A stretch of 49,470 nucleotides of DNA from positions 1-49,470 of the forward strand of contig JAKQLP010000051.1 in assembly GCA_029567095.1 (NCBI GenBank), written 5' to 3'. Below are positions 1 to 49,470 of this stretch, in pieces; positions within the stretch are counted from its first letter, which is position 1; the number at the start of each line of letters is the position of its first letter. The notes under the pieces are model-generated. The model saw nothing but the letters and a program-made list of their open reading frames with translations, was not told the DNA's origin and did not search any database. Made by a program: the position numbers and the translations under genes. The DNA is from a bacterium. Its GTDB lineage: Bacteria > Patescibacteriota > Dojkabacteria > B142 > OLB20.

Positions 1-504
1 TGAATCAATATCAAGTCTATTTGTAACAATTTCAGAGATTTTGGGGATCAATACTCTTCTTACAAAATCTTTTGCAGTATCTAAACCTTGGTCTAAAAAA
101 ATTGCCCCTAACAAAGCTTCAAATGTATTTGCAAGAATATACGGCCTTTGCCTTCCCCCTGTCCTTTCTTCACCTTTACTAAGGTATAAATAATCTCCTA
201 ACTTTAATAATTGAGCTGTTTCAGCTAGGCTGCTGGTCCTAACAGTTGCTGCTCTGAAGCTCGTCAGCTCTCCTTCTTTAAAATCAGGATAGGTATGAAA
301 AAGGAATTCTGTAATTATTAATTCTAAAACAGCATCCCCCAAATATTCCAGCCTCTCATTATGGGCCATATTATCTTTATTTTGGATTTCATTAAGATAT
401 GATCTATGAATAAGCGCATTCTTTAATAGCTCTAAATCGTTGAAATGAACTTGAAGCTTTTCCTGTAGATCTTTCAGTGCATTAATTTCAGACTCATTCA
501 TCAT
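1..504 (-). CDS. rnc: Ribonuclease III, N-terminal part (3' end of the gene lies beyond the left edge of the window)
   Basis: My own minus-strand translation from ATG 504/501 gives MNESEINALKDLQEKL...HNERLEYLGDAVLELIITEFLF...RQRPYILANTFEALLGAIFLDQG. This contains the RNase III signature and catalytic domain. It is absent from the ORF track because no stop codon falls inside the window. The dsRBD is not in the window. Confidence 0.85.
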   Translation of the reverse strand, partial: MMNESEINALKDLQEKLQVHFNDLELLKNALIHRSYLNEIQNKDNMAHNERLEYLGDAVLELIITEFLFHTYPDFKEGELTSFRAATVRTSSLAETAQLLKLGDYLYLSKGEERTGGRQRPYILANTFEALLGAIFLDQGLDTAKDFVRRVLIPKISEIVTNRLDIDS

Positions 505-952
505 TATTCTTTAAATACATATTTTGATTTAAGTATAGATTCCCAAGTACGCCACTTACAAATTTTCTTGTCTGTTCATTACTAAATTCTTTTGATAATT
601 CTATCGCTTCGTTTATAACGACCTTTGGTGGGGTAATTTTTAAAATAAATCCTTCCAGGATAGCTAGGCGTAGTATTATTAAGTCTACAGTGGCAATTTT
701 TGCGATTGGCCACTCTGGAGCCAATTTCTCAATTATTTTATCTATTGATTCTTTATTCTGTTCAAAGTTCTTAATCAAGGAATCTTTTAATTCCCTATTG
801 TAATTGCTCTCTTCATCAATCTCAGAAACTACTTGATGGCTGAACTGATCAGCTCCTTGTTTAAGTTGATGCTTTTCTTTAAATTCTTCCTGAAACAACA
901 ATTGCAGGGATAAAACCCTGGCATTATGTCTTGGATCAGCTTTTTCTTGCAT
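494..952 (-). CDS. nusB: Transcription antitermination factor NusB
   Basis: NusB-like pattern: PRHNARVLSLQLLFQ, DLIILRLAILE, VVINEAIELSKEF, KFVSGVLG. The track ORF starts at 1006, but that N-terminus overlaps the rpmF coding frame. The ATG at 952 (MQEKADPRH) lies 2 nt after the rpmF stop and is the more likely start. Confidence 0.8.
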   Translation of the reverse strand: MQEKADPRHNARVLSLQLLFQEEFKEKHQLKQGADQFSHQVVSEIDEESNYNRELKDSLIKNFEQNKESIDKIIEKLAPEWPIAKIATVDLIILRLAILEGFILKITPPKVVINEAIELSKEFSNEQTRKFVSGVLGNLYLNQNMYLKNNDE

Positions 953-954
953 CT

Positions 955-1134
955 TTAGGATACTTTTATTACTTGTGTACCTTTGTATGTACCACAATTT
1001 GGACATACTGCATGAGCAGGTTTGCTCTTTTTACAGTTTGGGCAAACTGAAAGACCTGATACCTTTAAAGCATCATGAGATCTGCGATTATTCTTTCTTT
1101 GTTTTGATATTTTCCTCTTAGGTAGTGCTCCCAT
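955..1134 (-). CDS. rpmF: 50S ribosomal protein L32
   Basis: 59-codon frame below the ORF-track length cutoff: MGALPKRKISKQRKNNRRSHDALKVSGLSVCPNCKKSKPAHAVCPNCGTYKGTQVIKVS. It has the typical L32 N-terminus (PKRK.S..R...RR.H) and a CxxC...CxxC zinc ribbon. Confidence 0.85.
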   Translation of the reverse strand: MGALPKRKISKQRKNNRRSHDALKVSGLSVCPNCKKSKPAHAVCPNCGTYKGTQVIKVS

Positions 1135-1163
1135 TTTTATTTAAATATTAACTTCGAATAATG

Positions 1164-1185
1164 GCCTATTTTAACATAAATAGGC
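1164..1185 (-). promoter_or_regulatory. 8-bp inverted repeat (GCCTATTT-6 nt-AAATAGGC) between the rsmD stop and the rpmF start
   Basis: Read directly from the sequence. No U-run follows on the minus strand, so it is not a canonical intrinsic terminator. It may be an RNA processing or stability element, or nothing. Confidence 0.2.
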
Positions 1186-1201
1186 TTAATAATATAGTGA
1201 T

Positions 1202-1750
1202 TTAGGCTTTTGTAGCCTTAGTAACAAAGGCAACTTGAGATATGCCATATTTTTTTGTGTAGATTATTATGCCCTCTGAATCTTTAATTTTAATATTCTC
1301 ATGTGCAGGATAGCGAAATATCAATAATCCATTATTGTTCAGATGCTTTAATGCTAACCTTAATAATCGGATCTTGTTCTCAACTGGTATTGGGAAAGGT
1401 GGATCAAGCATAATGATATCGAATGTGGCTTTTGGGATTTTTAAATAGTTTAAAGCATCGGCTTTAATTACGTCTGCCTGAAGTTTTAAATTGCATTTAT
1501 CTAAATTAGTCCGTATACAACCCAAAGCCTCGGGATCGTTTTCAACAATTACAGCTTTTTTAGCACCTCGACTTAAAGCTTCTATTGCGAAATTGCCACT
1601 ACCGGCGAATAAATCTAATACATTAACGCCCTCAACGTATTCCTTAATTAAATCAAAAATTGATGTTTTGATTCTATCGGTAATTGGTTTTGCAGATTTT
1701 GGGACTAATAGCTTTTTTCCCTTAAATTTTCCAGCAATTACTCTAATCAT
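1202..1750 (-). CDS. rsmD: 16S rRNA (guanine966-N2)-methyltransferase RsmD-like
   Basis: MIRVIAGKFKGKKL..P....RPT.DRIK.SIFD N-terminus, the SAM motif LDLFAGSGNFAIEALSRGA and the DPPF motif are characteristic of the RsmD family. Confidence 0.8.
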   Translation of the reverse strand: MIRVIAGKFKGKKLLVPKSAKPITDRIKTSIFDLIKEYVEGVNVLDLFAGSGNFAIEALSRGAKKAVIVENDPEALGCIRTNLDKCNLKLQADVIKADALNYLKIPKATFDIIMLDPPFPIPVENKIRLLRLALKHLNNNGLLIFRYPAHENIKIKDSEGIIIYTKKYGISQVAFVTKATKA

Positions 1751-2217
1751 TGATAGTTTTGTTGACGAATATATTCATACGAAACAATCCCTACGGTGGT
1801 GGCCACATTAAGGGATTCCTTAATTCCCAGCATAGGTATCTGTAACACAGATTCTGCTTTCTCAATAATATCGGTACTTACTCCGTTAATTTCATTCCCA
1901 AATATTAATGCTGTGTTCTCAGGAAATTTGTATTTATATAGATCCTGTGCCTTTTCGGTCTTTTCAACCGCGATAATATTATACCCCTGCTCTTTTAAAT
2001 GTTGAATTGCTTCAGTTTTATTAGGCCAGTGTTTCCAGGCCACACTTTCAGTAGCGCCCAAAGCGGTTTTAGGTATCCTGGGATGTGGTGGATAAGGTGT
2101 AATACCACATAAAATTAATTCTTTTGCTCCAACAGCATCAGCAGTTCTAAAAATTGCACCTACATTCAAAGCAGATCTAATATCATCAAGTACGATCACT
2201 AGAGACGTTTTTTGCAT
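1747..2217 (-). CDS. SpoU/TrmH-family RNA 2'-O-methyltransferase (minimal, 156 aa)
   Basis: SPOUT motifs are present: LDDIRSALNVGAIFRTADAVG, ALIFGNEINGVS, IPMLGIKESLNVATTVGIVSYE. It overlaps rsmD by 4 nt. Confidence 0.75.
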   Translation of the reverse strand: MQKTSLVIVLDDIRSALNVGAIFRTADAVGAKELILCGITPYPPHPRIPKTALGATESVAWKHWPNKTEAIQHLKEQGYNIIAVEKTEKAQDLYKYKFPENTALIFGNEINGVSTDIIEKAESVLQIPMLGIKESLNVATTVGIVSYEYIRQQNYQ

Positions 2218-2224
2218 GATTAAT

Positions 2225-3025
2225 TTAAAAAAGGAACAATAATAAGGCTAACCCTATGATTATACGATATATTCCATAATATGAGAGTTTAATCTTGTCA
2301 CCCAATTTAAAAAGAATTATCAAGGCCAAATATGCACTTATGAAAGCAGAGATTATAGCTAAAAGCAAACTAAAATCTAGTGATATAGATAAATCTCCTT
2401 TAACAATATCAAGCATTTCTAGAAGAAATCCCCCTAAAATTGTTGGTATAGATAATAAAAACGTATATTTTTTTGCAGCCTCTTCTTTAAGCCCAATTAA
2501 AAGAGCCAGAGTGATCGTAATCCCACTTCGGCTAACGCCGCTGAACAAAGCTATCCCCTGCCCTAACCCGATTAATAATGCTTGAGTTTTAGATAGGTCT
2601 TCAAGTCCAGATTTATTGTTCCTGCTTCTGAGATCCGCCCATATTAAAAACCCACCGAATATTATTAAAAATATTAAAGCTGTTTGAGAAAAATCTTGAA
2701 TAGAATTAATCCAGTCTTTTAATAGTAGATAAATTGGGATTAAGGGCAAAAGTGAGATAATTACATTAACAACAAATTTCCTGGAATTGGCTATTTCCTT
2801 CTGGCTCCCCTTATTGATAAGACCGAGCAATACTTTCTTTAAATCTTTCCGGAAATATATTATTAATGCTGTTAATGAGGCGACATGGAGAATTATATCC
2901 AGTTGAAGCCGTTCTTCCCATTTAAAGATATAAGCGATTATACCCAAGTGTGCTGAACTGGAGATGGGTAAGAATTCTGTAAGTCCCTGCACTAGTCCAA
3001 GAATTATTGCTTGAAATGTATCCAT
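2225..3025 (-). CDS. uppP: Undecaprenyl-diphosphate phosphatase (BacA/UppP)
   Basis: LGLVQGLTEFLPISSSAHL N-terminal motif, GVSRSGITI motif and a polytopic hydrophobic profile. Confidence 0.85.
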   Translation of the reverse strand: MDTFQAIILGLVQGLTEFLPISSSAHLGIIAYIFKWEERLQLDIILHVASLTALIIYFRKDLKKVLLGLINKGSQKEIANSRKFVVNVIISLLPLIPIYLLLKDWINSIQDFSQTALIFLIIFGGFLIWADLRSRNNKSGLEDLSKTQALLIGLGQGIALFSGVSRSGITITLALLIGLKEEAAKKYTFLLSIPTILGGFLLEMLDIVKGDLSISLDFSLLLAIISAFISAYLALIILFKLGDKIKLSYYGIYRIIIGLALLLFLF

Positions 3026-5067
3026 TAATTTATTTGATAATTTAATATTTCTTGTGCTGCTTGCCTGACCAGGGCAAGAAATTCGGTATTCCCGAAATTA
3101 GCGATTTTTAGTTGAGGTATACCCGATTGGATCGTGCCATATACCTCCCCCGGTCCTCTTTGTTTTAGGTCAAATTCAGCAATTTTGATACCGGAATTTT
3201 CCTGGGAAAAAAATGTTAATCTTGATCGAATTTTCTCATTATCTAACATTGGAGTATATAGCAGGCACCATGATTTTTGATTTCGCCTCCCTACTCTACC
3301 CCGTAATTGATGTAATTGAGCTAACCCATAACGTTCAGCATTCTCAATTACTATAATATTTGCTCTGGGTATATCAATACCAACTTCTACAACAGTTGTT
3401 GAAACTAAAACATCTATTCTTCCTTCCTGAAAATCCTTGATGATGGCATCTTTTTCTTTGGCCTTAAGCTTGCCGTGTAAATATTCTATACGAAATTTTG
3501 GCCAAAGCTTTTTAAGTGCTTGGGTTTGATCTAATACTTTGATCGTGGAATCATCAGGCTCTTCTGTCTCTTCGATTAGAGGGCAGATCCAAAAGACTTG
3601 TCCTCCATTTTTGATTTGCTCGCTTATCCATTCCCAGGAAATCATTTTTTTGTCCTGTTCCACGATTCTTGTAACTGGATCTAATCTTCCTTGAGGTTTA
3701 TCAATGATCGAAACATCAATCTCCCCAAACAGAGTTAAGGCTACACTTCTAGGTATTGGGGTGGCAGTCATATGTAATAGATGAGGCTTACATTCTGGAG
3801 CTTTTAATTCCAGTAACTCTCTTCTTTGCTCGACTCCAAATCGATGCTGCTCATCAATCACTAATAGTCCTAAATTTTTAATATATTTCTCCTTATTGTA
3901 TAAGATCGCATGCGTTGCAATTATCAGATCTGCAGCATCGGAATTGTTTGATGGGGAATCTTCTGCAGTTATTAAGCTAATTTTATAGTGCTCTTTGAAT
4001 ATTGTTAAAGCATTTTGGTAATGCTGTTTAGCTAAGACTGAGGTGGGTGCAAGTATTACGCATTGATATCCACTTTCCATAATAGGTACGGCTGCTAATA
4101 GTGCAACGATGGTTTTCCCACTACCCACATCTCCCTGAAGTAGCCTATACATTGGGCTTCCGTCAATCAAATCCTGATTAATCTCGCTAAGGGCTTTCAT
4201 CTGACTTTTGGTGAGCTCATAAGGGAATTCATTTTTAAAATACTCTTGCCTATCCCCTACTTTTGCAACATCCGGCGCTTTGGCGGCTGTTCGTTGTTGT
4301 TTCTCTTTAAAAAGTTTCAGATAAATCTCAGTTAGCTCCATAAAAGCCAGTTTTTTTCTCGCTTTCACAATATCATCTTCATTCTTGGGCATATGGATAC
4401 CTTGAAGTGCTTTCGGGGTCGAAATGAGCTGATACTTTTCTTCAATATCCTTTGGTAGGGTCTTTAAACCAGAAATATCCTCGAGCTTTTTAACTAAAAA
4501 CGCAAATCTAGTTCTTAGCCATTTTGCTGAAACGCCTTTTGTTAACGGATATATTGGTGCGATTCTTCCTAAATGAATATTTTCTTCCTTAACAACCTCA
4601 TACTCAGGGGAAATAATTATGGGCTTGGTACTTGCAACATCCAATTTCGCTGAGATCAGTACCTCCATCCCCTTTTTCAAAGATTTAGTTAAATAAGGTT
4701 GATTAAACCAGGTAACTTCACAACTTCCTGTATTATCAGACACAATCCCCTTTTGAATGAATTTCCCATTTTTGATCCTGATGTTTTTAATATCTTCAAT
4801 TGTGACTTTTACAGTTTGTTTAAAGTCTCTATTTAATTCAATTAGATTAACTGTTTTAGAAGTGTCTTTGTAATAAACGGGATAATATTCTAATAGATCC
4901 CCTACTGTTAAAATACCTAATTTACTTAGAAGTTGAGCCTGTTTGGGCCCAATAAACGGTATTGTTGTAACTGGATCTGTAGTGGTCAATTCAATTATTA
5001 CGCAATTACAGCAAGTAGCGGGACAAATACTATTGAAACAATGATTGTGATGGTTATAATCCACCAA
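3025..5067 (-). CDS. recG: ATP-dependent DNA helicase RecG (start codon uncertain, non-ATG)
   Basis: Wedge-domain N-terminus (IGPKQAQLLSKLGILTVGDLLEYYP), Walker A GDVGSGKT, DEQHRFGV and QLRGRVGR motifs. The track start at 5067 is TTG. The first in-frame ATG is about 130 codons in, so a non-ATG start is required. An internal TTG at the ELTTT position is an alternative. Confidence 0.85.
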   Translation of the reverse strand: MVDYNHHNHCFNSICPATCCNCVIIELTTTDPVTTIPFIGPKQAQLLSKLGILTVGDLLEYYPVYYKDTSKTVNLIELNRDFKQTVKVTIEDIKNIRIKNGKFIQKGIVSDNTGSCEVTWFNQPYLTKSLKKGMEVLISAKLDVASTKPIIISPEYEVVKEENIHLGRIAPIYPLTKGVSAKWLRTRFAFLVKKLEDISGLKTLPKDIEEKYQLISTPKALQGIHMPKNEDDIVKARKKLAFMELTEIYLKLFKEKQQRTAAKAPDVAKVGDRQEYFKNEFPYELTKSQMKALSEINQDLIDGSPMYRLLQGDVGSGKTIVALLAAVPIMESGYQCVILAPTSVLAKQHYQNALTIFKEHYKISLITAEDSPSNNSDAADLIIATHAILYNKEKYIKNLGLLVIDEQHRFGVEQRRELLELKAPECKPHLLHMTATPIPRSVALTLFGEIDVSIIDKPQGRLDPVTRIVEQDKKMISWEWISEQIKNGGQVFWICPLIEETEEPDDSTIKVLDQTQALKKLWPKFRIEYLHGKLKAKEKDAIIKDFQEGRIDVLVSTTVVEVGIDIPRANIIVIENAERYGLAQLHQLRGRVGRRNQKSWCLLYTPMLDNEKIRSRLTFFSQENSGIKIAEFDLKQRGPGEVYGTIQSGIPQLKIANFGNTEFLALVRQAAQEILNYQIN

Positions 5068-5119
5068 ATGAGTTTTTCTGTTTTAGAGCCTTTTTTTAGT
5101 AGTGACATGAGCAATATAA

Positions 5120-6352
5120 TTAAATTAATTTAATCCATTTTCTTTTCCCAGCCTTGATTAAGGATGCCTTCTCCAAGGAAATGGTTTTATTAGGATCGGT
5201 TTCTTTGATTCCATCTATTTCGACCGCTCCTTCCATTATTAATCGTTTGGCTTCACTATTACTATTTACTAGACCTGTTTTTACTAGTAGTTCTTTCAAT
5301 TGCAGTGTTTTTTCTAGATCCTGTTTTTTTACTTCTTGGATATCGTCTGGGACCTCCTTATCTTGAACGACTTTTTTGAATGTTTCCTGTGCATTTTTTG
5401 CTTCTTCTGCCCCATTGAACATTTCAACAACAAGATAAGCAAGTTCTTTCTTAACAGTCATAGGCTCGTTTTGGGCTCTAATTTTGGTCGCTTCCAGTTC
5501 TGTGTCACTCAAATCACTAAGAAGTTCAAAATAGTGCATGATTAAGTCGTCTGGAATTGCCATAATCTTTGCGTACTTCTCTTCAGCTGGATCGTTAATA
5601 AATATACAATTCCCAATACTCTTACTCATTTTATTTATCCCATCAGCTGAAAGCAGAAGTTTCATTGTGAGTACAAATTTTTCTTTATTCAACAGTGCTT
5701 TAGATAAGGTCCTTCCGGCAAGCATATTAAAGGTTTGGTCACTCCCTCCGAATTCCCCATCGACCTCCATTGCTACTGAATCATATCCTTGAATAAGAGG
5801 ATACAGGAATTCATGAAGGTAAACCGGTTTATTCTCATTAATTCTCTTTTCAAACATATCTCTTTCCAGCATTTGCTGAACAGTAAAATTACTGGCAAGC
5901 TCGATAACATCAGCAAAGCTTAGCTTATTATTCCATTCAGAATTAAATTTAATTAGTGGAGGATTAACAGGGTCGTCAAAATCGAACAATGCTTTAATTT
6001 GATCTATAAAAGCTTGCGAGTTTGTCTTTACTTCCTCATCAGTTAGTTTACGTCTTGCCGCGCTTTTATCAGTGGGATCTCCAATTTTCCCTGTAAAATC
6101 ACCAATTAAGAAAATTATCTGATGCCCCATTTTTTGGAGTTGGGCCATTTTTAGGTAAGGGATTATATGACCTATATGAAGCCTAGGAGCAGTCACGTCG
6201 GCACCCATATAGAATTTGAGTTGTTTACCACTCATTAATAATTGTCTAAAGGCCTCATTGCTGGGGAGTATAGTATCGATTTTCCTATCAAAAAATCTAT
6301 CTATAGCCTCCGCTGAGGTGTCAATGTCTGGTTTGTTCATACTAGTAATCAT
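5120..6352 (-). CDS. tyrS: Tyrosine--tRNA ligase
   Basis: Class I HIGH (LHIGHIIP) and KMSKS (NKMSKSIG) motifs, plus a C-terminal S4-like domain (SNSEAKRLIMEGAVEIDG) typical of TyrRS rather than TrpRS. Confidence 0.85.
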   Translation of the reverse strand: MITSMNKPDIDTSAEAIDRFFDRKIDTILPSNEAFRQLLMSGKQLKFYMGADVTAPRLHIGHIIPYLKMAQLQKMGHQIIFLIGDFTGKIGDPTDKSAARRKLTDEEVKTNSQAFIDQIKALFDFDDPVNPPLIKFNSEWNNKLSFADVIELASNFTVQQMLERDMFEKRINENKPVYLHEFLYPLIQGYDSVAMEVDGEFGGSDQTFNMLAGRTLSKALLNKEKFVLTMKLLLSADGINKMSKSIGNCIFINDPAEEKYAKIMAIPDDLIMHYFELLSDLSDTELEATKIRAQNEPMTVKKELAYLVVEMFNGAEEAKNAQETFKKVVQDKEVPDDIQEVKKQDLEKTLQLKELLVKTGLVNSNSEAKRLIMEGAVEIDGIKETDPNKTISLEKASLIKAGKRKWIKLI

Positions 6353-6405
6353 CTAATAGTTAATTATATCGTCTTTTGCAATAAAGATTTATTAAAAATT
6401 TCAAA

Positions 6406-7275
6406 TCAATGTTTTTTAATCTTCCTTATCAGGATAATGATGCTAATGAAGATTAAGGCTCCCCCAATTATAATACCTGCTTTGGTTATAATTTCATAAG
6501 GTATATACATAAAGGTAATGGTTGCGATCTTTTGATTTGCAGAATAGTCGCTATTAATTTTTACTTCAACCTTATATTCTCCTATTGCTTGTAAAGTTGA
6601 GTCTTCAAGGATATGCTCTATATCTAAACTGATTTCTTCTCCGGTAAAAAGTCTTTTATTGATTAGGTCAGTTAATTTCTGCTCAAATATGGGCTTTTCT
6701 TTGAAGTATATGGACATAGTACCATCCGGGATAAAGTACTTTTCGCCTTCATTTTTTATTGTAATAAGCAACTTTACAGTATTTGAAGTTGTAATATCAG
6801 GATTTGCTAATTGTGCGTCTAGTCCTAATTTGTAATCACCCTCCAGACTTTGAATTAAGAAAATTGCCTGGTCCTCAATTTTATAAACTAATTCAGTGGA
6901 ATTATCATCGCTGAGATATTTTACTGCTGGATAACTTGCAGCAAAGTCTTGGGAACTAAATTTTATCCGAATCTTATGGGTAAAAGTGGATCCGGATTCT
7001 ATTTGGATCTTGCTATCCATCATTTCCAGCACCTCTTTACCAGCATCCACGCTAGTAATTTCATTGTTTAGTCTATTTATCCTAACTTCTCGTGCTACTA
7101 AAGATATTGTCTTATCGCTGTTGTTTTTCAGCTCAATTTCAAAAGTCTTGCCTATATCCGTTTCTTTTACTAAGGTCTCCTTAGGGGTGATCTCAACAAC
7201 TTCAGCAGCTCTAATACTTAGAGGAGCAATTAAAAGAATTAGTCCCAGACATAACCTTAATAGTATTCGTTTCAT
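6406..7275 (-). CDS. Hypothetical secreted protein with C-terminal membrane anchor
   Basis: The ATG at 7275 gives a classical signal peptide, MKRILLRLCLGLILLIAPLSIRA/AE. The track start at 7365 is TTG. The body is beta-rich and the C-terminal TM is followed by a basic stop-transfer tail (IIIGGALIFISIIILIRKIKKH). No family recognised. Confidence 0.55.
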   Translation of the reverse strand: MKRILLRLCLGLILLIAPLSIRAAEVVEITPKETLVKETDIGKTFEIELKNNSDKTISLVAREVRINRLNNEITSVDAGKEVLEMMDSKIQIESGSTFTHKIRIKFSSQDFAASYPAVKYLSDDNSTELVYKIEDQAIFLIQSLEGDYKLGLDAQLANPDITTSNTVKLLITIKNEGEKYFIPDGTMSIYFKEKPIFEQKLTDLINKRLFTGEEISLDIEHILEDSTLQAIGEYKVEVKINSDYSANQKIATITFMYIPYEIITKAGIIIGGALIFISIIILIRKIKKH

Positions 7276-7426
7276 GGAGTCCTGATAACAAATAGGATAA
7301 CAACAAAAAGTAAGCAACGACAGCGCAATATGAACAATATTACCTATTTTCATACTATTAAGCAAGAGAAATTGTATTAATTTGTAAAATAAAGTAACAT
7401 ATAAAAGTTAATATTGTTTACAAACT

Positions 7427-8179
7427 ATGAAAATTAAGATTGAGAAGCCATCCAAGATCAATATCGGTGGATTTATAAAAAAGTTAAGGAAGAAGTTCTT
7501 TTTGACTCAAGATGAGGTAAGCAAGAAAATTGGAGTATCACGACCAACTTATAATAAAATTGAAGCAAATAAGGCGGATATCACCTTGGAACAGGCTAAG
7601 AGGCTGGCTGATTTTTTTAATGTAGGAATTATTGATCTACTGGCTACTCAAGATACTGCTAATAATAATATAAGATCTGCCCTAGTTGATTCTTTAGTAA
7701 GTGGCAAGATTGTGCTTGATGATTCTAAGTCTTTGCTCAAGCTTTCGGATCTAATACATTATATATATTATCGCTTAGTATCAGATCCTCAATTTATTGA
7801 TCCCTTCGTTCATAAGCTGGTGTTTTTGATGGAATATAAATATTTCAAATCCAACAATCTCCCTATGGTGCCCATTAGGTTCATTAAAAAGAATGGGTCC
7901 CCTATTATTAAAATGTATGACCAGGTTATAAGTGAGTTAATGGTTAATAACAGGTTAGAATTATTAAATATTAAAAATTACAAGTTCCCCGATCAAAAAT
8001 ATTTGCCTTTAAAAAATGTAAGTTTAAGAAATTTTTCTGCGAATGAACTAATTATGATTGATCAAATTATTGGCACTTATACTTTTGTGGGAATTGAAGG
8101 CATTATGGAGATGATCAATAAAGTTAATCCCCTATTACGTGCCGAAGAGGAGGGAGAAATTGTGCTCTATCCACATTAA
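7427..8179 (+). CDS. XRE-family HTH fused to a DUF4065/Panacea(SocA)-like domain
   Basis: N-terminus is HTH_3-like (LRKKFFLTQDEVSKKIGVSRPTYNKIEANKADITLEQAKRLADFFNV). The C-terminal part (HKLVFLMEYKYFKSNNLPMVPIRFIKKNGSPIIKMYDQVI) resembles the KL.KLLY...G.P....F....GPV..Y core of DUF4065. This is pattern recognition from memory, not a profile search. Confidence 0.5.
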   Translation: MKIKIEKPSKINIGGFIKKLRKKFFLTQDEVSKKIGVSRPTYNKIEANKADITLEQAKRLADFFNVGIIDLLATQDTANNNIRSALVDSLVSGKIVLDDSKSLLKLSDLIHYIYYRLVSDPQFIDPFVHKLVFLMEYKYFKSNNLPMVPIRFIKKNGSPIIKMYDQVISELMVNNRLELLNIKNYKFPDQKYLPLKNVSLRNFSANELIMIDQIIGTYTFVGIEGIMEMINKVNPLLRAEEEGEIVLYPH

Positions 8180-8191
8180 TTTACGGGATAG

Positions 8192-8815
8192 TTATTTTAG
8201 TGAGGAAGCTATAAGCTGGGCTCTTTCTAAAAATTCTCGACTTATATTAAAACTTGCTTCTATATCAAACCCTCTATCTAATTCTTTGATATCCTGAATT
8301 AGATTGAATTTTTCATAAAGCTTATTGTTAGCAAGAGTTATGCTTTCAGAAAGACTATTGCCTTCATTTTTATAATAATCGCTGATTAAATCAATTAATC
8401 CTGCTGGCTCTAGGAATTTATGACAATCGGCTATCTTGAATAACTTAGATTCGATGTGGTATTGTGCCCCTCCGTGATGTGTTTCAATTATTTCTAATAT
8501 GATATTCCCCTTATTATTTGAGATCTCTTTTTCTTTGATGAATTGCTTAGCAAACTCAATAGCTAAGGGGAGATGCGTTTTTAGATCTTTAGCTTTCCTG
8601 GCCTCGTAAATGAATAGATCGGCAATTATTGCTCCAATCCATAACGACCTGTGATCTACGATATTTAAAGATTCAAGCTCGATAAGTCTATTAAAAGTTA
8701 TATCATTTAGAGTTTTACTTGGGGCAGGTTTTGAATAAAGTAGTTTCAGTAAAGGCCCTATGAGTTCTTCTTTATGAAGTTTTTCTAAACTGCCCTTATT
8801 ATTTTGATCCTGCAT
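8192..8815 (-). CDS. Hypothetical protein, weakly HD-domain-like
   Basis: Helical protein with scattered H/D motifs (VDHRSLWIGAIIADL, IIETHHGG, KIADCHKF). The canonical HD dyad is not evident, so the assignment is tentative. Confidence 0.3.
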   Translation of the reverse strand: MQDQNNKGSLEKLHKEELIGPLLKLLYSKPAPSKTLNDITFNRLIELESLNIVDHRSLWIGAIIADLFIYEARKAKDLKTHLPLAIEFAKQFIKEKEISNNKGNIILEIIETHHGGAQYHIESKLFKIADCHKFLEPAGLIDLISDYYKNEGNSLSESITLANNKLYEKFNLIQDIKELDRGFDIEASFNISREFLERAQLIASSLK

Positions 8816-9389
8816 TTTGTGCCCTTTTACTTAAAATTATTGTAGAAGAAAGTAATATATTTATTATTACTAAATAGAAATTAAATCCCACTTCACTAAA
8901 GATAAATTGATCAGCTACAATTATCCCGGCTAGTCCGCTGAACATACCCACGATAAATGGGGAGGCAGTTTCAGATTGGGGTGCTATCTTAGCTTTTAAA
9001 AGAGTAGGAAAAGCTGCTAGCCCATCACTTAGTATAGAGAAAAAGATCGCTACATTAATATCCTTAGTAATAGCCCAGAGAATTAAAGCTAATAAAGATA
9101 ATAATCCACAGATATAGTCAAAAGATTTTAGTTGCCAATATGATTTGGAATTTAAAAATGAGGCCATAAAAACTAAAAGAGGTCCAAAGCCGGAAATGAA
9201 TCCTGGCAGAAGACTCCAGCTCAATCCCTCGCTAGCTGAGGCTGAAAATGCTATCATGGGAGCTATTGCCCACATAAGCCAAGTGATGCGATTAGGCTTG
9301 GTCTGTCCTTTAATAGTATCTTTAATATATCCAGCAATTGCTATTAAGGAAGCTATGGCCCCAATTATTACTAAAGCCTCTTTTCCCAT
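8799..9389 (-). CDS. Hypothetical polytopic membrane protein (about 6 TM)
   Basis: The hydrophobic profile shows six predicted helices. The N-terminal motif YIKDTIKGQTKPNRITWLMW could not be assigned to a family. Abuts the upstream gene with no gap and overlaps the downstream gene by 17 nt. Confidence 0.5.
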   Translation of the reverse strand: MGKEALVIIGAIASLIAIAGYIKDTIKGQTKPNRITWLMWAIAPMIAFSASASEGLSWSLLPGFISGFGPLLVFMASFLNSKSYWQLKSFDYICGLLSLLALILWAITKDINVAIFFSILSDGLAAFPTLLKAKIAPQSETASPFIVGMFSGLAGIIVADQFIFSEVGFNFYLVIINILLSSTIILSKRAQNAGSK

Positions 9390-9710
9390 TTATTGCAATT
9401 TATTAACTAATTCCATGATCTCGCTGAAATGAGATTGAATTACGCTTGGATCTCTAAATGATTTTGAAAATTCTGCTAGTGCATTAACTGTTCCCAAAAT
9501 ATTCTCTTTTGTAGGATTAGCAAAGTCCCAATTGTTATCTTTGAAGATCTTTTCAATAATTGATCGGCAATAACTTCTTTCTGATGCAGGATTATCTTCC
9601 AGGCCTGTGTCTTTACAATGTGCTAACCAGAAGCATTCAATTATGGCGTCTCTAACTTGTAAAGGAGATACAGTTGAATCAAGATCAACACCGTAAATAA
9701 TTTTTCCCAT
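9390..9710 (-). CDS. Hypothetical small soluble protein (106 aa)
   Basis: ATG start and tight coupling to the next gene (0-nt gap). No recognisable motif. Confidence 0.45.
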   Translation of the reverse strand: MGKIIYGVDLDSTVSPLQVRDAIIECFWLAHCKDTGLEDNPASERSYCRSIIEKIFKDNNWDFANPTKENILGTVNALAEFSKSFRDPSVIQSHFSEIMELVNKLQ

Positions 9711-9732
9711 GGAGATATATATAATGTATTAA

Positions 9733-9822
9733 TGGCGGAAGGGGCGGGATTCGAACCCGCGATCCAGTTTCCCGGATAACGGTTTTCAAGACCGTCCTTA
9801 TCGACCACTCAAGCACCCTTCC
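9733..9822 (-). tRNA. tRNA-Ser (anticodon UGA), CCA encoded
   Basis: Folded by hand. Acceptor GGAAGGG/CCCTTCC, anticodon stem ACGGT/ACCGT with loop CU-UGA-AA, long variable arm, T arm GCGGG-TTCGAAT-CCCGC, discriminator G followed by CCA. Confidence 0.9.
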
Positions 9823-9982
9823 CTATTTCGGGCTTATTATATCAGAATTACTAATAATCATAAATGCAAATTAATAATTACTATAAGATTGTAGTTATTT
9901 AATGGTGCAAATTCGGCTAAGTTTCGGATACTTAATCTTTTTTGGTGTACACTTATTTCGACTTATTTTTTAAGCACAAAGT

Positions 9983-9991
9983 TGCTATAAT
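9983..9991 (+). promoter_or_regulatory. Extended -10 promoter element (TGCTATAAT) upstream of the PBP gene
   Basis: TGnTATAAT match 24 nt upstream of ATG 10015. AT-rich DNA gives many chance matches, so this is tentative. Confidence 0.35.
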
Positions 9992-10014
9992 TTCTTTATT
10001 GTTCATATGCCAAT

Positions 10015-12975
10015 ATGGCTTATTACACTTCAAAATTTAAGTTAAATAACAAAAGAAAAACTCCCTACACTAGGAAATGGACTTCTATGAGAAGTTCAGG
10101 TAAACGTAAATGGTTAAGGATAAATAAGGCTAAGTTTAAAAAGGCTTTCTATGTATTTCTGACGGTGCTTTTAATTGTTGGGATAGTCGGAGGTGTTTAT
10201 CTATTTGGCTGGTTACAAACTCTTACTGAACAATTACCAAGTCCAGACAAGCCTTTCGGTCAAAAAAGCGCTGCTAGTGAAATCTACGACAGGAATGGGA
10301 AATTGCTATACAGAATATATGGTGATGAAAATCGCGACCCTATTAAAATGGAGGAAGTCCCACAATTAATGAAATGGTCTCTACTGGCCGCTGAAGATAT
10401 CGATTTTTATAAGCATTCTGGTGTTGACCTTATTGCCGTTATTAGATGTGGTATAGCTAATTTGGCGAAAACATCTGCATGTGGAGGTTCTACCATAACT
10501 CAGCAATTAATAAAACAAACAGCTCTTACTAATGAAAGAAGTTGGGAGAGAAAGATCAAAGAAGTGATTTTGGCATTAGAGATTGAGAAACAACGAAGCA
10601 AAGATGAGATATTAGAGATGTATTTAAATGTAATCCCCGAAGGCAGCAATATTTATGGAGTAAAAAGAGCTGCTTATGAATATTTTGGAAAAGATATTAC
10701 AGAATTAAACCTGGCTCAATATGCTATTCTGGCCTCAATCCCTCAAGATCCCAATAACCTCTCCCCTACCCGGTCGGCAAATGCTGAGTCTAAACAGAAA
10801 GTTAAAGATAGGCAAATGTATGTTCTAAGTCAGATGGAGAAATATAAGGATCAAATTAATGCCGCAATTAAAGAAGAGACAGGTGCTACAGAAGATGTCC
10901 TTACAACTGAAATGATCGAGGAGGCCAGAAACTTTGAATTAGTATACACAACTGCAAAAAAGAAGGACGAATTGAAAGCTCCTCATTTTGTTTTTTATGT
11001 GCAGAAATTACTCATGGAGCGTGGTTACAATAATGGTGAACCATTCTCTAAAGAAGCCCTGTCTACGGGGGGATATAAAATAACTACAACTTTAAATCTT
11101 GATTATCAAGAAATTGCTGAGGAACAGGTTAAAGAAGGTGTTGATGCTTATGGTAGTAAATTTGGAGCTGAGAATGCTGCCTTAATTGCTATGAATCCTC
11201 GAAACGGTGAAATCTTAGCGATGGTTGGCTCAAAAGATTATTTCGGGACATCTTCTCCAGAAGGTTGCAGTGGTGCATCCTGTAAATTCGCTCCAGAGGT
11301 AAATATCTTAGATACACTTCAATCCTATGGGTCTAGTATGAAGCCAATGTTCTATTACTATGCATTAGAAAAAGGGCTGATTTCAGCAGGATCAATGATC
11401 CCAGATGTTCCTATTCAGATTGGAAATTATAAGCCAAAGAACTACAGTAACAACTTTACAGGTATTAGGACTGCCAGAAAACAATTAACTGATTCGCAGA
11501 ACATTCCTCCAATCTATATGGTCGATCAATTAGGAGTTGCTAATTTTGTGCAGGAGATGCAAAGTTGGGGTTACACAACCTTAAATGACCCTCGAGGCTA
11601 TGGACCCTCAATTGTTGTAGGGGGAGCCGATGTGAAGTTGATCGAACATGCTCAAGCATATGGAGTATTAGCCAATGAAGGCAAGCTAGTTAAACATGAA
11701 GCCGTATTAAAGATAGTAGATAGAGATGGCAATGAAGTTTTTAATTATCAGCCACAAGAAGAACAGGTTGCAGATCCAAGAGGTACTTTCATAATTAATG
11801 ACATTTTGAATGCCAATAGAGGCGGTCCTGGGGTAAATAAAAGCAATGGAGGTAAGGATTATAGTGGTTGGGACTATAGAGATATCGCAGGTAAGACTGG
11901 AACATCTGAAGATTACAAAGAAACATTGTTTGCAACCTATACCCCAGAAATTGTTGTCTTGGGTTGGTTAGGCAATAATAATAATGAACCAATGTCTTAT
12001 GGAGCCTCAGGTTTCGGATCGGCTCGACCTTGGATCTCTAAGTTTGTACTTAGGATCGGCAATACTTTCCCCCCTACCCCCTTCTCAAGGCCAGCCGGAG
12101 TAGTATCTAAATCTAATTGTGAAGGTGCTGAAGGTACATGCGAAGGTGTAGGAAATGATTTGGGGATAGTTGATATTTCAGTCCCATCTTATATTAATGT
12201 AAAACCATACACAGTCTGTACTGATCAGCCAGATCATTTAGCTAGGCAAATTGACATTGATATGGGGTTAGCAACAACTGTGAATATTAAGCAGTACATT
12301 ATGCCAAACACTAAACTGCAATCATATCTTGATACTTATGTCCAAAGTAAGCCTGAGCTTAATGGTATAGTGCCTACTGAGTACTGCACAATCAATAGAA
12401 ATCCCAGTGGTACAGACTCTCCCTGGGCAGCAGTATCAGCGCCAACTTCAGGTCAATTGGTGACTGGGGGCAACGTGAATCTTCAATTCAATGCTTACAC
12501 TCCAAATGCTGGTGCTGGTGTTACTTCAGTAAAAGTTTATCTGGATAATTCGTCAACGCCTTTACTCACAGCAACAACCCTCCCCTATTCTGGTTCTGTG
12601 AGTATTGGAACCATTGGTGGAGGTATGCATAATCTTAAATTTGTGGTTAAAGACACGCTTGGCAACGAGGGCACAACAACGGTTCCTATCGAGGTGTTAG
12701 GGTCTATCTCAATTTCAGGAACGAGCAATCTGAATAATATCTCTCCTTCTCAAGAGGTTACAATTAGTTATAGCTATTCGGTTTCCGGCCTAGCTTTAGA
12801 AGGCGTTTCCCTATTCCTAGATGGAACCAAAGTAGGCACCTGTGTTTCAGGTAATAGTGGTACATGTATATTTACCGCTCCTGAAGCACCTGGTAATTAT
12901 ACTCTCTATGTTACAGGAAGCAGGCAGGGACAAAATATTAAGAGTAATGAGGAAGCAATGCGAGTTAGACCTTAA
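10015..12975 (+). CDS. Class A penicillin-binding protein (glycosyltransferase GT51 + transpeptidase) with a C-terminal extension of two Ig-like domains
   Basis: Basic cytoplasmic tail plus one TM. GT51 motifs EDIDFYKHSGVD, GGSTITQQL and RKIKE. The transpeptidase region has SSMKP (SxxK) and KTGTS. The last ~250 aa are beta-rich Thr/Ser/Gly repeats resembling bacterial Ig-like folds. Confidence 0.85.
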   Translation: MAYYTSKFKLNNKRKTPYTRKWTSMRSSGKRKWLRINKAKFKKAFYVFLTVLLIVGIVGGVYLFGWLQTLTEQLPSPDKPFGQKSAASEIYDRNGKLLYRIYGDENRDPIKMEEVPQLMKWSLLAAEDIDFYKHSGVDLIAVIRCGIANLAKTSACGGSTITQQLIKQTALTNERSWERKIKEVILALEIEKQRSKDEILEMYLNVIPEGSNIYGVKRAAYEYFGKDITELNLAQYAILASIPQDPNNLSPTRSANAESKQKVKDRQMYVLSQMEKYKDQINAAIKEETGATEDVLTTEMIEEARNFELVYTTAKKKDELKAPHFVFYVQKLLMERGYNNGEPFSKEALSTGGYKITTTLNLDYQEIAEEQVKEGVDAYGSKFGAENAALIAMNPRNGEILAMVGSKDYFGTSSPEGCSGASCKFAPEVNILDTLQSYGSSMKPMFYYYALEKGLISAGSMIPDVPIQIGNYKPKNYSNNFTGIRTARKQLTDSQNIPPIYMVDQLGVANFVQEMQSWGYTTLNDPRGYGPSIVVGGADVKLIEHAQAYGVLANEGKLVKHEAVLKIVDRDGNEVFNYQPQEEQVADPRGTFIINDILNANRGGPGVNKSNGGKDYSGWDYRDIAGKTGTSEDYKETLFATYTPEIVVLGWLGNNNNEPMSYGASGFGSARPWISKFVLRIGNTFPPTPFSRPAGVVSKSNCEGAEGTCEGVGNDLGIVDISVPSYINVKPYTVCTDQPDHLARQIDIDMGLATTVNIKQYIMPNTKLQSYLDTYVQSKPELNGIVPTEYCTINRNPSGTDSPWAAVSAPTSGQLVTGGNVNLQFNAYTPNAGAGVTSVKVYLDNSSTPLLTATTLPYSGSVSIGTIGGGMHNLKFVVKDTLGNEGTTTVPIEVLGSISISGTSNLNNISPSQEVTISYSYSVSGLALEGVSLFLDGTKVGTCVSGNSGTCIFTAPEAPGNYTLYVTGSRQGQNIKSNEEAMRVRP

Positions 12976-15410
12976 TTGTTTCTGACTTTTGCTTTGATTT
13001 TTTCTTCCAGAACCTTAACGATCTTATCCATTTGATCATTAATTTCTGTATCAGTCAATGTTCTTTCCAGGCTTTGAAATTTCAACGATATTGTAATACT
13101 CTTATTCCCTTCCTCTTTGTACATATCTTTAAACTCGATCCCAATTAAATATTCAAGATTAAGGGAATTTATCGAGTTCTCGATATCTGAATAAATAGCA
13201 TTATCGGGGATAAAAAAGCTCAGATCTCTTTTAACTTTTTGATAGATTGATATTGGGCTGTACTCTTTACTAAATGTAGCAAGTTTGGAAATTGCGCTTA
13301 AATCTAATTCCCAGTAAGCAATATTGCCTTTGATATTTAAATCCATTTTAATTTTGGGATGAAGTTCAGAAATGACACCAATAATCTCCTCATTTAAATA
13401 GATCCCAGCACTTCTACCAGGATGGAAAATGTTTTTAAGATTTTCAAATCTTCCTCTAATCGTTTTACTAAATTTAAGATTAATATTTAAACCTTCTGCC
13501 AAAGACATCAAGCTTGTTTTAATTTGATAAAAAAGTAATTTGTGCTCTTTAGAAAAAGATAAAGCGGCAATATTCTCGGGCTGAATATTCAATTTGGTTT
13601 CAGGATCTATATCCTTAAAAATTACCCTGCCCTTTTCATAAATTGAAAACTCGTCATAGTTGCTCGCATTTAACAGTGCTTTATCGATCAAATTTGGAAT
13701 CAAACTAGTTCTTAACAACTCCAATTCAGGTGAAAGTGGATTGATAAGTTTTACATTATCTTTTGAATTTAAACTCAGTCGCTCCAATAATTGTTTTCCG
13801 ATGAAAGTATATGAGTAAATTTCATCAAATCCTTCAGAAGCCATGATTTCTCCAATTAATCTGTTGATTTGAAGTCCTTTATTTGGAATAACTGCTTGTA
13901 AGTCTCTTTCGGGCAATGTTGGAGTTAATTTATCGTATCCATACAGTCGGGCAATCTCTTCAAGTAAATCTTGTTCGATATTTAAATCTCCTCTAAATTT
14001 TGGAATTTTAACACTTATTGGAAGATTACTTTCCGGAGTGCTACTTATATTAGGTACTCTTTCAGGATCAAGGATCTCACAATTTATTCTTTCCAGATAA
14101 TCAATAATTTCTCTAACGGGAAGATCGATTCCTAAAATCCTTTTTACTAGGGTCAAATCCAATTCAATTACTTTTTGCTCCCGAGGATTAGGATAGTAAT
14201 CGATTAGCTCATGAGCAATTTCTCCTTCAGCAAGATCCAAAATTAAATTGAGAGCCTGTTTGATTGAGTTTTCCGTTTTCTCAGGATTTTGACCTTTCTC
14301 AAATCTAGTGCTGGCTTCGCTTCTAATCCCTAATTTCCTCGATGTTCGACGAACTGAATACATATTAAAGTTTGCAGCTTCGATTAAAATGTTTTTAGTC
14401 TCGAAGCTTATTTCTGAACTTAGCCCTCCCATAATGCCAGCAATATCATCAACTTGATTGCCATTACTGATCACCATCATATCGTCTTCCAATCTATATT
14501 CTTTTCCATCTATAGCTTTCATCTTCTCCCCGTTTTTGGCATATCTTACTATTAATTTTTTTGAGGTGATCTTATCATAATCGTATGTATGCAAAGGCTG
14601 GCCTTTATCAAACATAATATAATTCGCGGCATCTACAATATTGTTGACACTTCTTAATCCAGTAGCGGTTAATAAACAAATTAACCATAAAGGAGATTTA
14701 ATAACTTTAATATCTGATAAGATGGCTAGACTAAATCGTTCACAATCTTTATTGTCAACTTTAACGCTAAGATCGAATGGTAACTCAGAGGTAGGAACAA
14801 TTGGTTGATTAATCTCATCTTGTTTAAAAGGAATATTTAATATTGCCGATATCTCTCTGGCAATCCCTTCGTGAGAAAAACAATCAGGCCTGTGAGATAA
14901 TGATTTGTTTTCTATCTCGTAAACAAAGTCTTTTAAAATCTCATCTAAATTAGTGCCTGGAACTAATTGGTCTTCTAATTCCATAATACCTTCGTGATCA
15001 TTGCTTATTCCTAATTCTTTGGCAGAACATATCATTCCATTTGATGTAATCCCAAACATGGTTTTTTGGGTGATCTCAATAGTCTTTCCTTCATTATGTG
15101 CATCGTAAATTCTACCGCCAGGCATGCAAACAGCAACCTTCAGCCCCTTTTTTACATTAGGAGCTCCACAGATAATGTCGTTTATAGTATTGTCACTAAC
15201 TCGAACCTTACAGTATGTTAATTTCTTGCTTTCTTCAATTTTATTGACCTCTAGAACTTCACCAACAATAATCTTGTCAATTTCTCTTCTAATGGCAATG
15301 ATCTGCTCGACCTCTGCTAACTTTGTGGTGAGGCTCTCAGCAATTTGAGCTTTGGTTAACTCATCTAGAGTGGGAAGATATTTTTTTAACCATTTATGAG
15401 AAATCAGCAT
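12972..15410 (-). CDS. pheT: Phenylalanine--tRNA ligase beta subunit
   Basis: MLISHKWLKKYL start, tRNA-binding (EMAP-like) N-domain, B3/4 and B5 regions, and a position immediately downstream of pheS. Confidence 0.9.
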   Translation of the reverse strand: MLISHKWLKKYLPTLDELTKAQIAESLTTKLAEVEQIIAIRREIDKIIVGEVLEVNKIEESKKLTYCKVRVSDNTINDIICGAPNVKKGLKVAVCMPGGRIYDAHNEGKTIEITQKTMFGITSNGMICSAKELGISNDHEGIMELEDQLVPGTNLDEILKDFVYEIENKSLSHRPDCFSHEGIAREISAILNIPFKQDEINQPIVPTSELPFDLSVKVDNKDCERFSLAILSDIKVIKSPLWLICLLTATGLRSVNNIVDAANYIMFDKGQPLHTYDYDKITSKKLIVRYAKNGEKMKAIDGKEYRLEDDMMVISNGNQVDDIAGIMGGLSSEISFETKNILIEAANFNMYSVRRTSRKLGIRSEASTRFEKGQNPEKTENSIKQALNLILDLAEGEIAHELIDYYPNPREQKVIELDLTLVKRILGIDLPVREIIDYLERINCEILDPERVPNISSTPESNLPISVKIPKFRGDLNIEQDLLEEIARLYGYDKLTPTLPERDLQAVIPNKGLQINRLIGEIMASEGFDEIYSYTFIGKQLLERLSLNSKDNVKLINPLSPELELLRTSLIPNLIDKALLNASNYDEFSIYEKGRVIFKDIDPETKLNIQPENIAALSFSKEHKLLFYQIKTSLMSLAEGLNINLKFSKTIRGRFENLKNIFHPGRSAGIYLNEEIIGVISELHPKIKMDLNIKGNIAYWELDLSAISKLATFSKEYSPISIYQKVKRDLSFFIPDNAIYSDIENSINSLNLEYLIGIEFKDMYKEEGNKSITISLKFQSLERTLTDTEINDQMDKIVKVLEEKIKAKVRNN

Positions 15411-15412
15411 CT

Positions 15413-16456
15413 TTAAAATTGTTTAATAAAATCAAGATCACCACTATTGAAAAGACGAATATCATTAATATTGTTTTTTAGCATGATTAGTCTTTCTAAT
15501 CCAAATCCCCAGGCAAATCCGGAATAGGTTTTAGGATCTATTCCGGCCATTTCCAATACCTTGGGATGGATCATGCCACAGCCTAAGAGTTCTAGCCAAC
15601 CTGTTTGTTTACATACTTTACAGCCTTCACCGTTACATAAAATGCAACTAAGAGACATCATGCCCCCAGGTTCTACAAATGGGAAGAAATCAGGAGTAAA
15701 TTTTACTGCCAAATCTTTTTTGTAATATTTACTGAAGAATTCTTTAAGAGTGCCTAACATATCTGGCAATGTGATCCCTTTATCAACATAAACCCCCTCT
15801 ACTTGGGTGAAAGTATGTTCATGTCTAGCGTCGGTAGCTTCATTCCTGAAGCATCTGCCTATGACTATAGCCCTTACAGGTGGCTTTTGTTGAGAAAGAA
15901 TCCTGTTTTGCATTGAAGAGGTGTGTGTTATGGCAATTTTACCCTGTTCAGTCCAGAAAGTATCCCAAGAATCTCTTGCAGGATGCCCGGGAGGAATATT
16001 TAAGGATTCAAAATTATGATAATCATCGTCTATTGCATATGGATAGTGAACTTCAAACCCCATTCGCATGAAAATATCTTCAACCTCTTCAATTGTAGTT
16101 GTAATGAGGTGTTTATGGCCTTTCTTGATACCAGACGGGGGGATTGAAATATCTATCTCTTCTTGTAGTTCAATAGCTTTGAGTTCCTTTTCCTTGATTT
16201 GTTTGATTTTCTCCTGAATTTTATTCTCAATTTGGGATTTAGCCAAATTGGATCTTTGTCCTAATTTAGCCTTCTGAGATGGTTCGGCATCTTTAATGCC
16301 TTTTAATATATCAATTAATTGAGATTTTCTCCCTAAATATTCTACGCGTAATGCTTCTAATATCTGTAGATTATCAGCTGCGTTAATCTTAGTACCTGCT
16401 TCATCTAACAGGGTATTGATCTTAGACAATAAATCCTCGACCTTTGAGTTTTCCAT
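15413..16456 (-). CDS. pheS: Phenylalanine--tRNA ligase alpha subunit
   Basis: Class II motif 2 (GRCFRNEATDARHEHTFTQVEG) and motif 3 (GFAWGFGLERLIML). It also has the CxxC-x3-CxxC knuckle insertion (CILCNGEGCKVCKQTGW) that I recall in Bacillus-type PheS. Confidence 0.9.
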   Translation of the reverse strand: MENSKVEDLLSKINTLLDEAGTKINAADNLQILEALRVEYLGRKSQLIDILKGIKDAEPSQKAKLGQRSNLAKSQIENKIQEKIKQIKEKELKAIELQEEIDISIPPSGIKKGHKHLITTTIEEVEDIFMRMGFEVHYPYAIDDDYHNFESLNIPPGHPARDSWDTFWTEQGKIAITHTSSMQNRILSQQKPPVRAIVIGRCFRNEATDARHEHTFTQVEGVYVDKGITLPDMLGTLKEFFSKYYKKDLAVKFTPDFFPFVEPGGMMSLSCILCNGEGCKVCKQTGWLELLGCGMIHPKVLEMAGIDPKTYSGFAWGFGLERLIMLKNNINDIRLFNSGDLDFIKQF

Positions 16457-16469
16457 ATTGACGGCAAAA

Positions 16470-16811
16470 TTATTTTACTTTAGCCACAACTGCAGAAAAT
16501 ACTTCTTTATGGTCTAAAGCTAGACCAGATAACATTTTTCTATTTAATTCAATATTCTTTGTCTTTAAGGCGTTAATGAACTCTGAGTATTTCATCCCTT
16601 CGCCTGATAAGGCAGCATTTATTCTCTCAATCCATAGTTCTCTGTACTGACCATATCTATGTCTGCGATGGGTCAAGGAATATTGGCCTGCGTGCATCAT
16701 TGCTTCATGCGCCCTCTTGTAAAGTTTGCTATTACTTAAGCGATAACCTTTGGTTTGGGCTAAGACCGCCTTATGTTTTCTATGTCTGGTTTGTCCTCTT
16801 TTAATTCTCAT
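16470..16811 (-). CDS. rplT: 50S ribosomal protein L20
   Basis: MRIKRGQTRHRKHK... start and the conserved infC-rpmI-rplT order. Confidence 0.9.
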   Translation of the reverse strand: MRIKRGQTRHRKHKAVLAQTKGYRLSNSKLYKRAHEAMMHAGQYSLTHRRHRYGQYRELWIERINAALSGEGMKYSEFINALKTKNIELNRKMLSGLALDHKEVFSAVVAKVK

Positions 16812-16813
16812 AA

Positions 16814-17011
16814 TTATTTATTCATTAATTTAACGATTTTTTTAATATCACCTTTATTAGTCAACACATGACTGCCCTTTTTACGGGCTTTTTGACCTCT
16901 ATCTTTATTGGCCTTAAGATGAGAATTATCACCTTGAGAATAGTGCCTTATTTGACCTGAGGCGGTTTTTTTAAATCTTTTAGCTGTTGCTTTGTGTGTT
17001 TTTGCTTTCAT
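16814..17011 (-). CDS. rpmI: 50S ribosomal protein L35
   Basis: MKAKTHKATAKRFKKTASGQI... is a typical L35 N-terminus. Confidence 0.9.
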   Translation of the reverse strand: MKAKTHKATAKRFKKTASGQIRHYSQGDNSHLKANKDRGQKARKKGSHVLTNKGDIKKIVKLMNK

Positions 17012-17585
17012 TTTCAGTTAATTTAATATTCTTAATTGGTCTAACTATCCAAAATATATTTCTACCTTCTTGTTTTGCCGATTCATTAGATTCTTGAATT
17101 GAATCTACAAGTGCTAACTTAATCCTTTCCAATAGAGCCCAAAGTTGAACAGCTTGGACCCTACCCTTTCCTCTAATTGTAATTTTAACAGGATGTTTCT
17201 TACTTAGAAACTCTTTTATTCTTTCAATCTTATGCTGAAAGTCGCCATCCCCAATAAATGCTTTAAACCACATTTCCTTCATTTCTATTGTTTTTCCTTT
17301 ATTTTCCTTTTTCTTTTTCTCCTGCTGATACTTGAATTTGGACCAGGAAAGGATTTTTGCAACCGGAGGTTCGGCAGTAGGCGCTACCTCGATCAAATCC
17401 AATTCTTGTTCTTTTGCAATCCTTAACGCCTCAAACTTATTCAAAACCCCTAATTGAGTCCCATCCGAATCAATGACCATTAAAGTATTTGCAGTAATAG
17501 ACTCGTTGATTTTGTATCTCGAATCCTGTCTTTGAGGTTGGTATTTATTAAATTGTCTATACGGTCTTCTAAAAGGTACTATAAT
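16980..17585 (-). CDS. infC: Translation initiation factor IF-3, probable non-AUG (AUU/AUA) start
   Basis: The frame is open upstream of the track ATG (17480) up to 17600 and encodes ..RYKINESITANTLMVIDSDGTQLGV, the conserved IF3 N-domain start that must precede the track Met. There is no in-frame ATG upstream. ATT at 17585 and ATA at 17582 are candidates. The 3' end overlaps rpmI by 32 nt. Confidence 0.8.
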   Translation of the reverse strand: MIVPFRRPYRQFNKYQPQRQDSRYKINESITANTLMVIDSDGTQLGVLNKFEALRIAKEQELDLIEVAPTAEPPVAKILSWSKFKYQQEKKKKENKGKTIEMKEMWFKAFIGDGDFQHKIERIKEFLSKKHPVKITIRGKGRVQAVQLWALLERIKLALVDSIQESNESAKQEGRNIFWIVRPIKNIKLTENESKNTQSNS

Positions 17586-17658
17586 TAAATAAATAAATTG
17601 TCAAAATAGTCTATTAATATTATCAGAGAATCGTGCAATTTACAATTGCAGAGTGGGC

Positions 17659-19395
17659 TTAAAAGGCTTTTTGGGAGATTTCATCCTTAATTCTGTCGAT
17701 AAATTCTTCAATTCTGATCAACCCCAGTTCCTGACCGGTTCTTTGCCTTAATGATACTGAGTTTGTATTAACCTCTTTTTCTCCTAGGATCAACATGTAT
17801 GGTATATTTTCGTTCTCGGCTCTTCTAATTTTATTCTGCATGGTTTCAGGTTCCAAATTAACGCTAGCTCGCAATCCAACATTTAATAATTGTTTTTGAA
17901 TATTTAAAGCTTGTTCATGGAATTTTTCTGAGATCGCAATAATGACACATTGTACAGGAGCTAGCCATACATCGAATATCCCTTCATTTTTTTCCAGCAT
18001 GATTTTCAGCATAGCTTCGAATGATTCAACAAAATTGAATCGAACAACCACCGGGATTTCCTTAAGATTATCATTATTAATATAGTAAAGCTCTTCTTTG
18101 CTTGCTGAAGTGTTATCGATGCGAATAGTTGAGATCTTTAATAAATTACCAAGCAAGTCTTTAACATAAAAACCAATCTCAGCCCCATTGTTATAGTAAT
18201 CTGACGCCACTATCTTAGCGGCTAGCTTTTGTTTTGCCAAAGTCTTTTCAAGTAATTTCAGCATATTTTTAGGATTATTCTCTTTAGTTGATTTCAATTT
18301 TGGATCGCTTAGCTTTACCAGGATCTGAAAGTCATTTACCCCTATGAATTGAAGCAACTGTCTTGTAAGCCCAAGTAATGTCCCGATCTCTTCTTCTACT
18401 TGATCTGCTCTGCAAAAGATATTTGTTTGTAAGGTCTGACTGTATTCAATATCCATTGGGGCTTCGGCAGGATTCTGCTTATATAGATCAAAATATTCCG
18501 CATACCTTTGAGGCATTTGTCTATAGCTTTTTTTAGTGCTTTTAAAAACAACTGCGTGATGAAAGAAAGAATCATTTCGAAATAAATACTCATTTCTATT
18601 TGTTTTTATCAGGGCCAAATATTGATCTCTGACCTTGGAATCTTCGAAATAATCACGGTATAGAGTGAATTTAGCCAAAGAAGGAGTTGAGAGCTTAATA
18701 ATCCCTAATTTTGATAATTTATCAAATAAAAATTTTTTTAATTCTTCCCTGATAATATCTCCCTTGGGAAGCCAGATCATGAGATTATTTCCAATATCAT
18801 CATCAAATGTTATTAGATTTAAACGTCGTCCGATCTTGCGATAGTCTTTTTGAATTATTTCCTTCTGAGATTCAAGATAGGTCAAAAGATCTTGTTCTTG
18901 ATTAAAGGCAACACCTTCGATCCTTTGTAGCTTCGGTCTGTTCTTTTCACCTAGCCAATGGGATGAAGAAATCCTGGTTAATTTAAAAAACCCTGCCTGT
19001 CCGGTATGTGCAAGATGGGGACCGCGACATAGATCATAAAAATCTCCAGTTTTAAAGAAACTAACTGATTCATCTGGAATTTGCCTGAGTAGTTCAGTCT
19101 TAAATATTTGACCTGACTGCATTAAGGTATCAAAAGCTTGTTCTTTGGGTATTATTATCTGTTTGAATGGCAATTCTTCAGCAATGATCTTCCGCATTTC
19201 CGCTTCAATCTTAGGTAAATCCTTCATAGTCAATTTGATTGGTGCATCAACCTCATAGTAGAAGCCGTTTTCAATGGCAGGTCCAATCCCGATCTTCGTA
19301 TTGGGATAAAGCCTTATAATTGCCATAGCCAATATATGAGCCATGCTATGTCTCATCAATTCCTGAGCTGCTTGTTTTTGAGAAGCGTCGTTCAT
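17659..19395 (-). CDS. Threonyl-tRNA synthetase-like protein: no TGS domain, editing domain apparently intact, class II catalytic site residues substituted
   Basis: The whole length aligns with E. coli ThrRS as I recall it. RHSMAHILAMAI matches the HxxxH motif and DLCRGPH matches the CRGPH motif of the editing site. DYRKIGRRLNL, SYRQMPQRYAEY and WLAPVQCVII match core and anticodon-domain landmarks. The catalytic positions differ; see findings. Confidence 0.75.
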   Translation of the reverse strand: MNDASQKQAAQELMRHSMAHILAMAIIRLYPNTKIGIGPAIENGFYYEVDAPIKLTMKDLPKIEAEMRKIIAEELPFKQIIIPKEQAFDTLMQSGQIFKTELLRQIPDESVSFFKTGDFYDLCRGPHLAHTGQAGFFKLTRISSSHWLGEKNRPKLQRIEGVAFNQEQDLLTYLESQKEIIQKDYRKIGRRLNLITFDDDIGNNLMIWLPKGDIIREELKKFLFDKLSKLGIIKLSTPSLAKFTLYRDYFEDSKVRDQYLALIKTNRNEYLFRNDSFFHHAVVFKSTKKSYRQMPQRYAEYFDLYKQNPAEAPMDIEYSQTLQTNIFCRADQVEEEIGTLLGLTRQLLQFIGVNDFQILVKLSDPKLKSTKENNPKNMLKLLEKTLAKQKLAAKIVASDYYNNGAEIGFYVKDLLGNLLKISTIRIDNTSASKEELYYINNDNLKEIPVVVRFNFVESFEAMLKIMLEKNEGIFDVWLAPVQCVIIAISEKFHEQALNIQKQLLNVGLRASVNLEPETMQNKIRRAENENIPYMLILGEKEVNTNSVSLRQRTGQELGLIRIEEFIDRIKDEISQKAF

Positions 19396-19411
19396 TTGAA
19401 GTTTATTAAAA

Positions 19412-19484
19412 TGGACACTACAGGACTCGAACCTGTGACCATTCGCACGTCAAGCGAATGCTCTACCAACTGAGCTAAGTGTCC
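19412..19484 (-). tRNA. tRNA-Val (anticodon GAC), CCA not encoded
   Basis: Folded by hand. Acceptor GGACACT/AGTGTCC, D arm GCTC-AGTTGGTA-GAGC, anticodon stem TTCGC/GCGAA with loop TT-GAC-GT, T arm ACAGG-TTCGAGT-CCTGT. Confidence 0.9.
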
Positions 19485-19515
19485 AAAATACTAAAAAATT
19501 ATACACTGCACTAAG

Positions 19516-20124
19516 TTATTTGTCATTAGAGGTTATTATCTTGTCGATCAGCCCATATTTCAAAGCTTCTTCAGCGCTCATATGTTTGTCACGATCTGAA
19601 TCTTGGGTGATGCGTTCATAACTTTGACCGGTATTCTTACTTAAAATGTTTGTTAACAGATCTTTTAGACGCAATATTTCTTTAGCCTCGATCTCGATAT
19701 CGCTTGCCTGGCCGGAGATGCCCCCACTTACTAGAGGCTGGTGAATATGGATCATACTATTTGGCAAGGAGAACCTTTTACCTTTAGTTCCGGATGAAAG
19801 AATAACTGTTCCAAATGAAGCTGTTGAGCCAATGGCTACAGTTACTATATCTGGTTTGACAAGCTTCATGGTGTCAATAATGGCTAGGCCTGCATAGATA
19901 TGTCCTCCCGGACTGTTGATATATAGGGTGATATCCTTTTGAGGATCTTCTTTATCAAGGAATAATAATTGGGCGACTACTGCGTTAGCCACCTGGTCAT
20001 CTATAGCAGTACCTAAGAAGATTATCCTTTCTTTCAATAATCTGGAATAAATATCGTAAACCCTCTCCCCTTCTCTACTTTTTTCAATGACCGAGGGAAT
20101 TAAATAGCTCATTGATTTACTCAT
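19516..20124 (-). CDS. clpP: ATP-dependent Clp protease proteolytic subunit
   Basis: [30 protein letters not shown], the catalytic Ser context GSTASFG, and the His context HIHQPL. Confidence 0.9.
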
Positions 20125-20175
20125 AATAATTATTGCTAGATTATATCTTTAAGTGCTAAAAATTGCCATACCAAC

Positions 20176-20203
20176 AAAAATGCCTCCGTTGGGAGACATT
20201 TTT
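20176..20203. terminator. Bidirectional intrinsic-terminator-like hairpin (AAAAATGCCTCC-GTTG-GGAGACATTTTT)
   Basis: 12-bp stem with one G-U pair and a 4-nt loop. A-tract on one side and T-tract on the other, so a U-run follows the stem on either strand. It lies between the mutL stop (20448) and the clpP start (20124). Confidence 0.55.
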
Positions 20204-20255
20204 GCTTGCACTTTTAACTATTTTTACTGCCTTTTGCTTATTTAGTTGTAATATC

Positions 20256-20285
20256 AGTATAGCAATATAGGTATAAAATAGTCAA
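20256..20285 (-). promoter_or_regulatory. Sigma-70-like promoter (TTGACT-18 nt-TATACT) reading toward the hairpin and clpP
   Basis: The hexamers were read on the minus strand, with the -35 at 20285-20280 and the -10 at 20261-20256. AT-rich context means a chance match is possible. Confidence 0.35.
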
Positions 20286-20447
20286 GAAATTTAAACGGGT
20301 CAAAATAATATGTGCTAACAATTTGAACGTAGGCGAAAAGTGCCTCCTACACTGGCATGCCGGATGCGTTATTGTTTCTGTTTCTTCGAGATATACTATC
20401 TTTGCCCTGCTCATTTAAACTCGAGTGGAATGAAATTGAACAAATTA

Positions 20448-22253
20448 TTAAAGAATTCTGCGCATTCTTTTTTCAATTTCTTTTTGATTTATTTCCCAAA
20501 TTATTGGACGCCCATGGGGACAGGAATAGGGTAATTTACAATTAAACATATCTTTAAGTAGTGTTTCTATTTCGATTGGGGCCATCTTTTTCCCTGCTTT
20601 TATACTTGCATGGCAGGCCATTGTAGATATTAATTTGTCACTAGTCCTTCTCCAGCTTGTAGTTTCCTGCTCTTCTCCTGATTTTAGTTCGGCTAGGATC
20701 TCACTAAAGACTTTAAGAGGGTCAGCTTTTGATATTAGTAAGGGAATAGAATTAATAATGCATTTAGAATTATTAATCTCGTATTCGAACCCAATTTTTT
20801 GAAGTATTTCATTTCTTTCTCTTAGAAGAAGAGCCTCAGACTCATTAATGCTTAGCTGTTCCGGTATTAAAAGATCTTGTTTTTGAAGCATCCCCTGCTC
20901 TTCTAGAGCTATTTTCATTTTTTCAAAATTTATTCTCTCATGAGCGGCGTGTTGATCTATCACTAAAAGGCTATCATCATTAACGGTAAGGATGTAGGTA
21001 TCAAATATTTGCATATAGGATTGCATAGCTGAACTGATAGATTGATTAGTATTGCGTATTTCCTGGGGAAAATCTTTAGATATCTTGTTTGTCTCATTTA
21101 AAAGATCCTTAGTGAATTCCAAACTGGAACTGATACTTGGCATTGGTTTTTTAAAGTCCAGGAAGCTTTGAGCTGCCCCGGCTTTTGCTCTAATATCATT
21201 TTTACCGCTGTTTGACGATTTATACCTATCTATTTGAGGCAATCTTTCCTTTAACTGTACCTGTGTGCTTTTTTCGATACTAAATTGCACTGCTTTTTTA
21301 ATTAGCCCGTAGATCTGATTACTATTTTCAAAGCGAACTTCAAGTTTTCGGGGATGGACATTCACATCGAATTCAGCAGTGGGGATGTTTAAATAAATAA
21401 AGAAACTTGGTTGGTCCTGTACCATAAGAGCGGTGGCATATCCTTCTTTTACAGCTTTAAAAAGCAGAGAGTTTTTAATAAATCTATTATTTAAAAAGAA
21501 ATACTGTTTGGGAATTGATCCGAGGGAAGCTCCTGGTTTAAGTAAATATCCATCTAGACCATGCTTTGCATCCTGATAATTTACTGTACTGAAATCATCT
21601 GCCTTAATACTCGGGAAAGCTTGCATTATTCTTTGCTTATGATCGTGAGACTTAGCTAATTCTTGAACCTGCTTTCCATTTTTAATAAGCCTAAAGCGAA
21701 TATCGTGATTAACTAGGGCAATATTCAGGAATGTATCATAGATATAGCGATATTCAGTATTCTCTGATTTTAAGAATTTCCTTCTAGCTGGTACATTACC
21801 AAAAATTCTGCTCGATTTCACTGTTGTTCCCCTATTCCTAGCTGGCCCATCTTTTATTTCCATGTCTCCATGTTTGGAAATAATTGTTAAAGGTGTAGTT
21901 TCTCCGTCGAAAGTATGAATGGAGACATCGCTAATACTAGCAATGCTTGCAAGTGCTTCTCCTCTAAAACCCAATGTGTGGATGTTGTCTAGGTCCTCAA
22001 CTTGAGAAATTTTAGAAGTAGCATGCTGAAGCAGGGCCATTTTGGCATTCTCCTTGCTCATACCTGTCCCGTTGTCACTAACGCTGATGCTGTCTATACC
22101 GCTATTCTCTAATTCAATAGCTATATCTGTAGCGCCAGCGTCAATGGAATTCTCCAATAATTCTTTTAAAATGGAGGCTGGTCTTTCAACAACTTCTCCT
22201 GCTGCTATTTTATTGATCAGATCACTGGGAAGTAATTGTATTTGTTTTTGCAT
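20448..22253 (-). CDS. mutL: DNA mismatch repair protein MutL (endonuclease-type)
   Basis: GHKL ATPase N-terminus (IAAGEVVERPASILKELLENSIDAGA, DNGTGM). The C-terminal domain carries DQHAAHERINFE (the DQHA..E....E endonuclease motif) and CPHGRP. Confidence 0.9.
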   Translation of the reverse strand: MQKQIQLLPSDLINKIAAGEVVERPASILKELLENSIDAGATDIAIELENSGIDSISVSDNGTGMSKENAKMALLQHATSKISQVEDLDNIHTLGFRGEALASIASISDVSIHTFDGETTPLTIISKHGDMEIKDGPARNRGTTVKSSRIFGNVPARRKFLKSENTEYRYIYDTFLNIALVNHDIRFRLIKNGKQVQELAKSHDHKQRIMQAFPSIKADDFSTVNYQDAKHGLDGYLLKPGASLGSIPKQYFFLNNRFIKNSLLFKAVKEGYATALMVQDQPSFFIYLNIPTAEFDVNVHPRKLEVRFENSNQIYGLIKKAVQFSIEKSTQVQLKERLPQIDRYKSSNSGKNDIRAKAGAAQSFLDFKKPMPSISSSLEFTKDLLNETNKISKDFPQEIRNTNQSISSAMQSYMQIFDTYILTVNDDSLLVIDQHAAHERINFEKMKIALEEQGMLQKQDLLIPEQLSINESEALLLRERNEILQKIGFEYEINNSKCIINSIPLLISKADPLKVFSEILAELKSGEEQETTSWRRTSDKLISTMACHASIKAGKKMAPIEIETLLKDMFNCKLPYSCPHGRPIIWEINQKEIEKRMRRIL

Positions 22254-22256
22254 TAT

Positions 22257-22505
22257 TTAATCAGGATATTTTATCCTTTTCTCTTCAACCACCGTTATTA
22301 TATTAAAATTATGCTCTTCAAGTGTGCCTATTACCAGATGGTTAGAAATTTTGAGTTTATAATAATCACTATTATGCATTTTTAAAAGTGAGTGCTTACT
22401 CTGAGTGTCGTGGATTTTCCCTAGTGTAGACACGATTTTTTGTCTAACTCTCCAGTCGATATTAATTAAATCTTCTTTAGCTTTCGTTGTGTATACAATA
22501 CCCAT
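22257..22505 (-). CDS. RelE/ParE-superfamily-like toxin (82 aa)
   Basis: Size, the position directly after a small RHH protein, and the pattern ...KAKEDLINID..VRQKI...L......YYKLKISNHLVIGTLEE.NFNIITVVEEKRIKY resemble RelE/ParE. Canonical RelE catalytic arginines are not obvious. Confidence 0.45.
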   Translation of the reverse strand: MGIVYTTKAKEDLINIDWRVRQKIVSTLGKIHDTQSKHSLLKMHNSDYYKLKISNHLVIGTLEEHNFNIITVVEEKRIKYPD

Positions 22506-22513
22506 ATTATTAA

Positions 22514-22774
22514 TTATTCAGGTTTAAACATCTTTTCTATCTCTTCCTGTTCGTACTTTGGCCCTTCCAAAATGGCCATATCAGCTATATTCGAGTAATA
22601 GCCGTCTTTAACTTTCTCTTCAAGCTCTTGAAGCATGGTCTTGATCTGATTTCTTACTAAAGCTGAGGGAGATATCCCAAGTCTAGTAGCAAAATAAAAA
22701 AGCTGCCTCTTTTCTTCGGGTTGTAATCTAACTGCGATTTGTGTTGTCTTATTATTTTTCATATTGTCAGACAT
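22514..22774 (-). CDS. Ribbon-helix-helix (CopG/MetJ-like) putative antitoxin
   Basis: IAVRLQPEEKRQLFYFATRLGISPSALVRNQI fits the RHH beta-strand plus two helices. The track start at 22804 is TTG. ATG at 22774 (MSDNMKNNK) or at 22762 is more likely. Confidence 0.5.
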   Translation of the reverse strand: MSDNMKNNKTTQIAVRLQPEEKRQLFYFATRLGISPSALVRNQIKTMLQELEEKVKDGYYSNIADMAILEGPKYEQEEIEKMFKPE

Positions 22775-22927
22775 TGTCTCTTGGTGGCAAAAATTGTAAT
22801 ACAACCAGGTAGAATATGCAAATCTATGAAACTATAGGACGGGCATTTTAAACATCAATTTTTACTATAAGACTATTGTATCGGGTGGTAAACAATTAGA
22901 ATGCAATTTAAATCACTTTCTTCATAC

Positions 22928-23995
22928 TTATTGGAATTTCTTTATTCTGTCATTGGGGAAGCCCACAAAGAATATCTCAGTCTTTGGGGTAATATTGATT
23001 GTTTCAGAAGCTTTTTGATGAATTAGTTCTAGAAGTGCCATTACATCTTCTGCTACAGCTCCAGGGAATGTCTCAATGAATGCTGCATGACTATTAGAAA
23101 TCATTGCTTGTCCTTTTTTGGTGCCTTTAAGCTTTAAAATATTATCAATTATATATCCCCAGCTATTACTAGGTATATTTAGATCAGACATTTGTTGCTT
23201 ATCAATGTTTTTAAATGAGCATCCCGCTGAATTATATGGTTGTTTTTTCTTTTTAGCTCTAGCCCAGGCTATAGCAGTTTCTTGAGCTCGTTTGGCATCT
23301 CCTTTGTATAGTTGAAAATATGCTTTCAGGATGAACTTATGATCGGATTGTAATTTAGAATGATCATAGCCAAACCCCATTTCGTCATGGGATAAATACT
23401 TTATATCACCAAATTCGTCAATAATATCTACACCAGTAAGATATTCACTAAAGAAATGACTGCCGCCATGGATGTTATTAAACACCGCACCCCCAATTGT
23501 ACCGGGTATACCTGCAAACCACTGCAGACCAGTAACTTTGTTGGAGATTAAATTGTTGATTGCTAGAGAAAGCAAGGTGCCGCTGTATATTGCTACCTTG
23601 ACCTTAGGTTCCTGAGATTCATCGTAATCTAGGTCCTCAAATGAATAATACTCCTGCTTATTAATTTGACTTAGGCGAACATCTTTTACGTCTTCTTTAG
23701 GCTGAGAATCTATTTGTTCTTCATTGTATATTTCAATGCCACTTATTGAATTCTTAATTATTACCCCTCTAAAGCCCTGGTCTGATATCAAAACATTGCT
23801 ACCACTACCTAATATGTAATAAGGAATATTAAGATCGTTAAGCTTTTTTATTAAATCTTGGATTTGATCAGCAAGTTTAACCTCTAGAAATAGATCTGCT
23901 GCACCACCAACTTTCCAAGTTGTATATTTGGCAAGAGGTTCATTTTCCAGAAAGCTAATATTTAATTGTTTTAAATATTTTTTAAATTCCTCCAT
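22928..23995 (-). CDS. murB: UDP-N-acetylenolpyruvoylglucosamine reductase
   Basis: PLAKYTTWKVGGAADLF, ILGSGSNVLISD and GIPGTIGGAVFNN(I)HGG motifs. Contains an acidic insertion (residues about 90-135). Confidence 0.85.
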   Translation of the reverse strand: MEEFKKYLKQLNISFLENEPLAKYTTWKVGGAADLFLEVKLADQIQDLIKKLNDLNIPYYILGSGSNVLISDQGFRGVIIKNSISGIEIYNEEQIDSQPKEDVKDVRLSQINKQEYYSFEDLDYDESQEPKVKVAIYSGTLLSLAINNLISNKVTGLQWFAGIPGTIGGAVFNNIHGGSHFFSEYLTGVDIIDEFGDIKYLSHDEMGFGYDHSKLQSDHKFILKAYFQLYKGDAKRAQETAIAWARAKKKKQPYNSAGCSFKNIDKQQMSDLNIPSNSWGYIIDNILKLKGTKKGQAMISNSHAAFIETFPGAVAEDVMALLELIHQKASETINITPKTEIFFVGFPNDRIKKFQ

Positions 23996-23996
23996 C

Positions 23997-25895
23997 TTAG
24001 ACTAGTTTGGCTTTAATTCTTCTAATACCACCACCAATATTTTCCTGGGAAACGATTTTGAATTTTTTATTCCCCTTCCCAATAATTGAAGTGTTCTCTA
24101 CATGAGGTCCTCCACAGAATTCTTTACTAATATATTCTCCTTTATCGTTTTTAATAAAATAAACGCTGACAATCTCAGGGTACTTCTGCCCAAATTCCAT
24201 CTCGGCACCCATTTTTTCAGCATCCTCCCTCTTTAACTCTATTCTTTCAACTTTATATCCAGCAGAAATATTTTCATTAACTTTCTTCTCAACAGCTTCA
24301 ATTTGTTCCGGTGTTAATTTTGAGGAATAATTAAAATCGATCCTAAGTCTTTCTCCGGTAATATTACTTCCCCTTTGTTTAATTTCTGGAGATACTATAC
24401 TTTGTAAGGCATTTAGAAGCAGATGGTGAGTTGTATGCAATTTAATTACCTCCTCACTTTGATCAGCTAGTCCTCCTTTGAATTTTTGTTCTGCTCCACT
24501 TCGAGACATAGCTTTATGGGCCTCCTCTTCCTTTTTAAACTCACTAAGTACTCTTTCAGATTCATTTTCGTCTAGTGCAAACTCCTCTATGGTCATCTCT
24601 ATGGGGTAACCATAAGTCTCATAAAAGTAAAATGCCTTTTTACCATCCAGTCTTTCATTTCTGATTTTAAATTTCTCAATTTCCTTCAGGCCATTTGATA
24701 ATGTCTTCCTAAAATTATTCTCCTCTGCTGTTATTAATTCAATAATTTGAGTTCTATTTTGCTCTAGCTGAGGATAGATATCTTTCATGCGCTCAACAAC
24801 TACCACAGCAACTTCAGAAGTAAAATTTTTCTCAATATTTAATTTCTTTCCAAACCTAATCATACGCCTTATGAAGCGGCGAAGAATATATCCTTGATCT
24901 TTATTTGACGGCCTCACGCCATCTGCAAGTATAAAAACGGAAGCACGAGCATGATCAGCAATTACTCGGAAAGCACTCGTATAATCGTTATTCTCACCAT
25001 TATCCTTTTTGTAATTTAAAGAAGTTAATTCTTCAACCTTTTTAATAATAGGTAAGAATAGGTCTGTTTCAAAAATATCTCTTACATTAGCAAGACACAT
25101 TACTGCCCTCTCAAATCCTCCTCCAAAATCAATATTTTTTTGCTTTAAAGGTTGCCAAACTAGATCTTTATCTAGAAAGTATTCCATGAATACATTATTA
25201 CCAATCTCCACGAATCTTCCTGAATCATCATTAATATGGTATTTATCTTGAACTTTTTCTGGTTGCCCCATATCAAAGAAAATCTCAGAACTGGGCCCAC
25301 CTAGCTCCCCTGCTGCCTCTCCCCTTTGCCACCAGTTTTTTGATTTTGGATATGGAAAAATTCTCGCTTTATGATCAATTCCCTGCTCGAGATTAAAAGG
25401 CACATCATATATATCTTCACTAAATTCAGCCTCAATTCCATATTTTTTAAATGTTTTGATCCAGGTCTCGATAGCTAGATTGTCACGGGGAATTACTTCA
25501 TCTCCACCCCATACCGACACATATATTCTTTTTGGATCAAATCCGAAATGTTCGATATATAATTCCATGATCCAGGGTATTTGACTAGTTTTATCAAAAT
25601 CCCCCAAAGACCAATTCCCCATCATCTCAAACATGATTGAGTGTCTATTATCACCTACTTCTAGCACTTCTTCATATTTCGGTCTTAGACAGCGTTGCAG
25701 ATTATATAACCTATTACCCAAAGGATGTGGTTGCCCAGCTAAATAAGGAGCTAAAGGAAACATTCCTGAATTTACAAATAATAAGGTTGAGTCCACATTA
25801 GGAACAAGGGATACATTGGGTACCTCTTTATGGTTTCTGGGGGCGCTTGACCAAAACTCGTGATATTTTTTTCTAATCGTATCAGATAAATACAT
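23997..25895 (-). CDS. alaS: Alanine--tRNA ligase, short form lacking the C-Ala domain
   Basis: DSTLLFVNSGM, QRCLR and HSIMFEMMGNWSLGDF (catalytic core). The editing domain has HTTHHLL and CGGPHV. The track start at 25901 is TTG. ATG at 25895 (MYLSDTIRKKY) is the likely start. Confidence 0.85.
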   Translation of the reverse strand: MYLSDTIRKKYHEFWSSAPRNHKEVPNVSLVPNVDSTLLFVNSGMFPLAPYLAGQPHPLGNRLYNLQRCLRPKYEEVLEVGDNRHSIMFEMMGNWSLGDFDKTSQIPWIMELYIEHFGFDPKRIYVSVWGGDEVIPRDNLAIETWIKTFKKYGIEAEFSEDIYDVPFNLEQGIDHKARIFPYPKSKNWWQRGEAAGELGGPSSEIFFDMGQPEKVQDKYHINDDSGRFVEIGNNVFMEYFLDKDLVWQPLKQKNIDFGGGFERAVMCLANVRDIFETDLFLPIIKKVEELTSLNYKKDNGENNDYTSAFRVIADHARASVFILADGVRPSNKDQGYILRRFIRRMIRFGKKLNIEKNFTSEVAVVVVERMKDIYPQLEQNRTQIIELITAEENNFRKTLSNGLKEIEKFKIRNERLDGKKAFYFYETYGYPIEMTIEEFALDENESERVLSEFKKEEEAHKAMSRSGAEQKFKGGLADQSEEVIKLHTTHHLLLNALQSIVSPEIKQRGSNITGERLRIDFNYSSKLTPEQIEAVEKKVNENISAGYKVERIELKREDAEKMGAEMEFGQKYPEIVSVYFIKNDKGEYISKEFCGGPHVENTSIIGKGNKKFKIVSQENIGGGIRRIKAKLV

Positions 25896-26411
25896 CAGCA
25901 AAATGATAACTATGAAATTATATTATATATATTCAATAAGCGAAACTAAGTTAGAAAGTATAAAACGATTAACTATGGGTTTTATCACTAATGGTGGATG
26001 TTCTTCAATCATTCTTTGAAATTCTAAGATTGATACTATCATTAACATAAATCACCTAAATTAATAATTAAGTATAAGAATAAAAACAATCAGGAATTAA
26101 ATAGCATTCACAACAAGAATTGTGGATGAATTGTGATAAAGTGTCTCCCCTATAGATCGTTTTTGAATCAGTAAGCGTGCATTTAAAATGAGCAGATCTA
26201 TTAATTCTTAGTATCATAATATGAATCCGTTTATTGTAAAGTCGTAGTAAATCACATAGTTGAAGAGGGCCGTAAGTAGCGTCTTTTAATTTGTGTTTTT
26301 TATCTTTGATATCAAAACTTTGATATTCTAATTATTCGGAAATTTTTCGGATTGGTGTGCGAACCTCCTATTACCATTTCTTATCAATGTATTTTAGCGC
26401 GATGTGTATTA

Positions 26412-27596
26412 CTATGGGCTGTCTGTGGCGTAAGCAGAACTTGTCAGTGCAGGAACCAAAAAAGAAAAAACAGCGTCTTTATTAGTATTTGAAGTCCTAC
26501 CTGTGCCCTCAAACAGATAGAATGGTTGCAGGAAGTTTGTCCATAATACCTGGGAATCTCTAGTTTGAGGCTCTATATATATTAATTTAGTTAGATTAGG
26601 ATCTATTTTATATTCAGCAATTTGAAGTTGCTGTTGTTGGCCAAGATAATTATCACCAACTAAATGTAGCCTATAAAGATAGCCATTATTTTTTTGAAGT
26701 TCTTGGAAGGCCTGATCCGGAGTTTGTAATTTATATATTCCAACCTCATCCTCATATTCCAAAGCCTTATATTCCAATTCAATTAAATCCTGCAGCATAT
26801 CTTGTGGCTTATTAGCGTATTCTTTTAATAATAGAGTAGCGATACCGTCATAATATGAATATTTTCTGACATCTATAAAAGTATCAGGGACAGTATTAGT
26901 AACGGGCTCAATAGCCTTAAGATATTTATTTAACGAGACCCTGACGCAATTATATTTATCGCTCTTACTTGATAGGCTTCCATCGGCTGCTCTGAAGGCA
27001 AAGTCTACTCTACTCGCCTCAGTATCGAGATTATTCTTTTTAATGTTAATGCGATCTAATATGGAAAGCGCTCTTTGAATAGCAAAATCCTGATCCTCAT
27101 TGGTCATTTCAATTAATTGGGTTGTATTCGTCTTGAATTTGTAATATTTTTGAAATCTATCAAAAGTAAATGTCCTAGTCCCATCTTCCGACTCCCAGTT
27201 CATTACATTATTAAGTACACTATAATCACCTGTAAAGCCTAATGCTGTTGCGGTTGCTTTACCTTTTTCAGCGTCATCCAGATACTCTCTTTCAGGCTTA
27301 ATTTTATAAACATAAACTACGGGTGGGAACTCAGGGAATTTGGCAGTAGTTTTTGAAATCAAACCAATATTTTGACTGCTCGAATTTAAGGAATTTAAAT
27401 CTGGTTTAGGGATTTGTTGGAATTTATTATCTGCGATCGGATAATTTGGATCAACTTCAGTTCCAGGGTCAGGACCTACTATTATTCCTGATTGTTTGGA
27501 TAACCAATCAATGAAAAGTACTACAATGACGAATATCAAAAAATAGATAAACATCCTTTTAACTTGTGTAGTGGTCTTTTTAAGCTGTGTAGCCAT
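26412..27596 (-). CDS. Hypothetical N-terminally membrane-anchored extracytoplasmic protein (394 aa)
   Basis: Basic N-terminus followed by a single TM (MFIYFLIFVIVVLFIDWL) and then a hydrophilic mixed alpha/beta domain. No motif recognised. Confidence 0.5.
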   Translation of the reverse strand: MATQLKKTTTQVKRMFIYFLIFVIVVLFIDWLSKQSGIIVGPDPGTEVDPNYPIADNKFQQIPKPDLNSLNSSSQNIGLISKTTAKFPEFPPVVYVYKIKPEREYLDDAEKGKATATALGFTGDYSVLNNVMNWESEDGTRTFTFDRFQKYYKFKTNTTQLIEMTNEDQDFAIQRALSILDRINIKKNNLDTEASRVDFAFRAADGSLSSKSDKYNCVRVSLNKYLKAIEPVTNTVPDTFIDVRKYSYYDGIATLLLKEYANKPQDMLQDLIELEYKALEYEDEVGIYKLQTPDQAFQELQKNNGYLYRLHLVGDNYLGQQQQLQIAEYKIDPNLTKLIYIEPQTRDSQVLWTNFLQPFYLFEGTGRTSNTNKDAVFSFLVPALTSSAYATDSP

Positions 27597-27664
27597 ATTT
27601 CCAATTCTATCGCAAAGTGTAATAATATTATATATGTAATTATTTTAAAGTAAAAATATAAGTA

Positions 27665-29002
27665 ATGAATAAAAAGATCGTAGCTTTAGGTGCAGTGTTC
27701 ATAGTCCTACTAATTGTGCTATTAATAATACTTGCTAATCGAAACAGTGGAGGCAGTGGATCTGTAACTGTGACTCCATCACAATCTTCGGGCCAGGTAA
27801 CTCTTATCTGGTGGAATCTTTTTGAACCTGAAGAAAATGTTAAACCACTTATAGATGCTTTTGAGACAGAATATCCAAATATCAAAGTGCAATATACTCA
27901 AGTGGGTTTGGATGGTATCGATAAGTATAAAACTGAATTACAAAATAGTTTGACTGATCAGGATGTGGTAACCTCTCCTGATATTTTCCCTATTCATAAT
28001 ACTTGGGTGGGTAAATTCCAAGATCTAATTGTGCCAGCGCCTTCTACAGTAGTATCCTCCACTGATATGCAGGACTTCTATTCTATCGTTAGTAGGGATT
28101 TTGTAAGATCGCAAAAAGTATATGGACTCCCAATGTCTTTAGATGCTATTGCCTTGATCTACAATAAAACAAAATTAAGAGAAAAAGGATACCAGGCTCC
28201 TGCTCTGACTTGGAATGATCTAAAAACACAGGCAGTGGACCTAACCGTAAAAGATCAAAGTAATAATATTACTTATGCAGGATTTTCCGCTTTTGATCCA
28301 GCCACATCAGAATTTTACTTCGAGGTAATGAACCAGCTCTTCTTGCAAAATGATGTAATAATGGTGGATACAACTACTAAGCTTTCAAAGATCGGAGATA
28401 ATGACAATGCAAGTTCCGCGGTAAGTTATTATAGGAATTTCCTCGAAGGTTTTGATGCAACTTGGGATCCAAAATTCAAAAAGGATATTGCGGCTTTTCT
28501 AGAGAATAATTTGGCTATGTATCCTGCTCCCAGCTGGAGATTAATAAATGTGCTTGAATATAATGATTTTTATAAATTAAACCTAGATGTTGGGGTAGCT
28601 ACTATGCCACAGCTAACTGGAGGAGGAGATTTTTATTGGCCCACCTATTGGGGGCAAACCGTAGCTAAAGATAGTCAATATTCAAAAGAGGCTTGGCAGT
28701 TTGTGGATTTTATTACACAACCAGAGCAATTACAATTATATAATGACACTGTCAAAGCTAATGGTAGGCCAATAGGAGTTATTTTCCCCAGGATTAGCCA
28801 GGCAGAGATCAATCAGGCTGATACTTATCTTGCTCCATATGCAACTTCACTAGCTAAAGCACAAAATTGGGATATGAAGGATGGCTGGGAGTTAAAGAAA
28901 CTACTCGATAATCTGTTTGGCACAAATAATGCAGAGATCGATGCTATTCAAGGGGCAATTAATAAGGTGTTACAAGAAGCAACTATTACTCCAACCCCTT
29001 AA
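27665..29002 (+). CDS. Extracellular solute-binding protein, family 1 (sugar-type ABC SBP), TM-anchored
   Basis: N-terminal TM with no lipobox Cys and a Gly/Ser linker. The following VTLIWWNLFEPEENVKPLIDAFETEYPNIKVQY, YGLPMSLDAIALIYNK and W-rich C-lobe are typical of SBP_bac_1. No permease or ATPase gene is adjacent. Confidence 0.7.
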   Translation: MNKKIVALGAVFIVLLIVLLIILANRNSGGSGSVTVTPSQSSGQVTLIWWNLFEPEENVKPLIDAFETEYPNIKVQYTQVGLDGIDKYKTELQNSLTDQDVVTSPDIFPIHNTWVGKFQDLIVPAPSTVVSSTDMQDFYSIVSRDFVRSQKVYGLPMSLDAIALIYNKTKLREKGYQAPALTWNDLKTQAVDLTVKDQSNNITYAGFSAFDPATSEFYFEVMNQLFLQNDVIMVDTTTKLSKIGDNDNASSAVSYYRNFLEGFDATWDPKFKKDIAAFLENNLAMYPAPSWRLINVLEYNDFYKLNLDVGVATMPQLTGGGDFYWPTYWGQTVAKDSQYSKEAWQFVDFITQPEQLQLYNDTVKANGRPIGVIFPRISQAEINQADTYLAPYATSLAKAQNWDMKDGWELKKLLDNLFGTNNAEIDAIQGAINKVLQEATITPTP

Positions 29003-31482
29003 TTTAAGCCAAATTGTATATTATCGGCTTTCGGGATACTGTTAATTGCCCAAGAGGCTAATTGATTATCAATATATGTTTTAAGATCATTAGGATCGTC
29101 TAAATGATCTTTAGAAAGACCTAATATTATCATTTGCGGCATTTCATAACTGGCATCGTTCATAAGGTTGATCATGATCTTTTTGTCAGCAAATTTTTCT
29201 TGTAGTTTTATAGCCGAAACATCCAGGTAATTAAATAGATTTGTTTTCTGAGTTGCACTAAGTTCAGAGTCATTAATTATACTTACCTCATAATTTGCTA
29301 GGTATATTATATTGGGAGATGTGCCATAACCTGGCTGACTTCCTGAATTACAAGTATGAACATCAACGCACTGATAGGCAGATTCAAAAACGCCCATTCT
29401 ATCAAATGCCTGGAACATTCCAATTAAAGCGATCACAATCATAATTAGATTATCTAGATCTAATTTACCTTGCATAATAGTAAGAAGGTGGAAAATAGCA
29501 CTTACGGATCCGAAAGCAACGTTAACAAGCCCCGCTAGTTTATCAACTGCTTTATCAAACAGGCTCCCTATCATAGTACCAATGAAACTACCAACACCTG
29601 AGGCGATAAACATTATCCATCCTAACGATCCACCGCTAACGGCTGTAATTATTGCTCCTACAACCATACCTGTAAAGGCTCCTATTGTACTTCCAATAAT
29701 CGCGGCAGCTCCGATAGGCACTCCCATCGCAGACAGTACCGCCATACCTGCAGCGGTACCAACGACTTGGCCAGCAAAGGAAGCTAACGCTGCGGGTTTA
29801 GCTGCATTGGAAATAACAAATGACATATTCTTGGCAAAGAAATTCCCAATTTGTAAGGCGGTTCTAGCCAAAGTAACAGGGAAAACAACTGAGGGCAATC
29901 CAAGTGATAAATTAATCCAATTGGATCCCACAATTAATACATTCTCCCATTTGCTTTTATTAGGATCTCCACCAAAGAAGTTTTCCTGTAAGTATCTCCC
30001 TAAATTACCTTTATACTTTTGCATAATAAGATCAATTTGGGAGGCTACCCAAAGATTGGTTTGGACATTTCCCAGAAGTTCGAACGTAGGGATAACTGCC
30101 ATAGTCCTTAACAATCTGGAGTTGCTAGTAGCAATTTTATTAATAATTCTGGTGTGCAGGCTATCACCGATCATGCCTCCAACCGATCCCACACCCAGTC
30201 CAATTGCTGCCCCAACAGTTATAGGCATTCCAGTTATAGCGGCTATGCCTACTCCTAGCACACTACCGACTGTGCCCCATTTAGTACCAGCGTCAGCCAA
30301 CTTAAAGATCCTCCCCCACCCTTTTATGGGTGTTACTTTAGCTTTAGAAATTGCATTAACATCCCAGCCCCCATGTTTGAGCATATATTGGCCATATCCA
30401 TGTTTGGTTTGAAATCTTTCTATAAAACCAAACTTGGCTAAAGTGCTATCGCTTACTACTAATTTACCTAATGTCGCAGCTCCAGCCACAGTGCCCATCA
30501 GTACACCAGCTATAGGGTTTGCGCCAAATACCAGATAAGCAACTCCACCGTATAGGGCTCCTGTAGTTATACTCTTACCGATATTAATTGTACCTTTTAC
30601 TACATCTGCTCCAATTGCAAAAGCTCTACCAACTCCAGTTCTGATACCTTTTGCTGTTGCCTTGGTTGCTTTTATAGCAGATGAGGTTTTAAGACCAAAC
30701 TCAGAGGTAGTTAGTCTAGTTTTAGAGTTTAATAGTTTACGACCTAGTCTAGAACCTGAAGCTTTGCTTATTAAGCCTTGCTTAACTGTATTGATAACCT
30801 TGGTAATTCTTTGCCTGATCTTATCAATGATGTTATCAACAATAATGGACACAGCAGTTTTAAATAGGCTTTCCTTTTTTTTCTTTTTTTTCTCTAACTC
30901 AAAACTTCTTCGCGCTTGCAGAGCCAGAGCAAATCGTTTCCTCTTACTTGTATCTTCTTTATTCGCAGTTATTTTAACTAAACGCTCTACAATATAGTCG
31001 TCAACCTTTTCTGGTAATTGTGCTAGATTAATTCTGCGGCGTATCCTAGAAGGGGTAAACATTTGGGCAGTTGCTCCAAGGATTCCCTTTTTGGCATAAG
31101 CCTCGAGCATTTCTTCCTGTCTTTTACTTGACCATTCCTTAAAAAATGCATCCTCATTTATTTGTTTTGTGCGCAGTAATTTTCTTACTCTACCTTTTAT
31201 AGTCCTTTGTTCAAGACTTTCGATCATGGAATCTGAATTGACTGTAGAATCCAATTTCTTTTCCTGTTTAGGGGCGGAATCTCTATCAATATTTGATAAA
31301 AGCTGTTCTTGTGCTTTAGGCTTAGCTAACAGGTAGTTTTCCAGATTAGTGCTTGCCTCCTTCAACATATCAGCAATTCTTCTTAATTCTTTTAACTTCT
31401 CGTTCAATGAATCCAAGGCCTCTTTAACTTCGGGGGACATTTCTATTTGATTAGGTTGTAAATTATTGGTTTCTGCGCTCAT
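28999..31482 (-). CDS. Hypothetical 827-aa membrane protein: basic coiled-coil N-domain, extensive glycine-zipper TM region, C-terminal ~125-aa domain
   Basis: No signal peptide. Residues 1-280 are Lys/Arg/Glu-rich and helical. Residues ~283-697 are Gly/Ala/Ile/Val-rich with many GxxxG/GxxxA repeats, for example GAAIGLGVGSVGGMIG and GAFTGMVVGAIITAVSGGSLGWIMFIASGVGSFIGTMIGS. The tail has two Cys (CVDVHTC). ATGA overlap with the upstream gene. Confidence 0.6.
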   Translation of the reverse strand: MSAETNNLQPNQIEMSPEVKEALDSLNEKLKELRRIADMLKEASTNLENYLLAKPKAQEQLLSNIDRDSAPKQEKKLDSTVNSDSMIESLEQRTIKGRVRKLLRTKQINEDAFFKEWSSKRQEEMLEAYAKKGILGATAQMFTPSRIRRRINLAQLPEKVDDYIVERLVKITANKEDTSKRKRFALALQARRSFELEKKKKKKESLFKTAVSIIVDNIIDKIRQRITKVINTVKQGLISKASGSRLGRKLLNSKTRLTTSEFGLKTSSAIKATKATAKGIRTGVGRAFAIGADVVKGTINIGKSITTGALYGGVAYLVFGANPIAGVLMGTVAGAATLGKLVVSDSTLAKFGFIERFQTKHGYGQYMLKHGGWDVNAISKAKVTPIKGWGRIFKLADAGTKWGTVGSVLGVGIAAITGMPITVGAAIGLGVGSVGGMIGDSLHTRIINKIATSNSRLLRTMAVIPTFELLGNVQTNLWVASQIDLIMQKYKGNLGRYLQENFFGGDPNKSKWENVLIVGSNWINLSLGLPSVVFPVTLARTALQIGNFFAKNMSFVISNAAKPAALASFAGQVVGTAAGMAVLSAMGVPIGAAAIIGSTIGAFTGMVVGAIITAVSGGSLGWIMFIASGVGSFIGTMIGSLFDKAVDKLAGLVNVAFGSVSAIFHLLTIMQGKLDLDNLIMIVIALIGMFQAFDRMGVFESAYQCVDVHTCNSGSQPGYGTSPNIIYLANYEVSIINDSELSATQKTNLFNYLDVSAIKLQEKFADKKIMINLMNDASYEMPQMIILGLSKDHLDDPNDLKTYIDNQLASWAINSIPKADNIQFGLN
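30875..30891 (-). repeat. Two 8-nt homopolymer tracts (coding strand A8-G-A8) encoding KKKKKK inside the 827-aa gene
   Basis: The plus strand reads T8-C-T8 at 30875-30891. The coding strand is GAG AAA AAA AAG AAA AAA AAG GAA. Confidence 0.9.
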
Positions 31483-32612
31483 TGTTGTTTACTAAAATTT
31501 TCTTGCAAAGCCTCTGATGATGCAATTAATTGTTGATTTTGTTCGTAAAGAGCGTCAATCTGAGCCTTCAGACTTTGGATCTGTTCTTCAGTTGGAGGTT
31601 CCGGTAAATCTTGTAGTGCTCGTGTTAATGTTTGGAGTTTAGCGGCTTCTAAATCCATTGTTAATGTTTGATCTTTACCTGGCCCAAACAAATCTTCGTA
31701 TGCGCTAAGTAATAATTGTTGCCTTTCATCTCTGGCCAAGTTAGGATCTGCAGCTTGTTTAATTGCAGCTTTCCTTTCAGCATCAATTGCTTTTTCTTCT
31801 TCTTCTTCCTTTTTAGCCTCAGCTTGTTTTTTAATTTTGTCATTTAAATTTTTAGCAGCTACCATTCGAGCAAATTGTTGATCCCAGCTATTAACATCAA
31901 TAATGTATTTGGGGTCGTAACTTGAATTTACCCATCTTAAAAGTCTATCAACAGCTTCTATGGTTTTTTTGTCAAAAAGTGCATATATTTCTTTAAATTT
32001 TACAAATACATTTTTAATATATTCACCTTTATCTTTATGATCAGTCTGCCATTTAGCAATCATATCCCTAATAATATGATCATTCTCCTGAAGCATCAAT
32101 TTGTACATACCTTCCACATTCATCATATTTGATATTTTAGGTCCTAACTGAGCTTGTTGGGCCGGAGGTAACTTTTTATATGCTTCAATTAAATAAGCAA
32201 CTTTCTCTTGGGCAAGAGCATTAACTTCATAGGGAATAGTTATGTAATTTCGTCTAGTTTGAAAATCCTTATACACTTTAATCAGATAATCGTAGAAAAT
32301 CACTTTGCCGGGTGGATTCTTTGCTTTTATATCATTGATCAAAGGCATTTTCCCAACAATTTCTACCTGATTTAAAGCACTCATTATCATATTCAATTGA
32401 GAATAGTCAGAGATTGGAATTTGGCCACCTTGATCTGTTCTTGAAATATCTCGTAGATATTTTACTGCAGCAATTGAATATTGAGCCGGGGCTTTGGGAT
32501 CATATGGATCTGGAGGGTATAATTTGACTCCAGCGTAATATGGAAAGCAAATATTTGGTAAAGACTGTTCGAGCCTCGTTATCGCATTTACTATGTCTGT
32601 AGTTTGTATCAT
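31479..32612 (-). CDS. Hypothetical soluble protein (377 aa) with a C-terminal charged coiled coil
   Basis: No TM or signal peptide. The C-terminal ~110 aa are heptad-like and charged (KKQAEAKKEEEEEKAIDAERKAAIKQA...SLKAQIDALYEQNQQL). Separated by 3 nt from the upstream gene and overlaps the downstream gene by 4 nt. Confidence 0.55.
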   Translation of the reverse strand: MIQTTDIVNAITRLEQSLPNICFPYYAGVKLYPPDPYDPKAPAQYSIAAVKYLRDISRTDQGGQIPISDYSQLNMIMSALNQVEIVGKMPLINDIKAKNPPGKVIFYDYLIKVYKDFQTRRNYITIPYEVNALAQEKVAYLIEAYKKLPPAQQAQLGPKISNMMNVEGMYKLMLQENDHIIRDMIAKWQTDHKDKGEYIKNVFVKFKEIYALFDKKTIEAVDRLLRWVNSSYDPKYIIDVNSWDQQFARMVAAKNLNDKIKKQAEAKKEEEEEKAIDAERKAAIKQAADPNLARDERQQLLLSAYEDLFGPGKDQTLTMDLEAAKLQTLTRALQDLPEPPTEEQIQSLKAQIDALYEQNQQLIASSEALQENFSKQQ

Positions 32613-32615
32613 CTC

Positions 32616-33773
32616 TTAAATATAATTAATGATTTTCTCTAATGGTTGGTCAGGATTTTCAAGACCATTAATTACATAACTATAAATTTTCATTTTGGAT
32701 TCAGGTGTAAGGGACAAGGCGTAAGATTCAATAGCGAACTCAGTCATCCTCCCAGTACTTTGGATAGGATAGGTGTCGCAGATGTATTTGTGATGGCTTT
32801 CAATTTCCCTATCCTTCATGGCCTGTCTTAATTCGATCTCATAAAAATTACGAGGAAATAAATTGCCGTTGAGAAATTCTTCGATGATTAAACTCTGGGA
32901 TTCCCAAATTAAACTTTCCTTAGTAGCCTGCTCTAAATTCTCAATATTATCAAGCACTCCTTTTGTATGATTAATCATCTCGTCTTCTAGATCTTTGAAA
33001 TAAGGTCCAAATCTCAGATTTTGTTTGTTAAATATTGATTTGAAATAATCAAATACATTCAATTTAGCCTGTTCTAGGTTGTAACCCTTATTTAAATAAT
33101 CGTAAACTGACTGAGATAGTCTTAGCATGAACGAATTTAACAGGAATTGAAATATTTCCAGAAATTCATCCTGATATAGATAAACAGCAACGCTAACTGT
33201 AGAATAATCCTCAAAAGCTCTGGTAAATTTGGGTGCTTGGTAATTGACTTCAGTTACACAGCTAAGGTTCGCTTTGATTAAATTTTGATCTTTTTCCTGA
33301 AGTAGTGTGGCATCGAGGTCTACTTCACCCCTATCATTAACTTTTATTGCATTAGGAATAAAAATCGAGAAACTTTCACTCATAGTGGCTTTATCTTCAT
33401 GAGCCGCGTCCAGGATCTTATCTTCCGTTACAGTTAATACTCTTAATAGTTCATAATCAGCAAATAACATTCTCGCTTCAAGAAATCTGATCGTGTAATA
33501 AGAATGTAAGGCATTAGTAAAATTTTCTGCGATATTATCTCCACTTATCTTTTCCTGAGAAGCCATCTCCAGCAAAATATTAACCTGATCGATAAAATCA
33601 TTAATCAATTGCTCAGTTCTTAAATTCAAACTTTGGAAATTAATGCTATTTATTGGGCCAGCGTTAAAAAGAAAGGCATAATCCCAAACCCTTGGTCCTA
33701 CAAGTTTTTGTAATTCTTGCATTGTCAGCTGGATTTTGTCATAAAGCTCCAACTGTTGAGCGGTGTTCGACAT
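32616..33773 (-). CDS. Hypothetical soluble protein (385 aa)
   Basis: ATG start and an 11-nt gap to the upstream gene. Mostly helical and acidic. No recognisable motif. Confidence 0.55.
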   Translation of the reverse strand: MSNTAQQLELYDKIQLTMQELQKLVGPRVWDYAFLFNAGPINSINFQSLNLRTEQLINDFIDQVNILLEMASQEKISGDNIAENFTNALHSYYTIRFLEARMLFADYELLRVLTVTEDKILDAAHEDKATMSESFSIFIPNAIKVNDRGEVDLDATLLQEKDQNLIKANLSCVTEVNYQAPKFTRAFEDYSTVSVAVYLYQDEFLEIFQFLLNSFMLRLSQSVYDYLNKGYNLEQAKLNVFDYFKSIFNKQNLRFGPYFKDLEDEMINHTKGVLDNIENLEQATKESLIWESQSLIIEEFLNGNLFPRNFYEIELRQAMKDREIESHHKYICDTYPIQSTGRMTEFAIESYALSLTPESKMKIYSYVINGLENPDQPLEKIINYI

Positions 33774-33784
33774 CAGAGTTCAAT

Positions 33785-35458
33785 TTATTTTGAAGAGAAT
33801 ATTCCCGCTTTACCCGTTAACAAGCTGGTGATAGTGCTTACAGTGCCCATAGCTTTCTTGCCGACTTCAGTAATATCTTTACCAGTTCTAGAAATATCCT
33901 GGAATGGACTATTTACTTCTAGGAACTTTTTCACCATCTCCAGTACTGTAGGAGTAGCCATGTATAATCCAAAGACCAACAGGGACGTTACAATGTTCTT
34001 CCCGTTATTATTAATTGTAGTTGCATCGAAGATCTGTCCTTGAGTATAGCCTAATAGAGGTGGAGTCCATTTAATTTGACCGGCTTGGGAGAAAGCGGAA
34101 CTTAGTTGTGTTTCTGATCCAGCTGCTGAATATCCAAAAATCACAAGAAGTAGGAACATGGCATAGAGGACTATGAATGTTAATGAGGCCCCTCCTAATG
34201 TTTTAAAGAAGTCATTCAATGTCTTATTGGTATTGCTAGGCAGGGCTGCTCCTAAGAAAACAAATGGCGCAATAATTGGATAAAAGCTTAAAATTAAATA
34301 ATTATTAAGTAATGTGAAAAAAAGTTTAAATGCTGTTTGGAAAACAGCAAGTGCTAAAATCAATTCAATTAAAGCATTGCCAATTCCTAATTTGTCGTTA
34401 TCAGCCAAATTTAGAACTATAGCAATACCTTGTCCAATTATATTGTTTTGGGCTGCTTTTGGCACCAAGTATTCAAAAGAACATCTGGTTGGTGAGTTCC
34501 AGGTATTACACACATTGACGGTGGTCATTGAAAATATATTCCAGATACTCATTTGAGGATCATCCGGTTGGAGAACGTTTTTGATATCTGTTGATGCGGC
34601 GCTGTCCTCACCGTGTTCAGCCCATTTTGGTACTTGAGGTGTAGTGCCAGAGGATGGATTGATTAATTCGTATCCAGGTGACCCTTCTGAAGTGAATAGA
34701 AAATTATAGACAACATTAGATCCTAGATATATCGCATCAATAAATAACCCGCAGAGCGCATAACTAAATGTAACAAGCACCATAGAAATTATGACTGAAG
34801 GAATTGAGTTAGCAATAGTTACAATTTCCTGCCCCCCCATGGGTTGTCTTAATAAAATCAAGAAAGCAATAGCTATTAAAATGATGATATAAAATCCATA
34901 AACAATATTTCTTGACCACTGCCATAAGCCCAATACCGGTTGTAATACATTGTATCCAATCCCTGGGGCATAAACAGAACTATCCTGTGGATCAGCAGCT
35001 AAAGTTGTAAAGGAAACTCCTTCCCTTACTTGATAATACTGATCTTGCGCCCACACTATAAAACTAGCTGGTTGCATCTCATATAATGTATCTGTCACTC
35101 GAGCAATTTCGAATACAGCACCACCTTCAGCTACATAAGGCAAGTTGATTTGATTGTAACTAGTAGACCCTATCGTTGTATCTTCTTTAGGACCAGTAAT
35201 ATATTCAGACATAGATTTTACGACTGTATCCATCCATCCATCCCATTTACCTTCGGAATAATTGAGGGTGTAGACATCAAGTGGTGATTTATCTCTGGTT
35301 GAACTGGTAGAACCTGCTCCCATGACATGAAGCGGGGCGATAGATATTAAAAACAATGTTGCCAGAGTAAATGTTATAACCGAGACTAAAGGAAAACTCT
35401 TGAATTTACTTAAAAAAGATATGAGGTTCTTATTCATATTATAATGATAAAAGGACAT
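33785..35458 (-). CDS. Hypothetical polytopic membrane protein (557 aa) with an N-terminal signal/anchor and a ~150-aa exported domain; VirB6/TrbL-like in topology only
   Basis: N-terminal hydrophobic segment ending VMG/AG, then a hydrophilic domain, then at least 6 hydrophobic helices separated by one large loop (residues ~255-335). Hydrophilic C-tail. No sequence motif recognised. Confidence 0.55.
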   Translation of the reverse strand: MSFYHYNMNKNLISFLSKFKSFPLVSVITFTLATLFLISIAPLHVMGAGSTSSTRDKSPLDVYTLNYSEGKWDGWMDTVVKSMSEYITGPKEDTTIGSTSYNQINLPYVAEGGAVFEIARVTDTLYEMQPASFIVWAQDQYYQVREGVSFTTLAADPQDSSVYAPGIGYNVLQPVLGLWQWSRNIVYGFYIIILIAIAFLILLRQPMGGQEIVTIANSIPSVIISMVLVTFSYALCGLFIDAIYLGSNVVYNFLFTSEGSPGYELINPSSGTTPQVPKWAEHGEDSAASTDIKNVLQPDDPQMSIWNIFSMTTVNVCNTWNSPTRCSFEYLVPKAAQNNIIGQGIAIVLNLADNDKLGIGNALIELILALAVFQTAFKLFFTLLNNYLILSFYPIIAPFVFLGAALPSNTNKTLNDFFKTLGGASLTFIVLYAMFLLLVIFGYSAAGSETQLSSAFSQAGQIKWTPPLLGYTQGQIFDATTINNNGKNIVTSLLVFGLYMATPTVLEMVKKFLEVNSPFQDISRTGKDITEVGKKAMGTVSTITSLLTGKAGIFSSK

Positions 35459-35468
35459 TAATATTAGT

Positions 35469-35486
35469 ATAGGTATTAATACCTAT
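35469..35486. promoter_or_regulatory. Perfect 18-bp palindrome ATAGGTATTAATACCTAT in the only sizeable intra-operon gap
   Basis: Read directly from the sequence. It lies 11-28 nt upstream of ATG 35458 of the 557-aa gene. As RNA it could form a 7-bp stem with a UUAA loop. No U-run follows. Confidence 0.5.
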
Positions 35487-35515
35487 GAGTGCAAGATTTA
35501 ATATACAATCTAGGA

Positions 35516-35941
35516 TTATCTTTCTTGAAGATATTTCGAGGAGAACTTATCTACTTGATCCAATTCTTCTTTGATCAATCTTAGAAGCCCGATCGCATCC
35601 TCTTCCTTCATATCTTTTGTGATCTCGCCTAATAATTCAGAATCGATTCTTTCGATCTCTTGGGCAATCTTTTTATATAGCTCAGGATATTTACCAGGTA
35701 ATTGCATAATATTTTGAAGTAATTGCGTCTGTTTGGAAATGATCGGAGTCTTTTCTTTGAGCATTTTCTTTATTTCGGAGAATTCTTCAATGTTATTATT
35801 CTCTGCATAACTGATACATTCATCAAGTATCATTTTATTAATTGCATCTATATAGGCAAAACGCATAGCCTGCATTTGTTCGTCAGTATATTTGAATAAG
35901 TCTTGCAGGTATAGATTGATTTTATCGTTGTAAAATATCAT
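35516..35941 (-). CDS. Hypothetical small helical protein (141 aa)
   Basis: ATG start 7 nt after the stop of the giant gene. All-helical, acidic, no TM. Confidence 0.5.
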   Translation of the reverse strand: MIFYNDKINLYLQDLFKYTDEQMQAMRFAYIDAINKMILDECISYAENNNIEEFSEIKKMLKEKTPIISKQTQLLQNIMQLPGKYPELYKKIAQEIERIDSELLGEITKDMKEEDAIGLLRLIKEELDQVDKFSSKYLQER

Positions 35942-35948
35942 TTATATA

Positions 35949-38900
35949 TTAATAAGGTTTAGTTGATACTCTACCCCAAAGATCCAGGAATAGGTCGGTC
36001 CAGAAATTTGAATTGTAACTAGCGTCACCAAAGTTTTTTAACAATGATCTGTATTTGAATTTAATACCCTCGAATGTTGAGGCTGCTAGATCCAATTGTC
36101 CGTAAGATGGGGGTTGAGACTCATTTGTTAATCCCCAGAATATTCCAGCCATATCTCCAAGTGCGCCTTGTTCCTGTATAGCTGCTATTTCTCTAGCACC
36201 CCATCCTTTAGCATATCGGTTTAGGAAAGGATTGACACCAATAGCCATTGCTAAAGTCCCAAGAACCAAATATGGATTAGCAAGAAATACCAAACTAGGA
36301 ACAAGAGACCCTACTACTGCCCCTGCTAAGATGAAAAAGCGGGTTGTATTGTCGATCATCATTAATCCTTCATAGAACTCCCTATGTACTTTAGAATGTT
36401 CTCGATAGGCACTGATCTGATTCAATTTCAAGGAGAATCGGTAACTGAGATCTCTTCCTCTTTTAATTTTATCAAGTTCATCAAGAACATCATCATACAA
36501 TGTCCCATATTGAGTATCATATTTATTCCTAGCCGTAACCTCTCTTGTATGGATATTCCCTTGTTTATCCCTATAGTGTACGGTATAGGTTTTCTTTTCA
36601 CCATAATATCTAATAAGCTCCGTTTCACTAAGGTTTCTGATTGGGTTAATGTCTAAGGTATAGCCTGTAGTTTTATTTTCGATTTTTAATTTCGCTTGTC
36701 GAGAATAGCGTGCTTTTGTACTCCTAACTTTTTTAAATGATTTTGGCACTTCATATCCTCCCATAGTCGATGACATTTCTAGGAAATATATTTCCTCTTG
36801 TCCTTGCCATTCACGTTTAAAGTAATAGCCTTTGATGCCTTCAGCCATTTCAGGCATTTCTATCATCTCAAAGCCTAAACCCTCAAGTACTCCTGCACCT
36901 TGTTCCGCAATATTTCTCTTTATACTAGCTAGTGAGGTAGCGGTAACGGTTTCAGTCCCATCTTCGGCCTTATGTTTAATCTCTATAGTTTCATGAGGAT
37001 TAAATAGATCTCCTGGCTTTGTAGAATCATAGTCCGCTTCTCTACCCCAGACACCAACCGCCATTACTTTATGAGATCTGGCCATTGAGTAATCTTTAAA
37101 GAATTCTTTAACTGTATTCAAATCAACATATTCACCACCTATCAACATTTTTGGATTTTCATATCTTTCGATAGCATCTTGATTTTCTTTACCATCTTGA
37201 TAGAGGTCGTTCCAGGGCTGCATTTGAGCTCTGGCCATTTCCTCGTATAGATCTGTTAGAGTATAAGTACCACCATCTTCCTCTCTTCTTCGGGCATCTT
37301 CTTTCATCATTAATTCAGCAATTCTCTCGTAATCTTTGATCTTCCCAACATTTCCCCTTGCGGCATCTAGCCCCTTGGTTTGGCCCATTGCAGCCAAACC
37401 AAAAGGGTTTAAAATCTGTTGAGGAGCAGGAGTCTCAGGAATCCACATAATTTCTTTAATTTCATCCAATACATTCCTAGACATTTGGCCCATCCTAAGT
37501 TGTCCTTTTCTAACAATGCCGTCTCTGCTTCTAGCTGCTACGTCGGGGTCTGCCAATTGGTCCGCTAGAGGTCGATTCTGGTCCAAACTATCAGCAAAAT
37601 CTTTTGTTAAAACATAGCCATCCCTATATACTATTTGTGTCCAGTTGCCCCTATGATAAATTGTGTCCGATCTTAGTCGTTCGGCAATCTCCCTCAGATC
37701 GTCCCTACTTCTATCCTCTAATCCCACTGGTAATAATCTTCCATCAGCATCTCTATTCATTGCATATCCTGTCCCCTTTCTTTGAGTATGCCTTTCAGTA
37801 TGAATTAATTCATTTAAAATGAAATCCGCCAATTCACTATTCAATCTATATTGATCTGCTCTATCTGCGTAACTGTATATTGTTTCTACAGGATTACCCT
37901 GCATATCATAATCATAGCCCCCTATCTCGGGTAGTAATTTAATTAAAGACTGATTATCAACCTTATGTTCTGCTCTCATCCTGCCATAAATGACCTTTTG
38001 GACATAATAGACATACATATCCGGAGAACCAGTAAACAAGCCCCTAGGGGCCCATGCTCCTTTGTCCAAATCGATTTTCCCTCCGGTTTTTTCTTTTAAC
38101 CAATTAGGAAGATTTTGTAAAAAAGGTAGCCTGTGAACTGGAATACCAGTCAAGAACGATATTGCTTCTAATCCATCAGAAGAATCTGTCCTAAATCTAT
38201 TTAAGCCTAAACCAAATCCATCCATGAAGTTTTTCTTACTCAGTGCAGCTGATGGGATTTGGAATATACCAGGCCCCTTATCTTTAGTATGTAGCCAAGC
38301 TACAGGAGAGAAAATATCAAGTTTAGCTCCTAAAGCTCCTCCACCCATCCTGCCTTTTGTACCAGCGGCTCCAAAGTAAAAGGCATCTTTGTGTCTTGTG
38401 GCTGCCCATCTTAAACTGGAATCATTGTTTGAGGCCCTAAATAAACCACCTAGATCAGTAATTTTACCTAGCTCATCCTCGTTAAGCTCTCCTTTAATTA
38501 AAGCCAGGAAGGCGTCTTTATCATTAAAATGTTCGATCACTCTATGCATAGGATGATTCTTATCCTGCATAGCGGCATCATAGAGCTGCTCTAATTGTCT
38601 GCCATCGGGCTTGTTCCCTTTGAAATAACTAGAAAGGTACAAGGCAAGGGCTGTAATATCATTATCAAGTTTGCTCTTTGTAATCTCATCAGTTGCTATC
38701 TCTCTTTGGGTATGAAGTTGATTAAAGATCCTGACCATACCTAATAATCCCTGCTTTTCCCTATCGCTCATTTGATCAAATCTGTCTCTATCAATGCCTA
38801 GATCTCCAAGTTTAAGAGGATACATCATATCCATTGCTTCTGAGGTAATTTCATCTATTTCGTTACCTATCATATCCTCCTGGAGCTCGGCATAGTGTTG

Positions 38901-40970
38901 CTGTAGCCTGCTTGCCGTCCTATTTTGCTCAAAGAAAGCATAATATTGGTTACCATTAGGATCATCAAAGCCTTCATTTCTAATATATCTTTCCAATTGT
39001 TGGCGAATTACTTTATCCTGCTCTTTCTTATCCATCGAAGTGAATTCAGGATCATCCTTCAATTCAAGTTGAATGCCTTCTATTAATTTGTTAACCCATT
39101 TACCCTCCAGTGTTCCTATCTCTAAGCGTTTAGTTAAATAGCTTCGTCTTTCCGCACGTTCCCCCCAGTTGTGGTTGTGCATGATTTCATGTGCGATCAC
39201 TCTATCAATATATTGAGGAGGGAGAGGATGGCCTTGTGGATCTCTAGTCTTATTAATACTAGCAACATCAACACAAACAATTGTGGGCATATCCTTCCCA
39301 GTGGAAATAAATAGACCGGAAGGACTTGGGTGGGTCTCATTATCTATAACACCTTGAAGTTGAGTACCGTTTGCACCGTTCAATAAGTTCATTAATATTC
39401 TTGAAGACACTACTTTCCCTCCCTCCAGCACTAGATCCTCGACCATGAAAGTTGGAATCCTTTTACCATAAGCATCCTCGTGGAAGGTTAATTTTATTGC
39501 TCCCATTTCAATGGCCTGCTCAAGCATCCTCCTTGTCCCATTTTCGTTGAATTGATTTTCCATGCTTCCAGTTCTGGAAAGGAAGGTGTGTTGACCTACT
39601 TGATAATCTAGTATTTGCAGTAAATACTGTCTTGAGATTTCTCTTTCAATAAATTCACCTTTAGCTGTAGGATCGAGATCCTGTTGCCTGTCTGCTTTGT
39701 TCTTTGCAGTTAAGTACCACCCCATTAATACTTCAGATCGAGCTTCTTTATCTTTCCGAAGATCTCTTAAAGTACCTTTTAATACTTCTAATTCTTTTCT
39801 TTGAGATTCATTCAGAGGTTCACCATCTGTAACAGTAATATTTTCAAAAACCTGATCTATTTGTTCCTCCGAAAAACTAATATTCTTACGGAGCATTTTG
39901 TCAGCAACCAGATTATATGCGTATCTCATTCTTTCTCTAGGCGTTGTTGTGCTTTCTTGTTTAGAAAGTTCCTCCAGTACTTCATTTGTGACTTTTTGTG
40001 TTTCTGCCACTGGACTTTTAGCTACACCTTTTTCGAGCATTTCCAGGGCGCTACGATTACCTTTAGTATCAGAAACTTCTGTTATCTTTTCAGTTAGACT
40101 AACTGGGACTGGTGGTTTTTCCGGTTCAACAGGTTTATTTCTATCTCTGATACCTGTAAGTTGTACCTCAGGGACTTCAGTTTTTGTTGGGGTTTCTACA
40201 ATATCTTTTTCTGGAAGAGGTGCATAACGTTTCTCTAATTTCTGAATCTGCTCTCCATGCTTTTCCACTAAACCTTTACAATTTCTTCTTAAGTAAGCTA
40301 AAACTAGTTTCCCATCTCCATTGAACTGTTTTGTTTTAATGAGAAAATCAAAAGCCCAATTAGCATCATTCTTTTGGAAGAAAAGTTTAGCTCTAAATAC
40401 CAATGTATTCCAGAACCCTAGATTTGGTATATTCTTATCGAAATCCGATGGTGGCTTAATGCCTTCCATTATCTTGTCAGTAGTTTCTTTAGGAATATCT
40501 CTAGAATTTGCAGCAATATTACTTAAATAGGCTCTGGCTTCTCGTCTGAACTGTTCAAGATCTTCTGTTTTTGAGCTCTCACTAGCTCGGGTAGCCAAGG
40601 TCTTTAAACCTTCAAGCTCTCTAAAAGCTTTACTATTTGACGACTTTAAATCGCTTACAGCTTCAATTGCTTTGGTAAACTTTATTTTCCCTTCACGATC
40701 ATCTTCAGGTCTGACCTGCAATTCTCTTTGGATCTCTTTAATCTTCTCTAATTCAAGTTTTAATTCGTCATCTCTTTCATTCTTTTCTAATTCAGCTTCA
40801 ATGGCTCTGGCCATGAGATCTATCTCGGCTTCGATTTGGTCTGCGATCTGTTGGGGTGTTAATTGAGTTTCCTGATTACCCAGATAGAATTCAAGCACAT
40901 GCTTATCCCTATCCTTAGTGGGCCTTTGAGCGGACGTGATTGTGTCTATCATCCCAGGTGCAGTGCTCAT
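35949..40970 (-). CDS. Hypothetical giant protein (1673 aa) with an HExxH zincin-like motif and a C-terminal TM hairpin
   Basis: Uninterrupted frame with an ATG start and no signal peptide. N-terminal coiled-coil and Pro/Glu-rich linker regions. VIAHEIMHNHNWGE at residues 591-604 (nt 39159-39200). Two adjacent hydrophobic helices at residues ~1545-1583 (FFILAGAVVGSLVPSLVFLANPYLVLGTLAMAIGV). No Walker A motif. Confidence 0.65.
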   Translation of the reverse strand: MSTAPGMIDTITSAQRPTKDRDKHVLEFYLGNQETQLTPQQIADQIEAEIDLMARAIEAELEKNERDDELKLELEKIKEIQRELQVRPEDDREGKIKFTKAIEAVSDLKSSNSKAFRELEGLKTLATRASESSKTEDLEQFRREARAYLSNIAANSRDIPKETTDKIMEGIKPPSDFDKNIPNLGFWNTLVFRAKLFFQKNDANWAFDFLIKTKQFNGDGKLVLAYLRRNCKGLVEKHGEQIQKLEKRYAPLPEKDIVETPTKTEVPEVQLTGIRDRNKPVEPEKPPVPVSLTEKITEVSDTKGNRSALEMLEKGVAKSPVAETQKVTNEVLEELSKQESTTTPRERMRYAYNLVADKMLRKNISFSEEQIDQVFENITVTDGEPLNESQRKELEVLKGTLRDLRKDKEARSEVLMGWYLTAKNKADRQQDLDPTAKGEFIEREISRQYLLQILDYQVGQHTFLSRTGSMENQFNENGTRRMLEQAIEMGAIKLTFHEDAYGKRIPTFMVEDLVLEGGKVVSSRILMNLLNGANGTQLQGVIDNETHPSPSGLFISTGKDMPTIVCVDVASINKTRDPQGHPLPPQYIDRVIAHEIMHNHNWGERAERRSYLTKRLEIGTLEGKWVNKLIEGIQLELKDDPEFTSMDKKEQDKVIRQQLERYIRNEGFDDPNGNQYYAFFEQNRTASRLQQHYAELQEDMIGNEIDEITSEAMDMMYPLKLGDLGIDRDRFDQMSDREKQGLLGMVRIFNQLHTQREIATDEITKSKLDNDITALALYLSSYFKGNKPDGRQLEQLYDAAMQDKNHPMHRVIEHFNDKDAFLALIKGELNEDELGKITDLGGLFRASNNDSSLRWAATRHKDAFYFGAAGTKGRMGGGALGAKLDIFSPVAWLHTKDKGPGIFQIPSAALSKKNFMDGFGLGLNRFRTDSSDGLEAISFLTGIPVHRLPFLQNLPNWLKEKTGGKIDLDKGAWAPRGLFTGSPDMYVYYVQKVIYGRMRAEHKVDNQSLIKLLPEIGGYDYDMQGNPVETIYSYADRADQYRLNSELADFILNELIHTERHTQRKGTGYAMNRDADGRLLPVGLEDRSRDDLREIAERLRSDTIYHRGNWTQIVYRDGYVLTKDFADSLDQNRPLADQLADPDVAARSRDGIVRKGQLRMGQMSRNVLDEIKEIMWIPETPAPQQILNPFGLAAMGQTKGLDAARGNVGKIKDYERIAELMMKEDARRREEDGGTYTLTDLYEEMARAQMQPWNDLYQDGKENQDAIERYENPKMLIGGEYVDLNTVKEFFKDYSMARSHKVMAVGVWGREADYDSTKPGDLFNPHETIEIKHKAEDGTETVTATSLASIKRNIAEQGAGVLEGLGFEMIEMPEMAEGIKGYYFKREWQGQEEIYFLEMSSTMGGYEVPKSFKKVRSTKARYSRQAKLKIENKTTGYTLDINPIRNLSETELIRYYGEKKTYTVHYRDKQGNIHTREVTARNKYDTQYGTLYDDVLDELDKIKRGRDLSYRFSLKLNQISAYREHSKVHREFYEGLMMIDNTTRFFILAGAVVGSLVPSLVFLANPYLVLGTLAMAIGVNPFLNRYAKGWGAREIAAIQEQGALGDMAGIFWGLTNESQPPSYGQLDLAASTFEGIKFKYRSLLKNFGDASYNSNFWTDLFLDLWGRVSTKPY

Positions 40971-40994
40971 TTTTAATATATTTTTAGTCCATGT

Positions 40995-41003
40995 ATTATA
41001 CCA
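40995..41003 (-). promoter_or_regulatory. Extended -10 element (TGGTATAAT) upstream of the giant gene/operon
   Basis: Minus-strand TGnTATAAT match 25 nt upstream of ATG 40970, inside the 132-bp divergent intergenic region. The geometry matches the candidate element upstream of the PBP gene. Confidence 0.35.
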
Positions 41004-41102
41004 TTTTCAAGCATTGGTAAGAAGATATCAAGCCATAGCTTTTTTTCTTGTTTAATTTATCGTTTTTTGTGAAAATGTATTAATAATTATTACAAAACTG
41101 CC

Positions 41103-42374
41103 ATGACAGATACCTCGAATCAGAACCCTGTTCAATCTCCATCTGATAACCCTTTCTTTAGACCTGTAAGTAATGATCCGGCTTCGGTTGCAGCTGTGCC
41201 TGCTCCTGATCCTGGAATTACTCCACAGTCACCACCGGCTCCTACTGCTACAATAGTAGATCCGATGACTACAACACAGCCTTCTGTTATGACTACAGAT
41301 ACGCCTTTGACAAGCTCAGTGACTGACAATACGACTATGCCTGTTTCTACTGAAGTAATGCCAGCTACTACGAATACTGAACCTGTTTTACCAGAGTTAA
41401 ATAACAATATGAATCCTGTTCAAACAGAAATGCCTGCAGTAGATACAATGCCAAGTACCTCAGTAATGGATAATAATGTAAGTGGAGCTGCTCCACTAGA
41501 ATCAGCGATGTTAGAGCCAATGAGCTCAACGTCAGCTGCATCTGCAGAGCCAGCAATTACAGAGCCAATGGGCTCAACTTCAGTTGCATCTACAGTGCCA
41601 GCAATGACAGATTCAATGAGTTCGGTCACAACAATGCCTACTGATTCATCAGTATCTGAGGTTGTAAATACGGATAGTTTACCTGGATCAGCTCCTGTCA
41701 TGCCTCCTCAGGTTACTCCTGATTTAGGAGCAACAGCTTCTGCGAGTCCAGAATTACCTCCAACTTTAACTCCAATTGAACCAGCTCTGGATTCAGTGGA
41801 CAAAGCTGTTGAGACATCAAAAGAAACTTTACCCGATCTAAATAATTTAAGTAGTCAAATGCCAGATTTAGCAACTGAAGCTAAACCTTTAGAAACGGTT
41901 GCAGCAAATGACCCAAGTTCAGTAAGCCCAATGATCGATACTTCTGCAATGAACATGCCAGCAACTGACTCATTACCAAGCATGGATGCTCTAGCAACAG
42001 GCACTGGTCAGTCGGTACAAAGCCCGGCTTTGGAGCCTCAACCTGAAGTAGTTACTAGCTCGAACAATGCTCAACCTGAACTAGCTCCAATGGAGTCTGT
42101 ATCAGCAGCTCCTACATTGCCTCCTCTTGAACCAGTGGCTCAGCCTGACCCTGTAAATATGGCTATGGAGACTCCAGTTGTAGCTCCAATTGCTCAGGAA
42201 GTCCCTCCAGTGGCAACAGCTGAAGCTCAGGAAGTAAAGCCCGAAGCTGCTCCTGCAACAGAGACAGCACCAGCACCGGTAGGTAAAATGAAAAACTTAG
42301 TATTACTTTTAGGTGTATTAGTTGTTGGAATTATGGCCTTGGTATTAGGTATAATAGTGGCATCAACACAATAG
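41103..42374 (+). CDS. Acidic Pro/Thr/Ser/Ala/Met-rich low-complexity protein with a single C-terminal TM (tail-anchored)
   Basis: 423 aa with almost no Lys/Arg or aromatic residues until GKMKN, followed by LVLLLGVLVVGIMALVLGIIVA at the extreme C-terminus. No signal peptide. Composition is visibly more GC-rich than its neighbours. Contains internal tandem repeats. Confidence 0.6.
   Translation: MTDTSNQNPVQSPSDNPFFRPVSNDPASVAAVPAPDPGITPQSPPAPTATIVDPMTTTQPSVMTTDTPLTSSVTDNTTMPVSTEVMPATTNTEPVLPELNNNMNPVQTEMPAVDTMPSTSVMDNNVSGAAPLESAMLEPMSSTSAASAEPAITEPMGSTSVASTVPAMTDSMSSVTTMPTDSSVSEVVNTDSLPGSAPVMPPQVTPDLGATASASPELPPTLTPIEPALDSVDKAVETSKETLPDLNNLSSQMPDLATEAKPLETVAANDPSSVSPMIDTSAMNMPATDSLPSMDALATGTGQSVQSPALEPQPEVVTSSNNAQPELAPMESVSAAPTLPPLEPVAQPDPVNMAMETPVVAPIAQEVPPVATAEAQEVKPEAAPATETAPAPVGKMKNLVLLLGVLVVGIMALVLGIIVASTQ
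41514..41657 (+). repeat. 3 x 48-bp tandem repeat (two close copies plus one degenerate) inside the low-complexity gene
   Basis: Units start at 41514, 41562 and 41610. The first two are GAGCCAATGAGCTCAACGTCAGCTGCATCTGCAGAGCCAGCAATTACA and GAGCCAATGGGCTCAACTTCAGTTGCATCTACAGTGCCAGCAATGACA. They encode EPMSSTSAASAEPAIT / EPMGSTSVASTVPAMT / DSMSSVTTMPTDSSVS. Confidence 0.85.
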
Positions 42375-42377
42375 TAA

Positions 42378-42914
42378 ATGCTTAAAATCTATACTAAAAC
42401 AGGTGATAAGGGTAAGACCTCGCTTTATGATGGACGCAGAGTTTCCAAAGCAAGTCTCGTGATAGAGGTCTTAGGTAAAATTGATCAGTTAAATGCCTAT
42501 TTGGGAATACTGGCTATAGAATTAGATAAAGAGAAGGAAGATATCTACAAAAGACAGGATGAATTAATGAGATTAGCCTCCATGGTTGCTACCTATACAG
42601 GCAAACTGACTCCTAAAACGAATTTCAAAATAAACGAAAAAGATATTGAAGAAATTGAATTGCAAATGGATAAGTGGCAGTCAGAGCTTCCAGAGTTAAA
42701 GCATTTTATTCTACCAGGAGGAAATATTTCCGGTGCCAAAGCACATTTTGCAAGAACTTTATGCAGGAATGCTGAGCGAGAATTAGTTGCTTTACATGAA
42801 CAGGAACCTTTACCTGAAATAGTATTAAAATATATAAACAGACTAGCAGATTGGCTCTTTATGCTTGCCAGATATTTAAATAAAGGAAAGGATATTATCT
42901 GGAAGACAAATTAG
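42378..42914 (+). CDS. PduO-type ATP:cob(I)alamin adenosyltransferase family protein
   Basis: IYTKTGDKGKTSLYDGRRVSKAS N-terminus and a helical-bundle remainder with the R..CRRAER-like segment (ARTLCRNAEREL). Starts 4 nt after the low-complexity gene. Confidence 0.75.
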   Translation: MLKIYTKTGDKGKTSLYDGRRVSKASLVIEVLGKIDQLNAYLGILAIELDKEKEDIYKRQDELMRLASMVATYTGKLTPKTNFKINEKDIEEIELQMDKWQSELPELKHFILPGGNISGAKAHFARTLCRNAERELVALHEQEPLPEIVLKYINRLADWLFMLARYLNKGKDIIWKTN

Positions 42915-43774
42915 ATAAATTCCTTCACTTGCTCCGCAATATCATAGACTTTCACTTCGTCTTTTAATGTGGTCTCCATACCTTTTCTTTTTTCTAATCT
43001 GGAGTAGTACGAAGTAGATTCAGGATCTTGATACAAAAGTCCGGTTGCAATCTTTTCATTAGAATAATCAACAAGGTCATATACATATCTTCTATCATTT
43101 TTATGATTCTCATCTGTTTTCACATCATATACCCTGCTGTTGAGATAAAGATGATCCTGAAATTTATTATAGGTTGGACAATGTTGTAGTACTTCCAAGA
43201 AGGCAAACCCTTCATGTTCTAAGCCTTTAACGATCAATTCCTTTAATTGAGGGATATTCCCAGTAAAGCCTCGAGCATAAAAGCTAGCCCCGCTTGCTAA
43301 AACTAATTGCCCAGGATTTAATCTGCTCTCTACAACACCATAAGGGGAACTGTTCATTTTTTGCCCCTGGGGTGTAGTCGGAGTTGCTTGACCAGTAGTA
43401 AGACCAAAGTCACAATTATTATGCAATATGAATAGGAATTTATAGTTACTTCTAATAGCATGGATCAAATGAGCCATTCCTTCATCAAATGTCCCTCCAT
43501 CTCCACCAATTCCAATCACTGGTAATTTATGATTACCCAAACTAATCCCGGATGCCAATGGAATAGTCCTTCCATGAAGCCCCTTAAATGCATAGGCATT
43601 TATTTTATCAGCACCATTTCCATTGCAGCCGATATCAAAACAAAGATTCACATCCATAGGACTAAGTCCTTTCTCTACTAATGCTTGTTTTAAGCAAGTC
43701 CAGATAGCAAAATTACCACATCCGGGACACCAGGTAGGTAATAACGGAGAATTAAAGTCAGCAAGTGTAGCCAT
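42911..43774 (-). CDS. 2-oxoacid:ferredoxin oxidoreductase, beta (TPP-binding) subunit
   Basis: WCPGCGNFAI N-terminal motif and the GDGG TPP-binding motif (GIGGDGGTFDEG). Confidence 0.8.
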   Translation of the reverse strand: MATLADFNSPLLPTWCPGCGNFAIWTCLKQALVEKGLSPMDVNLCFDIGCNGNGADKINAYAFKGLHGRTIPLASGISLGNHKLPVIGIGGDGGTFDEGMAHLIHAIRSNYKFLFILHNNCDFGLTTGQATPTTPQGQKMNSSPYGVVESRLNPGQLVLASGASFYARGFTGNIPQLKELIVKGLEHEGFAFLEVLQHCPTYNKFQDHLYLNSRVYDVKTDENHKNDRRYVYDLVDYSNEKIATGLLYQDPESTSYYSRLEKRKGMETTLKDEVKVYDIAEQVKEFI

Positions 43775-43778
43775 TTTA

Positions 43779-45524
43779 TTATTTAACTAAATTAGAAAGG
43801 AAAGCGATGATTTCTTCGATATAGAAAGGTCGGCCATCGAATTTGTTTAACTTATTATTAAACTCAATTCCAGTTACCTGTTTGATCAAGGTAGCAAGCT
43901 GCATAGTGGCATTAAGCTCAATAATAGCAGTCTGAGTGTTGCCATTTAAGAAAGAAACAATGGGATCTGCCTTTAAGGGCCAACAGTATATAATTTGCAT
44001 TAAAGCAATTTTTTTACCTTGTTTCTCAAGCTCACCAATGGCGGCTTTAATTACCTCAATATTGCTGCCCCAGGTTACTAACTTTAATTCAGCATCCACG
44101 GCATCTCCATAAATTAGAGGATCAGGTAAGTTCGACAGTATTGTATTATTTTTTAACAATCTTTTCTGCATCATTGTTGATATTTCTGTACCTTCCTCAG
44201 TTGAATAGCCTTTAGTAGTATGCTCGTCGCTATTTGCTAGAAATGTCGAGATCTGATCCCCGGGGAACCATCTAGCTGATACTCCATCTTCACTTGGGGC
44301 ATATCTTTTTGTTTCATTATCCCCACTGGTCAGGATCTTTCCCCTATCAATAGTTATACTTTCACTTTTAAATTGTGGAGATAGATAGAAACTTTCCCCT
44401 AAATGCTTATCTAAAAGCATTAATACCGGTGTTTGATATTTTTCTGTTAGATTCAAGGCATCCGCGGTGTATTGAAAAGCTTGCGCTGGATTACCAGGCG
44501 CCAGAACAATTCTGGGAAATTCACCGTGCCCTGCTTTAATTGCTAGATCTAAATCCCCCTGAGCAGTCCAAGTTGGAACTCCAGTAGCCGGGCCTGGCCT
44601 TTGGCCAATAACACAGAAGAATGGAGTTTCCGTCATACCGGATAATGATAGTGCTTCGGTCATTAGATCGAATCCACCACCACTTGTAGCACACATGGAT
44701 CTTGTACCGGCATGAAAGGCGCCGATTACCATATTAGCTGCAGTAATCTCATCTTCAGCCTGTTTAACGACCATTCCATGTTTGGGACCATGTTCTGCCA
44801 GATAGCTTAAGATAGCACTGGCAGGTGTCATGGGATAACTTGAATAAAGTCTTACTCCTGCAGCAATTGCTCCTAAAGCAACAGCCTCATTACCTGAAAT
44901 GAGCATCATATTTTTTACACTTTCATCAGTGTTAAGATTAGATTTGAAAACCAATCCTTTTGCTTTTACATCTTCAAAACCTCCTCTTAGACATTTGATA
45001 TTAAGATCTATCATCTCTTGGGTTTTATTGTATGTTTCAGCTATTAAGGGCTCTAAATCTTCTAATTCAAGTCCTAATAATTCCCAAATCGCGCCCAAAG
45101 CCACGGTGTTTTTCATTAAGGCATTGCCACCAGCGGTGCTGGCAAGATCAGATAATTTTATTGGGACTAGATTAACCTCATTATTTTTAAGTTCGTCAAT
45201 TATGGTTTGTTCAGGCGTAACTGTATTCTCATCATAAAGAATGATGCCCCCCTGGGATAACTCTTTTGTATGTAAAGCTATGGAAGCTTTATCTAGAGCT
45301 AAAAGAATATCTGTTTCCTTTGACAATGGAGCTCCATCGGAGTTGAAAACTTCGATTTGGAATACATTATGACCACCTCTGATCAAAGAAGGATATTCAG
45401 TGTAGCCGAATACTTTATAACCAGATCTCTTCAGAGCTTTGGTCAATATCAATCCAGCTGTTTTAATACCCTGCCCTGCAGCTCCGGCTAACTTTATTAT
45501 CATTCTATTATTGCGATTTTCCAT
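43779..45524 (-). CDS. 2-oxoacid:ferredoxin oxidoreductase, fused gamma-alpha subunit
   Basis: N-terminal POR gamma-type domain (IKLAGAAGQGIKTAGLIL...YPSLIRGGHN) followed by the alpha domain (GNEAVALGAIAAGVRLYSSYPMTPAS). Confidence 0.8.
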   Translation of the reverse strand: MENRNNRMIIKLAGAAGQGIKTAGLILTKALKRSGYKVFGYTEYPSLIRGGHNVFQIEVFNSDGAPLSKETDILLALDKASIALHTKELSQGGIILYDENTVTPEQTIIDELKNNEVNLVPIKLSDLASTAGGNALMKNTVALGAIWELLGLELEDLEPLIAETYNKTQEMIDLNIKCLRGGFEDVKAKGLVFKSNLNTDESVKNMMLISGNEAVALGAIAAGVRLYSSYPMTPASAILSYLAEHGPKHGMVVKQAEDEITAANMVIGAFHAGTRSMCATSGGGFDLMTEALSLSGMTETPFFCVIGQRPGPATGVPTWTAQGDLDLAIKAGHGEFPRIVLAPGNPAQAFQYTADALNLTEKYQTPVLMLLDKHLGESFYLSPQFKSESITIDRGKILTSGDNETKRYAPSEDGVSARWFPGDQISTFLANSDEHTTKGYSTEEGTEISTMMQKRLLKNNTILSNLPDPLIYGDAVDAELKLVTWGSNIEVIKAAIGELEKQGKKIALMQIIYCWPLKADPIVSFLNGNTQTAIIELNATMQLATLIKQVTGIEFNNKLNKFDGRPFYIEEIIAFLSNLVK

Positions 45525-45560
45525 TTATTGATTTTTAAAATATATTTTTAACAAAGTTAA

Positions 45561-46358
45561 TTACTTTTTATTTTTTCCCTTTAAAGTGAAATATGTGATC
45601 AGGGAGCCAATAATAGCAGCTATTACCCAGAAAATACTCTTTAATCCCATGGACTTTTGATCCTGAGATTTACTGCTTTTGGGGAGCATAGAAGTAACTG
45701 AATTTTTTAATTTAGTTGTGGGAATGATCTTGATCAAATTCCCAAATGCCTTAGAAGAAACATATTCCCGCTGTCTCTGGTTGAGTTCAAAATATACTTG
45801 TGGAATATCTTCAATTAAGACATTTTCATAGGTTTTGCCTTCAAAGTTTATCTTTTTGACAAACTCCCTGTCAGTCTCGGTATTTAGGACTATGGCAGTG
45901 GAATTATGATAGAAATTATTAATAAATCTCTCATTAAATCCTAATCCACCTAATAATTTTAGAAATAGTTTCGAGGGCAATGATCTATCAGTTTTTAATT
46001 TACCAAGACTTAATAGGAATGGAGTTTTATTTCTTATCGACCAGAATTGAGCCAGCAGTGAAATGATTCCCTCATCATAGCTGTGAATGATTTCGGGATT
46101 AAATTCACTGAAAAAATTATAGATACTGTTGATCTGCGAAGGAGTTAAGCGTGGTATATCAATCTCTTCATTGCTTTTACATTCTATTCTAAAACTGACC
46201 AAATTTTCATCCCCCATAACCACCTTGGTACTGTTGCCTGCTTCTAGTAACCCAATATCATTTTGAGGATCCCTTTTTAAGATCTCAATCAAACTTTGAA
46301 GATCTTGGTTTACCTCTTTATAATTGCCGTTAAAACTAGGGATAATTAAAATCCTCAT
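45561..46358 (-). CDS. Hypothetical protein resembling only the N-terminal half of a GT-B (GT4-type) glycosyltransferase, with a C-terminal TM anchor
   Basis: The MRILIIPSF start and the IIHSYDEGIISLLA segment resemble the Glyco_trans_4 N-domain. No C-terminal catalytic half is present. It ends with IFWVIAAIIGSLITYFTL followed by KGKNKK. Confidence 0.35.
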   Translation of the reverse strand: MRILIIPSFNGNYKEVNQDLQSLIEILKRDPQNDIGLLEAGNSTKVVMGDENLVSFRIECKSNEEIDIPRLTPSQINSIYNFFSEFNPEIIHSYDEGIISLLAQFWSIRNKTPFLLSLGKLKTDRSLPSKLFLKLLGGLGFNERFINNFYHNSTAIVLNTETDREFVKKINFEGKTYENVLIEDIPQVYFELNQRQREYVSSKAFGNLIKIIPTTKLKNSVTSMLPKSSKSQDQKSMGLKSIFWVIAAIIGSLITYFTLKGKNKK

Positions 46359-46810
46359 TATATTTTCTCCAATACCTCAACTTCAAATATTAAGGTTGAA
46401 TTAGCCGGGATATTAGGCTGTTCTACCTCACCATAACCTAAGGAGGCTGGGATCGTGATTTTCCTTATCCCCCCGATTTTCATCCCTAATAACCCCTGGT
46501 CCCACCCAGCGATCACTTCGCCAACACCAAGGGTAAACTCATATGGCGTTCCTCTGTCTCTAGAGCTGTCGAATTTAGTACCATCAGTTAATGTGCCAAC
46601 GTAATGGACCTTTAAAGTATCTCCAGCGATCACTTCATCCCCTGTTCCAATAACAATATCTTCAGTGGCTACAGTTTCAGTAACAGTATTTATTTCCTGA
46701 TTTTGATCGGTAAGAGGGTTGCCCTCTTGGTCCAGCTTTTCAACTTTAACGCCATTAATCAATAAATACAGTGAGGCAATAAGAGCAATTATTACTAAAG
46801 CTTGTTTCAT
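46358..46810 (-). CDS. FKBP-type peptidyl-prolyl cis-trans isomerase, membrane-anchored or secreted
   Basis: [65 protein letters not shown] is a canonical FKBP domain. The track start at 46894 is TTG. ATG at 46810 gives a signal/anchor, [20 protein letters not shown]. Confidence 0.85.
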
Positions 46811-46950
46811 CAATTTGCTAATAAAAGATAAATAAAGTAGGAGGCAATAAAAAACAAAGAAGAATATATTAGTATTAAGAATAAACAGCCACAACCGGCA
46901 ATTATGCCAACTTTTGCGATCTTTTCCTCATCAAACTCATATTTCTTCAT
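46810..46950 (-). CDS. Possible 46-aa single-TM micro-protein, stop overlapping the FKBP start (TGATG)
   Basis: My own translation gives [46 protein letters not shown]. It fills the gap between the Smr and FKBP genes. No clear Shine-Dalgarno sequence, so it could be a chance frame. Confidence 0.25.
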
Positions 46951-46959
46951 AGAATCATC

Positions 46960-47214
46960 TTAACAACCCAGAAGCCAAACTGCAATTGCGCCCTCATCTC
47001 CATAGCCCCAGAGTGGAGTTTCAATCTTCTTCACCAACTTTGACCTTTTCAAAATCCTTATGACTTCTCTATGCATTATGCCTTTACCTTTACCTGTTAT
47101 TACTAGCAAGAGATGATCGCCTTCTAAATAGGAGTGTTTCAGAAATGATTCTAGTTCGAACTCAATTTGCTGAGGATTGATATTATGTAGGTCTAGAGTC
47201 TTGTCAAAAATCAT
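46960..47214 (-). CDS. Stand-alone Smr-domain protein
   Basis: LDLHNINPQQIEFELESFL...LLVITGKGKG matches the Smr LDLHG...ii.GkG pattern. Overlaps the folC stop by 4 nt. Confidence 0.65.
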   Translation of the reverse strand: MIFDKTLDLHNINPQQIEFELESFLKHSYLEGDHLLLVITGKGKGIMHREVIRILKRSKLVKKIETPLWGYGDEGAIAVWLLGC

Positions 47215-48494
47215 AATGCTAGATTCCCGATCAAATACATTGAACCAGTAATGACAATAATCTCTGCATCCTTATCACCTAAGGCTAATTTTAACGCTCT
47301 ATTAACATCTTCGACTATCTCATATGAATGAAATCCTAACTGTTGTAATTCATATGCTATCTTCCTAGGAGGATAAGCAGGCGGTTTAGTTAATTCTGCA
47401 TTGTCTTCGAAACTAGTTATATATATCTTGGATGCACTCTCAATTATTGCTTTTAGACAATTAATTACATCTTTATTAGCTTTATAGGAAAGGATGTAAT
47501 GTTTTTTTGAAGAAGAATATTTAGTTTCAACTGCTTTCACTAAGGCCGCGATCTTTTGAGGATTATGAGCCCCATCAATAACAACAATATGATCCTCAAT
47601 ATTTTTTATTTCAAAACGCCCGGGGAATTGTAAATTTTCTAATCTTTTTATTAATTTCTCCTTATTAATTTTTAATTTCCTTTGCTTAATAACTAGATCA
47701 AAAACGCTTAAACATAATGCGGCGTTTTCTAACTGATGTTCACCATACATACCGATCTTTATATCCCCCCAATCTAGGAAACGACCGATATTGTTAATAG
47801 GATCAAGGGTAATTGGTCGCTTAACAATATTTAATTTCGCAGTTTTACTTTGAGCTGTTTTACCAATCGTTTCCAGCACTTCTTTAGTTTGGTCGATTAC
47901 AAAGACCTCACCCCCTGAAGGAATAATTCCTGCCTTTTGCTGGGCAATCTCTTTTAAACTCTCTCCTAATATATGGGTATGATCGAATCCAATTTTGGTG
48001 ATAATGCTGATCTTATCTCTTCTTTCAATAACGTTAGTGGCATCTAGTAAACCTCCCAGACCTGTTTCTATCACAGCATAATCGATCTTTTTATCTGAAA
48101 AATACTTAAAAGCGATAATTGTAAGAAGTTCAAAATAGCTGACAGGTCCAACCTGATTAATAATAGGTTTTAAACTCTCATAAGTTGCTACAAATTCATC
48201 CTCCTTTATTAAATTGCCATCAATAGAGATCCGTTCTTTGATATCTTTAATATGAGGAGATAATAGCAATCCAGTTCTAAGACCAGCTTCATTTAATAAA
48301 GAGCTAAGTATGAAAGCGGTTGATCCTTTACCTGAAGTACCTGCAATATGAATTACAGGATAACCATTCTGGGGTTTGCCAATTAATGAAAGTATCTCCC
48401 CTACTCTTCTTAATCCCTCTACACCAGAGAATTTTCGGTCTCTATCACTTAAGATCAGAGAATTGAAATATTCCAATAAATCAGCGTAAGTCAT
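47211..48494 (-). CDS. folC: Folylpolyglutamate synthase / dihydrofolate synthase (Mur-ligase family)
   Basis: IHIAGTSGKGST P-loop, the SPH motif (LLSPHIKDI), ETGLGG and DGAHNP. Confidence 0.8.
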   Translation of the reverse strand: MTYADLLEYFNSLILSDRDRKFSGVEGLRRVGEILSLIGKPQNGYPVIHIAGTSGKGSTAFILSSLLNEAGLRTGLLLSPHIKDIKERISIDGNLIKEDEFVATYESLKPIINQVGPVSYFELLTIIAFKYFSDKKIDYAVIETGLGGLLDATNVIERRDKISIITKIGFDHTHILGESLKEIAQQKAGIIPSGGEVFVIDQTKEVLETIGKTAQSKTAKLNIVKRPITLDPINNIGRFLDWGDIKIGMYGEHQLENAALCLSVFDLVIKQRKLKINKEKLIKRLENLQFPGRFEIKNIEDHIVVIDGAHNPQKIAALVKAVETKYSSSKKHYILSYKANKDVINCLKAIIESASKIYITSFEDNAELTKPPAYPPRKIAYELQQLGFHSYEIVEDVNRALKLALGDKDAEIIVITGSMYLIGNLAL

Positions 48495-48539
48495 TGAGAT
48501 AATTTGAAATCTTTTCGATTATACCATTCCGATTGCACT

Positions 48540-49373
48540 TTATTTATCGAAAGCGGGTTCGTCTTCCTTAATAATATCTCGGTATTTAACCTGCTTGCTC
48601 ATATTTAGTATCAGATTTTTCACTACCCCCGGAGCAAATCTATATAGTGTTCCATATATTTTGGAACTAAAAGGAATTGGAATCTGACCTTCTTTATTAA
48701 AAATCGCGTCATAAACTGTATCTGAGACGACCTCAACTTCAATAGCATCCTGCAGTTTAGATAGATCTACGTTCGCTTTTTCTTTAGCAAAGAATTCCGT
48801 TTTGACCGGACCAGGATGAATTGTGGTAACTTTAACGTTAAATGGTTGCATTTCCATTTGTAAGCAGGAAGCAAACCCAGTTATTGCCCACTTCGAAGCA
48901 ACATATACGCTCCATTGTGGTACGCTGATCAAACCTGCTAAGGATGAAGACATGATAATATGGCCTTGTTTTTGTCTTGTCATAACCTCGCTGGCAAATT
49001 TGCTGACCATGATCATGCCTGTAACATTCACATCTATCATTTGTTGGATCTCTTCAACTTTCAAGTCTGTTAGATTGGCAATATGCCCTAGTCCAGCGTT
49101 ATTAAACACTACATCGATTGTCCCACATAATTTTACCGCCTCTAAAAACAATGCTCGAATTTCATCTACTTTTGTTACATCCGCTACTATTACATGCACT
49201 TTAGCTTTAGGGTTCAGACTGGAAATGGAATTTTTAACTTCCATTAATTTTTCCTTATTTCTAGCTGATAGAATCAGTGTGCAGTCATCTTGGGCGCATC
49301 TAAGGGCCACCGCTTTACCAAAGCCTGAAGATGCTCCAGTGATTAGAATTGTTTTGCCATTAAGTTTGGACAT
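48540..49373 (-). CDS. Short-chain dehydrogenase/reductase (classical SDR)
   Basis: TGASSGFGKA cofactor motif, NNAG, and the active-site YVASKWA (YxxxK). Confidence 0.8.
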   Translation of the reverse strand: MSKLNGKTILITGASSGFGKAVALRCAQDDCTLILSARNKEKLMEVKNSISSLNPKAKVHVIVADVTKVDEIRALFLEAVKLCGTIDVVFNNAGLGHIANLTDLKVEEIQQMIDVNVTGMIMVSKFASEVMTRQKQGHIIMSSSLAGLISVPQWSVYVASKWAITGFASCLQMEMQPFNVKVTTIHPGPVKTEFFAKEKANVDLSKLQDAIEVEVVSDTVYDAIFNKEGQIPIPFSSKIYGTLYRFAPGVVKNLILNMSKQVKYRDIIKEDEPAFDK

Positions 49374-49426
49374 TTTTATTGAGGGTAATATGTAATATAA
49401 TAAGAAGAATTTTTAATATAATCAAA

Positions 49427-49470
49427 TGAGAAAAACGCTAGCTTTAATAACATTATCACAATTATTTTTC
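49427..49470 (+). CDS. Start of an unidentified gene (signal-peptide-like N-terminus), truncated by the window end
   Basis: The ATG at 49427 gives MRKTLALITLSQLFF. Only 14 codons are visible. Confidence 0.2.

What the first reader, a model, noticed from the sequence alone, without database searches (positions are those of the whole stretch)
18001..18588. The gene in the canonical thrS position has lost the zinc ligands and invariant arginines of the ThrRS active site while keeping the editing site
**Alignment basis.** I aligned the protein by eye to E. coli ThrRS using unambiguous anchors (SYRdLPlRmAEf, IFC, PV...E.F, WLAPVQ).

**Substituted catalytic positions.**

| E. coli ThrRS residue | Role | Residue here | Local sequence |
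|---|---|---|---|
| Cys334 | Zn ligand | Phe277 | NCPGH -> SFFHH |
| His385 | Zn ligand | Asn325 | DDAHIF -> LQTNIF |
| His511 | Zn ligand | Arg452 | MIHRA -> VVRFN |
| Arg363 | motif 2 arginine | Lys306 | CHRNE -> LYKQN |
| Arg520 | motif 3 arginine | Ala461 | SMERF -> SFEAM |

**Retained features.**
- The N2 editing-domain residues are kept: HSMAH for H73/H77 and CRGPH for C182/H186, at nt ~18901-19353.
- The anticodon-binding domain looks normal.
- The TGS domain is absent, since the ORF starts 16 nt from tRNA-Val.

**Interpretation.** Established ThrRS biochemistry says the zinc ion is essential for threonine recognition and the two arginines for ATP binding and catalysis. This protein is therefore predicted to be unable to aminoacylate. 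It may still bind tRNA-Thr and deacylate Ser-tRNA-Thr in trans, or it may have a regulatory role. It still sits in the conserved thrS-infC-rpmI-rplT-pheST block, which is unexpected for a degenerate paralogue.
Basis: partly seen in the sequence, partly recalled or inferred. Interest (0 to 1): 0.65.

Follow-up and report, generated by a model that had tools for sequence, protein, structure and literature searches.

The report
Catalytically dead ThrRS kept for proofreading
The gene sitting where threonyl-tRNA synthetase normally sits has lost every residue needed to charge tRNA, yet keeps its proofreading and tRNA-recognition parts under strong selection. A whole branch of Candidatus Dojkabacteria shares this, making it the likely bacterial counterpart of the split synthetase/editor pair known from some archaea.

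Summary
In the 578-aa ORF at 17659-19395 (-), the ThrRS zinc ligands are F277, N325 and R452, and the motif 2/3 arginines are K306 and A461. The six editing residues and the anticodon-binding residues are intact.

It is not a one-off. Among the 120 best database hits, 31 proteins, some named Candidatus Dojkabacteria, form one clade. Their catalytic residues are scrambled in different ways, while their editing residues never vary. The nearest canonical relatives occupy the same slot before infC-rpmI-rplT-pheST, so this is the original thrS, not a stray paralogue.

The gene is not decaying. Non-synonymous divergence is 0.015 in the editing domain, 0.069 in the catalytic domain and 0.016 in the anticodon-binding domain, against saturated synonymous sites. 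The predicted fold is a full ThrRS (pLDDT 90).

Two genomes of the clade also carry a fully canonical thrS, one in tandem and one elsewhere. I could not show a second thrS in the window's own lineage.

Most likely it is a tRNA-Thr-specific trans-editing pseudo-synthetase, analogous to crenarchaeal ThrRS-ed and to zinc-free Anabaena T1. I found no prior description. Novelty: a new variant of a known kind. Interest 0.6.

The parts
17659..19395 (-). thrS-like ORF, 578 aa. Domains: N2 editing, degenerate class II core, anticodon-binding. No TGS domain.
   Evidence: TIGR00418 scores 403.6 bits against a cut-off of 383.65. AlphaFold2 model pLDDT 90.2. Foldseek TM 0.86 to S. aureus ThrRS 1nyq_B.
18901..19374 (-). 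N2 editing domain (residues 8-165). Editing residues are H16 and H20 (nt 19336-19350), K99 (19099-19101), and D121, C123 and H127 (19015-19035).
   Evidence: All six residues are invariant in essentially all 122 aligned sequences. 23 of 29 canonical invariant positions are kept. pN 0.015 against the P0001 gene.
17986..18843 (-). Degenerate class II catalytic domain (residues 185-470). F277, N325 and R452 replace the zinc ligands. K306 and A461 replace the motif 2/3 arginines. Q323 replaces D383 and E406 replaces K465.
   Evidence: Only 27 of 74 canonical invariant positions are kept. Mean pairwise identity within the clade is 0.31, against 0.66 among canonical ThrRS. pN is 0.069, so the domain is still under purifying selection. 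The fold is retained.
17662..17967 (-). Anticodon-binding domain (residues 477-578), with E541, R550 and R552 equivalent to E. coli E600, R609 and R611.
   Evidence: Pfam HGTP_anticodon 77 bits. 11 of 13 canonical invariant positions are kept, and E600/R609/R611 are kept in 100% of the clade. pN 0.016.
19411..19485 (-). tRNA-Val(GAC), 15 nt upstream of the ORF start. Part of the conserved clpP-tRNA-Val-thrS* arrangement.
   Evidence: The same arrangement occurs in L097, L098, L015, L005 and L010.
19498..19526 (-). Promoter-like site (ATGACA-17-TATAAT, 11 of 12) just upstream of tRNA-Val. Possible shared promoter for tRNA-Val and the thrS-like gene.
   Evidence: The number of such sites in the region is not above chance, so this is only a lead.
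12972..17480 (-). Downstream conserved block: infC (16980-17480), rpmI (16814-17011), rplT (16470-16811), pheS (15413-16456), pheT (12972-15410).
   Evidence: The same order follows canonical ThrRS in relatives and in most Patescibacteria and Dehalococcoidia.
19516..20124 (-). clpP, the upstream neighbour in the conserved arrangement.

Best explanation
The gene is the ancestral, in-slot thrS of a large subclade of Candidatus Dojkabacteria (Patescibacteria). It has lost the aminoacylation active site and survives as a ThrRS-shaped pseudo-synthetase.

Shown:
- All zinc, threonine and ATP ligands are gone.
- The catalytic domain alone evolves fast, and differently in each lineage.
- The N2 editing site and the anticodon-binding residues are invariant and under very strong purifying selection.
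- The whole ThrRS fold is retained.

Inferred:
- The protein still binds tRNA-Thr through its anticodon-binding domain.
- It uses the dead catalytic domain as the scaffold, and probably the dimer interface, that holds the acceptor arm.
- It hydrolyses Ser-tRNA-Thr at the N2 site in trans.
- Thr-tRNA-Thr is made by a second, canonical ThrRS encoded elsewhere in the genome.
For: 1. Active site lost. Pfam class II core is below threshold.
2. Clade-wide, mosaic decay with one origin. 31 of the 120 best hits are degenerate, and they form one clade on a tree built from the N2 and anticodon-binding domains only. That clade is nested among canonical in-slot Dojkabacteria ThrRS. Canonical relatives P0089 and P0031 occupy the same slot.
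3. Domain-specific constraint:
   - Mean pairwise identity within the clade is N2 0.63, catalytic 0.31, anticodon-binding 0.54. Among canonical ThrRS the values are 0.68, 0.66 and 0.54.
   - Canonical invariant positions kept are 79%, 36% and 85%.
   - pN is 0.015, 0.069 and 0.016 against saturated pS. For comparison, pheS is 0.064 and pheT 0.134.
4. No new clade-wide conserved polar residues appear in the dead pocket.
5. Fold intact: pLDDT 90.2, TM 0.79-0.86 to full-length ThrRS structures.
6. Second canonical thrS in the clade:
   - L012 (720,856-bp contig) has a canonical 611-aa ThrRS directly upstream of degenerate P0039.
   - Canonical P0124 and degenerate P0017 share the 963,318-bp contig length and the assembly ERZ21831042.
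   - Out-of-slot canonical copies also occur in other Dojkabacteria genomes.
7. Experimental precedent: the Anabaena T1 zinc-ligand triple mutant has no aminoacylation but intact Ser-tRNA-Thr deacylation in trans (PMC4787780). Crenarchaeal ThrRS-cat and ThrRS-ed split the two functions (PMC3592468).
8. Fragments of the gene appear in four metatranscriptome assemblies, at depths similar to infC and rplT (weak evidence).
Against: - No second ThrRS was found for the window's own lineage. Contigs of 844-847 kb, 808 kb and 1.117 Mb, and the P0032 genome CP129475.1 (1.172 Mb), did not appear among the 120 best relatives of either canonical copy. The capped genome and metagenome scans did not reach them.
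- The companion ThrRS in relatives keeps all six editing residues. A dedicated trans-editor looks partly redundant there, and the selective reason for keeping it is not explained.
- The catalytic domain is still constrained (pN/pS about 0.08). The window subclade has 28 subclade-specific conserved positions in it, so a role beyond scaffold cannot be excluded.
- Early branches (P0024, P0029, P0039) keep the ATP-binding residues R363, E365, F379 and R520.
- No biochemical data exist. The expression evidence comes from contigs only.
Confidence: 0.55

Rival explanations
1. The protein binds tRNA-Thr but is not mainly an editor. It could act as a regulator of the downstream infC-rpmI-rplT-pheST genes, as a tRNA-Thr chaperone or sequestering factor, or as an obligate heterodimer partner that modulates the canonical ThrRS.
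For: - The anticodon-binding residues are 100% conserved.
- The gene keeps its position directly before infC across the clade.
- The companion ThrRS already has an intact editing motif.
- The motif 1 proline (E. coli P296) is kept in 97% of the clade.
- ThrRS heterodimers exist in Anabaena.
- E. coli ThrRS is a known translational autoregulator (own knowledge).
Against: - The six editing residues are invariant in every member, and N2 is the slowest-evolving part of the protein (pN 0.015). That would not be needed for regulation or for tRNA binding alone.
- No leader or operator RNA was found around the gene.
Confidence: 0.2
2. The catalytic domain has a new function. It may bind a different ligand or carry out a different reaction, as in HisZ, AsnA, EpmA/PoxA or amino acid:carrier-protein ligases derived from synthetases.
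For: - The domain is under purifying selection at the level of pheS.
- 28 positions are conserved only within the window subclade, including Y249-F250-E251 and Q323 in the former pocket.
- Early-branching members keep the ATP-binding residues but not the zinc site.
- P0030 and P0034 change only C334 and D383.
Against: - No replacement residue is conserved across the whole clade. The 13 clade-wide conserved positions are the structural ones shared with canonical ThrRS.
- The class II ATP-binding arginines are lost in the window lineage.
- The pattern looks like stepwise decay, not a new fixed site.
Confidence: 0.12
3. It is still the cell's only, active ThrRS and uses a non-canonical, zinc-free active site.
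For: - It sits in the thrS slot and passes the NCBIfam thrS cut-off.
- No second ThrRS was found for four near-complete genomes of the window and P0032 lineages.
Against: - Fifteen of the 17 active-site positions examined are replaced, including the class II motif 2 and motif 3 arginines needed for ATP binding in all class II synthetases (own knowledge).
- The replacements differ from lineage to lineage, which is incompatible with a conserved alternative chemistry.
- All characterised ThrRS need zinc (PMC4787780).
- Relatives demonstrably carry a canonical copy.
Confidence: 0.05
4. It is a pseudogene in slow decay with no function.
For: The catalytic domain evolves about 4.5 times faster than the flanking domains, and its residues are scrambled.
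Against: - The ORF is intact and full-length in more than 30 lineages down to 36% identity.
- pN/pS is 0.02-0.08 with synonymous sites saturated.
- The editing and anticodon residues are invariant.
- The fold is predicted with high confidence.
- Fragments are present in metatranscriptomes.
Confidence: 0.03

Closest known systems
Crenarchaeal ThrRS-ed with ThrRS-cat (Sulfolobus, Aeropyrum; Korencic et al. 2004 from own knowledge; summarised in PMC3592468)
   Same: - Both are ThrRS-derived proteins with an intact editing module, a degenerate catalytic domain and a retained anticodon-binding domain.
- Both coexist with a separate catalytically active ThrRS.
- The predicted job is the same: hydrolysis of Ser-tRNA-Thr in trans.
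   Different: [quoted passage not shown] The origin is therefore independent.
- The NCBIfam model for the archaeal hydrolase matches only the anticodon-binding end (61.9 bits against a cut-off of 362).
- The companion ThrRS seen in relatives keeps its own editing motif, whereas ThrRS-cat lacks an editing domain.
- Here the dead copy is the ancestral in-slot gene.
Anabaena duplicated ThrRS T1/T2: apo-T1 and the T1-SYY zinc-ligand mutant (Rubio et al. 2015, PMC4787780)
   Same: - A bacterial-type ThrRS subunit without zinc has no aminoacylation activity.
- It keeps full Ser-tRNA-Thr deacylation and works in trans beside a second ThrRS.
- It can form heterodimers with that second ThrRS.
   Different: - In Anabaena the switch is physiological and reversible (zinc loss), and T1 is a complete enzyme.
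- Here the loss is genetic and permanent, extends to the ATP site, and is fixed across a whole clade.
- T2 is editing-impaired through an insertion. The Dojkabacteria companions show no consistent impairment.
Free-standing editing proteins of the AlaX / tRNA_SAD family
   Same: They share the fold and the HxxxH plus CxxxH motif of the editing site, and they deacylate mischarged tRNA in trans.
   Different: AlaX proteins are small and lack the synthetase core and the anticodon-binding domain. This protein keeps the full ThrRS body and so, presumably, tRNA-Thr specificity.
Canonical bacterial ThrRS (E. coli 1qf6, S. aureus 1nyq)
   Same: - Domain order N2, class II core, anticodon-binding.
- Fold (TM 0.79-0.86).
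- Genomic position before infC-rpmI-rplT-pheST.
   Different: No zinc ligands, no motif 2/3 arginines and no threonine- or ATP-binding residues. No TGS domain, as is usual in Patescibacteria.

Membership tests
Bacterial-type threonine-tRNA ligase (TIGR00418) | Domain architecture N2 editing, class II core, anticodon-binding, with the ThrRS fold | tested here: met
   HMMER alignment covers residues 8-576 against 1nyq and 1qf6. TIGR00418 scores 403.6 bits against a cut-off of 383.65. Model TM 0.79-0.86 to full-length ThrRS.
Bacterial-type threonine-tRNA ligase (TIGR00418) | Catalytic zinc bound by Cys334, His385 and His511 (E. coli numbering) | tested here: not met
   The residues are F277, N325 and R452.
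Bacterial-type threonine-tRNA ligase (TIGR00418) | Class II motif 2 and motif 3 arginines and the other ATP/threonine ligands (R363, E365, R375, D383, K465, Q484, R520) | tested here: not met
   The residues are K306, N308, D315, Q323, E406, R425 and A461. Pfam tRNA-synt_2b scores 15.8 bits against a cut-off of 29.3.
Bacterial-type threonine-tRNA ligase (TIGR00418) | N2 editing-site residues H73, H77, K156, D180, C182 and H186 | tested here: met
   All six are present and invariant across the clade.
Bacterial-type threonine-tRNA ligase (TIGR00418) | Anticodon-binding domain with its conserved residues (E600, R609, R611) | tested here: met
   Pfam HGTP_anticodon 77 bits. The residues are kept in 100% of the clade.
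Bacterial-type threonine-tRNA ligase (TIGR00418) | Threonine activation and tRNA-Thr aminoacylation activity | not testable with these tools
   Needs ATP-PPi exchange and aminoacylation assays.
Archaeal Ser-tRNA(Thr) hydrolase ThrRS-ed (NF011500) | [quoted passage not shown] | tested here: not met
   NF011500 scores 61.9 bits against a cut-off of 362, and only over residues 468-575, the anticodon-binding end. The editing domain here is tRNA_SAD/N2.
Archaeal Ser-tRNA(Thr) hydrolase ThrRS-ed (NF011500) | Degenerate catalytic domain plus retained anticodon-binding domain | tested here: met
Archaeal Ser-tRNA(Thr) hydrolase ThrRS-ed (NF011500) | Companion catalytic ThrRS in the same genome that lacks editing | tested here: inconclusive
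   A companion canonical ThrRS was found in two genomes of the clade, but it keeps the editing residues. No companion could be located for the window's own lineage.
Archaeal Ser-tRNA(Thr) hydrolase ThrRS-ed (NF011500) | Ser-tRNA-Thr deacylase activity in trans | not testable with these tools
   Needs a deacylation assay. The precedent for a zinc-free bacterial ThrRS is in PMC4787780.
AlaX-type free-standing editing proteins | HxxxH and CxxxH motifs in a tRNA_SAD fold | tested here: met
   HSMAH and CRGPH are present. Pfam tRNA_SAD scores 44.7 bits.
AlaX-type free-standing editing proteins | Small stand-alone protein without synthetase core or anticodon-binding domain | tested here: not met
   The protein is 578 aa with a full ThrRS body. 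AlaXM scores 17.6 bits against a cut-off of 300.

The most novel reading that the evidence does not exclude
The window's own lineage may contain no canonical ThrRS at all. Near-complete genomes of 0.81-1.17 Mb carry P0001, P0006 and P0013, and the P0032 genome CP129475.1 is also relevant. None of these appeared among the relatives of the canonical second copy found in sister lineages. If so, Thr-tRNA-Thr would be made by a very divergent or non-homologous enzyme, by an indirect route, or with help from the host. The dead ThrRS would then be the only ThrRS-like protein left.
Probability: 0.06. Interest if true: 0.95.

Novelty: new variant of a known kind. Interest (0 to 1): 0.6.

Why it matters
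1. It would be the first bacterial, N2-type counterpart of the crenarchaeal ThrRS-ed. That means threonylation and proofreading were separated into two ThrRS genes independently in a second domain of life, here in a class-level lineage of the Candidate Phyla Radiation.

2. It is a natural, permanently fixed version of the zinc-free editing-only ThrRS subunit studied in Anabaena. The series of progressively decayed active sites shows the order of loss: first C334 and D383, then the whole zinc site, then the ATP site.

3. It has a practical consequence. The protein passes the NCBIfam thrS cut-off and is annotated as threonine--tRNA ligase. Genome completeness checks and metabolic reconstructions therefore count a dead enzyme as ThrRS, and the real one may be overlooked.

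4. Why a reduced-genome episymbiont pays for an extra 578-aa proofreading protein bears on how much mistranslation such organisms tolerate.

Tried and rejected
- **Second ThrRS inside the window.** Pfam scans of 30 window ORFs (all but one of the real ORFs of at least 100 aa, plus two smaller ones) found TyrRS, AlaRS and PheRS but no other ThrRS.
- **Contig-length fingerprinting.** It worked for P0017/P0124 (963,318 bp) and P0039/P0121 (720,856 bp). It gave nothing for 846,578, 844,019, 808,157, 1,116,673 or 1,172,464 bp.
- **GTDB genome scan with P0124.** It returned ordinary ThrRS of Patescibacteria and Dehalococcoidia and three Dojkabacteria genomes, but none of the target genomes. The scan depends on exact 8-residue words and keeps only the best 80.
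- **Further tandem pairs.** None were found in 160 fetched loci.
- **Conserved neighbours of the second copy.** There are none, and none lie in the window.
- **Representative-library search plus cluster look-ups.** No fingerprint emerged. The editing-dead, catalytically intact P0292 was looked up, but its organism could not be tied to the window.
- **Extending the window through its terminal gene** failed.
- **Jukes-Cantor dN/dS** could not be computed because synonymous sites are saturated. Raw pN and pS were used instead.
- **Leader or T-box RNA around the gene:** none found.
- **Literature.** Searches for ThrRS with Dojkabacteria, Patescibacteria or Candidate Phyla Radiation found no description of this protein.
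- **Insertion next to DxCRGPH in the companion ThrRS.** I considered that companions might be editing-impaired this way, as in Anabaena T2. The insertion is present in some (P0121, P0125, P0128, P0129, P0254) but absent in P0124 and most others, and it also occurs in sole-copy ThrRS of other Patescibacteria. This is not a consistent explanation.
Full report
**What is in the window**

The finding lies inside one ORF, 17659-19395 on the minus strand, encoding 578 aa. tRNA-Val(GAC) lies upstream at 19411-19485, 15 nt before the ATG, and clpP lies beyond that. Downstream are infC, rpmI, rplT, pheS and pheT.

Pfam recognises the tRNA_SAD editing domain (44.7 bits) and the HGTP anticodon-binding domain (77 bits). 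The class II core scores only 15.8 bits against a cut-off of 29.3. NCBIfam's thrS model still passes, at 403.6 bits against 383.65. That is why databases call such proteins threonine--tRNA ligase.

**Checking the observation**

HMMER aligns residues 8-576 end to end with the solved S. aureus (1nyq) and E. coli (1qf6) enzymes. I took the E. coli protein from NC_000913 and aligned it with the window protein and its 120 best database relatives.

Both alignments place F277, K306, N325, R452 and A461 at E. coli C334, R363, H385, H511 and R520. Of twelve further active-site residues examined, ten are also replaced: M332, E365, R375, F379, Q381, D383, Y462, K465, Q479 and Q484. Only T482 and S517 are kept.

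The editing residues H73, H77, K156, D180, C182 and H186 are all present. So are the anticodon-binding residues E600, R609 and R611.

**It is a clade, not an accident**

Among the 120 best hits, 31 proteins share the degenerate active site. Several are named Candidatus Dojkabacteria by NCBI. The canonical hits keep the 17 catalytic positions invariant or nearly so.

The replacements differ from lineage to lineage:
- P0030 and P0034 change only C334 and D383.
- P0024, P0029 and P0039 have lost the zinc site but keep R363, E365, F379 and R520.
- P0014 keeps H385, H511 and R520.
- The window subclade keeps none of these ligands.

The six editing residues are invariant in essentially all 122 sequences; the only gaps are at the missing N-termini of the shorter P0003 and P0028.

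A neighbour-joining tree was built only from the N2 and anticodon-binding domains, so that the fast catalytic domain could not distort it. It puts all degenerate sequences in one clade, nested among canonical sequences P0025, P0026, P0028, P0031, P0089, P0119 and P0035-37. The tree is NJ without support values, so branching order within the clade is provisional.

**It is the original thrS**

Canonical P0089 and P0031 sit in the same slot, followed by infC, rplT, pheS, pheT and a class A penicillin-binding protein gene. Degenerate P0001, P0013, P0017, P0032 and P0034 share the window's full synteny of alaS, murB, mutL, clpP, tRNA-Val, thrS*, infC and onward.

The degenerate gene is therefore the positional orthologue of a working thrS, not an extra copy.

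**Selection**

| Measure | N2 | Catalytic | Anticodon-binding |
|---|---|---|---|
| Mean pairwise identity, degenerate clade | 0.63 | 0.31 | 0.54 |
| Mean pairwise identity, canonical ThrRS | 0.68 | 0.66 | 0.54 |
| Canonical invariant positions kept in the window protein (at least 95% conserved in 252 canonical ThrRS) | 23 of 29 | 27 of 74 | 11 of 13 |
| pN against the P0001 gene | 0.015 | 0.069 | 0.016 |

The P0001 gene is 94% identical in protein and 80% in DNA. Synonymous sites are saturated (pS about 0.8). For comparison, pN is 0.064 for pheS, 0.056 for rplT and 0.134 for pheT.

So the gene is not a pseudogene. Its editing and anticodon-binding domains are among the most constrained sequences in the region. 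The catalytic domain is relaxed about 4.5-fold but is still selected.

Only 13 catalytic-domain positions are conserved across the whole clade. They are the structural residues shared with canonical ThrRS: G270, P296 of motif 1, S347-Y348, P352, E357, G463, D486 and E527. No new polar signature has appeared.

An AlphaFold2 model built on a 56-sequence alignment has pLDDT 90.2. It superposes on full-length S. aureus and E. coli ThrRS with TM 0.79-0.86. It superposes on the E. coli catalytic plus anticodon-binding fragment with a target-normalised TM of 0.92.

**Is there another ThrRS?**

The window contains none. In relatives the answer is yes, at least twice.

- **Tandem case.** On the 720,856-bp JGI contig carrying degenerate P0039, a 611-aa ThrRS lies immediately upstream (L012:8074-9909). 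It has every zinc, ATP, threonine and editing residue. It lies in a roughly 7.7-kb insert between tRNA-Val/tRNA-Ala and the degenerate copy. That looks like an insertion rather than an old tandem duplication.
- **Separate-locus case.** Its relative P0124 (66% identical, canonical) has the same longest-contig length, 963,318 bp, as degenerate P0017. Both also occur in ENA assembly ERZ21831042. P0124 lies at a different locus, next to glycogen-metabolism genes.

These out-of-slot copies belong to the ordinary ThrRS type of Patescibacteria and Dehalococcoidia, which in most of those genomes is itself the in-slot gene. On the NJ tree they form two groups:
- One contains P0121-P0125, P0128 and P0129, and lies next to Microgenomates and WWE3 sequences.
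- One contains P0196 of the complete Dojkabacteria genome CP129477.1, together with L044, P0210, P0243, P0149, P0135 and P0254.

This suggests acquisition by lateral transfer from other Patescibacteria, followed by loss of catalysis in the resident gene.

**What remains open**

I could not show a second copy in the window's own lineage. Contigs of 844,019/846,578 bp (P0001), 808,157 bp (P0006) and 1,116,673 bp (P0013), and CP129475.1 (1,172,464 bp, P0032), did not appear among the 120 best relatives of either canonical copy. A representative-library search with cluster look-ups did not help either.

This is a limit of the tools, not evidence of absence. It does leave a small chance that these genomes have only a very divergent ThrRS, or none.

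**Mechanism**

The retained parts are exactly those needed to recognise tRNA-Thr and to hydrolyse Ser-tRNA-Thr. The dead core connects them, and in canonical ThrRS it also forms the dimer and clamps the acceptor arm (established ThrRS structural knowledge, 1qf6).

Two precedents make trans-editing the most likely function:
- Crenarchaea split ThrRS into ThrRS-cat and ThrRS-ed. ThrRS-ed keeps a degenerate core and an anticodon-binding domain and edits in trans (PMC3592468; Korencic et al. 2004 from own knowledge).
- In Anabaena, a T1 mutant with all three zinc ligands replaced has no aminoacylation activity. It has wild-type Ser-tRNA-Thr deacylation, acts in trans on tRNA mischarged by T2, and heterodimerises with T2 (PMC4787780).

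The window protein looks like a genetically fixed version of that subunit.

The main weakness is that the companion ThrRS in relatives keeps its own editing residues. Some companions carry an insertion next to DxC(R/K)GPH, at the place where an insertion impairs T2, but not consistently. The selective reason for keeping a dedicated editor is therefore not established. A regulatory, chaperone or heterodimer role, or a subclade-specific new function of the core, remains possible.

**Expression and regulation**

Short contigs from four metatranscriptomes of sludge and digesters match parts of the gene, at depths like those of infC and rplT. This is weak evidence, because contigs only show presence and DNA can contaminate such libraries.

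No leader RNA was detected. The best promoter-like site lies just before tRNA-Val.

The organism occurs in activated-sludge, wastewater and digester metagenomes.

**Novelty**

Full-text searches combining ThrRS or tRNA synthetase with Dojkabacteria, Patescibacteria or Candidate Phyla Radiation found no description of this protein. Neither did a search for inactive ThrRS paralogues with trans-editing.

The kind of system is known: a ThrRS-derived editing-only protein beside a catalytic ThrRS. A bacterial, N2-type, clade-wide instance in which the ancestral in-slot gene is the one that died appears to be new. I rate it a new variant of a known kind, with interest 0.6.

Noticed in passing
L010:10001-11749 (P0034, GCA_964444125.1) and P0030; representative P0348: In-slot ThrRS with only the zinc ligand C334 (to T) and the threonine-hydroxyl ligand D383 (to A or I) changed. 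All the other catalytic residues examined are intact or conservatively substituted. It is either the first step of the decay or an enzyme with altered amino-acid specificity.
   Followed up: partly
L012:2188-11740 (JGI 3300076001 Ga0645781_00033): A roughly 7.7-kb insert lies between tRNA-Val/tRNA-Ala and the degenerate thrS. It carries a dockerin-like protein, a CarboxypepD_reg protein, a PAS-HisKA kinase and the canonical 611-aa thrS. It looks like an island inserted next to tRNA genes.
   Followed up: partly
L180:10001-11815 (P0292) and representatives P0346, P0325, P0411, P0412, P0422, P0425: These ThrRS show the opposite pattern: a fully canonical catalytic site but no editing residues (for example CYLDGH or LILDGE in place of HHKDCH). 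P0292 is 47-48% identical to the Patescibacteria type and comes from a 32% GC contig. Its organism is unknown.
   Followed up: partly
P0429 (653 aa): A TGS-containing ThrRS-like representative from an unrelated lineage, with G, K, C and G at C334, R363, R375 and K465 and most editing residues kept. Active-site loss in ThrRS paralogues may have happened more than once.
   Followed up: no
P0121, P0125, P0128, P0129, P0254: Insertions of 6-26 residues lie directly before the DxC(R/K)GPH editing motif in some out-of-slot ThrRS. This is the position of the insertion that impairs editing in Anabaena T2. Similar insertions occur in sole-copy ThrRS of other Patescibacteria (P0142, P0127, P0144).
   Followed up: partly
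window 23997-25901 (-): The AlaRS is only 634 aa and has a TTG start. It has a catalytic domain and a tRNA_SAD editing domain but no C-terminal C-Ala region. Relatives have the same short form (630-647 aa).
   Followed up: no
window 22257-22505 and 22514-22804 (-): Two small adjacent ORFs (82 and 96 aa) lie between mutL and murB. They have no Pfam match. A pair of about 82-87 aa occupies the same place in L097, L098, L015 and L005. Possibly a toxin-antitoxin-like pair.
   Followed up: no
window 35949-40970, 28999-31482, 33785-35458, 31479-33773 (-): A run of large ORFs (1673, 827, 557, 377 and 385 aa) without any Pfam match at E <= 1e-5.
   Followed up: no
L181:3902-4624: A 240-aa AlaX-like protein (tRNA-synt_2c plus a weak tRNA_SAD match) lies near clpP, in the genome that carries the canonical sister ThrRS P0031.
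   Followed up: no
loci L030, L032-L034, L042, L049, L051, L052 and others: Several GTDB records titled Gammaproteobacteria, Pseudomonadales or Chloroflexia carry Patescibacteria-type ThrRS on contigs of about 1 Mb or less. The record titles look like mislabelled bins.
   Followed up: no

Follow-up and report, generated by a model that had tools for sequence, protein, structure and literature searches.

What do six adjacent genes encode when none of their products can be placed in a known family by eye? The question is raised by a locus in the window (the whole stretch of DNA analysed here, 49,470 nucleotides), for which a sequence-only reading had proposed a single operon encoding a membrane-embedded complex with no recognisable family or NTPase. 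The features concerned are the following.

27665..29002, plus strand: SBP_bac_1 solute-binding lipoprotein-like gene, convergent with the operon (Pfam E 3.5e-23)
28999..31482, minus strand: g6, 827 aa (ORF, hydropathy profile)
31479..32612, minus strand: g5, 377 aa, soluble, C-terminal stretch charged; ATGA overlap with g6
32616..33773, minus strand: g4, 385 aa, acidic and soluble; immediately follows g3 at every locus examined
33785..35458, minus strand: g3, 557-aa polytopic membrane protein (ORF), possibly VirB6/TrbL-like by fold and neighbourhood
35516..35941, minus strand: g2, 141-aa acidic soluble protein (ORF), always directly after g1
35949..40970, minus strand: g1, 1673 aa (ORF), first gene of the operon
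41003-40995, minus strand: candidate extended -10 promoter element TGGTATAAT (TGnTATAAT), read from the sequence, 25 nt upstream of the g1 ATG
41103..42374, plus strand: 423-aa Pro/Thr/Ser/Ala-rich acidic tail-anchored protein, divergent neighbour

The ORF coordinates agree exactly with the layout that had been described, namely six co-directional minus-strand genes of 1673, 141, 557, 385, 377, and 827 aa, separated from g1 to g6 by 7, 57, 11, and 3 nt and then overlapping by 4 nt. No terminator-like site was found between the six genes on the minus strand. The block is a real operon, as proposed, and its gene order is kept across relatives. The extended -10 element is indeed present on the minus strand; promoter-like hexamers occur in this AT-rich region at chance level (45 versus 42.8 +/- 6.8 expected), so the g1 promoter is a plausible candidate. 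The surroundings were also found as described, with alaS, murB, and mutL on one flank, Cob_adeno_trans and pyruvate:ferredoxin oxidoreductase on the opposite flank, and only housekeeping genes in the rest of the window. The stop of the convergent SBP_bac_1 gene overlaps that of g6 by 4 nt, and this gene is a conserved neighbour, adjoining the operon in every locus reaching that far. The divergent neighbour keeps its position, and its sequence is kept only in the C-terminal TM region; in most complete loci, a divergent, signal-less, unassigned protein of 368-555 aa occupies this place.

About 20 distinct contigs from Candidatus Dojkabacteria-type Patescibacteria carry the six genes in identical order, so the operon is no chance juxtaposition. 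The relatives come from MAGs of Candidatus Dojkabacteria and other Patescibacteria, consistent with the reduced-genome bacterium that had been supposed. Apart from loci L007 and L030, the operon shows single copies, strict order, and fixed length classes lineage-wide, and it occupies one and the same chromosomal site throughout, flanked by housekeeping genes. The best explanation is that it is chromosomally fixed and Dojkabacteria-specific. Lineage specificity, as claimed earlier, holds for five of the six proteins, which are detectable only within the lineage, and fails for g3, whose family is much wider.

Searches against Pfam, NCBIfam, PHROGs, PADLOC, and PDB sequences gave no significant match for any of the six proteins, and a conserved Walker A motif is found in none of the six families, in agreement with the Walker A/B motifs not seen by eye. 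Profile searches, suggested with the sequence-only reading, were thus empty for all six against Pfam and PDB sequences, while g3 joined a large unannotated family. The statement that no family is recognisable has to be revised at two points, namely g3, which has a very large family, VirB6/TrbL as best fold matches, and distant relatives in T4SS contexts, and g1, which has an invariant zincin-type HExxH motif.

The g3 protein has about six TM helices and two extracytoplasmic regions, one of which carries a conserved Cys pair and a QPDD motif; we infer an N-in/C-in topology. Profile matches place it in a very large family of Patescibacteria, with 3,155 cluster representatives when the cutoff is E <= 1e-3 and 988 when it is E <= 1e-30; the best 150 match near full length. 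Two independent AF2 models (pLDDT 67 and 76) both gave, as first PDB match in Foldseek, the TrwI/VirB6 chains of the R388 T4SS (E 0.019-0.12, probability 0.90-1.0, target-normalised TM-score 0.35-0.42); DotA is also in the PDB list, and the second match in BFVD is annotated TrbL (probability 0.95). All these fold matches are weak, with Foldseek E never reaching 1e-3, TM-scores below 0.5, and no improvement with the better model. At the sequence level, 55 family members gave no PF04610 match at E <= 1, hhalign gives 0.3% probability against TrwI, and PDB profile searches with g3 were empty. Weak fold likeness and neighbourhood suggest a VirB6-like protein, membership of the VirB6 family being without sequence support. 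A confident placement in a described system would have counted against the orphan status first assigned to the operon; this placement is reached halfway, because the T4SS link consists of weak fold likeness and gene neighbourhood without sequence-family membership.

The best BFVD match of g3 is Gp153 of Bacillus phage G (E 2e-3), tape-measure entries standing far down the list, which might point to a domesticated prophage or a tail-like module in which g6, with its coiled coil and glycine-rich hydrophobic core, would be the tape-measure-like protein, a compositional likeness that we assume. This origin is highly improbable and largely refuted, since the six proteins have no PHROG match and no g3 relative was found in 2.9 million viral contigs; moreover, genes for a capsid, terminase, portal, or integrase are missing, and the chromosomal slot between housekeeping genes is the same across the lineage.

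The neighbourhoods of distant g3 relatives also bear on the T4SS link. The distant relative P0187 lies 46 nt downstream of a co-directional gene for a 923-aa VirD4-like coupling ATPase (T4SS-DNA_transf, TrwB_AAD_bind, and TraG-D_C matches). P0187 is a positional orthologue of g3: its flanks (He_PIG, SBP_bac_1, a 396-aa gene, and alaS) match the He_PIG-SBP arrangement of other Dojkabacteria loci and the SBP, 394-aa gene, and alaS of the window. P0185 lies in a cluster where seven PF18895 T4SS_pilin (VirB2-like) genes accompany those for an AAA+ ATPase and for a 1190-aa TM protein that ends in a CHAP domain; this resembles the essential T4SS locus described in Southlakia epibionticum (PMC12857230). 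Published surveys report few VirB6 homologues in Microgenomates and none in Gracilibacteria (10.1101/2025.01.22.634366); we count this gap in current annotation in favour of g3 as a VirB6-like subunit.

These neighbourhoods could instead be incidental, with the operon forming an autonomous, undescribed envelope machine of Patescibacteria outside the T4SS, in which g3 is a generic membrane scaffold and which serves anchoring, feeding, membrane remodelling at the host contact site, or envelope biogenesis or division. We consider this rather unlikely. It would agree with the six proteins lacking any sequence-family match, and with the absence of VirB4, VirD4, VirB3, pilin, and hydrolase genes both from the window and, at every Dojkabacteria locus, from the 10 kb next to the operon. 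Four non-operon contexts of g3 relatives were sampled, a small number, and two of them (L015 and L033) also contain no T4SS gene; the g3 locus is tied to Cob_adeno_trans, VTT, and alaS across distant lineages, like a core function, and g3 diverges at a housekeeping-like rate. Nevertheless, two models and two structure libraries give VirB6/TrbL as the highest annotated fold match, a VirD4-like gene precedes the positional orthologue of g3, and pilins accompany a CHAP protein in the P0185 cluster (locus L032), all of which speak against an autonomous machine.

The giant protein g1 provides the only enzymatic signature of the operon. In every complete locus, the operon opens with a g1 orthologue (1578-1898 aa); g1 has no signal peptide, its N-terminal third is charged and of low complexity, and its C-terminal half is conserved. 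No match was found in Pfam, NCBIfam, or PDB sequences. Two features stand out.

39177..39191, minus strand: HEIMH codons, g1 residues 594-598, putative zincin metal-binding/catalytic motif (alignment)
36210..36353, minus strand: C-terminal hydrophobic helix pair split by Asn-Pro, residues ~1540-1587, predicted membrane hairpin anchor (hydropathy profile)

The HExxH motif is invariant in all 13 orthologues covering the region, from lineages with the six-gene layout of the window; the divergent L007 lineage, where the operon is expanded, lacks it in its giant protein. In alignments at 15-44% identity, its H, E, and H are three of only 17-23 invariant columns, and E707, about 113 residues on, is an invariant candidate third ligand. 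Residues 565-598 show a weak match to NF033876 flagellinolysin (E 7e-4, far below cutoff). The zincin assignment is thin, being drawn from the motif. This motif had been overlooked in the first reading of the sequence.

Hydropathy profiles bear out the topologies first read by eye. The hydrophobic segments of g1 are limited to the C-terminal pair (~residues 1543-1585, with R1544 and P1566 invariant), consistent with the hairpin that had been described; g3 is polytopic, g6 has many glycine-rich segments, and g2, g4, and g5 have none, giving the two large polytopic and three soluble proteins expected. The g6 protein begins with a charged domain, continues with a patch rich in Lys and a long multi-TM core of glycine zippers, and ends in a small domain that carries a conserved Cys pair; most of its invariant columns are Gly. 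Neither g4 nor g6 matches Pfam or PDB entries.

The six genes differ in pace. Against L009, g3 retains 70% identity, a housekeeping-like value, whereas g1, g2, g4, g5, and g6 retain 26-41%; g1, g2, g4, and g5 diverge about twice as fast as g3 and housekeeping genes, g6 likewise diverges at about double the rate of g3, and g5 is the fastest of the six. The slowly evolving core of the operon is g3, and the pattern would fit a conserved channel with host-facing or cargo-like partners. An improbable alternative is that g3 is the sole machine part and that the host receives g1, g4, g5, and g6 as fast-evolving effectors, the g1 hairpin and the glycine-zipper segments of g6 inserting into the host membrane and g2 being an effector chaperone or immunity protein. 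Such a role is compatible with the rapid divergence of g1, g2, g4, and g5, none of which has a signal peptide, and with locus L030, where a large protein and a small acidic g2-like protein are paired twice, like effector-chaperone pairs. Toxins and effectors also commonly combine a zincin motif with a hairpin anchor at the C-terminus. Against it, the strict single-copy order and fixed length classes show no effector-type gain, loss, or shuffling except in L007 and L030, and no toxin or immunity family was detected with Pfam or PADLOC. Furthermore, one ORF (1442, 1227, or 1182 aa) holds the g5 and g6 positions in L006, L007, and L030, by which we take the two to be fused in some lineages; this fusion, together with their translational coupling in the window, suggests stoichiometric subunits.

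We therefore favour, with about an even chance of being right, a lineage-specific, ATPase-less membrane module of a Patescibacteria T4SS-like host-interaction system, built around the VirB6/TrbL-like g3. In such a module, g3 would oligomerise into a cytoplasmic-membrane platform or channel, and g6 would be another large membrane subunit, with the charged N-terminal domain in the cytoplasm, the small disulfide-bearing C-terminal domain facing outward, and g5 as its partner. Tethered to the membrane by its C-terminal hairpin, g1 might cleave a protein or peptide substrate through its HExxH...E zinc site, either at the cytoplasmic face of the machine or in the host envelope after export. A candidate role for g2 is that of dedicated partner or chaperone of g1, g4 may be an adaptor, and energy would come from VirB4/VirD4-type ATPases encoded elsewhere in the genome. 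Counting against a T4SS module are the weak fold matches of g3, its lack of sequence similarity to VirB6, the absence of T4SS genes near the operon, and the mixed contexts of g3 relatives; moreover, g1, g2, g4, g5, and g6 match no known T4SS component. The envelope or cell-contact role proposed earlier fits the data. With a protein that looks like a T4SS channel subunit next to a giant membrane-anchored protein bearing a conserved metalloprotease motif, the operon is probably an undescribed branch of the machinery by which ultrasmall CPR bacteria live on host cells.

Compared with known systems, g1 shares with zincins, including flagellinolysin and the ArdC-type of conjugative elements, an invariant hydrophobic-x-HE-hydrophobic-x-H motif and an invariant downstream Glu, but reaches the threshold of no curated peptidase family (hhalign 6.6% probability against R388 ArdC), and its domain sits inside a 1673-aa hairpin-anchored protein. 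Monoderm T4SS accessory proteins (PrgK, TraG(pIP501), and CwlT-type VirB1 analogues) are, like g1 and g6, large proteins with TM segments whose genes lie beside a VirB6-like gene. The 1190-aa CHAP protein of L032 is analogous to them and aligns with g6 at 65% hhalign probability, in the Gly-rich TM stretch only; neither g6 nor g1 matches SLT, CHAP, LytM, or NlpC/P60, and HExxH is the only enzymatic signature of the operon.

The T4SS of ultrasmall epibiotic bacteria, like this operon, is chromosomal and relaxase-free. It comprises a VirB6-like protein, VirB2-like pilin arrays, a CHAP/lysozyme hydrolase, and a frequently unlinked VirD4 homologue; a cluster of this kind contains the g3 relative of L032. 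The operon of the window differs in having no VirB4, TrsD, VirB3/PrgI, pilins, or VirB1, and five of the six proteins fall outside the set of components described. From VirB6/TrbL proper, g3 differs in having no detectable similarity to PF04610 or TrwI, in reaching TM-scores of 0.35-0.42 only, in its larger size with an extra N-terminal signal-anchor and ectodomain, and in being unlinked to VirB4, VirB3, and VirB8 in this operon. Like VirB6/TrbL (e.g. TrwI of plasmid R388), it is a polytopic inner-membrane protein with at least five hydrophobic helices and a large extracytoplasmic loop; long helices project past the membrane in its model, VirB6/TrbL gives its top PDB and second BFVD fold matches, and some family members adjoin VirD4-like and pilin genes. 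Long-form members of the family (771-960 aa) carry a C-terminal hydrophilic extension, as do the "extended VirB6" proteins of Rickettsiales and other systems (PMC12857230).

All six minus-strand genes of the operon (g1 to g6) lie at the coordinates claimed in the sequence-only reading and have the lengths claimed there; the spacing, computed from these coordinates, likewise agrees, with gaps of 7, 57, 11 and 3 nt and a 4-nt overlap between g5 and g6. No terminator-like sites were found on the coding strand between the six genes. The extended -10 element proposed for g1 is present as TGGTATAAT, 25 nt upstream of the start codon of g1, and its function can only be called plausible, since promoter-like hexamer pairs are no more common in this AT-rich region (45 observed) than in shuffled sequences (42.8 +/- 6.8). 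Hydropathy profiles show a C-terminal pair of hydrophobic helices as the only such feature of g1, a polytopic g3, and a long Gly-rich hydrophobic run in g6, as previously described, and no hydrophobic segment in g2, g4 and g5. The features of the window are as follows.

26412-29002: counterpart of the downstream gene trio of related loci
28999-29002, both strands: overlapping stops of g6 (minus) and of the convergent SBP_bac_1 gene (plus)
28999-40970, minus strand: the operon, g1 to g6
29582-30412, plus strand: 276-aa antisense ORF within g6
41003-40995, minus strand: candidate extended -10 element of g1
41103-42374, plus strand: divergent neighbour of the operon

Random juxtaposition of six genes, which had been named as an alternative, is rejected because the synteny is conserved: the six-gene order is kept in about 20 distinct contigs, at every locus long enough. 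The identical g3 gene occurs on contigs of three public assemblies, where g1 is 99.9% identical. Homologues of g3 occur in MAGs that bear the label Candidatus Dojkabacteria, one of them the complete genome CP129475.1 (1.17 Mb); for two of the closest species representatives the submitters gave the label 'uncultured Candidatus Saccharibacteria'. The source is accordingly a bacterium of the Patescibacteria (CPR), most probably a member of the Dojkabacteria. We also observe that the divergence of the operon genes and their neighbours is very uneven, as seen from the identities to the related locus L009 listed here, together with protein lengths in the window and across loci.

g1, giant: 1673 aa (1578-1898 aa across loci), 35% identity
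g2, small: 141 aa (137-167 aa), 41%
g3, polytopic: 557 aa (491-594 aa), 70%
g4: 385 aa (about 390 aa), 38%
g5: 377 aa (about 320-379 aa), 26%
g6: 827 aa (846-1155 aa), 32%
Neighbours: PFOR beta 76%, alaS 69%, SBP 68%

As had been judged by eye, none of the six proteins could be placed in a known family by these searches: none has a significant match in Pfam, NCBIfam, PHROGs or PADLOC, the only anti-phage defence match being JetD on g5 (E 0.005, 14 bits). A conserved Walker A motif is absent from all six families, as had been claimed, and no AAA, VirB4 or DUF87 domain was detected in the six proteins or in the other window ORFs scanned (most of those of at least 150 aa). Profiles built from family alignments of all six proteins, two of them for g3, matched nothing meaningful among PDB sequences. 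Pfam, applied to 55 members of the g3 family and to orthologues of g1 (11) and g6 (8), revealed no recurrent family, and g2, g4 and g5 show no outside similarity. A prophage is rejected, and the related idea that the operon is a domesticated phage module is highly improbable, given the lack of significant PHROGs matches, the absence of g3 relatives among viral contigs, and the fixed chromosomal position. A tblastn search with g3 against 72,556 plasmids found no relative either.

Among the ORFs scanned in the remainder of the window, housekeeping genes prevail (PBP1, pheST, recG, tyrS, thrS, uppP, mutL, murB and alaS, together with Cob_adeno_trans, pyruvate:ferredoxin oxidoreductase and a Mur ligase), and a few are unknowns. 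Upstream of the operon, a divergent tail-anchored unknown and Cob_adeno_trans form a flank conserved among loci. In the window, this divergent neighbour encodes an acidic product with extreme Pro/Thr/Ser/Ala content and 1.7% Lys+Arg, which has one C-terminal TM helix, no signal peptide, and between-species conservation confined to the last ~30 residues; genes of this type occupy the same position in most complete loci. Downstream, most Dojkabacteria loci share a convergent trio encoding a He_PIG surface protein, SBP_bac_1 and DUF3048, found at the following places.

L004: 16565-21103
L006: 17162-20379
L027: 17111-21518
L028, L029 and L030: trio also present

The window has no He_PIG gene, and past the SBP gene a 394-aa TM-anchored unknown, which also occurs in L009 and L006, replaces DUF3048. 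The stops of g6 and SBP_bac_1 overlap by 4 nt, which leaves no intergenic room for terminators on either strand. The 276-aa antisense ORF is almost certainly not a gene, because its Pro/Ala/Ile-rich composition mirrors the glycine-zipper codons of g6.

Protein g3 belongs to a large family. A word-indexed search returned 46 clusters only; HMMER, run in full with the g3 family profile over 1.84 billion representatives, returned 3,155 proteins at E <= 1e-3, including 988 at E <= 1e-30, with matches near full length in the best 150 of the 3,155. Many members are 770-960 aa long and carry a hydrophilic C-terminal extension, no Pfam domains being found in the long members tested, and the named members come from Dojkabacteria or 'Patescibacteria group' MAGs.

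As in VirB6/TrbL proteins, hydropathy and AlphaFold2 predict for g3 at least five TM helices and a large extracytoplasmic loop. The modelled helices span residues 173-203, 215-256, 359-405, 410-445 and 489-512, in addition to an N-terminal anchor, and the loop of ~100 residues (257-358), predicted to be extracytoplasmic, contains two conserved Cys and an invariant QPDD motif. Two models, built from 33 sequences (pLDDT 67, pTM 0.61) and from 125 sequences (pLDDT 76, pTM 0.73), both show the N-terminal anchor, the ectodomain and a long-helix bundle. With both, Foldseek ranks chains of TrwI, the VirB6 protein of the R388 type IV secretion system (T4SS), first in the PDB (E 0.019-0.12, none at E <= 1e-3; probability 0.90-1.0; TMt 0.35-0.42; RMSD 10-13 A). 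The other PDB matches are incoherent GPCRs and transporters, except DotA of the Legionella T4SS, and the second match in BFVD is annotated TrbL (probability 0.95). The likeness of the predicted g3 fold to TrwI/VirB6 is thus reproducible and statistically weak. Among viral folds the top match is Gp153 (BFVD G3MBL9), an uncharacterised protein of Bacillus phage G, with E 2e-3, probability 1.0 and a target-normalised TM-score of 0.42; this jumbo-phage protein may itself be a membrane protein resembling TrbL/VirB6.

Sequence profiles do not place g3 among the VirB6/TrbL proteins: Pfam detects no PF04610 (TrbL/VirB6) in g3 and 55 family members at E <= 1, hhalign gives 0.3% probability for g3 against TrwI, and PDB profile searches with g3 family alignments were empty.

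The gene neighbourhoods of g3 relatives add a second line of evidence. No T4SS genes (VirB4, VirD4, VirB3, pilins) were found in the window, nor at any of the Dojkabacteria operon loci; T4SS genes adjoin the g3-family gene in two of the four distant members sampled. An autonomous envelope machine outside the T4SS is a reading that we consider rather unlikely. The first of the two members, P0187 (771 aa), has on its upstream side, 46 nt away and in the same orientation, the gene of a 923-aa protein matching DUF8128, T4SS-DNA_transf, TrwB_AAD_bind and TraG-D_C, in other words a VirD4-like coupling protein. Past P0187 come convergent He_PIG and SBP_bac_1 genes, a 396-aa gene, VTT and alaS, an arrangement resembling both the He_PIG-SBP order of Dojkabacteria operon loci and the SBP, 394-aa gene and alaS of the window, which identifies the P0187 gene as a positional orthologue of g3. 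The second, P0185 (478 aa, locus L032), stands at the end of a cluster that encodes seven T4SS pilins (PF18895, T4SS_pilin), an AAA+ ATPase similar to ClpB, a Big_5 protein, and a TM protein of 1190 aa with CHAP (E 5e-5) as its C-terminal domain. This layout agrees with the essential Patescibacteria T4SS locus, which comprises VirB1-, VirB6- and VirD4-like genes and a VirB2-like pilin array (PMC12857230). In the other two contexts, L015 and L033, no T4SS genes were found; both keep the linkage of Cob_adeno_trans, VTT, E1-E2 ATPase and alaS, along with giant or highly charged unknowns. The linkage spans are:

L015: 1153-12520
L033: 10001-22883
P0187: its gene context
Window: 23997-42914

This linkage across distant Patescibacteria makes the short form of g3 (557 aa) and the long one (771-960 aa) look like positional orthologues whose partner genes have been swapped wholesale; HMMs of g1, g2, g4, g5 and g6 match no neighbour of the distant g3 homologues in L015 and L032. 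One could also see in the operon a set of cargo genes in which g3 alone is machinery, which we judge improbable; in the Dojkabacteria loci all six genes stay together. A published CPR survey found VirB6 homologues to be scarce among Microgenomates and none in Gracilibacteria, with most VirD4 homologues located away from virB4 (10.1101/2025.01.22.634366), which leaves room for a divergent VirB6 family.

The giant g1 contains an HExxH motif (HEIMH, residues 594-598) that had escaped the sequence-only reading. H594, E595 and H598 are among the 17-23 invariant columns of alignments at 15-44% identity, and in lineages with the six-gene layout of the window the motif is conserved in 13 of 13 g1 orthologues spanning this region. 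Zincins typically show the motif in the context hydrophobic-x-HE-hydrophobic-x-H, which g1 has, and the invariant E707 downstream is a candidate third ligand, at unusually long spacing. No curated peptidase family was matched above its cutoff (best NF033876, flagellinolysin, E 7e-4, 19 bits versus 205), Pfam gave nothing on 11 orthologues, the PDB profile search with the g1 alignment was empty, and the hhalign probability for the ArdC zincin of R388 was 6.6%; large homologue searches, in which a word prefilter met a long low-complexity query, returned only 2 and 4 proteins. Since the evidence is the motif, g1 is a putative zincin. As g1 has a C-terminal hairpin and lacks a signal peptide, most of it should lie in the cytoplasm, unless the machine itself exports it.

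In a divergent lineage (L030 1-9865, L007 3-8137) the operon is expanded to proteins of 1724, 155, 760, 89, 1111, 167, 572, 395 and 1182 aa, and the L007 giant has no HExxH. In L030 the pair formed by a large protein and a g2-like small protein occurs twice, the 1111-aa protein having a g1-like C-terminal TM pair, which suggests that hairpin-anchored giants have g2 as their dedicated partner. In L032 (12245-17710, minus strand), in convergent orientation to the g3-like gene next to the pilins, lies the gene of a protein of 1821 aa that has a C-terminal TM segment as well as HELKH at residue 1368, an architecture like that of g1 but with no HMM similarity to it; a lone HExxH has a chance expectation of ~5% in a protein of this length.

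Proteins g5 and g6 appear linked. In three lineages a single ORF (1442, 1227 or 1182 aa) fills the g5+g6 position, which, together with the ATGA overlap in the window, argues that they form one working unit. Protein g6 has an N-terminal charged domain, a Lys-rich patch, glycine-zipper TM segments with mostly Gly among the invariant residues, and, in a small domain at the C-terminus, a conserved Cys pair. Its sole outside similarity (hhalign, 65% probability) is to the CHAP-bearing L032 protein, within the Gly-rich TM stretch only. No VirB1-like hydrolase domain (SLT, CHAP, lysozyme) was found in g1-g6 and eight g6 orthologues. The g6 orthologue of L029 (12948-15725) has a C-terminal extension of ~120 aa (…PGFVVFFTNKD…ATHVGIL…VYEAN…), whose NlpC/P60- or CHAP-like appearance by eye is supported neither by Pfam nor by BLAST against a true CHAP domain. 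Profile comparisons find g6 unrelated to g3, and likewise g4 unrelated to g3, including the C-terminal extension of the long forms, so nothing favours g4 as a split-off extension of g3.

The best-supported model, to which we give about an even chance, is a lineage-specific membrane module of a Patescibacteria T4SS-like host-interaction apparatus. Observed are the synteny, the g3 family size, the ranking of fold matches, the gene neighbourhoods, the invariant motif, the fusions and the uneven divergence. Its assembly, topology, catalysis and energy source are what we infer: g3 would be a VirB6-like platform, g5 and g6 would together make a second subunit in the membrane, g1, partnered by g2, would act as a zinc protease tethered to the membrane, g4 would be an adaptor, and ATPases would come in trans. 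It is unlikely, in our estimate, that the operon encodes instead a self-contained, ATPase-less membrane machine found only in CPR bacteria of the Dojkabacteria type. Such a machine would unite a VirB6-like channel with a glycine-zipper membrane protein and with a giant zinc protease anchored by a hairpin, and would be a new kind of host-attachment or feeding apparatus, more than an accessory island of the T4SS already described; the g3 family, spread across Patescibacteria, would in that case mark the apparatus in many lineages.

Patescibacteria represent a large share of bacterial diversity. If the T4SS-like module is real, the g3 family, with thousands of sequences and no Pfam entry, would be a divergent VirB6 overlooked by current annotation, and the five lineage-specific partner proteins of Dojkabacteria, including a giant membrane-anchored zincin, would be candidates for host contact or host processing. 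Should the T4SS link prove wrong, the strict conservation of a 12-kb block in a genome of roughly 1 Mb would still be notable in itself.

We found no published description of the operon or of the g3 family. Protein g3 is VirB6-like and is not to be classed as a member of the VirB6 family, because the defining sequence test gave no match, the TM-scores are 0.35-0.42, and the linkage to T4SS genes exists in some relatives only. Compared with a T4SS cluster, the operon lacks every signature gene; in its presumed function, its g3 core resembles VirB6 within a monoderm, CPR-type T4SS.
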